This document shows, one piece after another, positions 1 to 64,000 of a stretch of 64,000 nucleotides of DNA. The notes under the pieces were generated by a model that had not been told where the DNA came from, searched no databases, and saw only the letters and a program-made list of their open reading frames with translations. Made by a program: the position numbers and the translations under genes. Source of the DNA: Tubiluchus corallicola. Its lineage: Eukaryota; Animalia; Priapulida. The stretch is from positions 434,001 through 498,000 of the forward strand of contig JAQGDQ010000088.1 of assembly GCA_030141605.1 (NCBI GenBank), written 5' to 3'. Numbering within the stretch: the stretch's first letter is position 1; each line of letters opens with the position of its first letter.

Positions 1-1752
1 TATTATGGCCAAATCAATTTATTTCATTCCAGCAATACATATACAATACATCAACATAAAATATCATGAGAAAAACAGCAGTATACCAGCTAAAAAATCA
101 TTGTTGAAAGCAAATTAACGAAATAAATTAATTGTTGCATGAACCTTGAAATCGTTGCTTGTTAAGATCATGAATGAGTGAATAAAAAACGAATGATGTT
201 TGCTTTATGTTCAATGGTACCCAATTAAACTTGTACATCCGGGGTAACAAAGCACATTCATTCTGACACAAATCAGCAAACATCGTTGGTAAACAATCGT
301 AGGTTTCTAAAATTTGATGTCAGCTTAAATTCTAGCTGTTTGATTTTTCTAATCTTTTCTTTCTGTAGATATGAGAGAAAGCGACCGTTAACCGTCATTT
401 GAATGACATGTCTGTAAAAATTAACCTTTAGGTTATGTAAATTAAACAAGTCTTTTAATGATTTTTTAAAGAGCCAATTTGATATTTCATTGAAAAGTAT
501 CTCGTCACTACCAGTTTACCCTAAACGCATGGATGTAGGTAAAAATGCTCAGGTAAAAATGGCACAGGAAAAAATGGCAAACGCATAGTAAAATACGTGT
601 TTAGGGTTATCTCTCAAAAGGAAGTTATGCTTCAACTCAGTTTGTCTGTCTGTGTAGTTTTTTGTCTGTAATGACAGTAAGCCTAGCTTTTACGCAAGAA
701 TTATGTAATGTACAGACTTCCAAGAAACGTTGTGAAGAAAGGCGAGTATAGAGTGCCAATCGGGATTTTTTTCGCCGTTCTTTTTTTGTAAAACTTGGCC
801 AAACGTCACGTACAGAAAAAAACACTTCGTGGAGGTCTCAGAAGGGGTGTTTAGTACTTACTTTTTTTATTTCTGCCTGGATAAACAACTATACGAGGTA
901 GTTTCAGTTCCATTTTGAAAAATTCTCGCTCGCTGGTAACTAAAACTGTGTAACGTACGCTGTGCATAAGCTTTGCTTTTTAATGTGTATAACCTTATTA
1001 TTGATTATCGTGCATTATTGTTTATCAATCTATTTATTGAAACAAATATTTTGTGAGTCTATATAATACCTTTACAGGTGCATTTTTACATGCTTGCTTG
1101 TTTATCTTTGTGTTAAATTTTTTTTAGTCAAAAGAATCAGACGAATTTTATCGCGCACCGCATGGATATATCATTTGGATGGAATATTTTTTTAACTGAC
1201 ACCAAATCCTGGAAACCATCATTTGTTGTAAAAATAACAGTGCTCTCTGCGATCGACAGTTCAGTCCTAGTCTGTCAAATTTCAATAATCCTAAAGTTAC
1301 CAAAAAGAAGAATCTCACTGTTGGCAAAAAATGCATAATCTACGGTGCCTTTCTGAGCAAAGTTACCTAAGATTGAGATGAGCAGTCTAACGTTTTGTAA
1401 TTGGTCATTGAACACATACATGACATTATGTTTAAATCATGCTGTCGCAAAAATCAGTAAATGGCCAGTACAGGTCCTTGTATTAATGTGTTGTCAGCAT
1501 AGTATTTGAATAACAGATAGTAGATGGGCTGTCAAGCAATTCGAGTAATGCTATACTATTGACAGAACTATCTTCTTTCTTGTCGGGAATAGTATCTGGG
1601 GAATATGTAACTATTCATGATATGCTTTATACAAATGTTCGCAGTCCTGATATTATAAATGCACAGCTGTTAAGTTAGTAATTAAGCTGTAATCACCTGT
1701 GCTGGACTATCTCTACCTCCTCCCTCACTAAAGAATGGTACGAATCCAAAAT

Positions 1753-1988
1753 GGACCAATCACATCGCTGGAGTTGCGTCAGAAACCGGCTTTGTGCACG
1801 CTGCTACCATCCGTACTCGCATCTTATGGTCGCAGTTGTAGCGTGGTTAGTAAATATTTACGAGCGCACGAGGTTTTATTCAGAAGTATACATACTCATT
1901 CAGTAGTCTCATTCTGATTGCGTCTTGTTTAAAACGTTTAAATGGACGAATGGTTTTGTGTCTAACCGTACTGAAGTTTTTTCTGGGT
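1753..1988 (+). promoter_or_regulatory. Putative promoter and non-coding first exon of the SLC7 gene
   Basis: CCAAT at 1756, TTGCGTCA at 1774-1781, locally CpG-rich sequence, and donor GTAAGT at 1989. A candidate acceptor TTTATAG ends at 5947, 116 nt before the ATG at 6064. The TSS cannot be placed. Confidence 0.4.
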
Positions 1989-2528
1989 GTAAGTATTAGT
2001 TTGTAATCAGTGACTATGGACGTGTTACAGCTGCGTTACATTACATGAAAGTGCAGTGTCACAGTGGCTGTATGCCATCATTTATCTCGTCTCCAAGTTT
2101 TTACCATACAGTCTTAGAATCTAAAAAGAGATCTAAATCTATTTAAAAAATCTGTTTACGTGATTTACTACTTCTAATATTTTCATCCATCTCTCAAAAT
2201 TTTATTGCTCCGGCAGGTAATATAAAATGAGTTTTATAGTTACAACGTGTACCTGAGGTTTGGTACTGGATCCGATTATTATTTTGTAGGATGCGCTCCG
2301 ATGCACGCTTCCAACTTTTTTATTTGTACACCACACAAATAAAACTGCTCAATACTCAATTAAACTGCACGGCGGCAGGTGTTAGAATTAATTGTTTTAA
2401 GATGCAACTGGGCAAATGTGTGATTATGTGTATGATGCTCATGTAGATCGAATTTAATATTGCTGAAGCATAAAAGTATAGGACAGCCGATTACATTGAA
2501 CATGTTCCTTATAGGGATGTAAAGAAGC

Positions 2529-3616
2529 TAGGGATGTTAACAATAACGATACGTATCGATAATTATCGTATCAATACGAAAAATTCGTTTTTTTCGTTAT
2601 TGTATCGATATTATACTAAGTATATCGTTATCTTATCAGTTTTGGTTTATATCATTGCTTATCTTTTACCTTTATAAAATTGCTTCACTTTGCTGTTCAA
2701 TTTACTTACAGCAATTAAGCAAAACAGTGGATAAAAAGAATTATTTAAAATTATAACCTTGTCAGATGCATGCAGTTGCACTTTCACTTTGCAAAGCGAT
2801 TATCTTTATTCTGATTCTGAAACATACAGACTTGCGGATTCCGAATACTGTGTACCATATTTTTGGTGTCATCATCCTGGACATGTGTAATTGTGCAGCT
2901 CGCACAGATAGATCTTTATATCGCGATAATCTATGTATCTATAGCAGCTTATTTATTTATGAACCATTATAACAACAGAGCAGAAAATTTCATCGTAGTC
3001 ACGTAATGGTTACATCAATCCGCCTGCAAAAATATGGGGTTCCATAACTTACAGACACCTTGCATGTGACGTTTCAGTCCGTCAGTGCTTACTGACTGTT
3101 TAGCAGAAATCATAGCTGATAAACAGTACAGCGGAATTTATCAGAATCATTCTAATTTTATTAGTGAAGATTCAAAAACATTCGCCGCCTGTAAGAACTG
3201 CAAACAAAATTACACGCATTACAGCTCAACTACAATTTTGGCTAAACATTTGAAAGAGGTAAGCATCAGTGATAATCATAGATGTAGTTGCTAAACGATT
3301 CATTCCATCCGCCTGGCTTCTTATTTCTCGCTCTGCAAGGAACAACGAGCTGCTCTGTGTGAACGTTAACGTGTGTTAAAATGTAATAATTATAATTATA
3401 GTTGGGTATTATGCTTCTTTATTTAACATAAAGACACAGAAAACTTGTGTTTCATAACTAGCGGCCATTAAAGGGTACAGCACTTTAATTTTAATTATTA
3501 GAGATACTTTTTCTGTGGGTGTATAAATTTTCTAACTTCAGTATCTTTTTTATCGCTCGAAATAGTTTATCGCGTCGTTGGAAGAAAGTATCGTATTGTA
3601 TCGTTTAACATCCCTA
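2529..3616 (+). mobile_element. Non-autonomous hAT DNA transposon retaining a BED zinc-finger remnant
   Basis: TIRs TAGGGATGTTAA...TTAACATCCCTA. Perfect 8-bp TSD AAAGAAGC at 2521-2528 and 3617-3624. Subterminal CGATA/TATCG repeats. Internal ORF 3085-3294 contains AACKNCKQNYTHYSSTTILAKHLK, resembling a BED finger. Confidence 0.9.
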
Positions 3617-4459
3617 AAAGAAGCGCTTTAATCGTTTTTATAAAAAACTACTAAACTCTTGTTTATGTACTTGATATTTATTGTGTATACAGGAGATAAA
3701 TAAGCTAAATCTTAATCTGAATATGCGATATGCGGGTATTCTGTTAAATGCATGTTACTAGCACTTCCTTTATAAAAAATATATGGCAAGCTAGATGGTT
3801 TTTTTAAAAAAGAAAAATGTGAGAGCAAGAATTTATACGTGAATTCTAAACTAATGCACAAACTAAACCGTGCTATGTGCAAATCAGCAACTGTGTGGTA
3901 ACTAGTAGTTACAAGAGCTGCTTTTCTCTGTCCAAAGCAAAAAAAAACTGCAAGAAAAAGCAGAAATTACTAGCTTTTTTTAGGTTTCCTTTTATCTAAA
4001 TTAATAAATCACAAAACGGTCTGTTATTGTAATTCATTTCTAAATAGTTTGTCGAAAGTCTTTTATGTCTGATTCAAGTAAATATGGTTTGTTTATAGTA
4101 TATAGGCATGGTTATGATTATCAAAATGCACACGTAGTTAATTTTTTTTACACAACCAGTCGCTGTGACCTGTGGGATTGCTCAGATGTAAACCTTAAAC
4201 GTGGCATTTTTCATGTTTCTTCAAATAAGAAATTTGTCTTGCTATTGCAATAGAAAGTGGAGAATTTTGAAATGAAACAGTTAAAGGTAATTCAGGATGT
4301 AACTAAAACCAATAATTAGCATTAGGTGTATTGAATCTACTTTTTGAACAAAGTTTGTCAGTTAAGTGTCTCCCAATTTTTTTACGTTTCTTGATCCCAA
4401 TGTTAGACAATCGCATGATCAGGCCCGATCATCGATTGCATGACCATCCCTGACTACCT

Positions 4460-5040
4460 TAACAGAATGCTGCGCATACAAAGACTCAGCACTATTACAC
4501 GCATTCAAGGAGGAGGTAACGGCTTGTGGAAAAAATACCTTGGTAGCTTGTTAGACATCAAAGGCGACATATAGCGAAAGAAAATTTTAGCAATGTCTAC
4601 TTATTCAGATCTCGCAATGGTTTTTGAAAACAGTAGACATTCTCTTGAAATAGAGGTTGAATCCTTTCAACTTTAGTTTTACCTGTATTTCTATGCAATG
4701 CTGAGCTGTGGATAATAAAAGCTAAACAGCAGAAGGAAATTGATGCATTTCAAAGAAATCTCCATGGAAAGTTGTCATGCCTTGAATGGCCTTATGGAAT
4801 ATCCAATGATAATCTGTATGATGTGGTGAAGAAGAATCCTTGCAGGAAAAGACTGTATTCAAGAACCTCCTCTTATCGTCGGGATTACTGTAAAGCTCTT
4901 GAAATGACAAAAAAATGAGAGAGGTCAGCTACTGACCCATATAGATATACTGCAAAAAGATTTAGAAATTACTACTCTAGATTTGAGGGATATTGCATCA
5001 TGGGTGGTGGTGGCAGATAGGAGTGTAGACCTGTAGGGCC
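4460..5040 (+). mobile_element. Decayed RTE-like LINE, 3' fragment
   Basis: Broken frames give KYLGSLLDIKGDI*RKKILA, FLCNAELW, EIDAFQRNL and VADRS, typical of the region after the RT domain in RTE-type ORF2. Boundaries approximate. Confidence 0.55.
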
Positions 5041-6063
5041 TCCAATTTTCAAGGTTTCAAAATTGACCACATTCCAAATGGTAAAGGATCTTTAAGATAA
5101 ATAAACTTCATATTCAGCACCATAACTTTAAAGGTGGAAATTCAAGTTGTGGTGCCAGATCCTTAAGACAAAAAAGTTCAGATCCTGAACCAGACTTGTG
5201 GCCACGTCGTTTTAGTAAACCTCTGCCATTTGTTAATGCAATAAGTTTCCTAAACCATGAAACAGAAGTACAACAAAAGATACATATTGCATGTGCTTCA
5301 TAATTTTTACACATACATTAACTAAGCAAGCTTCACATTTACTTTGTACGTGCAATGTGTATCTTGAGAATTTTACTGCCAATTACTAATATTTCAGTAA
5401 TAATGTGTATCGTTGCTATATGGCACGTGTATCTCTTTTTCACCATAACAATCTACTGACAAAGCAAAAACACCCTTAAATATATTTTATACATGTACCT
5501 AGCATGACGTGTGCAAACCAAAAACTAACACTCGGGCTTGAAAATTAAATAATTTACTAATACGGTGTATTACTAAAATATTAAGATCTGCTAGTCATAG
5601 GCCTATATAGCTATTTTTCTGGACCGTACCAAGTAGTGATAACTTTTTAGATTTCTTTCTTGATCAAACATTAATTAAATTGTGGATCATTGAATAGTAT
5701 GACATATTTATTGTTTTGTAACACAACTTTAGGCTTGGTAAAGTGAAATACTGTTTTATACCTTTTAATATAGATTTTAAAGTATTGTGCTAAGTATTAT
5801 ACAGTAACATACTGCAGAACGTAGTAGAAACGGTCATCGTACATGCACAGGAAAGGAATCAAAATGCTGGTTTTTTAACTTTCTAACTCAAGCCATTGCT
5901 GCTATTCTGATTTTTTAGTTACCTAACTCGAAATTTGCTATTTATAGGTACTGCTGACAAGTGAGTACTGTAATCCTATTCAAGCTGTTGACAGAACGCT
6001 TAACTCATCAGTAACTTAAAAGAACATCAGTCTTTAAAACGATAACATTTTGAAGATATCATC

Positions 6064-6505
6064 ATGGCTGAAGCTGAGGGTAACAGTAAAGACAAAGTAG
6101 AACTGAAGAAAAAGGTCAGTCTTTTCAATGGTGTCACCATCATAGTTGGTTGCATCATCGGATCCGGAATTTTCCTGAGTCCTGTAGGTGTCTTAAAGCA
6201 GTCACAGTCCATTGGCGTATCACTGATCGTGTGGGCAGTATGTGGTGTTCTGTCCACTCTTGGTGCTCTGTGTTACGCTGAGCTTGGCACAACAATAACT
6301 AGATCAGGAGGAGACTTTGCTTACTTGATGGAATTCTTTGGCCCTCTGCCAGCTTTCTTGTTTTTATGGGTGTCATTGCTGATCATACGACCAACTTGCC
6401 AAGCAGTTGTGGCATTAACATTTGCTAAGTATGCAACGCAGCCATTCTTCACAGGGTGTGAACCTCCGGATAGTGCAGTGAGATTGTTAGCTGCTTGCTG
6501 CCTTT
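6064..6505 (+). CDS. SLC7A5/SLC7A8-like: SLC7 L-type amino acid transporter light chain, coding exon 1 (TM1-TM4 start)
   Basis: ATG at 6064. Motifs [26 protein letters not shown] and IIRP. Heavy-chain-linking Cys132 in [10 protein letters not shown] (LAT1 Cys164 equivalent). Donor T|GTAAGT, phase 1. Confidence 0.96.
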
Positions 6506-9500
6506 GTAAGTATTTGTCAAACTCTACAAACCATGATTTTGTAAGCTATGTTAGTTAGGATAAGTCCAGCAAAAGTTTATGCTAGTCTCTCAGTGTCACC
6601 TTGTTTACTGCCCAGAATGTGAAACTGATGAATAAAAATTAACAGGTACCATACCAATTTCCTCTTTCTTTGTAGTGGAAATTACAGTCATCTCCATAAA
6701 AATCCCAGAGTATATTTTTGAATATTTTGAATAAAAGTACTCGTCTCCAATAAAAGCAAGTACACCTACCTTCTTTATTGTAATCAAAAAATGCCCCAGG
6801 CACATTTAGCAATATGTAAACATGCTTTTAACAGCCATCAATAAGTGCTTTTGGCAAAACTCTGCATTTAGCAACTGCTCTAATGCATATAACTTGTGAT
6901 ATTACAGTTATTGAAACTTAATGCCTCCACACATTCATTCTTCCTCACATTAATTGATAATTGTAGCCTCTCTTCGAAAAACAGGAGAAAGGGTATGGCA
7001 AAAGCATAAACTCGTCTAATAATAAAGTCAGAGTACAAGTACTACATATCTATGTAATGATGGTGATCTATCACGCAATTAACTAATTTTATGAACTGTG
7101 CTTTTATATAATTAATTAGCTAGATGTTTTGTTTTTAGTAGCTTTTGCTTATTCGTTTTTCTGGTTGGAACTTACGTAAATCTACTGTGTGAGTAATAGT
7201 GAGAGCAGTTTAAGAACACACTTTCAAATCAGATAACTTTCGAATTCTGAAGTTTGCTCATATTTTGCGTAGAGAATAATACTGATAAATGCTGCTTTTA
7301 CTTAATAATATAAGCCGTTTTGTGGAAATCTGAACTGGTGTATTGATTGTGCAAATATCACCAAGTAAACATTTTGGGCTAACACTAAGAGCTTTGCGTG
7401 CAAACGGGACTTCAAGCAAATACAAATTTTCTGTCAGATCAATCTTTTCTCCAGCCTTTTATTCCATTAATAACTTTCTAATTTTCGGAGAATTTTATAG
7501 AGGTTTCCTACCTGCCTACTAGGGTAACCCTTAATGGCCTGAAGTTTTGTGAATGTATTATTTATAAATTCACTTTATTTACACCTGAAAAGTCATAAGC
7601 CTACTTTTCATGTCGAACAGAATAATGTGATACACTACCCGTGACCTTCATAAACAATCATGTTAACTACGCTGGAGAGTGGGGACCATTTTTGTCTTTT
7701 ATCTTTTGTAGTAAAATTTTAAATTATTGGTAATATAGCGAATGTGCCTATAATTTTCATGTACTTACCGTAATTCACAAAAATGGAAGTTAATGTGCAC
7801 TTATGTCGTACTTTTGTCAGATTTGGAAATTTTCTTGTGCTGTGCATTAAAATTTGCAAAACGTGAAACTTTGTTGCTGTTTAACAGGGATTTCCGTATG
7901 GCTCAGCCAAGAAACCGGCTCAGAATGATTTTCTAAATATGTGTTAGGTGGATGAAACTTTTAGCACACGACATAATTGGTAGAAGCTTGCGTGGAATAG
8001 CGGCATACGATTTAACGTTCCTATATTTACTGAATAAATGAGAGACATATTTGCGCTACTTGAGATACTACCGGTGCACGGCCCGTGAAGATTAAATTAA
8101 ATAAAGACTATCTCATAAAGTTATAAATACGCATAAGAAATAAGTGTATACGCATAAGAAATAAGTGCAAATATAGGTCTATTATAAGCAAACTGCCCAA
8201 AAAGTTTCAGTCCCCTGTTCCAATTCCGTAGGCCTCTAACCCTGTTGGTTAGTTGGGGTATCGTTTTTTTATTCTAGATACTGAGTCTGCCTTGCCTGAT
8301 TTTAGTCAGTGAAGTACATACCATAACCACTATGATTGTAAATAATTTCGTGTATCAAGATTATGGTAAAAATACTTTAAAGTTTATAAATGTTTGTTGC
8401 TTTTTATTTATAAATTAAAAAACCTGTTTCGCTGCAGCATTTATAGTATTCATCGAGTAAACTATTGTGTACCACGGCATGCGTAGTTGCTAGTCAGGAT
8501 GACGAAGTGGTTTAGAAAGCTGTAAGCGTAAGACGAATAAAAATCGCCTTTGACCGGCTTTCTGCGCATGATTTGTCAACTCGTCATGCATTTGTGAGCG
8601 GAAACACGTGCTAGCACCTCCGCGCTTTGTCCTGAAAATTTTGTTTCTTGGAAAGAGGCCAGTATCTAAAACACATGGCTTTTTTATTATGCTAGCTAGC
8701 GTAACTATCATTACCCATAGTGATTATAAATGTACATGTATACTGAGCGAACAACAGCTATAACATCATTACCATGTATGGCTGGCGGCTGCCTACACGG
8801 ATTTGGTTTCAGTTAAAAAAGCTGTGTCAGTGAACCGTTGTCTAAACGTAAAACTTAACTTCGTTAATTATGTTTTGTTTGTGCAAAATCTGAGTAAAAG
8901 CTGCTGTGTTTGCTTTTCTCTCCTGCCATTTTCTCTGAAAATAGGGACACTTGGCAAACTTTCGCTCGCTGAATATTTTAACTTCAAGCTAACCAATGTT
9001 GTCTTATAATTAGCAGTTATAATCACAATTTTTTAAAACTTTTAATTATATTAGCTTTTCTGTTAGCTTTGCGTTTACGTTTGAGTCGTAATCATAAAAT
9101 TAATTAAGTTTAATTTTACGTTTAAGTTTAATAAAAAATAATTTGAGTGATCACCGTCAGTTTATCAGTTAGGTATGTTTTCATATATGTTTAGGTTTTC
9201 CGATATGTTTTTGTAGATAGACTTAAGCAATACTTCATTCCCAAGTGCTCTGTGAGCCTATGGGCACACCCACGTGTGCGATACGGAAAAATCATAAAAC
9301 GCTTTACGGAGTTTCTAGAGTTGTGCTGAGAGAAACTATATTATATTAACATTTTGTTAATGAGGATGTTGTTAAATTGTAAAAAATGTTTTTGGTCTCA
9401 TATTGCGGTTTTTTCGTTTGTCTAAATAATCTATCTCTCTGTCGTGGATTCTGCTTTTGAAATAAGTCTTTGCTGGTTTCCATTTCTCTTCGCAATCGGA

Positions 9501-11064
9501 GAGGATTGAATGTAAAGCTTTTTATGTCTTGGTTGTTAATAATGTAATATGGGTGCAGCAGAATGATTCGACACAGATTACATTATGTGGTCAAGGTTCT
9601 TGGGTCAGTGTGCTGAAAGAAAGTGTGTGGTTGCTTCTTTCCGTTAATACACAGTCAAAAACAAGTAAACAACATTGCATTTAGGGCCGAGTAGAAAGTA
9701 GAAACATGTCGCTGATGTCACTGACCGACTAGTTGAGTGCATGGAAAGGGTGTGCTACGGTTGGACTCTGCGGATGTATCTATAGATGCGTTCCTGCCAG
9801 GCACGTGGTTTATAACTGTTACATACTTGCGTACGTGAACATTTAGCTATCTTCAGTGAAAGCTACAATCTTTATCATGGCTTAAGTGGTAAGCGCTAAG
9901 CGTATTTAAGGAGATCAAAATTCACGAAAACATTGTTATGTGTGTCATAGGCGAACCCATTCAAAATAGTTGAGGTTTTTGTTGAGGCTAATAGCAGACT
10001 TGTAACCCGTTGACATGTTTAGGTGATACTGTTGGGCAGTCCAGCTTTCAGCGACAGGGCTGCTTAATGCAAATGTTTTTGGAGGGACCGGAATCTCAAC
10101 TCACTGACAGGGTAATTCCTCATCGACTAGGAACAGATCAAAAAAGTTTATTTTAGTTGTTTGATAATGGATATGCGGACACCAGAAATGTTTAACGGAA
10201 CCTCAGTATTGGAAATTTGAAATTAAAGATGATTTTTATAGTATCGGTGGTTTTGACTTTTTTCTTCGTTCAAGATTTCCCCACAACCAAGGGACCGAAC
10301 GAGTTCTACAGATTCGTAACCCTATAAATTCAGTACGCCGGTGCTGTGAATGAATGCAATGTTCGTGCTAATCACAATTTCAGTTTTACGGTTTATAAAA
10401 TCTGTCTCAGACAGTCATTTAGGCATAATCAGACTTCTAGTTAAATGGTTGCTAATTACCGACAAATAATGAAATTTGATACCGATGATCGCACTCCTAT
10501 GACGTCAATCTTATGGTTGTGTTTGAATAAAGCTTTCAGTGCTGACACATTTTTCTAAATTTTCGCTGTTTTTAGTCGTTATCTGCATGTTAGAAAAGAA
10601 CGCAGTTATTTATTATTTATAGCAAAATAGGCCTAATTGTTCTACATAAATTTTTCTTAAGCCGTTTTGCCTGACTGAACCTGAACATAAATCTTGATAA
10701 ACAAGCGACATTTGCGCCATATCGTAATAACGTTTGCGTTGCGCTTTCATAAAATAACACGTATTGCCACCTTATAGCATACAAGTGTCTGTTAACTCTA
10801 TTTAATGGCTCTTTGTTTTCTTTGGGTTTTCCTGAAATGTGACACAGTGATACTGGGTAATTATTAATCCCACGGGAAAGTACGGTTGAATGGTTAGTTA
10901 TTAGTCTGTAAAATAAAAATTTTTATAGCCAGACAGTTATATGAGTGTACATCTTGTCTACTAATTAAGTTAATTTTGTTTTGTATTAAAATTGTTACAA
11001 GTGATATATTTTGGGGGAAATTGTTCTTTTAATTTACAAAAATGGCGGTTTGTTTCTTTTGCAG

Positions 11065-11190
11065 GTCTTCTTACGTTTATCAATTGTGTAAGCGTAAAAT
11101 GGGCGATGAGAATACAAGACGTATTTACGTCCAGCAAGCTTCTTGCGTTGGCTATGATCATTATTACTGGTATTGTCTGGATGTGTATGG
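11065..11190 (+). CDS. SLC7A5/SLC7A8-like: SLC7 transporter coding exon 2 (TM4-TM5)
   Basis: Acceptor TTTTGCAG, donor G|GTATGT, 126 nt, phase 1/1. Encodes [35 protein letters not shown]. Confidence 0.95.
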
Positions 11191-11673
11191 GTATGTTCAC
11201 AGTTTACACTCGTTCTTCATATAACTTATATTAAAATTAATGTGATAACTTTTTAAGCAGAATTTTATTAATACGAAACACAGGGGTAGTTTTTCTGTAT
11301 CTGTGATATAAAATGAGGCCAGGATCCCAGGAACTCCCGTTAGTTCCATAAACTTCTTTGGTGATGTTATTGTCCGTGGCCCAGATTCATATACGCATCG
11401 TAAGTTTAGGTAGTTGAGTGCATTGTCTTACGACACCTCTGCACAGTGTTGTAAAGTGTATTCACGCCGCCCCATTTTAATGCACTTAACTGCATCTCGC
11501 TAGTACTCTTAATTCGGTGTTAATGAGGAACCACTTAAGCCCGCTACTTGAATTTCATCAAAAATTTAAAGACGCTGAGCGGGACTAGCTTTAGTAAATC
11601 ACCAGCTGTAACAGCAAATTTATCATTAAACCGAATTCGTAAGTAGCAGCCAAAGGCTCGAGCAATGAGGTGG

Positions 11674-11747
11674 TTTGCTTGCGCCAGTGGACTACTGTTC
11701 GCCAGTACGATTTGCTTGCGCCAGTGGACTACTGTTCGCCAGTACGA
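11674..11747. repeat. Perfect 37-bp tandem duplication
   Basis: TTTGCTTGCGCCAGTGGACTACTGTTCGCCAGTACGA occurs twice, head to tail. Confidence 0.95.
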
Positions 11748-14700
11748 CTGTCTGCTTTTAGTGCGGCTTGTGTCTATTAGATAATTACTAAAATAACACT
11801 TTCAATGACGTTCTGTGCATTATAATGGATCTGAGTTGACAAATTTCTCTACAAGGCAAAGAAAATGGGAAGGGATGGGAAAGAAAGTATCAATCAACTG
11901 CGTTACGTGATTTTTGAAATGGAACGCTATAGCTTGGTATAAATTACTGAAGAAACAAGTTAACAACATATTTGATACGGTTTTAGCAAAAAAGCAATTG
12001 TAATTTGCAACCACTTCGGATCGGGTGAGTTCCTGGATCAGAATGTCATTCCCCACTCAAATTTGTCAATACTATTAGAATAGCCGGGAATCATGTTCCT
12101 CTTCTCACGTTCATACATAGTAGGCAAGAAACAATTTTGATATAAGTCCTAATATGCATATGGTTTCCTTTAGATGTCAATCTGTATATAAGAACATTAT
12201 ATTATAACATCGTGTTGACATCTCCAGCCAACTGCTTATAGAGCAACTTGTGACTTCTTTGATGTTAATTACGTTGGCCATTCTGTATGAGAAGCCACAA
12301 ATATGTAGCATCACCGCTGTCTTGTCAAGTGTGTATGTTGTGGTCTGATCTTTATATTGCTGTAATTTAAGGACCCTTGCGTGCACCATAATAATATTGC
12401 ATGTCGCGCAATAATATTGCATACACCGTAAATGCAGTAAGTCTAGATAGATTGAAGTCCGTTAGGTTATGTGAAATTTTAGTCACGCACTAGCTTCTGT
12501 TTGAGTGTGAATTTCTATGATTGCATTTGTCACGTACATTACCATAATAAATCTCCTGTGTGGGTTGAGGGAAATTGAACGCTCTCTCACTAGTAGATGA
12601 TAACACTGACTATTTTAATCTTGCTAGAGCATTTCGCTAGCTGTAAGTGTTAGCTGGAGAATCATTTTGTCACGTTTGAATTCTAGACGTCCTTTAATTC
12701 AAGGCGTCGTCATTTTGTGAAGAAGCAACGTTAAGACGTAACCGATGATTCTCGTCTGCAGAGATTTGTTTAAAAGTTAACTTGATTTTCAATTTTTTCT
12801 TGCCAATTTGAGTTTCTCAGCGGAGCTAATGAGTACATGTCTGTAGAATCTTGTTGACTTTTTGACACGAATGAGCAGAGAAAATTCTATGTTTTCTTCG
12901 GTGATGCGTTTTCAGGGACGTAGAAATTTGATTTAATGACAGAAATTGATCAAAGTCAAAAATAATTAAAATACATACACGTGTTAGTTTTATCTGTTTT
13001 CATTATTGTTTCAATAGGTGAAGAGTCTGTCGACACATTTAAACACTTCATTGCGAGTTTCAAACAATGTTTTTAGCATGTCCGTTTTAAATTTTGCTGA
13101 TTAAAAAAACGTTTGAATTGTAGCGCTGTCAGCTTTTTCAGTAAACAGGTGACGATATCGCGAATGGTAAACGCTATAAGGGTTCTTAATCAAACATTAA
13201 ATGACCGATTTGTTCTATGGAAATCACAGTGTAAATCAACATTCTGCAGTAATTACGTTACCATTGCAATCATTAAAGGCACGGCAATGACATGTTTAAC
13301 TTTGTTAGGGGTGACAAGGGATGTAGGTCAAACCTGTACAGATAGTTAAAGGTGCAGTCGTTGATGTTATTAGGTAGTAATAGTTTTAGTAGGTGGCGAT
13401 ATAAGTTTTTGTTATAAACACTATATTAATATTTTTACATGCTTATTTGAATTGAAAGCACAGGACATGTAGCATTAGCAAAAAGAAAGTATAGACGTTA
13501 GTTTTTAAGATAAGAATACCCAAGAAAAATTGGTAACGCGGGATGCCTTATGGAGAAATCGAATTCAAATTTTAAACGGCACGCTGTTTTCCACTAATAG
13601 CAGAATCTGGCGAGAAACCCTTGTTGAACAACTCCTACGACAGCGTATAAGAGGAGGGTTGTCTAAGTAACAACTGTTAGTTCATTGAATTTTTTCAGAG
13701 ACCCACTTGCACCAAGCAGACAAACCCCATTTCATAACTGTACTAAAAATTATTTGTAAGAATTTTACTTTCTACACGTGTTTATATTTCTGCTTATTGA
13801 AGTCTCTTATTCGGGTGACACGTTAGTCTTATTTATGGGGATTTGTATAAAAATCTAATATTAACTCTGTGGACCTGACTGAGCTCTGTACAACTCTGCA
13901 TGTTCGCATCGTATAAGTCGTGTCGAGTGGGATGAGAAATGTTCAGGTGAGTAAATCTAGATATGTGTGATTCCTTGTTTATTGCGCCAGCATTATTGAC
14001 ATTGCGTTAATGGTTCAAATCCTAACAGGTGACAAAACAGCTTAGCGATGAGTTCAAATTTCCGCTGCCATTGATCTTGGGTATAATGGAAAGCTACAGG
14101 TGATATGAGTAAAATGGCCACCATTATTCAGTCTCTTCAAATATCCTTAGAGGCTTTTTTGATCTTTTTTTCTGAATGAATTATAAGTAGCTTCCGATTC
14201 ATACTCAGCCCGGGCTAGAGAATCAGCCCACAACACGTAAAGGTACTATACTGCTGTTCTATGGACCAGACTTCATGTGTTCATTATGTGTTCAGACTTC
14301 AAACTGAGACAAGTTGTAACCACTTACACCAGTCTCATGCTGCTGCACATTGCAGTGTGACAAAGCCCGAACTGAGTTCGCCAAAATCACAAATTGCTAA
14401 CGTTGTATGTTCGTTAGCCTGCGCACATCAAAAAGGTACTCAAAAAGGGGGTACCAATAACGGCTACAAAAATCGAGATAATCTAAACCAGTATCAAGAC
14501 TAATCTATTATTTCTGTCGCGTCTGAGTTATCAAAATCTTTGTGCATAGTCATGGTAATACCATGTTTGTTGTGACAAAGTTATAAGTGCATGTAAGTCC
14601 CAAATACTTAATAGGTCAGGGTATAAAACCTGATTTTCGATTAATTAAAAATTAATTGGTTGTCTGCAAAAGACGTTATTCACTAACACGTGTCCTTTTC

Positions 14701-15330
14701 CGATACCAATCCAAACCAATGGCCAAACCAATAACAACACAGCTTTCTTATGACGGTTATTATTAAAGGGCAATGCAAATACAGAATTCTGTGTTGGCAT
14801 TTAATGCACAGCAAAATGTTCCGAACAAATTTTCAAGTTTTAGGCATTACCATTTGGCAGATGTTAATAATAAGATATATTTTTATTATAATGTTGGTAG
14901 CGGATCAGAAATTCATGTGATCGTTTTATTTAACTAATAGTTTTTGGGTCATTCTTGCCAAATTTCTTCTGTGAGGACACAGTTTGTTTACAGTGAGGAA
15001 GACCTACTTTCCACCATAAGCCATCTAATGGGTGTGTTTTGCTGGTTTCTCATTATTTCTGCAGATGGTGAGACGGGTACTGCAAACATTTTGCTAAATG
15101 TCATGCTGGATAGAGGAATATGTGACGTTATCATTGATAGCATTTTAAACTGGTGTACTTGCAGTGCTTTTAATATTTAATGAAGAGTTTATAAATAAAT
15201 TTATCGAGATTCAATGTGCTTTTGTATTGTAGTTGTGTTAATCTTTGGATCTTTTGTAAATGTGGAACACCTAGTTAACACTGAATTTATAATTTATAAT
15301 TATTTGTGTTTTATCAGGTTTTTCTTGCAG

Positions 15331-15481
15331 GACACACAGAGAATTTTGCTGTACCATTTGCACCTATCACAAAGTCCCCCACAGCTGGCATGATAGCTCT
15401 GGCTTTCTATAGTGGCCTTTTCGCATACGGTGGTTGGAACTTTCTCAACTTTGTCACTGAGGAGCTCCAGAATCCAAATAA
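15331..15481 (+). CDS. SLC7A5/SLC7A8-like: SLC7 transporter coding exon 3A (EL3-TM6, FAYGGW variant), mutually exclusive
   Basis: Acceptor TTCTTGCAG, donor AA|GTATGC, 151 nt, phase 1/2. Encodes [51 protein letters not shown]. Confidence 0.93.
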
Positions 15482-15534
15482 GTATGCATCTGTAATTGTG
15501 TAATTTAATTAACAAATTGATTTTTGCTATTCAG

Positions 15535-15685
15535 GAAACACCGAAAATTTTCAACACGCCTTTGAGCCAGTGCAGAAGACGCCATCTGCTGGTATGGTCT
15601 CATTGGCATTCTATAGTGGTTTGTTTGCTTACGCTGGCTGGAACTTCCTGAATTTCGTCACTGAAGAGTTGCAAGAACCTTACAA
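15535..15685 (+). CDS. SLC7A5/SLC7A8-like: SLC7 transporter coding exon 3B (EL3-TM6, FAYAGW variant), mutually exclusive; absent from the ORF track
   Basis: Acceptor GCTATTCAG, donor AA|GTAAAA, 151 nt, phase 1/2, open frame. Encodes [51 protein letters not shown]. Confidence 0.93.
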
Positions 15686-15774
15686 GTAAAAATTAAGTAG
15701 AGAGTTGGGGGCACAAAGTCTCTTTACGTTTCCAAGAAAACTGTTTTCTAATTGCAACAACGTTTACTATACTG

Positions 15775-16220
15775 ACTAATGCAGGACTAATGGTGATTGG
15801 TGTACCTCTTTCATTTTTCTTTTGGCGAAATTAAAGCTTAGTGATCGTTGCTGCTTTTATAAAATTGGGAAATGAGATTCCTGAAAACAGACTATGGTGC
15901 CCTCTATTTCTTGCTAGGAAGAACTTTTTACTAATTTTTAGTGTTTTTGTCGCATGCTTACCTTAGCTATGGGATGTCATGTATGTTGCTTGTACTTGCT
16001 TCTATCTATTCCTATGTTAAGCTAATGCTTCACTAGCTAACAGTAACTTCTAAACCTCTAAAATGTGTTTTACTCTTTACATAAGAAATAGCAATCATTG
16101 CAAATTTGTTGTGCAAACTAATGCATGCATGTACCTTTTTTGGTAATTTTCTAATAAGACTTGTTTGTGGTAACATAGTGCATGCACGTGTGTTAGTCCT
16201 ATTTATATACTTTTACTAAC
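15775..16220 (+). promoter_or_regulatory. Candidate intronic splicing regulatory cluster (STAR/QKI ACTAAY and RBFOX TGCATG)
   Basis: ACTAAY at 15775, 15786, 15930, 16117 and 16215. TGCATG at 16122, 16126 and 16179. GCATG at 15952. All lie within about 540 nt downstream of exon 3B. Confidence 0.55.
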
Positions 16221-16254
16221 GTTGTCCTTCTATTATTGAACAAAAGCTTTTATA

Positions 16255-17002
16255 CAGTAAGCGCCGCTTAATAGACTCATGGTTAGTAGACTCAATCGCT
16301 TAATTAACTCTAAAACGCCTGGTCGATAATTGGCTTAAATAACTCCGCATAATTGATTCGATATTTTTGGTTCACATGCTTCATAGGATACTACCCTTTC
16401 ATGTGACTAACAAGTTAAACATTTAGTCACTTGCTTAATTTTGCTTAATCACTTGCTTAACCCGTTTGCCTTTGAAGCTCTGGCTGTCTTTGACAGAAAC
16501 TTTAATCAATTATAAACAATAAACTTTAAACAATTATAGCAAGCAGGAACTTAGGCGAAACTACAGACGATGCTGTGGTGAAATATGGGCACCACCAAGT
16601 ATTTTACGAGAATTTGTACATCATACAACAGATTTTCAACGTTTTTATCATTATGAGAACTTTGGGAGCCAGCATTTTCATGATAAAATGAAGTATCCGA
16701 CTTTGAAAGAATTTTTGTAATTTTTGCAAATAAACAGACTTGTGTGTTTAGAAAAGTATACTTTTTAATTTATTACTAATTCACTTATATAAATTAATGT
16801 TTTAATTTTTTTTTAAATTTTTAACTGCACAAAAAAATTTAAGCTTTACTTCATCCCTAAAATTTATTAAAAACTCGCAGCGCATAGTATGCTGGTGACT
16901 CGTACTGCTATACCAGTAATACCCATCAGCTAATACGTTCAGTCGGTTAATAGGGTCAAAACACTTCGGTCCCAAAGTGAGTCTGTCAAGCAGCGCATAC
17001 TG
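16255..17002. mobile_element. Tc1/mariner-pogo (Tigger-like) non-autonomous element
   Basis: Imperfect 25-bp TIRs CAGTAAGCGCCGCTTAATAGACTCA and TGAGTCTGTCAAGCAGCGCATACTG, flanked by TA on both sides. Confidence 0.85.
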
Positions 17003-17849
17003 TACTATTAATCCTGTTTACTACGGTATAAGAGTAAATAAAGTATTTTAAAACAGTTTGTTTTCTTTGTCAGTATTTATAAAAATGGTAAATTTATAAA
17101 ATTTTTGAAGTGGAACAGTTTTAAATTTATAATGCAGTTATTCTACTATATTCTTTGAAACTAAAATAAAAACTGCTTTTGTATTTTTAAAAGCCTAGAT
17201 CTGATTATTTTGTATTACTGTTCTGCTTGACGAGTTATAAATTTTTTAAAAATGGCGTTTTCTATACTTTTAAGCCGAGTTTTCGTTCGTAAATGCCCAG
17301 ATTATAACAGTGGCCCTGGAGAACAATAATTATGCCAAACGGCTAAACGTAAATGAAATGAATATCTATGTAGAGTATATACCTTCTTCTAACCTTGCTT
17401 AATAAGGTAAGGTAATATCACTGCATGCCTGGCTTATTGACTAATATAATCAATACTGATGTTTGCTTTCAGAAGTTTTGCCAAGTTTGATAGAGCAGCA
17501 TTTAAATATTTGTAAGTCAGCATGATAAAAGGTTCTCGAATCTCCAGTTGGTTTTCATTGCTTAGACTATGTTTGTTGATGTAACTTTCCTAACAAAATA
17601 GAATACAGCTATGATTTTGCTCGTGCTCTTAAATTTTAACATTTTTGCTTCGTCAAATAAGTTTGCATGATCATAGTCACTAATTTCATAATTTCAAGGC
17701 ACAATATTCTTAGAGAATCATGCAAGTTGAAATTCTCTCTATTCTTCACTTTTGAGTTTTCTAAAACTGGTAAGAGGTTGTTCTTTTCAGTGTCAAGTTT
17801 TGGAATCAAAATTCTTTACTTTGTCACACAACATTAGCATATTTAAGTA

Positions 17850-18480
17850 TGGTATTGATGGTTTTGTTTAACTTCAAGAATGATGTACAAATATTGTACG
17901 ATATGGAAACACTGTTTGAGGACTTGGTAGCCATTACACCAGATTCCCTCGGCCACCTGCCCATGTTTCTTTTGTTTTTGTTGGTTTATAGGGGTGATAA
18001 GGCTTTAGATGTCAATATCTCACTATGTGATATTCTTTGTTTAAGCTGCAAATAGGCAGATGTACCATAGCCTGCAGTGTGTGCTTCCTACGTCAACTGA
18101 AATGTCAGTAACACCAGTTATGTTATAGTATGCTGGTTATGAGTATTGTTTCAACTTCTGTACTAAAGACTTTGCTGCTTTTTCAACTGATGTTGTTCTT
18201 CATGGAAATAAGGAGTTGGGATTTTTTTCTGTTTGCACTATGGACAAAAACAAGCTATGGACAGCTTAAATAGTTCATTTTACATTTGTAAAGATATTCT
18301 CTGCTTGTTGGTTAAATTCAGTTGCTGGTTGCTTCATATTTTATTCTACCTGTAGTACCGACATTTCTCAGTTTTTCACATGAGTTTCTAGGTACAATTT
18401 TTACATATTCATCAGACTTGTAGTTGGTGGCTGTTCTGAAAAATGATTTTGTCATTGTGTGGTTTGAATGTGGTTGAGCA
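17850..18480 (-). mobile_element. Possible highly decayed RTE-like LINE fragment
   Basis: Weak ORF2 C-terminal-like remnants on the minus strand with many stops and frameshifts. Boundaries approximate. Confidence 0.3.
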
Positions 18481-19989
18481 GTGTAAATATTAAGTATTAC
18501 ACTGATGTTTTTTTCTGCTGTATTTTGGGATTTTGGTCAAATGGCATTTGTCGAAATGATGACTGGTAACCCCTTTAAATAAAGAAGCTAGAATTTTAGT
18601 AAACAGCAAAAACTTCAAACTTTGTGAAACTATTGTCGTCGTCGTCATCAACGAGTGCAGATTTCCATAAAGTCTGAGGTCTGGAAACAGGTCGTGAAAA
18701 ATGTTCTAGCAGGTTAGCAAAACACCATCAGTTTACATAATTAGAACTTGTTTTTGTCTTAACCTGTTTTCCAGGCTTCAGCTTTTTGGAAAATTATTGT
18801 ACGTAGTAGATAAAAAAGCTTAAAAGTTAAAAGCTCGTTAATTGTTTTTACATTGATATTAATAAAGCATGTTGAAGAAGTTATACATACGCACTTTAAT
18901 AACTAAAGCCCATTTATGCAATATTTAAAAGTAAAGATAATACCTGCTACTGTAATTACTTAATCTGCTTTGCGGCCTAACAGTGGATTAGAAGGTATGC
19001 TTTTTCGTGAAAATATCTACATATCTTGCATTTCTAATCTTCAAAAAATAGTGCCATCAGTCTCCATATTCAAGTGCATTTTAAAAGTTTACTTAAGATG
19101 TTAACACAGTGCGTTCTCAGATTGTCAAACTATGTTTAAATTGAAAGAATTCAAACATGTTATGGTCATTCATTAGCAGTTACCCAAGTAAGCTATCTTT
19201 ATTTCTTGCAAAGTGCCCATTACTACTGTGTCACACAACGACTTTCATGCATTCGTGTGTGTTGATAATGCACACAAGGGTGTTGCACACGAGGGTGTGT
19301 GTGCACACTAACTGTCATTTTAGTCAATCAATATAGATTGGGAGATACTGTAACATATTCTATGTTTTGGCATGTCAGACTTTTGAAGGTAGTTTCTAGG
19401 ATAATTTTATCCATGAGTTCATTTCTGTTGATAAATTTTTAATTTTGTACTTTTAATGAGATAATTTGAATATTTAAGTATATTAATATTTTAACTATAT
19501 AATACACTGAAATTGCATTATGAATATGAAGGCCTGCTTGTGCAATAAGTTTGATGTAACTTGTTTTTAGTTATACCCACACAATGTTTTACATTAGCAT
19601 GTTGTTTTGGACTTTAATATACCTCATGTCAGTCATGTGATTCATGCAAATATGCACAAAAACCGACCGTGAGTTTACTTTATTCATATTGGGTTCATTA
19701 TATCACCAATTTCTCGCTACAATAAGCTATTTTAAGTGGTTCTTTTAACAACTTTTCATGAAGACTGTATTTCTGCCATATATACATTTTTGGTGCGTTT
19801 AATGAGATAATTAACTTGTTTATCATGTACTGTGATGCTTTTTATCTGTCTATGGTTTTTTTAAACGTTTTGATCAATAATGTTCTAAAATATTCCGTTT
19901 TCCATACAGGCTGAGGAACAAGTGGTAAATGTTGTCAATTTATTTATAAGTTTCACTCAAAATGATGTCATAGCCATATCTCAAACTGC

Positions 19990-20900
19990 CAGAAGCATTG
20001 GAAGCAAAATGTCTTCTTTGCAGCTGCTACCTAGGGACCTGTTCAACAAAACAGGTTATTATTAAAGCTGGTCTAAAAAAATCATGGAGAAAGCTCACTT
20101 TTGGTCCAAATTAAAGCTCCAGAGTTTGTTCAGCCACATTATGAATTCATCAGCATTTTGGTCAGAATAAGACAACAAACCTATAAAATCTGCAGGCTGA
20201 TGTATAGCACACATTCAACAACAAAGCAAGTTGTGTCGATGTGTCAGATACCACTGTCAAAAGAACTAAAAGAAGAATTAGCTATGTTTGTCTATTGGTG
20301 AGATGTAGACTGTCTAAAAGAGTTACTGGCAGGTCAAACTTTATTTGTTTTGTTTGTATCATAAAAACAAATTAAGATACAAAGTTATCATGTAACAGCA
20401 TATAATGATGTGAGGCTTGGGAGTGTTCCAGAAATTTCAGTAGACAGAGAAAAGAAATATTCTTGGTGACCAGTATCAAGAGGCAGCAGAGAGAGTGTGA
20501 ACTATGATCTGTATGGAAAGTCGTTTGACTTTTTTGCAGTAGATGTGTCTCGTGACAAAATCCACTGAACATATTTTATTATAACTTCCAAGAATGACCT
20601 AGAAAAAGATCAGAAAAAATCAACAAAGGTCCAAGTAAATGAGTAGTTCAATAGGCTCTAGCCAATGATGGGGGTTACAAGATGACATTAAAGAGCTGAG
20701 AACAGAAAGAGGATGCAAGCATCAGATACATATGATATAACACAGAATGTGTTAAACAGATTTGGGGACACTTTTACCTTCATCTTAGTAGTGTAAGTTT
20801 TTGTTTTTGTGCTGTTGTCAACCTGGCAAAGGTGCTTGCAAGCATGTTTGAAAGAGAACTTAATGCAGCAGCAAATGATAAGCTGACAGTAAAATGGCAA
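19990..20900 (+). mobile_element. Decayed interspersed repeat copy 1 (probable LINE fragment)
   Basis: Shares colinear blocks with the reverse complement of 21230-22200: GGAGAAAGC, AGCCAYATTATGAATTYATCA, AAAAGAGTTA, AAGATRCAAAGYTATCAT, TGGTGACCAGTATCAA. Confidence 0.65.
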
Positions 20901-21229
20901 AATGATTCAGTTGACTTGTACAAGTCCGTGGCCACATCTGTATAAGAGTGATGATACATCTGTAGATCTAGTCATTCTTTAAATGTTAATGTTCAAAGTA
21001 ATGATATTAATAAATAACTAGATGAATGTGATTTTCATTCACTTTTTCAGTAGTTACTTTGCTATTGGTAACAGCATGCTCATTTTTAAGTGGTTTCTGG
21101 TTACGAGACCAGTGATTGCATTGTATGTGTTAGGATTAGACAAAGCAGGATAGGGCCCACTTCTGTCTAGACATAATAAGGTTTTCAGTCTTTAGTCTTC
21201 ATTCACTAGCTGCTACTGCACTACTGTAA

Positions 21230-22200
21230 GTTTTCTTTCAATCATATTTGCAATTGCATTTGTTAAGCCGTCATCTTGAGGACCAGCACTATTCAAAGTA
21301 GCTGGAGCATACAAACAAGAATCCACACACACAAACAGGGTTCCTAGCAGATTTCTAGAAAGAAGTTTTGTGCTGTAGTCTGTTTACCATCAGTCTTTAG
21401 GTCTTGAGTGGTTCTTCCAATTAATTTTCACGCTCAGCTCTTTAACGTCTTCATTAAAGAGTAGTTAATGAAGTATTAAAGAGTAGTTCCATCACTAACT
21501 ATGCCTCCTCCTTTTTTGATAATTTTTTTCTACCAGCATTACAAACTCCTTCTTTACTTACATAGACTTTGGTGCCTTTCCTGAACTTTGTGCGGTCTTT
21601 CTAGGAAATTCTTGTCCAAAAAGTGTGTAAGAGATTTTTTTGATGAGGCACACAAACCGCAAAAGATATCAAATGTCTGCATTTTGATACTGGTCACCAG
21701 TAAAATATCTTTTCTTTGGCTGTTCTTGTAATTTCTTCTAAATCTTTGAAATATCCTTGATGCCCTCTATTGTATTGTGGTTTCATATGATAGCTTTGCA
21801 TCTTGATTTCTTTTTATCTTGCAAATGAAAACATATAAAGTTATAAGTTTGACTTTGCAATAACTCTTTTAGTCTTTTTATGCTCATTTGTTTTATCACC
21901 ACCATCACAAATGGATGAACATATTCTTAATGTTTCTTTCAATTCATCTGGCACACCATATTCATTTTTGTTTGTTGCCAATTGTGTACTACATCAGAGC
22001 ATATATGCCAGACTTTGTAGGCATATAGGTTGACTCTATTTGTGTTTTTTATTGTATCCAAGCTGGTGATAAATTCATAATATGGCTAAACAGATTCTGT
22101 AACTGGCTCAAAAATGTGCTTTCTCCCAATAGTATTCAGAACAGCTTCACCAATAGTCTGTTTTGGTTTGGCTCTTAGGTGTGGTTGCAAATGTCCCAGG
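21230..22200 (-). mobile_element. Decayed interspersed repeat copy 2, inverted relative to 19990-20900
   Basis: Same shared blocks in reverse complement, e.g. TTGATACTGGTCACCA near 21684 versus TGGTGACCAGTATCAA near 20465. Confidence 0.65.
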
Positions 22201-23527
22201 GACTAAAAGTTCGCGTCCCGATGATGGACTAAGATTCTTATAAATGTATTTAGTATCAAGATAGTTGCAGGGGGAGGGGGGTGCTGCAAAGGGCTACAGA
22301 GCCACATGAAGATTTAAAAAGTTGGACTTCTATAATGCCAATTTTATTAGAATTTTCATCACTTGCATGTATTCCCATTGCTAATACAGTTACTATCCTC
22401 AAACATTGTTTCAATTATTGTTACACACTCCATAACAATAATTAGTAGTTTATATACCCAAGATAATTTTACCTTATCTTAAATACTGTTCCACAAAATT
22501 TCTTAGAACTATACTAAAAAGGAGCACTTTATTTTGTTTGCCTCACAGGGTTGTGTCGCTTTGCTAGGACACAACTTCACAAACAATAATTCTGCAAAAT
22601 ATTCACCCATCTAGGCACTTCTCATGTCTGATGTTGCTTAACTACCGAAGGAATTTCTTTTGAATGCCAATAAGTAATTATGCAGTGAAGTTTTTAAATT
22701 TGAATTGAAATGAATCTGAAATCATTGAATTTTTGCGTGAAATTTATATTCATTTCATGACAACATTTACTTTTTTCCTGAAAAAAGAACATTTTAAAAC
22801 GTTATTCCTCAAACCATTTTTAAAACACAGACAGATAAAAATACAGTGCACGATAAACACATTGATTATCTCATTAAACATGTTAAACAAAAATGTGTCA
22901 GGCAGAAACATCTTCTTCATATCAAATTGTCAAAGTATCCACCTTAAATATCTCTTTTTGATGAGAAATGAATGATATAATGAAGCAGTATGAAAACTGT
23001 GTATCTGGTTCAGTTTTGCTGAATTTGCATAAGGCATATTAATATCCAGTGACATGCGAATCTAAGACATTGTGGGATGTAATTAAACAAATACGATGAA
23101 ATTTTTGCCTCTCATTTAGTTAAAATGTTAATATGTTCATGTATGCAAATCATCTCATTAAATATGCAAACTTAAAAAATGTATCTAGCAGAAGTGATTT
23201 CTTTGGATAAAGAAACCTAGGAACTTAGAAAAGCCTAGAAACCGTTTTCAGAAGTTTGACATCTCAAAATATCAAATATTTTACAGTGTGCGTAATAATA
23301 TAGTATGATACCAGTATAATAAGTTATTGGAATATCATTGATCATGATTTCAGTTTGCATTTGCATCAATGTGATTTATAAATGTGTCACTGCTTTAAAT
23401 AGCTAAAGATTGTTGTGATAATAGCTGGCTTAAAATTTCCTTTTTTTCTTCAGAAATAATCAGTTAGTGTCCCATGAGCTAAAATCAGTGTGCGTTTGAT
23501 CAGTTACTAAATAAAAATGATTTTCAG

Positions 23528-23651
23528 GAATCTTCCTCGTGCTATAGGCATTGCAATGCCATTGGTGACGGTGGTGTATATACTGACCAATGTGGCATAC
23601 TTTTCTGTCATCCCTGCTGATGTATTATTAACATCCGAAGCCACTGGCGTT
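23528..23651 (+). CDS. SLC7A5/SLC7A8-like: SLC7 transporter coding exon 4 (TM7)
   Basis: Acceptor TTTTCAG, donor GTAAGT, 124 nt, phase 2/0. Encodes NLPRAIGIAMPLVTVVYILTNVAYF. Confidence 0.95.
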
Positions 23652-24008
23652 GTAAGTATAAATTTACAGTTTTTTCCTTTTAATGCATTTAATATAATTA
23701 AAGTTCAAAAATAAAATTTCATGCCTTCAAATATAATTTCCTGTACGAGAAACATTTTCTAATTTGCACTAAAACATTTTTTCTCAACTTATTGTTTTAT
23801 ATAGCATTTGTGAAATACTAAGCAGTGGTTTGCTTTTCAAGTGTGTATGAACCTTTGTGTTTGATCACTTTTATCTGTTTAAAAGGTTTAGAAACGGTAT
23901 TGTTGAAATGCCCCTCTGTTTAACTTTATCTTTCTCGGATTCCGACTCCTTCCTAGCAAGAGGCAGTATAGTGAATGAAACAGTGCAGAACAAGTATTAA
24001 ACTTGGTT

Positions 24009-24052
24009 GTCGCCCATCCATTCACTAATCAAGCCTAATGTTGTTGAACTTC
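24009..24052 (-). repeat. Degenerate 5S rRNA-derived fragment (5S pseudogene or SINE3-like head)
   Basis: GTCGCCCATCCATTCACTAATCAAGCCTAATGTTGTTGAACTTC resembles the reverse complement of the 5S internal control region (GTCACCCATCCAAGTACTAACCAGGCCCAACGTTGCTTAACTTC, recalled from memory). The flanks do not complete a 5S gene. Confidence 0.55.
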
Positions 24053-24217
24053 AATTGCTAAATATGCATGGTAACCATTCAAATATTCCTCACTGTTCAA
24101 CTTTAATTTAGAATATATGTTGTTCACTTTGCTTACTTGTCTTTTTGTCCTATGTAATATACTTGCAAGTTGCTATCTTGTACATGTCTCTTAACGATTT
24201 GTTATGTTGTATTTCAG

Positions 24218-24321
24218 TTGTTTGGGAATCGTATGTATGGCGTAATGGCTTGGATTATTCCTGTATTTGTTTCTTTGTCATGCTTTGGAACTGTTAATGG
24301 AATTCTTTTCACGTCAGGAAG
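24218..24321 (+). CDS. SLC7A5/SLC7A8-like: SLC7 transporter coding exon 5 (TM8)
   Basis: Acceptor ATTTCAG, donor AG|GTTCGG, 104 nt, phase 0/2. Encodes [35 protein letters not shown]. Confidence 0.94.
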
Positions 24322-25119
24322 GTTCGGATAATTTTCTCTTTTTTTATGTCCAATTTGTGTGCAATGATTTTGGAAATTATGTAGATTTATGCAGATTTAA
24401 GATATATCTTGTTCTGCATTTTCATTAGTTGCAGTGTATCGTCACCTAATTTATTCATATGAAATGTACTGTAATCTCGAATGTAGTAGCTAAGCTTGAC
24501 CGCTATTGATTTTACTGTCACTAATTATGAATGTCAATATTTGGATGTAAAGCATCGCAAGGGCACCGACATACATATCTAGATCTACATATACATATAC
24601 ATCTAGATCTAAGCAAATTTTACCTACAAATTGATATTACTCCAATATGACCGGACATTAAAATTCCACTTGCCAATTGTCAATATTTGACAGACTAACT
24701 GAATATAAATGATTTAGTAGTTTAAGTCCCATTGCTATGTTTAAATGTCACATAGTAATAAGACAAACTAGTAGTATACTTAAAATACTTAGTGCAAAAG
24801 TCACTCCTACTATCATTTTTTTATTATTCATATTTAAAAAGTGAAAGAAGTAATTACCTTTTTGTTTTTGTGCAGCTGCTGTTTTTATTTAAAAAATTAA
24901 AACAACTTAATTTCAATAAATTTCTGCCTATTACATTTCATAATTTCATATTTTGTAAAGATCTTTGAAATAAGCAGGTGTATATGGTTGTATATGTGTT
25001 ATATGTACTTTTGAATGCAATTATTGTGTTCTTTTGTAGTAAGAACTATTGTTGTTTTTATTCATTTTTGATATAAAATTTCCTAATTCTATTTCTTGAG
25101 TTTTTCTATAATTGTTTAG

Positions 25120-25216
25120 GTTGTTTTTTGTTGGAGGACAAGAAGGACATTTACCAGTCATTGTATCTATGATCCATGTTAAGAAGCATACTCCTTCACC
25201 TGCTCTATTGTTCACT
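25120..25216 (+). CDS. SLC7A5/SLC7A8-like: SLC7 transporter coding exon 6
   Basis: Acceptor TGTTTAG, donor GTAAGT, 97 nt, phase 2/0. Encodes [32 protein letters not shown]. Confidence 0.95.
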
Positions 25217-26368
25217 GTAAGTAAAACATTAAAAAGATTCTCTGAAATATTCTTAATGTTGCATTTGTATGAATTGTGTATGTGAATTAACATAGGTAAA
25301 TTTATCACATGAAAAATTATAATCATTATTGACAGAGAAAAAAACTTCAGTTTCCTATTATCTATTTCTGCAACTGAATCCAAGACTTTCTATCTGCCAA
25401 CTAAAAAAACATTAGCACTCCTAAGCCAAGTTGAATTCCTAGGCTGGTACATTAAATTTTGAGAAAGTATTGATATTTAATCACTTGATTATATATTGCC
25501 CAAGCTGCCAAATGTTAATAGTTGATATTATATATGCCCAAATGACTTGCTTGTCTTTTGCACATGTTGCTGACCCATCATTCATAATAAAATTTCACCT
25601 TGTTAATTTTCGGGATTGAGTTTATTCACATTTTAGCTAAAACTACAGGCACTGACAAATTTTTCTTTTTGGCTTATTTATGCTTATTCACATTTTAAGA
25701 GTCTTACAACATTTTAAGCAAAATATTCTGCAGCAATTGATAGCTGCAAATGATAACTATTGATGGTATTATTTGTTGTTAAAGTTTCAGTTAGTGTAAG
25801 GCAGGCTCTGGCCATAACTTAAAGGCTGTGCATCTCTAATTATTCCTGTGGTTTGCTTAGCGTTCCATATTTATAGACTGAGAAGGATTTTCATTCATTT
25901 TTACGGATTGCTATGGTACTGGCTAAGGAACTGAATAAGAAAAGCTTAAGGTTTCCAGTCAAATACCTAGCCCGTGAGCAATCGACATACTTCTGTACTT
26001 ACTTTGCCATAGTTAGCTGTGGTGATACATTACATTCCTTTTATTAATGTTTTTGTAGTATGGTTTACAGGTGCTGGTACTTTAGCACTTTTTTGACAAT
26101 GTGGTTGAATAGATATTGGATAATGATGACACTACTAAAGCTGTTTCTAGCTCTTTCATTTGCTTCATGTCTAGTTTACTTAATCAACATTGTTGGACAA
26201 AACAACAAACTATTTTCTGTATTCACCAAACTGCTAAAAATTTATACAGTTTTTATAGTGCTCTCTGTAGAAATATTTTTAACAAGTTGATTTCTTAAAC
26301 TTTTGTTGATGCTTAGCTGATACTAATCTGATAGACATTGATATCTGATATATTTTTTATGATTGCAG

Positions 26369-26518
26369 TGTGCAACGTCTCTGCTTATCCTCTGTGTCAG
26401 CGATATTTTTGCACTTATCAGCTATTTCAGTTTTGGCATGTGGTTGTGGGTCGGAATATCGGTCACTGGCATGATCATCTATAGATTTACACGCCCCAAT
26501 TGGCAGAGGCCAATTAAG
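26369..26518 (+). CDS. SLC7A5/SLC7A8-like: SLC7 transporter coding exon 7 (TM9-TM10)
   Basis: Acceptor ATTGCAG, donor AAG|GTGAGA, 150 nt, phase 0/0. Encodes CATSLLILCVSDIFALISYFSFGMWLWVGISVTGMIIYRFTRPNWQRPIK. Confidence 0.95.
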
Positions 26519-26948
26519 GTGAGATGATTATAGGTTTACCGTTGCTTAAGCAGTTTCAAATATAACAAATTTAGTTTTTTAGATTCTGAACTGGTAATCT
26601 AAGAACTCTGAGTTTAAACCTCAAACAGTGTGCTGTTTGAAAATTGTGAAATTTCTAACATAGGAAACATAATGTTTCATTTTAGGTGTGAAGGGAAATC
26701 AGATTTGACCTTTGAGGGTTGTCAGAAATGGCAGCCATCAAAAATTACAACACTTTAAATTGTCATAATTTTGCCACTATTTCACATAGAACTGCAAAAT
26801 AAAGCATCTAAGTGTGTTAGGCTGCCACTTCTGTAGCTTCTTTTGTGTAACCCCACTCAAATGGGTCTGACATTGCTATGTCCAGGACCAATGCCCGATT
26901 CCAACAATTGGCCTGGTGTAGCAAGTACGTTGAATGTGCTGTTTTTGG

Positions 26949-27917
26949 CAAGGCCGACTCTACCACTAAGTAAACTAGGCAGTTGCTTAAGGCCAGATTG
27001 TTGCCAGATTTTGGGGGGTCCCAAATTCTGGAAATAATTCTTTCATTTTTAAGTTTGACATAAGTATTAACATAATGTATGTGTAATTTCTTAAGTGCAC
27101 AATAAGTTAATTAAAGAAAATGAATTACTTTCTTCATTTTCCTGTCCAAATGTATGATTTATCAATGCTAGCAAGTGTGTTTCCACAACACAACCCAGTT
27201 CTCTACTTTCGCTTTATCTTGTTTATTAAGATTACGTCAGTTCACTCAGACACATTTCTCTGCTTTTTGCCTGCAGCTTCTATAGTATGCATAGAGATGC
27301 AGAGCAAAGGAAGCGCTTATAGTAATGATCCTTCCATTAATAAAAGAGTTTCTTGTAATAGCGCTTATCAAATTTTGGCAGGTAAATGTAGGAATAAGTC
27401 TTCAAGAGAATACAGGAAACAAAGGGTAAAAAAGCTGGCTAGTGGTGACAAGTGAACAGGAAAAGGAATCTCTAATGATGAATTTGCAACCAGAGTTATG
27501 ATTGTGCAGATGACGAGACTAGTGAAATGGATGTGTACATAAAAAAATTAGTTAGAATTTCAAAAAATTTCTAATGAAAAGGCTGAGGAAAATCTAGCCA
27601 AATCTAATTATCATATAGGAGAAATTGCAGAAATTTTGATTTCTCCTGAAGACCCTGGATGTACAGTTGGATCATAACTTCAATTTCCAATTCAATCAAC
27701 ACAAGCTGTAGATCTGTAATTAACTACACTTAATTAGTACATCATACTACATATATAAGGCTAATTCACTTTTGCTGTTATACTTTATCATAATATTATA
27801 CAAAAAAATTAAGTTTAAGGGGTGTGGTGTTGATCATGAGGGAAGGGGTTGACCATTCATGGGAGCATGCTAAAAATACTTCTGCCTAGGGTTCCAAACT
27901 ATCTAGAGCTAGTCCTG
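26949..27917 (+). mobile_element. Internally deleted, older hAT-like element
   Basis: Degenerate TIRs CAAGGCCGACTCTA and TAGAGCTAGTCCTG. Near-perfect 8-bp TSD GTTTTTGG / GTTTTAGG. Internal KSSREYRKQRVKK resembles the basic N-terminus of hAT transposases. Confidence 0.65.
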
Positions 27918-29088
27918 GTTTTAGGGGCTGTTTTCTAAAGATCTTGTGTTTTGTGTAAACGGTTGCGATTTTGCTTCATTCACTGCTGTGTTTTCACTAA
28001 TAGGGTGCATCAGCAAAACAAATCTTTCTAGCAGTGTCTATGAGTTTGTACATAGTTTCTGCTGTGTGTATGTAAATTTACACTAGTTTAGGCTTTAGAC
28101 TTGATAAATTTTAGGTTAAGCAGTAATTTATTACAATATGGTCAATCTAGAGCTAAATACCTTATGCTGTCTAATTACATGATCGACTTTAAATAAATTT
28201 TACGTCATGTCATCTCACGCTATCTCACGTCAGCTTTCACTTCATTTCATCTCAGTGTCATTGATTCTTTAAAAGTTTCACTTGGCATATCTGTTAGTTT
28301 TATAAATGCTTTACTTACCTCTGGAAAAGAGTTCCAGATTTCTCAGGCTGTATTTTTTCTTCTGCTGGCAAATGCAGACACTGTGTCATGCTCGCTTGAA
28401 GCATAGAAGACTAGGAATGTCAAGTATTCCATCAAATTAAGAATAGCAACTAATTCTTGAATAGGTATGTACTGGAAGCTGGAAGCCCAGATACACCTGA
28501 GTGGGGTTGGACAAAAGAATCCAGAACATATCGATCTGTGTTAAGTTACACTATAGATACATGCTTAATTTACCGAAATCTCAATGTCCATTGTTACATT
28601 ACATCATTTACAGACATTGTTTTTGTGCATTTACTAAACAACTGTTTTGGGATTATGAAATATTACTGAGTATATAATTTGGCCAAGTTTTTGGTGAAAA
28701 TGGTGTCAAGTATTCCACTAATTGATTCATTTCCAAAATTGGGTACTTAAGAATCACACTTATAAATGCCATCTTGAATTTCTGTTAAAGGCAAATTCAA
28801 ATATTCATATATTCAAAAGTAATTTGAAATTTTGTTTAGATATGCATTTTAATAAATTCGAAATTCGGTGATCTGGGAAAAGTTGTAAAGCCTTGCAAAA
28901 ATATAACACAGATAAGGAATAGCAAGGCTGCAAAAAATTCTGTTTAAAAGTTCTGTTTAAAAAAACTAAATTACTCTGTTATGTTCTGAAAATAATGCTG
29001 CAATAGTGTTTTGCCACTATATTTTTATAACATATATGACTACTGTAAATATGTTTTAAATTTTTTGTTATTTTCTCTTCATTTTCAG

Positions 29089-29266
29089 TTTAACTTGGTA
29101 ATTCCCATCATTTTTGTGATTTGTTCTTTAATCATTGTCATCCTGTCGTTCATCCAAGACCCATTTCCCTGTTTATGGGGTGTTTTCATCCATGTCATTG
29201 GAATACCAGTATATTTCGTATTCATTTGGTGGCAGAAGAAACCTGCAAGTTGTAACAGAACTTTAG
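29089..29266 (+). CDS. SLC7A5/SLC7A8-like: SLC7 transporter coding exon 8 (TM11-TM12)
   Basis: Acceptor TTTTCAG, donor AG|GTATGT, 178 nt, phase 0/1. Encodes FNLVIPIIFVICSLIIVILSF...IGIPVYFVFIWWQKKP. Confidence 0.95.
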
Positions 29267-30257
29267 GTATGTATACATTTTTGTGATAGCAGTTGCTGTT
29301 TGTTTTAAAGTTCTCCAGATTACTGTAATTTCCTCTAGCCCAAAATTTTAAAAGGATGAGGCTTTTTGAACTGATACTGCATGGAATTAATGCAAATATA
29401 TGATTGTTTAAAAGACAAGGAAATGGGCACCTGGTGTAGGTTTCAGAAAAATCGCCTTAAAAATTATAGTACTTTACAGCAATTCAATGCACATATCATA
29501 TTTGTGTTGAAAGGAATTTTCGTTTGTTTTCATTTTAAATCTCCCGCGATGCTGTTCCGACGTCGCCATTACATGACGTCACTCCGCCAATCGGGAAGAA
29601 AAGGCAATGTTAAATTATGACTCAAAAAACTTTCCGTGCAAATCTATATTACTTAGCATTTCACTTACCTACTGGAAAGACATGCAACGAGACTAATAAT
29701 TTAAAATGTTTGTGCGAATAGGCGCAATGTCGCTGACTCACCCCCCACCCTCCATGGTGTGCCACTCATTGTTTTTGACAAAATACAGTAATTTAAAATT
29801 TTACTTAATTAGCATTACTTAATGTATGCTACAAATGCTCTGATTATTTTTTCAAATTTCCTGTCATCAAAACTTATTTCAAACGACTTACCATTAAAAT
29901 GGTTGCGCGTAACGATCATCGTGGGAGTTTAAATTTACATGTTTTATGCAGGGTTACGGCCGGTGCAAGCCATGCACATGCCATAAAATTTCGAGAGTGT
30001 TACAAATTAATGACATTTATCAGGTAAAACTGTTCTTAGGTTTGATGAAGTCTTGCATTATCAGACTGAAATTAGATTATTTTTGTTTGCTTGGTAGTAT
30101 TAGTATTTTATCAAACTAAATCAGGCTTTATTTGTGGTGGCTAATTTGTGTTCAAAAACAAATCAACTGCCCTCCCTTTTCACTAAGCAATGTTTTATTT
30201 AGGTTAGGTTGTTGATGTATGGTACTTGATAGTAGGATTAATAGGTTCCTATGTGTA

Positions 30258-30315
30258 AGCGGAATAGCTCAGTCAATTAGCATGCTTTTCATCCGAAGCT
30301 CCTTGGTTCAGCACA
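30258..30315 (+). repeat. Decayed tRNA-derived SINE head
   Basis: GCGGAATAGCTCAGTC (A-box like) followed about 45 nt later by GGTTC (B-box remnant). No cloverleaf can be folded. Confidence 0.35.
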
Positions 30316-30581
30316 AATATGTAAGAACAGGTTTAAATTTTTGCCTGTAAAAAAAATTGCTAAGCCTAGGTAATTCACAAAAAGTCTTCTTATTGCAAAC
30401 TTCTCATAAACTGATGTTAAAGCTTTAATGATTTCTTGTTTTTACCTGTAACTGTAAACACTTCAAAGAAAAATATCCAATTTAACAATTTTGCATTTAA
30501 ACCTGCAGTCCTACAAATGCACATGCTCAGCTTATATTTGAACAGCTGAAGCAGTTTAAAAACGTTGTGGGTCTGTTTGAT

Positions 30582-30685
30582 TGTCAAAAGTGATACAAAG
30601 AATAAATCCTGCTAATTAATATGTGCTTGCAAATGTCAAAAGTGAGACAAAGAATAAATCCTGCTAATTAATATGTGCTTGCAAA
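30582..30685. repeat. 52-bp tandem duplication (1 mismatch)
   Basis: TGTCAAAAGTGA(T/G)ACAAAGAATAAATCCTGCTAATTAATATGTGCTTGCAAA occurs twice. Confidence 0.95.
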
Positions 30686-31124
30686 ATTGAATAGCTAACT
30701 GTTAATTTTTTTGCACATGAACATTGCTACTGGCGCAAAACATATGTTTGATTTTGTTGTTTGTAATATTATTTACGGTGTGGAGAATAGATGAGTGGTT
30801 CTAATTTTGTTTAGGTGCAAAGTTTAGAAATGCTGGACCTGGGTGGTAAATGAATTTGCATGTGGCTAACACATCTCTTCTGGCTAAATAATTTGTCTTG
30901 GAGGATTAGCCTCAGTCCATTATTATTACCATTATGTACATGTAAGTCTTGTGTCATTGATTGCTGGATACAGGCTTTCACCGCCATGTCAGCTGTGTCA
31001 GAAAGTCATAAAATTTCTAATGAGTGTTACCGTTAAGCTGTATTAAATTTGTATACGTTTTTATTTGTGTCCAATTTTTCTTAAAACACCACATTAACAT
31101 TTTTGGATTTTGTTACCTTTTTAG

Positions 31125-31261
31125 ATAAGTTTACAGTGGCTTTGCAGAAGCTACTGTATGTGGTTGTACAAGAAACTGCCATACACAAAGATCATGACGA
31201 GAAAGAGCAGTCGTATCAGATGATACCAAATCAACAAAATGAATCATCAGCCAAAGCCTAA
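31125..31261 (+). CDS. SLC7A5/SLC7A8-like: SLC7 transporter last coding exon
   Basis: Acceptor CTTTTTAG, phase 1. Encodes DKFTVALQKLLYVVVQE...SSAKA then TAA at 31259-31261. The spliced CDS with one exon 3 totals 1509 nt, i.e. 502 aa. Confidence 0.93.
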
Positions 31262-34200
31262 TATTAAATATTAGACCTAACTTGAACCAGATAGTTCTGA
31301 AATTGTCTAGCATTTCATTATGAAATTATTTAGTTACAGAAATTTACAGACAGTTTGTTCCAAACACTCGAACTATTGCATACTGAGTTGTGTTACAATA
31401 TAGCCCTGCTATTCTGTTGGTGATTTAATTGTCGCAAATGTGTCTTTATATACAAATTTAAATAGTTTTTATAATATTATTTCATGCATAAACTACCTAG
31501 TTATTTTGTTGGGGCACTTGTCTCACTTGTGCATCAAAAAACTGGCTTAACCACTCTAGTTATAAGAGTTATTAAAGATCTGGTTATGAAAATCACATAC
31601 ATTTTGAAGAGATTCATGAAGTATTCTACGGGTTTGCACTTTATAGTTACATTGATTTGCTGTGAGTGCAGCGTTTTAAAAGATCCACTTTAACTTAACT
31701 TGTTTCATAGTGTCTGTGGTGTGATTTTCTAAGTCATAGAAGGAATTTTGAAAGCTTAGTTGTGAATTGGGAGAGTTCTGTTGAGGTATTAATGTTAAAT
31801 GTTGCAGTGGTAACTTTTCTTTCATTTAGTTTGATGTGCAATGTGCATTCCTTTGATAATGAGGTAACCCCCAGTATGCTACATTCATTAACACAAATGG
31901 CAAGTCCTGCCATTATAGTGTTGGATACTGACTTCCACTTTGCTGAACCATGTAAAGTTTGTTTTATTCATAATTCCAAGTTTGATTTCATTAATTTTGT
32001 TGTCTTGCTGCTACAAAATGTATTCATTCTTTTTGGCAGATTTCATAATTTGGATTGATATTAAGTTATTCTAAATTTTGTTAAGTCATACTTGACTACT
32101 GTACACATGCAACAACATATTCATCTTATGTTGGTTGTAAGACGATAATTTTCTACGAATGTTAACCAAAAATGTTAAATAATCATGTTAAATGAGTGAC
32201 CTTTTACTATTCTTTGTTTTATTTATTTTTTTGTAGAAAATGAGCAAACATTCCTTATATTAAGAGCCATCACGATTTACGAAAGTTTGTAACTAATGAA
32301 GTCATAATCAAATTTAATTTGATTAGTGCTATGTTTTTACTGTACTTGTGGTCGTGTATTAGTACTTTATTATTTTGACAGGGTTTACGGAATTCTTTTT
32401 TGTGCTTGCTGACCTTGTATACCTCATGAGGCATTGGTTATTGGTTAACCTCTTTATTTTTATTTATTAGTACTATTTGGTGTAGTTATGTAATAGTTTT
32501 AATTATCGATACGTTCTTTTGCTATATTTTTGCATTTGCAATATATGTAAATTTCAGAATATGTTCTGATGTGATGGCAAATTAGTGTATTTTACTTATA
32601 GGTCAGTTGTAGTCTTTTTAGCAGTTTTGTTAACAACTTTCTTGCAAAATTGCTACTACCATATTTTTTTATTATAATAACCAGTACATTTTCTTAGCTT
32701 ATATTGTTTTTAATTATGATAACGAGCATTCTGAAATTTTAGTGGTTTTTCCTCTTTGTAGTTATGTCTTTTTAGGGATATGTGCTAGATGTAGGCTTAA
32801 AAATAATTGTGAAGCTTCATATAATCATGGAACTCCAAAAATTGTGTTTTTGTACTCAGATACTTGATTTCAGGTCATTTTGAATATTTTTTATGATAAA
32901 TGAATTTGAAAATTTTTTGGGCATGCTGTGTGTGTTCCATATTTAATAATTTGAAGAACTCTGTTTGTAATTTGCTGTACAGTATTGGTCATTAAATTTG
33001 GAAATTGCACTTACTGAAATGTAAACCAGTTATTGTAACCCTGTTATTGTAACATTCCTTTAGCGTTTTCTTATGCCTGATCACGAACAGAAGTGCATAA
33101 CAGTTATTGAAGTTTAGAATCCACTTGAAATGACAAAGCTAGTAATCAATGAAATCTATATGAAATATTTAGGCCACATAAGTCATGGCATTATGAGAAG
33201 TGCAGTGTACATCAAAATGTAAGTCGAGTGTAAATTTGTTTATGCAAATGAATGCCTTCTCACGTTATCTACATTGCACAACAATTATAAGAGGTACCGT
33301 AATCGCACTTTGCAGGGGTCATGGTGCAATGCCAAAATAGACATTTTGCATATCATAACTTTTTCTGTAATTATAACAAATGACACAGCTACAGTTTTTC
33401 TTTAATGTGTTGGACCATGCACTAGGTGCTACATTATACTTGAACTTCCAGTTAATTTGTTCTTAAGAGGGGAAAATTAATTTTGTTTCTGTTTATTGTT
33501 TTTGAAGTGATTGTTGTCATTGCTGTAATATGGAGTGCTTCTCATAGGGTGGTAAATAAAATAAAAAACTAATCTCAAAGAAATTTTTGAGAAATTTTCA
33601 CTTTGTTCAATACAGTTTGTGAACTTTAAAAGCCAAACATTGAAAATCATGTAGAAATATTGTAATAATGTAGAAACGAAATAATGCCACACACTAGCAA
33701 TGACAAATTTCGCATGAGCAACATGCGCTAAACGAGAAACAAGAAATTTTGTCTGCTAATATGGTTTATCATTAAGTTTCATAATACATAAACATTTGGT
33801 GACTTGCCGCAAATAACCACAGAAATTTAATTAAAAAAACAACTTTTTCACTGTACGTCAAGTAAAGCTTACTTATTCAGAAATGTAGCAAACCTTTAGC
33901 AAAAAAATGCATGCAGTGTGAACTGTACATTTACATAAATATGACAATGTGTGTATTTACATAAAATTCTTATGTACACACTTAAGTAACCTTCAAGTTT
34001 TCTCATTTTGTTTTGTATGCAAAATGTTTAAGAAAGATGATGAAAAATTAGATCAATGATATAAAAAGTGCCAAACTGAAAAAATAACAAAGACATCACT
34101 TATCTACCGTGACTACTAATGACTAAGCAATATAGTATAATCTGCTTATAACATGTTTCAGGAAAACAAGAAAACTTACTCACTATAGTCTCATCATAGC

Positions 34201-35534
34201 CGAGGTAAACAGTTTGTGTACAAGATAGAAATGAAGCCTATGAAGCAAATTTGATGTAACAAGAAAAGACCATTTGTTGCAAGCTAATGCGTACCACTGT
34301 ACAGTAACTATTTTATCACAAAAGAGTAAACTTATTGTGTTTAAACTCATGTTTTTCTAGGGTCGATGCCAATAAACTGCATAAAATTATGGCACAAGTT
34401 GCTTTTCTAAGTCACTACTACTGTGATTCATTGTGTACATCTGCTGATAGCTGAATGCCTAGGTATATATAATCATTCAATTGCTTTCCCACAAGATCCC
34501 GGGTTTGCGTGGGTGGAAAACATGGGCTAGTGGTTTTTATTTCAAGTAGCTGTGTAGGCAGGCACAGTATGATTAATGATTATAAACGTTTCAGCATTGG
34601 CCTACATACATCATCTAATAACTAAGTCTACAGTCTGACTCTCTTAATGTTAAATCATTTAAAATCACTCTTTATTTAAAATAGACGTTGCAGTAGTAGC
34701 CTAAAAAGCTACGATGGCCAGTAATAAAATCACAGGAAAAAAGTCACTGGAAAAAGCCACAAGTCACACTTAATTTTGACTTAGGTTGTTTTTTCCTTTG
34801 ACTTTCAAGCTGCAGACCTACCACTTTGTACTTGATACACACTGTTTTATGTATGACCAATCAGTTAATCTCCATGTGGTTGAGGGTACCTTTTGCCCTT
34901 GGTGAATGGTGATGATCAGTTTTAGAACTCGCACTCGTTACATGCAGCTATAAGTAGATTATACTAAAATTTAAAGTGATAAATTGACAATTAATAAACT
35001 AAATTGCAGTGCATCAATGATACTATATCAATACATGAACTTCATATATGTATACAGAGGTTGCATTATTTAACACATTATGTATATAAGTTTAGGAAGA
35101 ACAGACATAAAGCTACAAAATAAAGTCTAAACTGTTAAAAAATAAATGGTCTAAAATTCTGACAAAAATACTTATGTATTATACGTAGAATGTAAATTGG
35201 TAGTGGAACCAAACCTTAGAAAGATCTTAGTTATTTTCTATGCAATGATGAATCATACAGGCATCTAGCCAGACCTTGTTAACTGTTAATATAGACAATT
35301 GGTCTTTGTACAATGGGTAAAGCACAAAAATAAAACAACCTATAATACGATTTTTCACCGTTTTTGCACATTGTCACACTAAAAACTTCTTAAAACTTAT
35401 TGGCTGAAGATATCTAATGAAAAGGTAGCAGTGGAGAGAAACACTTACACAAGGGTAGAATGGTTGAATAACTGCAACAAAGAGTTCTTTGACTAAAAGT
35501 TCGTAGTTCTACAGCAATTTATGAGCGAATAATT

Positions 35535-37217
35535 CTACGACAAAGTGGAACTCGAAGATTCGTCTGAGGCTTGACCAGACGATACTGACGAAGAAGAATC
35601 ATATCTTCTCTTCTTATTTACTGGTCCAGAAACAGACGATGAAGAACTACTACTTTCAGAAGAGGAACTCTTTCTGCGACTTTCTTTACTACGTAATTTC
35701 TTTGCAGAATGGATTAATTTTTGTACTTTTTCAGGTGATTTACGATGACGCTTATGCTGTGGTGAATGTAATTGATTTGCTTTCAGCTGTATAGATTCAT
35801 TCGTCCTTAGTGAATGCCGTTCTGGTTCATTATTCGATGATGATGGTGAACATTTATATTTTCCCTTTCTAGCATAATGTTGCCTATCCTCTGCATCAGA
35901 TACCTTTTGTCTTTCCTTCTCGTTTTTCTTTCTAAAAGGTGAAAGAGGCTTAGAATGTGACAGCCTAGACTTTTCACGTTTAGCATTTGACACTCTTGCT
36001 GAATTACCCTTTGTTAAGCATTTTCTTGAAGAGGGCAACATTGAACTACTGGAAGATCTATGTTGCTTGTGCTTATGCACTTGTTTTCTTTTACGTTCAC
36101 TACTACCAGAAGATGCAGATGTCCTTGACTTGCTAGATGAGCCACGCCGGCTATGTCTTTCTTTTCTTTTACGTTCTGTTGATGGCGAAGATGACCTACG
36201 TTCATTAGAAGAGCTTCGACGTCTTCTTGCTTCTGGTCTTTTGTACTGTCTTGAAGGGGAGGATGATTTAGAATGGTCAGATGAGGTATGTCGTCTGTGG
36301 GATTCTTTTCTTTGCCTTGATTCGCCTCTGTTATGCCTTTTCTGTTTTTGTATATCAGGCGACCATGACAAACTTTCTTTCCCTAATTTTTGCTTTCTAT
36401 GCGAGGAGATCTGTGCACTATTTGGCATGTCAGCAAAACGCTTACCTAATGACGATGATTCAGCAAATCTTCCCTTAGAGCGATTAGTTCTATTAACATC
36501 ATCACTGCACGAACGTGATCTACTTTTTCTTGCCAAATATCTTTTATCTTTCTTCTGTTTTTTCATAGATGGCTCTTTGCTTGATGGTTTTCTGTGTTCT
36601 CCTAAAGGTGGTAACTCTTTTTGTCTATCTTTTTCTTTTTTCTTTTTCTTTTTAGATAATTTATTGGGAGAAGGTGATCGACTCGGACTGTGAATTAGCT
36701 GATATTTCTTTTCGTTTTCTGCTTTTTCTGCTGCTGCTTCACGTTCTTTATGTTTTGGATCAAAACTACTACCTTCCACAAAATATTTGCTAATTCCAAA
36801 AGCTTCTCTAAGCCGTGCATTCTTTTCTTGGTTTGCTTCGGCTAGTTGATGAGTTTCTGTTGGGGCAACACGCTTGTGATCTGTCTTCTCGCTGCTTATT
36901 TCTTTTAGAACTTCTTCCTGCTCTGCAAGCATTTCTCTAAATGCAGCTACTTTCATCTCAATTTCTTCTGGCGAGTATCCCTGCTCTTCCATCAGATCTT
37001 GAAGTTCCACAACACGCAGTTCAACGCGGCGCTTTTTTTCATGATCTAATATGGCGGGGTTGGGTTGCTTTGCTAGCATAGAATCCAATTTCTTCAGTTC
37101 CTCTTCACTTTTGTAATCAACTCTTTCCTTACGGTTTCTTACAGCTGATAGATTTCGTTGCACATATCCACTCGTACCACTGCCTCTTGGTGTCGTCAAT
37201 CCAATACCATTATACAT
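35535..37217 (-). CDS. SRRM2: SRRM2/Cwc21-like serine/arginine repetitive matrix splicing factor, 560 aa, single coding exon
   Basis: Diagnostic N-terminus MYNGIGLTTPRGSGTSGYVQRNL, cwf21 domain (ILDHEKKRRVELRVVELQDLMEEQGY), ETHQLAE...NARLREAFGI, and an R/S/K-rich tail. Acceptor TTTTTTACAG lies 18 nt upstream of the ATG (exon starts 37235). Confidence 0.93.
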   Translation of the reverse strand: MYNGIGLTTPRGSGTSGYVQRNLSAVRNRKERVDYKSEEELKKLDSMLAKQPNPAILDHEKKRRVELRVVELQDLMEEQGYSPEEIEMKVAAFREMLAEQEEVLKEISSEKTDHKRVAPTETHQLAEANQEKNARLREAFGISKYFVEGSSFDPKHKEREAAAEKAENEKKYQLIHSPSRSPSPNKLSKKKKKKEKDRQKELPPLGEHRKPSSKEPSMKKQKKDKRYLARKSRSRSCSDDVNRTNRSKGRFAESSSLGKRFADMPNSAQISSHRKQKLGKESLSWSPDIQKQKRHNRGESRQRKESHRRHTSSDHSKSSSPSRQYKRPEARRRRSSSNERRSSSPSTERKRKERHSRRGSSSKSRTSASSGSSERKRKQVHKHKQHRSSSSSMLPSSRKCLTKGNSARVSNAKREKSRLSHSKPLSPFRKKNEKERQKVSDAEDRQHYARKGKYKCSPSSSNNEPERHSLRTNESIQLKANQLHSPQHKRHRKSPEKVQKLIHSAKKLRSKESRRKSSSSESSSSSSSVSGPVNKKRRYDSSSSVSSGQASDESSSSTLS

Positions 37218-37799
37218 GACTTTTTGTTAGACTTACTGTAAAAAAATATAAAAATAATAATAAAAATGTAAATAAAATACTGACATACCAAAATGAAATA
37301 GCTTAAATTTGGTTCAAAAAAGACTGAAAACAAGTGACAAAAAATATAGATAATCTATTAAATTTCATGCAGGATTGAATTTTGTACAATCCATCTTTGT
37401 GTGACATTAAATCCTTTGCCTACTAAATGTTTCTATAAAAATTATTACGTTATATACTTGTTACACCATGCACTGAAATGACACTACCCGTAGAGCAATG
37501 AGGTTCGAAATCTTTCTGCTTAGATAAAAACATTTTATATTTGCAAATTACTCTGATACATTTGATCATTCTTCTGCACCAGAGTTGTTACGCAACAAGT
37601 AATAACATTGCCGAATGAATAAATACCTCCCTCATTACTGTATAAGAGGTACCTTTCAATTATTTTTGTGATATGATAATGAGTGGCTTCCAACCAATTG
37701 CTGACTATTGCCAGTACTTGAATTCTCAGTCAGTGGCCAAATAGAGACAAATGGTCACTGAGAAGTGAAAGCTTAATAGACGAGTGTAAATTAAAGTTG

Positions 37800-39520
37800 T
37801 TAATCTAAACAGAATGAAGAATTTAAGTTAACGATTATTAACATATAGAAAAAGTTGTCAGACAAAATAGACATTAAAATTGATAGGCTTTTAAAGCAGA
37901 TGCTGATGGAATCAAAAAGAGCCAGGCTCCTTTGCCTAAATCAGCAGAAAGAATTAAAGAAGAGGTAAACGCGATGGACTCAGTCAATAAAAACTTGTCA
38001 ATTATTCCTTGGTGGAACAGTCGGTATCTGAATTACGTAACGGTGTCCAAAGCACGCATCATGCAGCGCCTATTTCAGGGGGGAAGTGGGGATACTTCCC
38101 CATGGGCCTCACCCTCCAGGGGGGTCTCGCGCCGAGGTAACATTTTTTTTTTTGCTTTATGCGAACATACTGTATAACTCCATATTTTCTCTTCAAAAAT
38201 GAAATGCTCTCCGGCACTCTAGCAGTTCAAAAATTTTCTGGCCGCCAACCATGGTGGCGCCCGACCCCCCGCGCTTTGCACCCCCCCCCCCGAGGAGGCC
38301 TCACACGCCCCACTTCCCCGGTCCCACTGAAATAGGCCCTGCATGCATGATATGGTGACTGATCAACGCGAAAGAGACGGGCGTAAAAACAACATATTTG
38401 AAATATTTTTTATGAAATACAACTTAGAAGAATGCAAGGCGAAACACGGCAACGAGTGTTAAGAAAATGTTGTGGACTATTGAAAATTTTATCTTAAAAC
38501 AAAGACACGCGAAAAACTGAAAGGACTGGCAAGAAGGAAGACGATATCAGAACATTATTCAATTCCAACGAAAGCATTTATGAATTCTTTTCATTGTTTT
38601 AAGTATAGAGGGGTCCTGGAGGGAATAGCTATTCAACCTGATTTCACCAAGCAGTAGCACGAAGAAAAAACAGCAGTTAAAAGATTATCCGACCGATAAA
38701 AAAGTGGAAAATAAACTAAGCAAAAGTCAATCTACAAACAAAAACACCAACATAAATAGAAAATGGCACCAAGGTCTCGAAAATTTAGTGGTAACTACAA
38801 AAGGTCTAAGTCTGCAACATATAATAGGAATTTATCCAAAATTAGAAGCGTTGTTGATTGCAATTTAAAAGTATTTTATACTAAAGCCGATCAGTTATTT
38901 AATAAAATAGACAAACTCTGTGTTATAATTGCCAGCAAAATTAAAAAACTTCGTTTATTAGCTATTTCACACATTAAATACAAAATTCAATCATGTCCAT
39001 TTGTAGTTGATGAACTGATTATTGCAGAGTAGGGCCGCTGCACACTATCTAAATGAAGGTAGAAGTGTTCACATTTACACTCATAAGATGTTAGTTATTA
39101 AAAGTAAACATTTTGTAACTGCTTGTGAACTATATTTTATAAAGATTAAGTTGGCCTATGATGAAACACTTGGCTTCATGATTATGAATCCCGTCTTCTA
39201 CTAAAAAAGACAATGATTTTCTGTATCATTCATCAGACTGTTGTTATGTACATGTCATGAGTTTTTAATCTCCCTCATATTGATTAGTGGATAGAAGCTT
39301 CTAGTGAGAGATAATTTAGAGAATTGTTTTTTTAGTTTGCTTCTGCAAGAATGGACTTTTTCAACATGTAACTGATGCTACACAGTATACAGACCATCAA
39401 ATCCTGACAGTATTAGACTTAATTTTTACTGACAGTGCTACAAATGTATAGTACAGAAATTATTTAGCCCACCCAAGCAAGAGCTTACATTTGAATTACA
39501 ACTATAGACTCTCTAGAAAG
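37800..39520 (+). mobile_element. Decayed CR1/L2-like LINE (ORF1 remnant and AP-endonuclease start)
   Basis: LKVFYTKADQLFNKIDKL (endonuclease motif I) near 38865 and QHVTDAT...VLDLIFT at 39362-39430. Many stops. Boundaries approximate. Confidence 0.65.
38064..38341. mobile_element. GC-rich MITE (hAT-like) inserted in the LINE remnant
   Basis: TIRs CAGCGCCTATTTCAG..GGGGAAGTGGGG and CCCCACTTCCCC..CTGAAATAGGCCCTG. Flanks GCATCATG / CATGCATG look like a degenerate 8-bp TSD. Sharp GC contrast with surrounding DNA. Confidence 0.8.
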
Positions 39521-40799
39521 TGTCTTGAGTAATGTACAGTGGGAACAAGTGTACAAACAAAGACAAATTACTTGTACAGGATTCTTGGGCAAAATTTAAA
39601 GAAAAATATTCTGCTCAAGGTAGTTAATAAAATGCATAACCAGTTTCCACCACCACCATACAATGGGGCAAAAAACCAATGCACTTTCCTCAATTTTAGG
39701 CATTTGAAGCCTTTAATGGCCAAAAAAAAAGATCAGTAACTGTCCACTAAACAGTTTTGAACTGTTTTTTTATCATTGAGGACACAAAATTTGAGTCTTA
39801 ATTCAAAAATAGCAATTGTTTATTAATCAGTGAATTAAGTAATTTTCACTTACTAGGTTTCATACATTACCCAATATAAGTTTTGGCCTTTTCAACCCGT
39901 TTAATCACGAGGAATCAATGAGCAAATGAAGTACAGCAAGGTGGGCTATCTCCAATTTTCCATGTAATTACCATACAGTTAATACAAATTTTTAACATGT
40001 TGACATAGTTCTGCTAAAGACAATCATGCCAACTGATTAAAGCTAAATTTTGCACCTTTATTGCACCTAATTTTTCGAGTCTAAAGCAAAATAAATTACT
40101 ATGCAGTAAAATGAGTTAACTCGTTATTTTTGTGCAGAAACTTCTCAAGAAACGTTTTTTCTTGAAAAGTTGCAGGAAAAAATGAGTTGCAGCATGTTCA
40201 AGCACTATAGGTCTTTGTGCTAGTGACTTGTGATAAAATTTTTGATTAATTTTTTAAGAAGGCTTTAGTGATAATTCAAAGATGTGGCTGTTGCTCAGTT
40301 GAAAACTGTATGTATGCTATAAAACTATAAAATTGGATAGTTAAAAAGTGCTTTAAACGAAGTAGTTGAAAATGGCATCAAGCTGAAATTGCTATCTGCT
40401 GACGTGTCTTCGAACTTGTTGAAAGTCAAAAATTGATTAAAGACTTATGATAAAATATGCTTTTCCAAAAAAGGTTTTTGACTAACAAATAAAGTAGCCC
40501 AAGTTATTATGCAATCTTCAATAAGGTAAAATAAAATACAGAAATGAAAATTTAAATGATTACTGGTATACTGAATCAAAAGAGTAATTAATAAGAGGTT
40601 ACTTTAAATAAACTGAAGTAAAATAATTATTCTGGTGTTGTTCCACTAAAAGACTAACACAGACTTTCTTTATCCTACAGACCTATGCATGTAGTGTGTT
40701 CTAAAGTCTACAATATAAAACTAAACTTGTGACAGTCAGATGAGAAGACTCTGAAGTTAAAGTTCTGTAATTACTAATACTGTGATCATTAGAGTAATA

Positions 40800-43700
40800 A
40801 GTAGTTTTGTACAGCAATAATTGGCTATCCTCGGTGTGTAAACATGTTGACGTTATTGCTAGTCATAAAAAATTCTTGTAAAAGGTCTCAAGGATATCCG
40901 TAGTTATGATGTTTGATTTATTGTTTTGTCAATCACTTAAATTGAGTGAAGATACAAGTAGTGAATGAGGTGATGCTCCATTATCTGTAGATTTTGACGG
41001 TGAGGTATCCATGAATAGAAGTAACATAATTTTAGAAGGTGCTGAACTGTTATTAACAAAGCAGTAAGTGAAAAAGTGTACTTAAATAGTTTGGTAGTAT
41101 TTGATGAATTGACACTCGGGGGGTGGGGGGTGAATATTTAATTCAAAATATGCAAAAATAGCTACACAGAAGTAGAAATGATTGAGTGCTGTGACTGTTG
41201 TTGATTTTAAATACAGATGTGAAAGAAAGAAAGGTGAACTTGACAAAGCTCATGGGAATTACCAAAAGCTGGTAGATAGATATACAAATAAAACCAAAGA
41301 AAGTTATGATGGACAACATGAAGAACTACTAAAAGTGCAAAAAGAACTAACCGAGTTATAAGAGAAGTATAAAAGTAAGATTGAAGAAGTTTGTGATTGG
41401 AAGTAAACTATTGCTAATCTAAACTCTTATCTGGGACCAGTGCAAAATGTTCAGTTAAGTGATGAAAAAGTGGAAAATCAAACAAAAACTACTTATAGGA
41501 ATAGTGTTGCAAGTAATAATGACAGCCTAAATAGGCATAATGAAGGTAATCGCGGAGAAGATAAATATCAGTTGGTCAGAATAAGAGAAACGAAGTTATG
41601 TTGGAATTTTAAAAGAAGTGTGTATTGTAAGTACGAAGAAAAGTGTAATAGTGTAAATTTAGACATTACTTGCTAGAAGAAGAAGAAAGTTACTTTGAGC
41701 AAAGCAATAGAAATCAAGTAAAAAGTGGTTGGCATGACAAGTTTAACGACAGAAAGCCACTATGCTGGAATTTTGATAGAGGTACTGACCGTGCATACGG
41801 AAATAGATGTAAGTTTACACATGAATATACAGAGTATGAACTTTCAGTAACAAATAATAGAAGAAAAAGTCTACCAATACATACAGACGAAAAGAGTAGA
41901 AATAGATCTGCTTGGGATACACAGGAGAACAGTAGCAATAAATAATATGCACAAATGGCAATGCCTGAGGAGGCAAATGACTGCACTGGGTGTCCAGTGA
42001 GTGAATTAAATGAAGTTTCTAGAAAAGTGGACTTTTTACTGCAGAGAATCAATATCATAGAAGGAACACATCAAAACAAAGAAGCGACATGTTATACAGG
42101 TGAGTACCCAATAGATGCTGCGAAACAAAATGGGAATTATCTGCTAAGTCAAGGTTATTTAGTAAAAGGATAAAAAAGGGGAATCAGAAAAGATCTATAA
42201 GCGTAAAAATAAATACAAAAATTTTAATGTGTTTTATTCAAACTGTAGGTGTCTGAAATCAAAGCATGAATCTTCAATGGAAATAATAGAACAAGTTAAA
42301 CCAGCAGCAATTATGTTAGTTGAAACACATTTAAGTTAAAAGGAGCAAATTGATATTCTAGGACATTATGTATTTTATAATAATCGAACCAAAAGTAAAA
42401 GGGGGGGGGTTTTAGTCGCTATTAAAAAGGAGTTTAAAATAGTCACAATAAATGTGTCTTCTGAGACAGATTATGGGGAAACTTTGTGGATATTAATAAA
42501 CAATAATAGAATTACAATTAGATTGGGTTTAATATATGGACCTTGAGATTCATGAACTGATTGAAAAGTTATTTTAATATGTTTATCTTAGTCATCTGAG
42601 TACATCAAAGTTATCTTAGTATAAATATGTTTTAAATATGGATACTAAGACAAAAAAAAAACAAATAAGAACAGCAAAGTTAAATGGTGAAAAATTATTA
42701 ATAGTAGGGGATGTCAATACTAAGATGGATAACATCATAAAAGGTAACAAAGAGATAACTTTTGCTGGAAGTAAATTAAAGGAATAATTAGAAATAGAAA
42801 AATTAACATTGATTGATAATCATGAGAAAATAAATGGTTTATGGACTCGAATACAAGGTGATCAGAAATCTGTAATTGACTACGTAGTAGTTTTACAAAA
42901 TGGCATAAATGTAATTAACAAGGCATTAATTGATGAAGAGACAAAATACAAAGTATTTATACAGATCACAATTCAATAATAATAAATATGAATTGGGTGA
43001 AATTATATAAAGATCAAGAAAAACAAAAGGAGGCAATAATTAGATTAACCAATTGTAGTTTAAAAAAATTCACGAAGTAATGGAAAAAATGAAGTTGTCT
43101 CAAATGTGACAAAAACAGGGATGTACAAAGTCTCTATACAGAATGGCAACGAAATATTACAAATGTTACCGATCAGTGCTTTAAAAACACGAAAATTCAG
43201 AAAACACAGTTCTTAACTAAAACATAAAAACTTTAAGAAAACAGAAAAGAGCGATAAGAAAAGATATGATGTTAGAAAAAGTGTGAAGTGATGAATATTA
43301 AATCTTGAAAATATGTGAATAAAGAATTGGTGAAATGATTCATGAAAATGATCAATAAAGGTAATTTAATAGGATAAATAGCATTATATCTCACGAAAAA
43401 AAAGACGGTGGAATTAATACAAATGCCTTTTGGGAATTTAGGAGGAGAATTAAAATAAAAAAATTAGAAGACATAGTATCTATGAAAAATGATACCTATG
43501 CAATTTGCGAGAAACCGAAAGAAATACTGGATATTTTCTCGAATTACTATAAAAAGCTATTGAGGCCACATGAAGCTCAAACTAAGAAAAGAAAAGAGAT
43601 TGAGGAACAATAAACAAACAAATTTAAGAATTAGAAAATTATAGTAGAGGAAAAAGTGGAAGCTTCATAACGGAACAAGAAATCAAATACAGGAATTAAA

Positions 43701-45320
43701 ACGAAAAAACTCGAAAGATAGACAATGACTGGCGAAATGAAATGTTAATTGAAGGTGGAGAAGCTCTGATAAAAAGTCTACACTTAATGTGTAATGATAT
43801 GCAGCAAACTCACCAATTTCTGACTGATGCATGGAGGCTTATGACCATAAAGTCAATGTATAAAGGAAGCAGACCTAAGAATGAGAGGAAAAGTACAAGA
43901 CGGATATTTTTAACAAGTCTTATTAGCAAACTCTAAGAAAAAGCATTGCTCAGAAACATAAAGGCACAATTTATCAGAACTAAGTAATTTACAGTGTGGT
44001 GTAAATTATTTACATGGCTGATCATTTGTTTGTCATTAGAGCTCTACTGGATTATAACAGGTATCTGCATAACGATGTATATCTAGTTTAGGAAGACATT
44101 GAAAATGTTTTGATAAATTTTGGCTTACAGATTGCTTAAACGAACCGCTGATTATAAAAAAATGAGTTTAATATTTAATGAACTTAACAAAGAGGCATGA
44201 TAACTACTCCATTAGGCTGCACAAATGCAATAATTAGAGGTGAATCAGTCAGACAGGGAACGCATTTTGGTCCAATTTTTTGTAGTATATTAATGAACAA
44301 AGTTATAAATATTGCTACATATCCAAATACTATGCTTGGTCCAAATTTAGAAATTGGAACACTTCTATATGTTGACGACTTTTTGGGTATTTGATCTAGT
44401 GAAACAATAAAAAATGTAGTTGAGAATTTTAGAGAAATTGAGGAGTAAAAACGGGTAAAATTTAACATTCAAATAACTAAGTGCATGAAAACAAACATGA
44501 CCAAAAAAAGGAAACGACATTTGAAATAAAACAATCTGTTAAACATGTTGAAATTAGCAAGGCAGAAACATACAAGTATTGTTGTGACTGGATTACAATT
44601 AAAAACAGATATAATGTCATGTTTAACAAAAGAAAAGATAGAATGAAAGTAATGATAATGTACATAAATAATATTGGGTCAGAATCAAATACAGGCTAAA
44701 AATCAACAGAAGCTAGATTAATTGTCTACGAGACAATGGTGATACCTGCATTGTTATACAACAGTTAAACCTGGAGAAACCTAACAAATACAGAGTAGAA
44801 ATTCTTAAAAAGTATCCAGTGTAAGGCTCTAACAAAATTGTTGTGTCAGAAAAAAACAACCCCATAGTGGGGGGCATTTTAGCTCAAGTGTAAACTGCTG
44901 GCCAATTGAAAACAGAGTTGAGTACAAAAAGTTAATGTTTTATCATCATTAACTTTAATGAAAACTGATGATGATACAATGGAACAAAAAAACAAGGTTG
45001 TATGAACAATATTGGTATGATGAGGTTGTAAAAAATAGCTAATTATTATGAAATAAACAGTAATGATATGGAACAAGTAAATAAGAACGAGAAGTCTGAA
45101 TGGAAAAATATGGTTAAAAATAAAGTATCAAAAAGGGTAGCAAAGGAGTTCAGAGCAAACCGCAATAAAATGACCAAATTGAGATTTCTCAAACATAATG
45201 AATAATGAATTTAACAAGCAAAATAATATCTCTGAATTAGGTGTGAATAAGGTGAGTAACTATGTGAAAACTAAATTAAATGTGTTGGAATTGAAGTGTA
45301 ACTTTAAAATGTGTCCTAAT
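40800..45320 (+). mobile_element. Near full-length but dead non-LTR retrotransposon (ORF1 with CCCH fingers; ORF2 APE plus RT)
   Basis: ORF1 has a coiled-coil-like stretch plus LCWNFKRSVYCKYEEKC and LCWNFDRGTDRAYGNRCKFTH. APE motifs: VFYSNCR, MLVETHL, GGGVLVAIK, IVGDVN, KSVIDYV, TDHNSI. RT motifs: VRQGTHFGP, LLYVDDFL. Numerous stops and frameshifts. Confidence 0.9.
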
Positions 45321-45940
45321 TAACAATAGTCTAGCTAAGAAATGTAGTCACTAGCCTAAGTGAACGTTAATGACTGCTAATCATAGGAACTCGTGACATT
45401 AGTTCACTTAAAAGTAAACTTATTTACCTTTAGTTATAATCGGTATAAAATGAATAGCATTAAATAAAAAAATAATGCACATAACACAACAGATTTACAA
45501 AGATTATTATAATTAGTTACGAAAATCGTTCATTACTCGTTTGTTACACCAACAGAACTGACGTTATCGTGCGAAAATAAAAACAGGGATGCTGGTCAAC
45601 CCGAATGATGGAATAATTTTAGCCTCTCATTGTTTTCGCTTTGACTATGGTTTCGACAAAGTTGCTTATTAAAGCCAAAGTGACGTTAACGACTCGCTCT
45701 CCATTAAATAATTTTGAACTGCTCCTTGCTGGAATACCATCTTGACAAAAATGTCAATTTTCAAAATTGAATAGTAATAATAGCAGATTGAAAAAATTGG
45801 TTGCTATTCATTTCTAGCCAATTGCACTAGCTGCAAACTTTTAACAATACTATACCTGTACTGGAATTTGCACATTAGGAATGTAAAAATAAAAAAATAC
45901 ATTGAATGGCAAAACGAAATTAAGCATTAAAACAAACTAA

Positions 45941-46013
45941 AACGTGGAATTAAGCATGCAATTTAGGTGTGTATATGCAATACACACCTAAATTGCATAC
46001 TTAATTCCACGTT
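45941..46013. repeat. Near-perfect hairpin/palindrome (34-bp arms, 5-nt loop)
   Basis: AACGTGGAATTAAGCATGCAATTTAGGTGTGTAT-ATGCA-ATACACACCTAAATTGCATACTTAATTCCACGTT; 33 of 34 positions pair. Confidence 0.95.
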
Positions 46014-46131
46014 ACACGTTACATTTTACACTGCCATACTGTCGTGATTAGGTATGAAGGTAGAACAAGCATGCAAAAAACCATTATCTTTCCACAAAGT
46101 ATTTGTCAAATAGGGAATTAAAGCTTACTAC

Positions 46132-46270
46132 AGTTGATGCGGAATCTCCCTTCAGGCAAATTATTACATTCGAATACCAGTCTCAATGAATGAACATTTA
46201 CGAATGTCACATCTCGACACTCGTAAATGTGACAATAGTTTGCCTGCCATGGTGATTATCGCATCTTTTA
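46132..46270. repeat. Degenerate foldback/MITE-like inverted repeat
   Basis: GATGCG..AATC..CAGGCAAATTATT pairs with AATAGTTTGCCTG..GATT..CGCATC. Inner stem ACATTTACGAATGTC / GACACTCGTAAATGT. Confidence 0.5.
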
Positions 46271-47456
46271 ACTATGTTCTCTTTAAAAGGCTTTTAACTA
46301 TGTCCTCTAGTTTTGGGAGCAGCAACTAAATTGAAGAAATTTTCAGGCAAAATGTGTTCTTTTCTAGTCAAAAGGAATTTTATAGATCTATTCACACAAT
46401 AACAGGAAATGGTTGTCAATAGTTTAATTAATCATATTTTATCACTAATCATAATAAATAGCACAGAGCAGCTCCTTAGTTTATGTGCATTTTTTCGATC
46501 TTTTCTGCACTTTTCCTTTTCTATACCTTTTCCCACCAACTTCAGATTGTTCTGAACAGCATGCATTGTTGTATATTGATCTAACCTTACTAATAACTGG
46601 CACAGATACAGAGTTATCCTTCAGTCAACTGCATTTTTGCTGCTGAAACTTAATTGTAATCCATCCCGTTTTGCTTTACAATTGGCAAAGATAGATTGTT
46701 TGGTTTAGATAGATGTAGCAACTGCGGCAGAATATGACAAAATTACACTGATTAATAATATTGCTAGGATGAGGTTAGATGAATGAGACTAGTGCAATAG
46801 TTATTTCCATATTGCTTTGTCTTGTTTTTTAGATATATCGTGTTAAATACATACTGACAATTGCACACTTTCTTAAAACTGTGTCTTTTTTGCAATTTTA
46901 TTTTAGGTACAGAAAATGTATAGTGAATTTTATTATTTCGTGTCACGGAGCTTTTTTATAAGCTCGTCCCCCTTTAATTCTAAGAGTTGATTATGCTCCT
47001 AGTGTGACCAACAAATACGACGTCACCTCAACAAATCAAAGCTACTTTCTTTTTGCTCGTTTCATGCTTTCTAGTTTAGACATTTTATAAATTTGTACTT
47101 ACATGTTTACTATTTGCAATAATTAATCATACCCAAGCTCATCAAAATCAGGTTTTGGTATGTGGTTTCTATTAAGAGTTTGCCTTTCCCTTGTGATCAG
47201 TTCAAAGACATGGATAATGTGATGAGTGCATTAATTGCCTCTACATGTTCACACTGAACAACCAGACTTAGTCTCAGACAGTTCTCTACACCAAACCCGG
47301 TATCAATACAATGACTTGATCATGACTAAATGCTATCTGTTCTGCACCGTATCTTTCCACTCAAAGCTCACTCCCATCTTTGAGACTTTTTCTATGAAAA
47401 ACTTGCTACTCAGCGCATTCAGAACTCAAGATTTGCAAACTTATTTCCTTCACAAG

Positions 47457-47861
47457 TAGGGGTGAGCATTCTCTCTCAGAAAGCAAATTCAAATCGAATT
47501 TGTGACTTTCGAATTTGAATCGAACCGAATTTCAGTATTTCGAATCTGAACCGAATTCGAATTTAATGTGAAAGATTTTCAAACAAGTTTTTGAACCACT
47601 AGTAGAAAGTTGCCTTACAAAGATCACTCATTGTATTTGATTTTGTTCTGCGGTATTCCATAAAACCACTAATAGATTATTAGAACAGAACAGAAACTGC
47701 AGCTAAATTGTGCTAATTACATGCTGTTTCAAACATTTTAATGATAAAGAACATGCATTACATAGCTTAAGTGCTGAACTATTCGAATCTATAACTTTAG
47801 GTTCGAATCGAATTTTAACTAAAAAAACTCTTCGAACTTGAATGATCAATACTTATCCCTA
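47457..47861. mobile_element. hAT-type MITE (405 bp) rich in TTCGAA subterminal repeats
   Basis: TIRs TAGGGGTGAGCATT and AATACTTATCCCTA. Perfect 8-bp TSD TTCACAAG at 47449-47456 and 47862-47869. Confidence 0.9.
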
Positions 47862-48199
47862 TTCACAAGTCATACTGCAAATGAAAACACTTCAAGGCCA
47901 CATTAGCTCATGCATCCTGATACGAATCTTCTTTGTCACAAGCACAGCAGTACTTGTAAACCGTCGTGGCATTGCCTGATGTGCAATACTGCATTCCAAA
48001 TGACCATTTGTTTCATTGAAACTTCATCATAAATTTCTATGTCGATGCCATGATACGGTGTGTAATAAGTTAGCACAGCGTTGTGCACACCCAGTACTTC
48101 GGACAAATGAGTTGCCACGAGAAGCAGCACTGTGGAAATTTGCACCTGGTTTACTGTAAATTTGCCTTTGTCATGCATACTTTTCTATACAAATTTGCT

Positions 48200-48925
<726 letters not shown>

Positions 48926-49492
48926 ATAAACAAAAATAATTGAATGGATATTACTGAAAATGGATTTACAGGCCAGTCGAGTGACCCTATGACTCTCCCG
49001 TTCTGATAAAAAAGGGTTTGAGACAAAGATGATGAAGATTCAGCTGATCCGTCAAGTCTACACTTAGTGTTCAATGGCAGCGTCCAGTTTTCAGTTTGTC
49101 AGAATGCTTATTAGTTTGTGAAATTGGTATCAGATTGATTCCTTGCTTTTTGCATAAGACCTCATAAAATTATGTAGAAATGGCCATAAAGTAAGCACGG
49201 TCAGATTTGTCGTAGCTTTACTGGTTCTGAACTTTCAAAGAACTGGGCCAAGCAAAATTAGTGTGCCGCGAATAGCTATTTCTCTCACTTTACTTTCCGT
49301 CCATCCTTTAGATCTTTCGATATATAACTGATAGTTCCGTTTTAAATGGGAGACTGAGGTTTTGCTAATCAGTGTGTTGCCGTTATGTTAACTTTGAACT
49401 TGTAAACTTTTTCACACGTCGTTTTTTTAAATGTGGCTTATCAGTATCCACGTACGCGTTTGTGTTTTACTGGACTAGATTCTTGATTAAAA

Positions 49493-49670
49493 ATGTCGTT
49501 CATATCACATATTCCTTTTATAAAAGACAGTGTTCGTCAAACACAAGAAGTTGAAGAAACTCCAAGAAATATACAGGATGAACTTGCAGATGAAGGAGCT
49601 TCTGGAACTCCAGAGTTTTCTGGCCACTTAGCATTTGCAGAGAAAGTTGATCACGATCGAAAGGTCAAAA
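49493..49670 (+). CDS. SNX21: Sorting nexin 20/21-like, coding exon 1
   Basis: AAAATG start, acidic N-terminus with FSGHLAF (compare the LSGTLSF-type motif of SNX21). Donor A|GTGAGA is phase 1 and fits exon 2. Confidence 0.7.
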
Positions 49671-50698
49671 GTGAGATTATTAATGTTATAATTTGTAAAA
49701 AAACTCATAACGAGACTTGCAGGTAGGCGATGGTTGTTTTATAATAATCAGATTTAATGATCTTATCTTATGATTGTTAGAATTGCAAATTAAAGTGCCA
49801 TGTTTATTTCAGCTCATACTGAATTTTTATTTTTCAGTTGTATTTTTTAGTTAGGCATTATTTAGCCAACTAGCCCATATACACCAGAGTAGAGCATGAT
49901 ACTTGGTCCATCCCATGTACCGTGCTTGCTACTTTGGCTGATCCAAATGGCATGCACAGTACAGGAGCTGCGAAGAAGTTTATAGGCTTATTCACTGCTA
50001 TAATTGAAAAATATGGCTAAAACACTAGAAAATCGCTGCAAAAGATAAATTGTGATTTCGAACAAAATTAAAATTGAATTACAAGATTTCAGAATCGTCC
50101 ATCACTAATAATTATTTGACAAGCCAAATACATTTTTCTAAAGTTTTTGGTTCATATAACTGACAATACCAGTATATAGTTTTTAAACTATTTTTTACAC
50201 ACAGGAAGTGTGCAGTTTTATTCATAGTTAATTGCTTTAAAATCAGGCTCAGTTGTCATCTCAGTTTGCATTTTGTCAACAAGAATACTAAATTAGAACG
50301 AAAAAAGTCTATCTACATTTTATTTTATTAAAATTAATTATTGTTATTATTATTATTGATAATAATATCGTTTAATTATTTTATTGTAAAATTGCATAGG
50401 ACTCGGGCAAGATAAATAATTCAAGTTTTTAAATCATTGAAGTGTGTAGTGCACATAGAGATAAACCAGCATTAAATGCAGTCGGATGCTACTTGTTCAA
50501 ATGCCACAAGTAAGCTCACATAAAATTCTGATTACTTATAAAATCTGTGCGCACTTGGGCAGCTCACGTAGCACACATGTTTCTGAGATATATTGTGCAT
50601 GTGGGGTAGTGCAAGTACTGCATATACGGGCTAGAGTGCCAAATGATGCCCGGCACTTTGTCATATTTTTCTTTATAATACGAGTTTCAAATTTGCAG

Positions 50699-50844
50699 AT
50701 ATTTATGAAGTTCAGAAAACAAATTCGTGTATAAGTGAAGATATGACAGGAGTAGATTCTCAGGGGAAATTTCACGCTTTGGAAACTATCGTTTTTGAAG
50801 TCACTCGAGCAGAATGTGTGACAGAAGGAAGGCACACTTTTGTA
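50699..50844 (+). CDS. SNX21: Sorting nexin 20/21-like, coding exon 2 (start of PX domain)
   Basis: Acceptor TTTGCAG, donor GTGAGT, 146 nt, phase 1/0. Ends IVFEVTRAECVTEGRHTFV, the first PX strands. Confidence 0.85.
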
Positions 50845-51139
50845 GTGAGTAAACTGTAATAATTAAAAACAGAAAACCCTTTGCAAATACGAAACATTAC
50901 AAATAAATATTTTGCCGGTCACAGTTACTACTGTACTGACAGGATTACTCTACCGTACGTCCCATAACACAGATTAAGTATGAGTCTTTCTAGCAGTTTA
51001 CATAAAGTTACTACAATAGACGTTTTTCTGTTTTTCTTTTCATGTTGGCTGTACATGTACTCAGTATTTTGTGGAACTTACAGAATTGCGTGAAATACTC
51101 TAATCTAAGTTTAGTGTGAATAAATTATTCTTTTCGTAG

Positions 51140-51817
51140 GTGTACTGGCTGATGGTTATCAAAACCCCAGGCTTAGACGAGCGTCCTACTGTAATAAAAC
51201 GACGGTATACTGATTTTCACAACTTGCATGAAAAACTAAAGGAACAATTACCTGATTTAATTAAGCCTTTGGATTTCCCAAAGAAGTTGCTGATTGGAAA
51301 TTTTAAATTTGAAAATATTAAGCAGAGAAGTCGAGCCTTTGAGAATTACCTTTCAGCATTGTACTCAATCGAGCGGATACGTAATAACGAACATTTTTTG
51401 CATTTCTTTTATGTTCCTGAGTTGTCTAAAGCTTACGATTGTATCCGAAGTGGAGATTATGCTGATGGTGTGCCAATTATGACTGCTGGATTACATATTC
51501 AACAGAAGTTGTTAGGAGAAAGGCATGCAGAGACAATAGCCACACTTTGCGGTTTAATTGTGTTATATAACATGACAGAAAATTTGCTGGAAGCATTGGC
51601 AAAATGTGAAAAGTGTTTATCTTCAATTGGCAGTGATGTGAGGCAAGTTTACCTTGTTCCGTTGTTGCAATTAAGTATACGGTTGTGCTGGTCCCTTGGC
51701 AAAGATAAGCGGCACTTGGAACAGTGGCTGCATGACTTACGTACGAAAGGCTTAGATGTAGATGGTGCTCCAACTTTGCTTGAAATGGCTGTTAGAAGAT
51801 TTGCAACAAACACATAG
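51140..51817 (+). CDS. SNX21: Sorting nexin 20/21-like, last coding exon (PX plus PXB/TPR-like domain)
   Basis: Acceptor TTTTCGTAG. PX motifs KRRYTDF, FPKK and RSRAFENYL, then a helical PXB region ending LCWSLGKDKR. Spliced total 333 aa. Confidence 0.92.
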   Translation: MYWLMVIKTPGLDERPTVIKRRYTDFHNLHEKLKEQLPDLIKPLDFPKKLLIGNFKFENIKQRSRAFENYLSALYSIERIRNNEHFLHFFYVPELSKAYDCIRSGDYADGVPIMTAGLHIQQKLLGERHAETIATLCGLIVLYNMTENLLEALAKCEKCLSSIGSDVRQVYLVPLLQLSIRLCWSLGKDKRHLEQWLHDLRTKGLDVDGAPTLLEMAVRRFATNT

Positions 51818-54800
51818 CATTATCTAAGCTTTAGTAGTACAAACTACGGTTCAAGTGGATTTCTTAATTTGTGTGAAATTTGCCATATATGAACTTCATA
51901 TACAGTATCTGATTTTGCAGTGTATTAAAAAATTACACATATTATTAGTAGAAATAATAACGTAAGGTTGTGAATTATAGGTATTAACACCTCCTGCATG
52001 TAATTTCTTACACGCTAAAATACAGGCTGCACCTTTTGCAATTTCTGAAGAGTTAACACTAAAATATCACTAAGAGTTAAGAGCTAAAATATCATTCTTG
52101 AATCATTTGGGAAAACATAGTTGCTAACAAAATTTTGGTTTTAGAATTCCTTCTAACTTTTGTCAGGTTTTGTTTACATATGTTTGTCTGAAGCTATATT
52201 AGGTGCTTTTTAAATAATGCGGTGCAAAGACGTAGAAAATGTTTCATACATATAGTTTTTGCAGTGCATAACATTTAAGTTGCACTGCACTTTTAATTTA
52301 GTTGGCAATTAATATTTATAATGAACACTAAAAACTGTGCATGATTATGTCGTAAATATTGCATCTGAACATGTGTCGCTGAAAATGTGAGTATGTTGTT
52401 GAAGGAATTAATATAACTACAGGTCTTTACTTGTGACTACTCTTTTTGAGTCCTGGAGGGTTTGCAAATTTTGCGAAATAATAAATAGAATGTGTTTAAA
52501 CTTTAAATGCAATTTCTAAGTATTATTTCTAGTAGTCTGTAGTTCTGCATTTACAAGGTTCATGATTAATGGCTTGTTTAACTTAGTCCTGCTAGTTTAC
52601 AAGTATCAGAACATTAAAAAAATTTAAAAATGAAACCATAATAATAAAGGGTGTGGTGTTGTTTTACTTATGTATTAACAGTACATGTGTAACATGTGCT
52701 ACAACACTCGAAATAGTATAAATCTCTCCGTTTGTTACCAGTTCTACTTAGAACGTCTTTTGAAGATAACTTGCACTTTGTGAAATGTTTTTATCTGTCA
52801 GTGTAGCAGCTACCTACATATACTGGGGTCAGTAATGTATGCATTATTAAGTTATTATTTTTAGGATCTACATGAATGAGTAATTTGTAAACAATAGAGT
52901 TTGTCACAGGTGTATATTTTTTGACTTCAGGCTATTTTTATTTTCTAAGTTTTATGTATATGTTGGACTAGGTTAATGTAATTTTGTTTTACAGGTACCG
53001 TACCATATGCGTTAAGATAAGCAAAAACCGTGGAAAAATCTACTATGAAAATGCATTTTTAAATCACCAGGCACCTAGTCAGTAGTGTCCAACAGCCACT
53101 TAACAGTAGCATTTCATAGATTACTTCTAGGTTAGAACTTAGAAAACATAATAGTAAGAAAGACCACTGACATTAAATTAATATCAATAACACAGCTCAT
53201 CACTGTTCATAACTCTAAATGTTTGATGGGGATATCTGGCTACCATCATCATTAGCAGGGAATAAGTTAATAAGCCTAATTATAAGTCTAAAAATTGTAA
53301 ATAAAAGCAATTTCCTCTACGAGCTTCAGCAATGACTAACTATGGAATGCCTACAACTACTGAAATAATAATTAGCAAACTCTGTTTTAATTAATGTGTA
53401 GTTTAATGTGCACTTTCTAGATTTAACATAAATGTTTTTCGGTTAGCAACTGTATCATTAAAGTAAAGTAACTTTCTAATTCCCTTTTACAATCATTTTT
53501 ATGTTTATACCTGTTGATGATAACAATGTTGAAATACGAGCATGTCGAAATGCTCAGGAAATACATAGTTTATATTCATAGGAAGGCCAATTAATTGGAA
53601 TACCAAGAAACCATTCATTAAAGCTAGAAATTTCTTTTTTAAGTTAGCTCTCCGAGTAAAGAGGCGAAAGTATGAAGACTTCTAGAGTTCAGTTCTACAT
53701 CGTTAATTTTCTAATTATACGTAACTGCAACTATATATTTCCTTTGTGATAAATGTAATTCCTGATTATCGCACTCTACATACTGCAATATGAAGTAAAA
53801 TTTCTAATTACACTAGCCACTACTATTGGAAATAAAAGATCTTAGGTAAAAAGCTTAGCTTTTGTTAATGCTGATGAGTATTATTTTGGTGAGTGCCTGT
53901 GCTCAAAACCATATTAATTTTAGTCTAGATCGAGTGCCGGAATTGTGTCTTTCGGGTTAGAACTGATGATGCAATTGGCCATAAGACAAACTTCTTTGCA
54001 GTCTCGCAGAAATATAGCACTTTTTCAAACGAACATCTTTTTTCTCTAGTTGATTTTATTCACTCTAATAAACCTCTAGTGACCCTATTTTAACAGAGAA
54101 TTTTATTATTCTATATGTAAGAAGTAGCAACAAATCTTGATGGTTAATTATAGGCAACTAAAACAGTATTAAGTAGTTCAAGGTTACAGTACGTAGCGCA
54201 TTGATAATTTTGATTGATAATACTGATAATTTTCTGATGTCACAAAATTTATTAATTAACCAAAGTACAAAATGAAGGTAACAGTTACCTCATTTCTATT
54301 TTGACATATGGACATAGAAAAAATATTTTAAGATCATTGATTTTTTTAATCGCTAGTTAACATATTTTACAGTACAGTAAAAAAAGTCGTATAAAATGCA
54401 ACAACGCAGTTCTTTGTTGAGTCATTAACGAATATTGTAACGTAAATAAAGCAGACTCGATGTGTGCTTAATATGTAGCAAAGTACAATAATATGTCATT
54501 GACATAGTATACTTTATACAAATACAGGCAATTGAAATTTCACATAAAGCTGGACCTCAAATCATGTATGCACATCAAGCAATGTTTGTTAAATTAGCTG
54601 GGGGTATTTCATTCCATGCGAGTGTAATACCAAATCAATAGCTCTGTAGATTAATAATATCACCATTTACGCATTATGCATTTATATAACATAGTACATA
54701 AAGTCCAGATTTGAACAAAATGATGCACAGACATTGCTATCAGTTTTATGTAATCAAATTGAGACAACTGAGGCAGAGCATTATCACCCATAATTACTGT

Positions 54801-57770
54801 ATTCTGCTATTCCTATATTTATTACCAGACTTAAGCTAAACTTGACTAGATGTTAGTTTCAATGGCAATGGATGGGTTTATTTTGGTCATTACACTAAAC
54901 ACTACATTAACACTGTTTACACTACAAAGAGAGATGTGGTCAAGCCCTGCTTCTTTTCAGGAAAAACTTGCATCATTTGCACTGTTGTAAGGAACAATTT
55001 CACTTGACAAATGAAACTGTACATTGTCTGAACTTTTGTGCTCAACACACTGTCTTATAAATAAATATACATCTACATGCAGTTCTACTTGATAAATTTT
55101 TTCAACTACATCACTGAATACTTGTGTACCAATTTAAAATTCACCCGACATGATATCTGTCCAAAAGAATACTGCGTCACACAAATACAAAATGACTAAG
55201 AGGGAAATGGCCCTTCAACCAGGGTGGATATCCATAAGAGTTGCCTGTGGACTCATTTTAAATCATGGATTCTACTGTAAACAGGTTTTTAATAACAGCC
55301 TTTAACTTTTGAGATGTGTGCTTACAAAGAGGACTTTAGTTGAATGAGCAGAAAATTTGACCAAGTCGTTGACTTATCTGCTGGTTAAATGCATTAAATT
55401 TTGACTACAGTTTGATTTTTGCTATTACATGGTAATCATGGTAATACACGAGAGCGTGATTTTTGTCAATTAGAGGTGTGTCACTGCTTTAAAGAGCTAG
55501 AGCAAAATGTGCAACATAATTCAAAGAAAATAATAAGCACAATACATAATTTTGGTAATACATGTACACATAAACATCACCTAAGCGACATATACAACAA
55601 CATCCAATAATAATACATTTTCAATGAATGTACACCACTCTGCAGGTGAGGATGATTGTATAAGAGCGCAATGCATAAAAATGTGTGCTGCTGTTCAATG
55701 AAAATGAAACAAATAAAGCAGCAAAAGAGATACTTTCTTTTCTTGTAGCTATATACAATTTAGTACATCAAATTATAAGCAGCGAGTATTTCTTCAAAAT
55801 GTGAATTTATAGTTAGTTATACAAGCTAAACATATAATGTAGTAGCAAAACTTTACAATAAAGTTTGTCGCATCCAAATACATGTATGACACTAAGTTAC
55901 TGTTGTGCAAATTGCCAAAATCCCCATTCACCATCATCTTTCTATTTTCCTATTTATTATCATCTACTGTGATAAAATGTGAAAGTTAAGTACTATGCTT
56001 GTTTTAATGTTGTTATTACCTAAATGAATTATATGTATGCATGTATAATCTTCAAGATCAACATAATTGAGTTCCCCAGTCCAGAAATGAACCGGACATG
56101 GTTTATTGCAAATTTGCCAGGAATGTCTAAATGCATTAGAGCAACCAATATCGCATCTGAATGCACCAAGATACATTTCACACACAAGCTGTGCAAATGA
56201 ACAAATCTGAAAGCCAAAAGCGCACTTTGCCATAGCTATATTGAGAATGCAAAACAATAAAATAAACGATGTATATAACAATGCAAAAAGCAATTCTGGT
56301 AAAAAGAATTAGCTTTAATATAATACTTATTTTAAAATTCCACTAAATGTAGAAGCTCATGAAAAAAATTTGATTACTAACTGTTTGTTAAAAAATAAAA
56401 TATTACTACCTATTTTTGACAATGATTATGATAATATATCTTTATAGTGTCTATTACTGAATCAGTATGTTAGAATTCAGCATTTCATTTATTACATAAA
56501 ACTTCAGATTTATACACATTGAGATTACTTAGCTGGAAGAATATCCTACACTCCATAAAATCACATCAAGCTTTTGTCTCAGCCTAAAATTTTGTGCTTT
56601 TTTATACTTATCACAACAGCCATGATTCTAGAAGTTTAAATGCAATCTAGTCATTCAATGATGAAGACATTACAATAAGAAATTTAGTGAGAATGTAGCA
56701 AAGCTATACCGAGTACAATGGAATAACTTATTAAATACCTGATAATGATATTCAAGCTTGGTGTTACACATGATCTCACAAATTTACATTTTACACAATT
56801 AAGATTATCTAAAAAAGTTTGCTTAACACAAATCTGTTATGTACTAAAAGTAAGATAAAAATAAGATGCAAATACAAATTCTGATGAGAAAAAAAATAAA
56901 GATTCAAAACAGCATTGGAATGATATTTTGTATACATTTATAATGATAAAAAGTAGTGCTTTAATAAAGCTCATTAAATGGAAAAAACAAAGGACTAAGC
57001 AAACGACAATATTACAAGTAGTACTCTATTTACAAATGCTCACCTTTTCTAAAGCAAAGCACTTCCATGTCTAATATTAAAATTACAACATGATAAAAAA
57101 TGCAAAAGTATATAATTAAAAGTTTCGAAGCATATATGGCGACAATTAAAATAATGCATAAAACTAAATACGAACTAATACACAGCAGATTTTTTTCAAT
57201 TTAAAAAAATACAAGGTTTTTTTCTAGTGAAAGTGAATGGAACATTTTTAAAAATAAACATATTTTGTATATCATAAATGTAATAAAATATATATATATA
57301 TTTACATCACTGTGCATGTGAAAATTATATATTCATTTTGATTTAAATTGAATAATATTTAGCTAACCTTTTTTTACTACAAGACTTGCTGCACAACTAA
57401 TATTATTTACAAATTTTCAAGAAATATACTTATCTGGACAATTGTTCAATAAAAGCTATTCACCATAAAAACCAATCATAAACATGTTTGACAACAATTT
57501 AAGTTTTTCAAAATAAGGTCGTCCCTTAGGAAAATCTTTAGTATTATTTATACAAAACTCAGATTATCTTATACGGAATAACATAAAACTACATTACTAA
57601 AGAATCCACACCTAGCTAATTGACATTTATGGCATTTGAGTATTTTCAATTACTATAACTGATCCTCGCATGGCAAGAAAATGAGTTAAGCGATTTTAGT
57701 CCTCCAATATAATGCGCATACAATATTGCAGAAATAGATAGAGGATTTTTGCAAGAGAATATTAATTTAC

Positions 57771-57893
57771 CTAGGTTTCTACTGTTGAAACCGTTTGCAG
57801 CCGCTGCCTGTCAAATAAGCCATAGCCTTTGTACTGACGAAAGGAGGTGTAGGTGATGTAGCCCGCTATAATCATACATATATAGCCCATCAA
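57771..57893 (-). CDS. MARVEL-domain membrane protein, last coding exon (TM4)
   Basis: Acceptor TTTTTATTTAG, phase 0. Encodes LMGYICMIIAGYITYTSFRQYKGYGLFDRQRLQTVSTVET then TAG. Confidence 0.78.
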   Translation of the reverse strand: MMGYICMIIAGYITYTSFRQYKGYGLFDRQRLQTVSTVET

Positions 57894-58242
57894 CTAAATA
57901 AAAACAGGATGAGTTATAACATAGATCTGAGCCTGCAGGTCTGGCTATAATATGTGTATTAGGAATTTAGGAGTCACAAATCCAAAAATATATTAAAGAA
58001 TTGCATAGCTCTTCGATAGACCTTGCACGAATGCAGAAAATATTTTCTTCAATTTACTCTGCAAGTCAGGTATTTTGGGCATGACCGAAGCCCAAAAATT
58101 TCAGTGAAATTTGCAAAACTTAACCAAACACTGCATTTGTCAGAAAATACTAGCTCAGTCATTTCAAAATAAATTTTGCAGAATATAAATTTCTCTAGCT
58201 TACTAAAATACATATGAAAACGAATGAAATTTTGATACATAC

Positions 58243-58377
58243 CACAGATATAATAAGTTGTTGATATGTCCAATTAGTAACATCAGGATAATGCTTATGA
58301 TAACGAATAATATCTTGAACAACAAGTGACGGACCCAAAGCAAAGAGAAAGAAGCACACAAAGTACAACATCAGATC
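58243..58377 (-). CDS. MARVEL-domain membrane protein, coding exon 3 (TM3)
   Basis: Acceptor TTTCTTTAG, donor GTATGT, 135 nt, phase 0/0. Encodes DLMLYFVCFFLFALGPSLVVQDIIRYHKHYPDVTNWTYQQLIISV. Confidence 0.8.
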
Positions 58378-59972
58378 CTAAAGAAACAAAACAAATTAGA
58401 GTGAAATTAGTTAATGTATATAAGCATATAAATCAAAGGTATCATCACATGCTGACTAAATAACTAGAAATAATTTAATGCAGGAAAAGTCTAAAGAAAG
58501 TTCTAAATCATTTCTCACTTAAAAAAATATGGCACAGCTTTACAATGGGACCATAAACATGTCCAGTGAATTATTAGAAGGTTCTACACTGGACATGATG
58601 TCACACACAGGCTGTAAAACAATGACTGAATTAAAAAAACATAATAAATAGTAAAACTTCAGATCGTACAAAAGGTTTTGCTTTTTGTTTCAGTAAGGAA
58701 GAAAATGCAAACTAGTCAATCATTAGTTCAACCTTTTGGCTGAATTCCAAAAACACAATTATTTTCACATACAAAGTATGGAGAATAGAAAAATGTGCTG
58801 AATAATGAAAAAAGAATACAGTAAATAAAAGCTGATGAAAAGTCCTCAAAATAGACCCAAAGGTAAGGTCATTACCAAAAAATGGCTGAAAAGCTAAAAA
58901 GTGTCTAATACTGTGAGTACGCCAATGTTTTTAAGATTTACAAAAGAAAGCAACAAGTGCATTTGTGATATAGTATTTGAACCTTCAAAAACAATCTATA
59001 CATCCACCCTATTTTTATACAGGATTTTTCTCTGTGTTTCCAAAAATGCTAAGATTGTGTCTACAGACTCTATGGTAACAGAACACAACCAACGTGTCGT
59101 TTCAACAAACAGCAATGACCGTCATCAGCAAAGCAGGTATTTATCTGAGCAGCAAATGAAGTAATAGTTATAAACTGTGTCAAATGTTCAACACTCAACT
59201 CCAGCAGGTTCTTTAGATTTAAATTACAAAATAAATTTAAGTACTACAAAAAATGAGATTTTCAACAAAATTACAAATGGATAAAATCAGTCTAAAATTA
59301 GCCTTAAAAATTCATAAAAATATCGAATAGCTTAAAAAGTTTATTCATAATATTGTAAAACGCATGCTCGGGTGGCTAAGTTTTCAAATTTGTTTACCAA
59401 AGTTACCAGTTTGAAATTTGTAAGGAAGAAGAACACTCCAATTAACACAGTTTCTAATTACTGTTACTGCGCTATAATTTTACTAGTAGGGATAATTTTG
59501 AAATACGGACCATTATTAGGTTCAAAAATGGTAGCTATATTACACAGGTCTTAAAATGGTACCTATGTTATATAGTTCACAAGGTGAAAATATACAATTT
59601 GGAACATGATTCTGAAATATTTAACATTACAAACTACAGATATTGTCAGATTTTTAAATTGCATTTGTTTAAATTGTATAAAATGAACCAAATCTATGTA
59701 TGATAAGGTTTTTCCATAAAAACATTGCAGTTTGATTAATGTATTTAAAATAAAGTTTAAACTAATAGTTTAAATATGTTTCATAGGAGTTATGTATATT
59801 TTTATGAATGAGCTAAAGGATACAGCACTCGTCAAGTTTTACCAAAATCACTTTTAAGATCACTTAAATTCACGTGATCATGAATAACCTTTTGCTTCAC
59901 GTATGCGCATACTACATATATAAGGATTAAGCGGAATATAAACTGAAATGCAAAGATAAGTTAATATTTTAC

Positions 59973-60167
59973 CATAATAACCCAGTTAACTGGAAATGAC
60001 CTGTACAGCTTCGTAACAGAGACAAAGAGCAGTAGCAACGATGACATAAAACCAAATACTGTGACAAATAAATAGATGCGTAGTTCACTGTGCATGGGAA
60101 GTGCCATGAAGTGCTGCCGTGACGTTCCCGATGTTACGACACATATCATCGCTGCAAGAGCACATGC
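59973..60167 (-). CDS. MARVEL-domain membrane protein, coding exon 2 (TM1-TM2)
   Basis: Acceptor TTTGTAG, donor ATG|GTAAAA, 195 nt, phase 0/0. Encodes ACALAAMICV...YLFVTVFGFMSSLLLLFVSVTKLYRSFPVNWVIM; the P-x-NW-xxx-D pattern is typical of CMTM/MAL-type MARVEL proteins. Confidence 0.82.
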
Positions 60168-61299
60168 CTACAAACAAATATTTGAAGAATTTATATAGAA
60201 ACGTAGTCACTGATTCTGTAAATGTTTGTTCGAAGACTCGGACAGTGTTGCTGGGCTTCAATAAAGAACTTGTGTGGGAAGGACATATAAAACAATGTCA
60301 AGTAACGTAAAAACTCGTAGAACATACAAATTTTAAATGCAACTTTTGTAAGATATGCACATAAAACACTATTTGTAGTGGGTGCCAAGTGACAACAAGA
60401 CAAAGTAGCTAGCTCTATACTCAAAGCTGATAAAAGCCTGTTTAAACAGTCTACTGAACCACGAAAGCTCATATTAAACTTGAAACTTTTACGAGGTGCA
60501 AAATGACCATTTTATGGTTCTGCAGTGCAACAATATTGCTAAAAGTATGAATAAAATATTATACGGCAAATGGTAAGCACTCTGTGTTAATAACACCCAA
60601 AGCCTTACTTAGTACTACATAAATTTGTCAAAAAATGAATAATTTGAGATAAATATACTGCATCGGAATATAAAGAAGAAAACTGAAACATCACATTATA
60701 AAAGTTATAGTATTTGATAAAGCTGTTTTAATTTTACTGAGAAATGCTCTTTTTTAAGCAAAAAATTATATTTCTTACTGTGCAGTTGAGCAAACTAGAA
60801 AAATAAATCTGGTACGTTAAAATGTGCACACATATAAACACTATAGTTATAGACATTGAAAAGCCGACTGGATATCTACATCCTCTCTCAACAAGAAAAA
60901 TAGCAGAAGGCAGTACAAATAAGAAGCAGTGTGGCAGATGAAAAGTGAAACTGTTTGAAAGCGATTTTTCAGCTGGCTAAGTGGTTACACAGTTAGTTAT
61001 TACAAATGCTTAGGTTGCTTAACTACCTTACCACAGTGTATAATAGTGTAACATCCTCACACTAGCAGTCTAGCACTGTGTTTACAGCAGTGTCACATTC
61101 CAGACTCTCATTTCGAGGTATAATCAAGTAAAGAGTCTTTACTAGTGGGATTTAAAATTGATGTTAGTCAGGATACATGGCTCAAACCCTAGTCAAAAGT
61201 TTTGAGTCATAATAGCCGTATCTGAATTAAATACCAAAACATTATTTGTAATAAATACCAGAGGTACGATTCCTCCTTATGCAGCCACCTGCCATTTGC

Positions 61300-61540
61300 T
61301 TACTGGTTCATTTGTTTTGTTTGTTTATCTAAACAAAATTGTCATTATTATCCATCTATCAACATAATTATTGAGAACCTCCGCCTTTTTCATCCATCTT
61401 TCTTCGTTTGGCTTCCTCTGTTTTTGCTCTCCACCTTTCTCTCTCTTAATTTCTCCTTCCTTTTCTGACCTTAGCTGATTCAGTCATAATATAGCCGTAA
61501 AGCCAAGCATTAATAGGGCAAAAGGGATGCTGCTGCAACT
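61300..61540 (-). mobile_element. Possible decayed LINE 3' fragment
   Basis: Purine-rich minus-strand stretch (ERWRAKTEEAKR-like) resembling the ends of RTE ORF2. Weak. Confidence 0.25.
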
Positions 61541-62655
61541 CTGTGCTACTGTAGTGTATTTGTCATTTCACTTTAATAAAACCATATAAGCAAGCAAAAC
61601 TCATGAACTCATAAACCATTTTAGCAAGTACTTACAGGGCTAAAGGGTGCCTGGGAAGTGCTACTGTTCAGTTTCACTGCAACCTCAAATTAGTGAATAC
61701 ACAAATGGTGTACTTATTGTACTAGTTGAGGGACTTAATTAGATAAAATTAACATACTAATTCTTATTCATAAACTGGCCTGCACAAGAATGTCAATGAT
61801 ACTTGCAAATAAATGACTGCTGAATCATTGCTTATATTAAAGTTATATGCATTGCATTTTTTTAACTTGGGGAACAGCTTATCACATATAAAGGGTAATG
61901 GCATCATAGATAAACAATACATACTTTAAGCGAGTTGCTTTAATTACACGAATGCTAATAAATTATTGCATTTTACCTAAAAACTTTTTACAAGCAATTT
62001 ACCGAGTGCTAAGTGTATTGTTTTCATAAATAAACCATATGCACTTTAGTAACATACAAAATCTACTTAGTAGGTCTCTTTGGTTTATAAATCCAGCCAT
62101 TTAAATCAATTTAGCTTCGCACAAAGGTGGATTTATTGAACAAACTATGATGTATTTAATAATGCAATTCAACATTTATCAGTACAATTTTAAGGAAAAA
62201 AACAATGAAAAAGCCATAAAATAAAATACAGCTACTTTATCTGAAACAAACGTTTAAGAAAAATTGTAACAGGAAAAATGCATAGATCAAAACAGCATAT
62301 TCTTCAGATGTTAGGACTAAGAGGTACACACTAAACGCATCGTATATTCTCTGAAAATGTCGATGCATTTACCAATGCATTGTAGGCCTATCTTGTTAGT
62401 AAAATGATTTTCGAGTCCAACGCCTGAATGCTAAATAGTAGATTTTTAAAAAAGATAGCTTAGCACTACTTAGATAACTTACTTAATATCTGTACTAAGT
62501 ACAACGATAGATGCTCTAATGTTAAATTTTTTATACTAAGGAGTCAGTGTATGTGTGCATCTGTGCTTTCAAAGACTAGCATTTATAAATTATCACGCTG
62601 AAAGTGCTAACCATAAAAATAGAATACTATGAAATAGAAGTAGACAATATCATAC

Positions 62656-62925
62656 CGAATGTACAAGACGCATAATACCGTCACATGTCTTCATATATTT
62701 CTTGTCGAAATGAACAACAATTGCTTCTTTTGCAAGAAACGGACTTCCATTACCCTCATGAATGTTTGGATTGACAACTGTGAAACGAGCAACATTAGCA
62801 GGCAGCTTTCCCGAGTCTTTTTCTTTATCATCCCCATCTTCCTCTTTTGCTGTTAACGCTTCTCTTTCATGAGGAACAGGCGGTATATCTCCTTCATTCT
62901 GCTCGTTGATGCGTTTTTCACTCAT
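62656..62925 (-). CDS. MARVEL-domain (CMTM/plasmolipin-like) protein, coding exon 1
   Basis: AAAATG start, charged N-terminus, then FDKKYMKTCDGIMRLVHS (MARVEL N-terminal Y-x-x-T-x-x-G-I-L-R pattern). Donor G|GTATGA, phase 0. Four exons give 240 aa with four hydrophobic segments. Confidence 0.8.
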
Positions 62926-63772
62926 TTTTATAAGATGTTACGTATTAAATACAGGATATTAATGATAAAAACTCATTAATTTTGCGGATGAAAATAAAAT
63001 AATACTAAAACACTTCGAAAGTAGTAAAATACTAAAAGTTGCAATCACCACAGCTGAGCAAACTTTAATCGAATTTTATTCTGGGCTGACGGATCCTCTG
63101 GCTTTGTCAATGCGTGGCACCATCTAGTAACAGAAATCTAAAATTTATTTTTTGTAGGTTTTCCGGTTACAATCTATACATCTATGACATCAATGCAAGA
63201 AAGTTTTGGCAACAACTCCAGTTCCTAGGGAAAAAGAAATCAGCACTTTGGCAGCAGACTCTTACCAAATTATTTTAAGCTCTCATTATGTTATTTTTTA
63301 TAATCTTTTATTTAAAAAGCTGGTACAGATACCTACTGTGGAATTTTGTATTGTCTTGTGTTGCACGCATGCGCAGGAGAGATTAAAATGGTTCAGTTCA
63401 GTAAAAGCCGTGTTTTAGTTTTTATCCGCTCTCTTGGGATTCAAACACGTCTTCACTATTCACACCTACTACTTTTAGGTCATTTTTTTTCATTGCTAAA
63501 TTATACAATTTTATGTAACTGTGATTTTAGTATCAGTATGCCATATCTTAACATTGTGTATGAAAAAATCTTTACACACAATCTGTTATGATTTTTTCGG
63601 TTTATGTAGTATTTAACGTGTATTGCTTTGCCAATGTACACTGTATGTATTTGTGCAAATAAAACTGCATTTAATTGAATTGAAACTACGTTCAAATTAT
63701 TATTTGCGACGACTATGATAGTGGGGGAGAGAATGATAATCTGCAGAAAATCAAATCAGTACACTGCAGTAG

Positions 63773-64000
63773 TAGGACTGAGCACCGAACGTTTGAGTTC
63801 AGACGAATAGTTTTATACTATTCGAATAAAATCATAGGTTCGAATAATTCAGCACTCCAACCACATAATATACGTTCTTTATCATTAAAATATTTGAAAC
63901 ATCATACAATCAGCACAGTTTACCTGCGATTTCTGTGCACAACTTTATAAGCAAATTATTGGTGCTTTTGCTCCAGGGCAAAATTAAGCAATATGCATGA
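63773..64000. mobile_element. Second, inverted copy of the TTCGAA-rich hAT MITE family, truncated by the window end
   Basis: Starts TAGGACTGAGCA. TTCGAATAATTCAGCACT..GTTCTTTATCATTAAAA..TTTGAAACA matches the reverse complement of about 47700-47810. Confidence 0.8.

Follow-up and report, generated by a model that had tools for sequence, protein, structure and literature searches.

The DNA analysed here, a stretch of 64,000 nucleotides from the priapulid Tubiluchus corallicola (hereafter, the window), carries on its plus strand a gene for an SLC7/LAT light-chain transporter with 10 coding exons and GT-AG introns. The first exon (6064..6505) holds the start codon and encodes TM1-TM3 together with Cys132, which aligns with the cysteine that follows TM3 in extracellular loop 2 (EL2) of LAT1 and which we take to form the disulfide bond with the SLC3 heavy chain. 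The second (11065..11190), encoding TM4-TM5, is the upstream neighbor of two homologous exons, A (15331..15481) and B (15535..15685), each of which encodes EL3 and TM6. Downstream of the pair lie the exons for TM7 (23528..23651) and TM8 (24218..24321), a further coding exon (25120..25216), those for TM9-TM10 (26369..26518) and TM11-TM12 (29089..29266), and the last coding exon (31125..31260), its end being approximate at the stop codon. The junctions flanking the pair, placed at 11190 and 23528 in an initial annotation of the sequence, were reproduced by this gene model. With either exon A or exon B the protein has 502 residues, and the residue of interest is number 223 in both. A contig of run X2 (14 million letters, taken to be RNA by guess) connects the exon that ends at 24321 with the one that starts at 25120, matching the gene model; on the other side of the same contig is a diverged copy of sequence resembling the exon at 29089. 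Over positions 10900-24500, exon 2, exon B, and the 23528 exon had no contig in this run, and a 169-nt contig that matches 15424-15466 does so with five differences in 43 letters, possibly as a paralogue or a diverged relative.

Elsewhere in the window, a single open reading frame at 51140-51814 on the plus strand encodes a PX-domain and TPR protein, presumably SNX20/21-like from this architecture, and a long frame at 35538-37226 on the minus strand encodes an SRRM2-like protein with a cwf21 domain and a Ser/Arg/Lys-rich tail. Fragmented reverse-transcriptase-like frames at approximately 41200-45300 (plus strand; weak RVT_1 match, E 0.0015) are probably a decayed LINE. A compound microsatellite of AAT, ATAAT, and AATAC units occupies 48495-48928, and two frames that look coding but match no Pfam family lie at 62653-62937 (minus) and 63316-63588 (plus).

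The closest relative of the transporter among the matches listed was XP_014666876.1 of Priapulus caudatus, with which it is colinear and shares 356 of 502 residues (71%); over exon 1, this protein is 83% identical, compared with no more than 71% for any of the other 119 matches listed. It is the only priapulid orthologue found, a single protein of the A type being on record for the species, and was sister to the window protein with a support of 100 in a quick tree of 47 rows, some labels of which were assigned by the analyst. A search of LAT1 with this orthologue by phmmer gave an E of 2e-165, and LAT1 was likewise the best Foldseek match (TM 0.84/0.94) of its AlphaFold2 model (pLDDT 89; 88-row alignment). 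The orthologue has the 12 helices of the APC/LeuT fold, and the colinear window protein retains both the GSG motif of LAT TM1 (IIGSGIF at 31) and the F/W-x-x-x-G-W motif of the unwound TM6 (FAY(G/A)GW at 220). Its TM10 reads GMWLWV where LAT1 has FNWLCV, and hence the distal pocket is not identical to that of LAT1. In the quick tree, the priapulid pair was placed in one clade with insect JhI-21-like proteins (support 96); the available part of one report describes JhI-21 as participating in leucine transport (PMC9823048). All records seen of these insect LATs have the single Gly-type motif FAFGGW, and no TM6 isoform pair occurred among the records compared.

Exons A and B are each 151 nt long and begin and end in identical phase at AG and GT borders, as had been proposed; a spacer intron of 53 nt (15482..15534) separates them. 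Counting the split codons, 37 of 51 residues are identical, again in agreement with the initial annotation; of the whole codons, 35 of 49 specify the same residue, and 100 of 151 nucleotides are shared. This likeness is beyond chance (tblastn of A against B, E 2e-22), and with the next match at E 0.55 there is no third copy of the exon in the window, nor was any of the eight other coding exons duplicated there (tblastn). The isoforms would differ at 14 residues, 13 of them besides residue 223: 11 fall within residues 191-212 (loop 3 with the beginning of TM6a) and two after TM6b. Within a central core of 24 codons, 14 codons differ synonymously and only one non-synonymously, GGT in exon A and GCT in exon B, which gives FAYGGW with Gly223 in the former and FAYAGW with Ala223 in the latter. 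The anticipated frameshift was also found: joint inclusion would lead to a stop after 249 residues and skipping of both exons to one after 195. These stops lie upstream of the last junction by 776 and 636 nt, respectively, and a transcript that kept the spacer would likewise contain a premature stop.

The claim that this is an old duplication held under purifying selection was upheld by the codon comparison, in which synonymous change is saturated (pS 0.93) while pN is 0.19 (Fisher p 4e-15); for the 24-codon core, pN is 0.05 (Fisher p 3e-11). All TM6 columns that are invariant among 87 homologues are retained in both A and B. The tandem exon pair is thus real, old, and constrained. The two copies share a two-residue insertion in the loop, a gap in 81 of the 87 homologues, and Met210, found in none of them; both features are also present in XP_014666876.1, and the duplication therefore likely arose within the priapulid lineage, as judged from these shared characters. 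Across the exon, Priapulus matches A at 37 of 49 residues and B at 31 of 49, with A and B matching at 35 of 49. An exon tree with residue 223 masked returned (B,(A,Priapulus)) at 99/86, a hint that the pair may be older than the split from P. caudatus, but the AU test did not reject the grouping of A with B (p 0.37); if the pair is older, an unannotated Ala-type exon is predicted in P. caudatus.

In the model of the Priapulus orthologue, the exon spans the end of TM5, extracellular loop 3, TM6a (217-230), an unwound stretch (231-235), and TM6b (236-243). The variable residue falls in the unwound stretch between TM6a and TM6b, where it had been placed at the outset, and it aligns with the first Gly of FAYGGW in LAT1 (Gly255) and LAT2. 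The accompanying statement that this site varies among paralogues was borne out for Gly in LAT1 and LAT2, Ala in human xCT, and Asp in fish b0,+AT-like proteins; for Asc1, Ser246 was found to lie in the same stretch, and the spacing between Phe243 and Trp248 suggests that it is the equivalent of site 223. The y+LATs carry Ser at this site. Among the 87 homologues, Gly (37) and Ala (39) are the two common states. The 11 rows nearest the priapulid pair in the quick tree comprise nine with Gly and two with Ala, and a lophotrochozoan clade of LAT-like proteins has Ala in 14 of 15 rows; this alternation between lineages indicates that the change may be well tolerated. An xCT (SLC7A11)-like reading of Ala223 was considered and rejected: exon B shares the Ala of human xCT, which reads YAYAGWFYLN, and is LAT-like in the rest of the motif, and Ala is usual in the lophotrochozoan LAT-like proteins and so is no sign of xCT-like function. 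In xCT, a basic residue of TM10 serves the acidic side chain of the substrate; the corresponding TM10 here, SYFSFGMWLWV, is without Arg.

Given these observations, one gene, through the likely splicing of A or B, may make two LAT-type transporters with pockets that are predicted to differ, a reading to which we give an even chance. The pocket with Gly223 (exon A) would admit bulky side chains such as those of Trp and Tyr, while Ala223 (exon B) would shift uptake toward Ala and Val, with Leu and Phe kept. This prediction is carried over from human LAT1, where, according to the part of the report available, the G255A replacement lowered uptake of Trp and Tyr, raised that of Ala and Val, and had no severe effect on Leu and Phe (10.1101/577551). 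By this analogy the shift would amount to a tuning of selectivity within one transporter class. For Asc1, the accessible text names Ser246, in the unwound TM6 stretch, as a selectivity determinant, and reports that S246A and S246G both reduce uptake of small substrates (PMC10998858); the loss in both mutants makes the effect context-dependent. A measurable shift in selectivity that follows residue 223 is given about one chance in two.

The most durable alternative, which is possible but on balance unlikely, is that both exons are used, mutually exclusively, and the exchange of Gly for Ala matters little, the copies being either nearly equivalent or distinguished by loop 3 through the outer gate, contact with the heavy chain, trafficking, or kinetics. 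Consistent with it are the concentration of 11 of the 14 differences in residues 191-212, with another two after TM6b, the near-equal frequency of Gly and Ala among homologues and their alternation by lineage, and the LAT1 mutant itself, which in the part of the source available largely spared Leu and Phe uptake (10.1101/577551). Against it, the sole change in the core strikes precisely the residue for which an effect was measured in LAT1. Moreover, no part of the exon varies more among homologues than loop 3, and differences between A and B there are thus to be expected by drift.

The predicted transporters depend on mutually exclusive splicing of A and B, which is considered rather likely. 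Frameshift followed by decay would remove transcripts that contain both exons or neither, and a branch point too close to the donor of A probably blocks joining of A to B sterically. The spacer, at 53 nt, compares with 566-7842 nt for the eight other introns of the gene, and adenosines in what we assume to be a branch-point motif occur at nt 27, 31, and 39 of it, i.e., 27-39 nt from the donor of A. Some invertebrates splice introns of about 53 nt, which makes the steric block probable and not certain. For human exons, a donor-to-branch-point distance of 50 nt has been taken as the steric threshold, in the available part of the source (10.1101/133215); the distances here fall below it, but a value drawn from human introns may not fit the priapulid minimum. 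When all AG dinucleotides of the gene are ranked, the acceptors of A and B stand at 0.967 and 0.951, inside the span of the seven constitutive ones (0.555-0.998). The donor of A (GTATGC) has G at +5, as do seven of seven constitutive donors, and that of B (GTAAAA) does not; exon A is probably the default form because the donor of B is the weaker. Competing RNA pairing of the docking-site type was sought in the spacer and both flanks, and the best duplexes were within the range of 12 shuffles each. A second AG, at 15318, lies 13 nt upstream of the acceptor of A, out of frame and with a comparable pyrimidine score. Downstream of exon B, the intron contains a high-copy repeat at about 15900-17250, with an X1 contig depth above 1000 compared with approximately 5-10 nearby, and a large degenerate fold-back formed by 19347-20486 and 21677-23287. 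The latter consists of two nested arm pairs of approximately 700 and 500 columns (62% identity; E 4e-49 and 2e-29) and ends 240 nt before the next acceptor; as both of its arms lie downstream of B, it alone would not select between A and B.

If one exon (B, or conversely A) was formerly used and is now silent or present in traces, a single protein would be made; this is improbable. Such a loss would accord with the weaker donor of B and with the A type alone being on record for P. caudatus, and a brief period of neutrality would leave no mark. In 20,000 simulated runs of neutral decay, exon B was as intact as observed in 1.7% at 0.1 changes per site, in 19% at 0.05, and in 62% at 0.02; long-term constraint is thereby demonstrated, and B may still have been lost very recently. 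On the other side, B has neither stop nor indel, its acceptor is normal, and its third-position GC is 0.51 compared with 0.33-0.36 in the flanking introns. Its branch in the exon tree has zero length, which makes B the more conservative of the two copies.

There is very little chance that the pair is mainly regulatory, with joint inclusion or skipping directing the transcript to nonsense-mediated decay: premature stops do result from either non-exclusive outcome and from a retained spacer, and the out-of-frame AG 13 nt upstream of the acceptor of A scores equally well, but a poison exon needs no conservation of TM6 protein through saturated synonymous change. That two haplotypes or two paralogues were merged into an assembly artefact is scarcely credible, for although there is a single assembly, of which run X1 (which covers introns and behaves as DNA) is possibly the source, so that its contigs check the assembly only, 51 of the 151 nt distinguish A from B, the gene has no other doubled exon in the window, and one X1 contig spans 15199-15604, through A and the spacer to the first 70 nt of B, with no difference.

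Searches for other exon pairs at TM6 were made at several levels, each of them shallow. A swap of the TM6 core was found in none of 25 hand-picked pairs of LAT isoforms. Comparison of 297 proteins gave 300 pairs with an identity of 95% or more immediately downstream of the exon, and 63 of these were less than 88% identical within it (four being artefacts of one truncated row); none differs at the 223 site, and none is a named pair from the same species. Five of the 150 listed from 619 representatives had two matched stretches, none a single-exon tandem, and no second TM6 copy occurred at the best 80 of 98 metagenome loci, a weak sample in which 30 loci were intron-split and the contigs were mostly of 1-6 kb. 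The largely open literature that was searched held nothing relevant on a LAT exon switch or a priapulid SLC7, and the term LAT2 G246S was absent among the literature matches listed. The view in the initial annotation that no mutually exclusive exon had been described at this position in SLC7 genes stood for LAT genes, within the literature searched and the annotated isoforms compared.

At other positions, exon-level duplication does recur in LAT genes. Isoforms X2 and X1 of Dreissena polymorpha (P0012/P0219) both have 491 residues with nine differences, all within 165-201; they are probably the products of a mutually exclusive exon-2 pair, just upstream of the TM6 exon. A cockroach and two spiders (P0044/P0251, P0014/P0015, P0040/P0047) have isoforms with different homologous first exons encoding TM1-TM3, which supply the remaining half of the binding site. 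Among teleosts, b0,+AT-like models (P0125, P0257, P0329, P0473, P0475, P0477) contain tandem N-terminal halves (TM1-TM6) that precede a single C-terminal half or lack one, and the site equivalent to Gly255 is Asp, Gly, or Ala. Either the models are fused, or one gene may have alternative 5' halves by which this pocket residue is exchanged.

A broader proposal is tentative and, as a whole, rather doubtful: the pair would be a priapulid-wide switch that predates the split from P. caudatus, sets a transporter for bulky against one for small substrates by tissue, constitutes the first natural isoform pair at the Gly255 site, and forms part of a repeated diversification of APC TM6 through duplication of exons or half genes. 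What lifts the case above the routine is mainly that the natural swap coincides with a mutant of published effect, Gly255 being a measured determinant of size in LAT1. A natural pair with this difference, the protein being otherwise identical, would test the retuning of selectivity by one methyl group in a single background under selection, and would be an instance of splicing that alters the pocket wall of a LAT, a task left to paralogues in vertebrates. Its reach is restricted, as only a modest shift is predicted and a single little-studied phylum seems to be concerned.

Precedents for the principle exist in SLC7A2 and SLC12A1, and what is new, on the best reading, is the location of the pair at the TM6 pocket exon of a LAT gene. 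The peptide exchanged in SLC7A2 belongs to the region of TM8-TM9, and in SLC12A1 (NKCC2) the swapped exon covers TM2 and changes ion affinity. Like the window gene, SLC7A2 is an SLC7 member with tandem homologous exons that are mutually exclusive and alter transport; unlike it, SLC7A2 belongs to the CAT and not the LAT branch, and its splicing changes arginine affinity and capacity, not the TM6 pocket wall. As described in the part of one report available, exons 7 and 8 give CAT-2B and CAT-2A, respectively, which differ in affinity and capacity (PMC12714141), and within the available portion of a catalogue of human tandem exon substitutions all five of five "SLC7A" entries are SLC7A2 (PMC8373072 supplement). 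The initial annotation had contrasted splicing in this gene with the separate paralogues of vertebrates, a contrast that was overstated because vertebrate SLC7A2 is also spliced, to CAT-2A and CAT-2B. SLC12A1 is, like the window gene, a transporter of the APC fold with tandem exons guarded by a frameshift; the corresponding part of the catalogue lists its exons 4a, 4b, and 4c as mutually exclusive, their joining causing a frameshift (PMC8373072). It differs in having three such exons and in being an ion cotransporter. Human LAT1 (SLC7A5), for its part, has one TM6 exon form in the available portion of that catalogue (PMC8373072), and its TM10 pocket residues differ from those of the window protein. 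It shares with that protein the same fold and, with exon A, the motif FAYGGW, so that exon B is the natural equivalent of G255A in a transporter that is a target in drug delivery and cancer.
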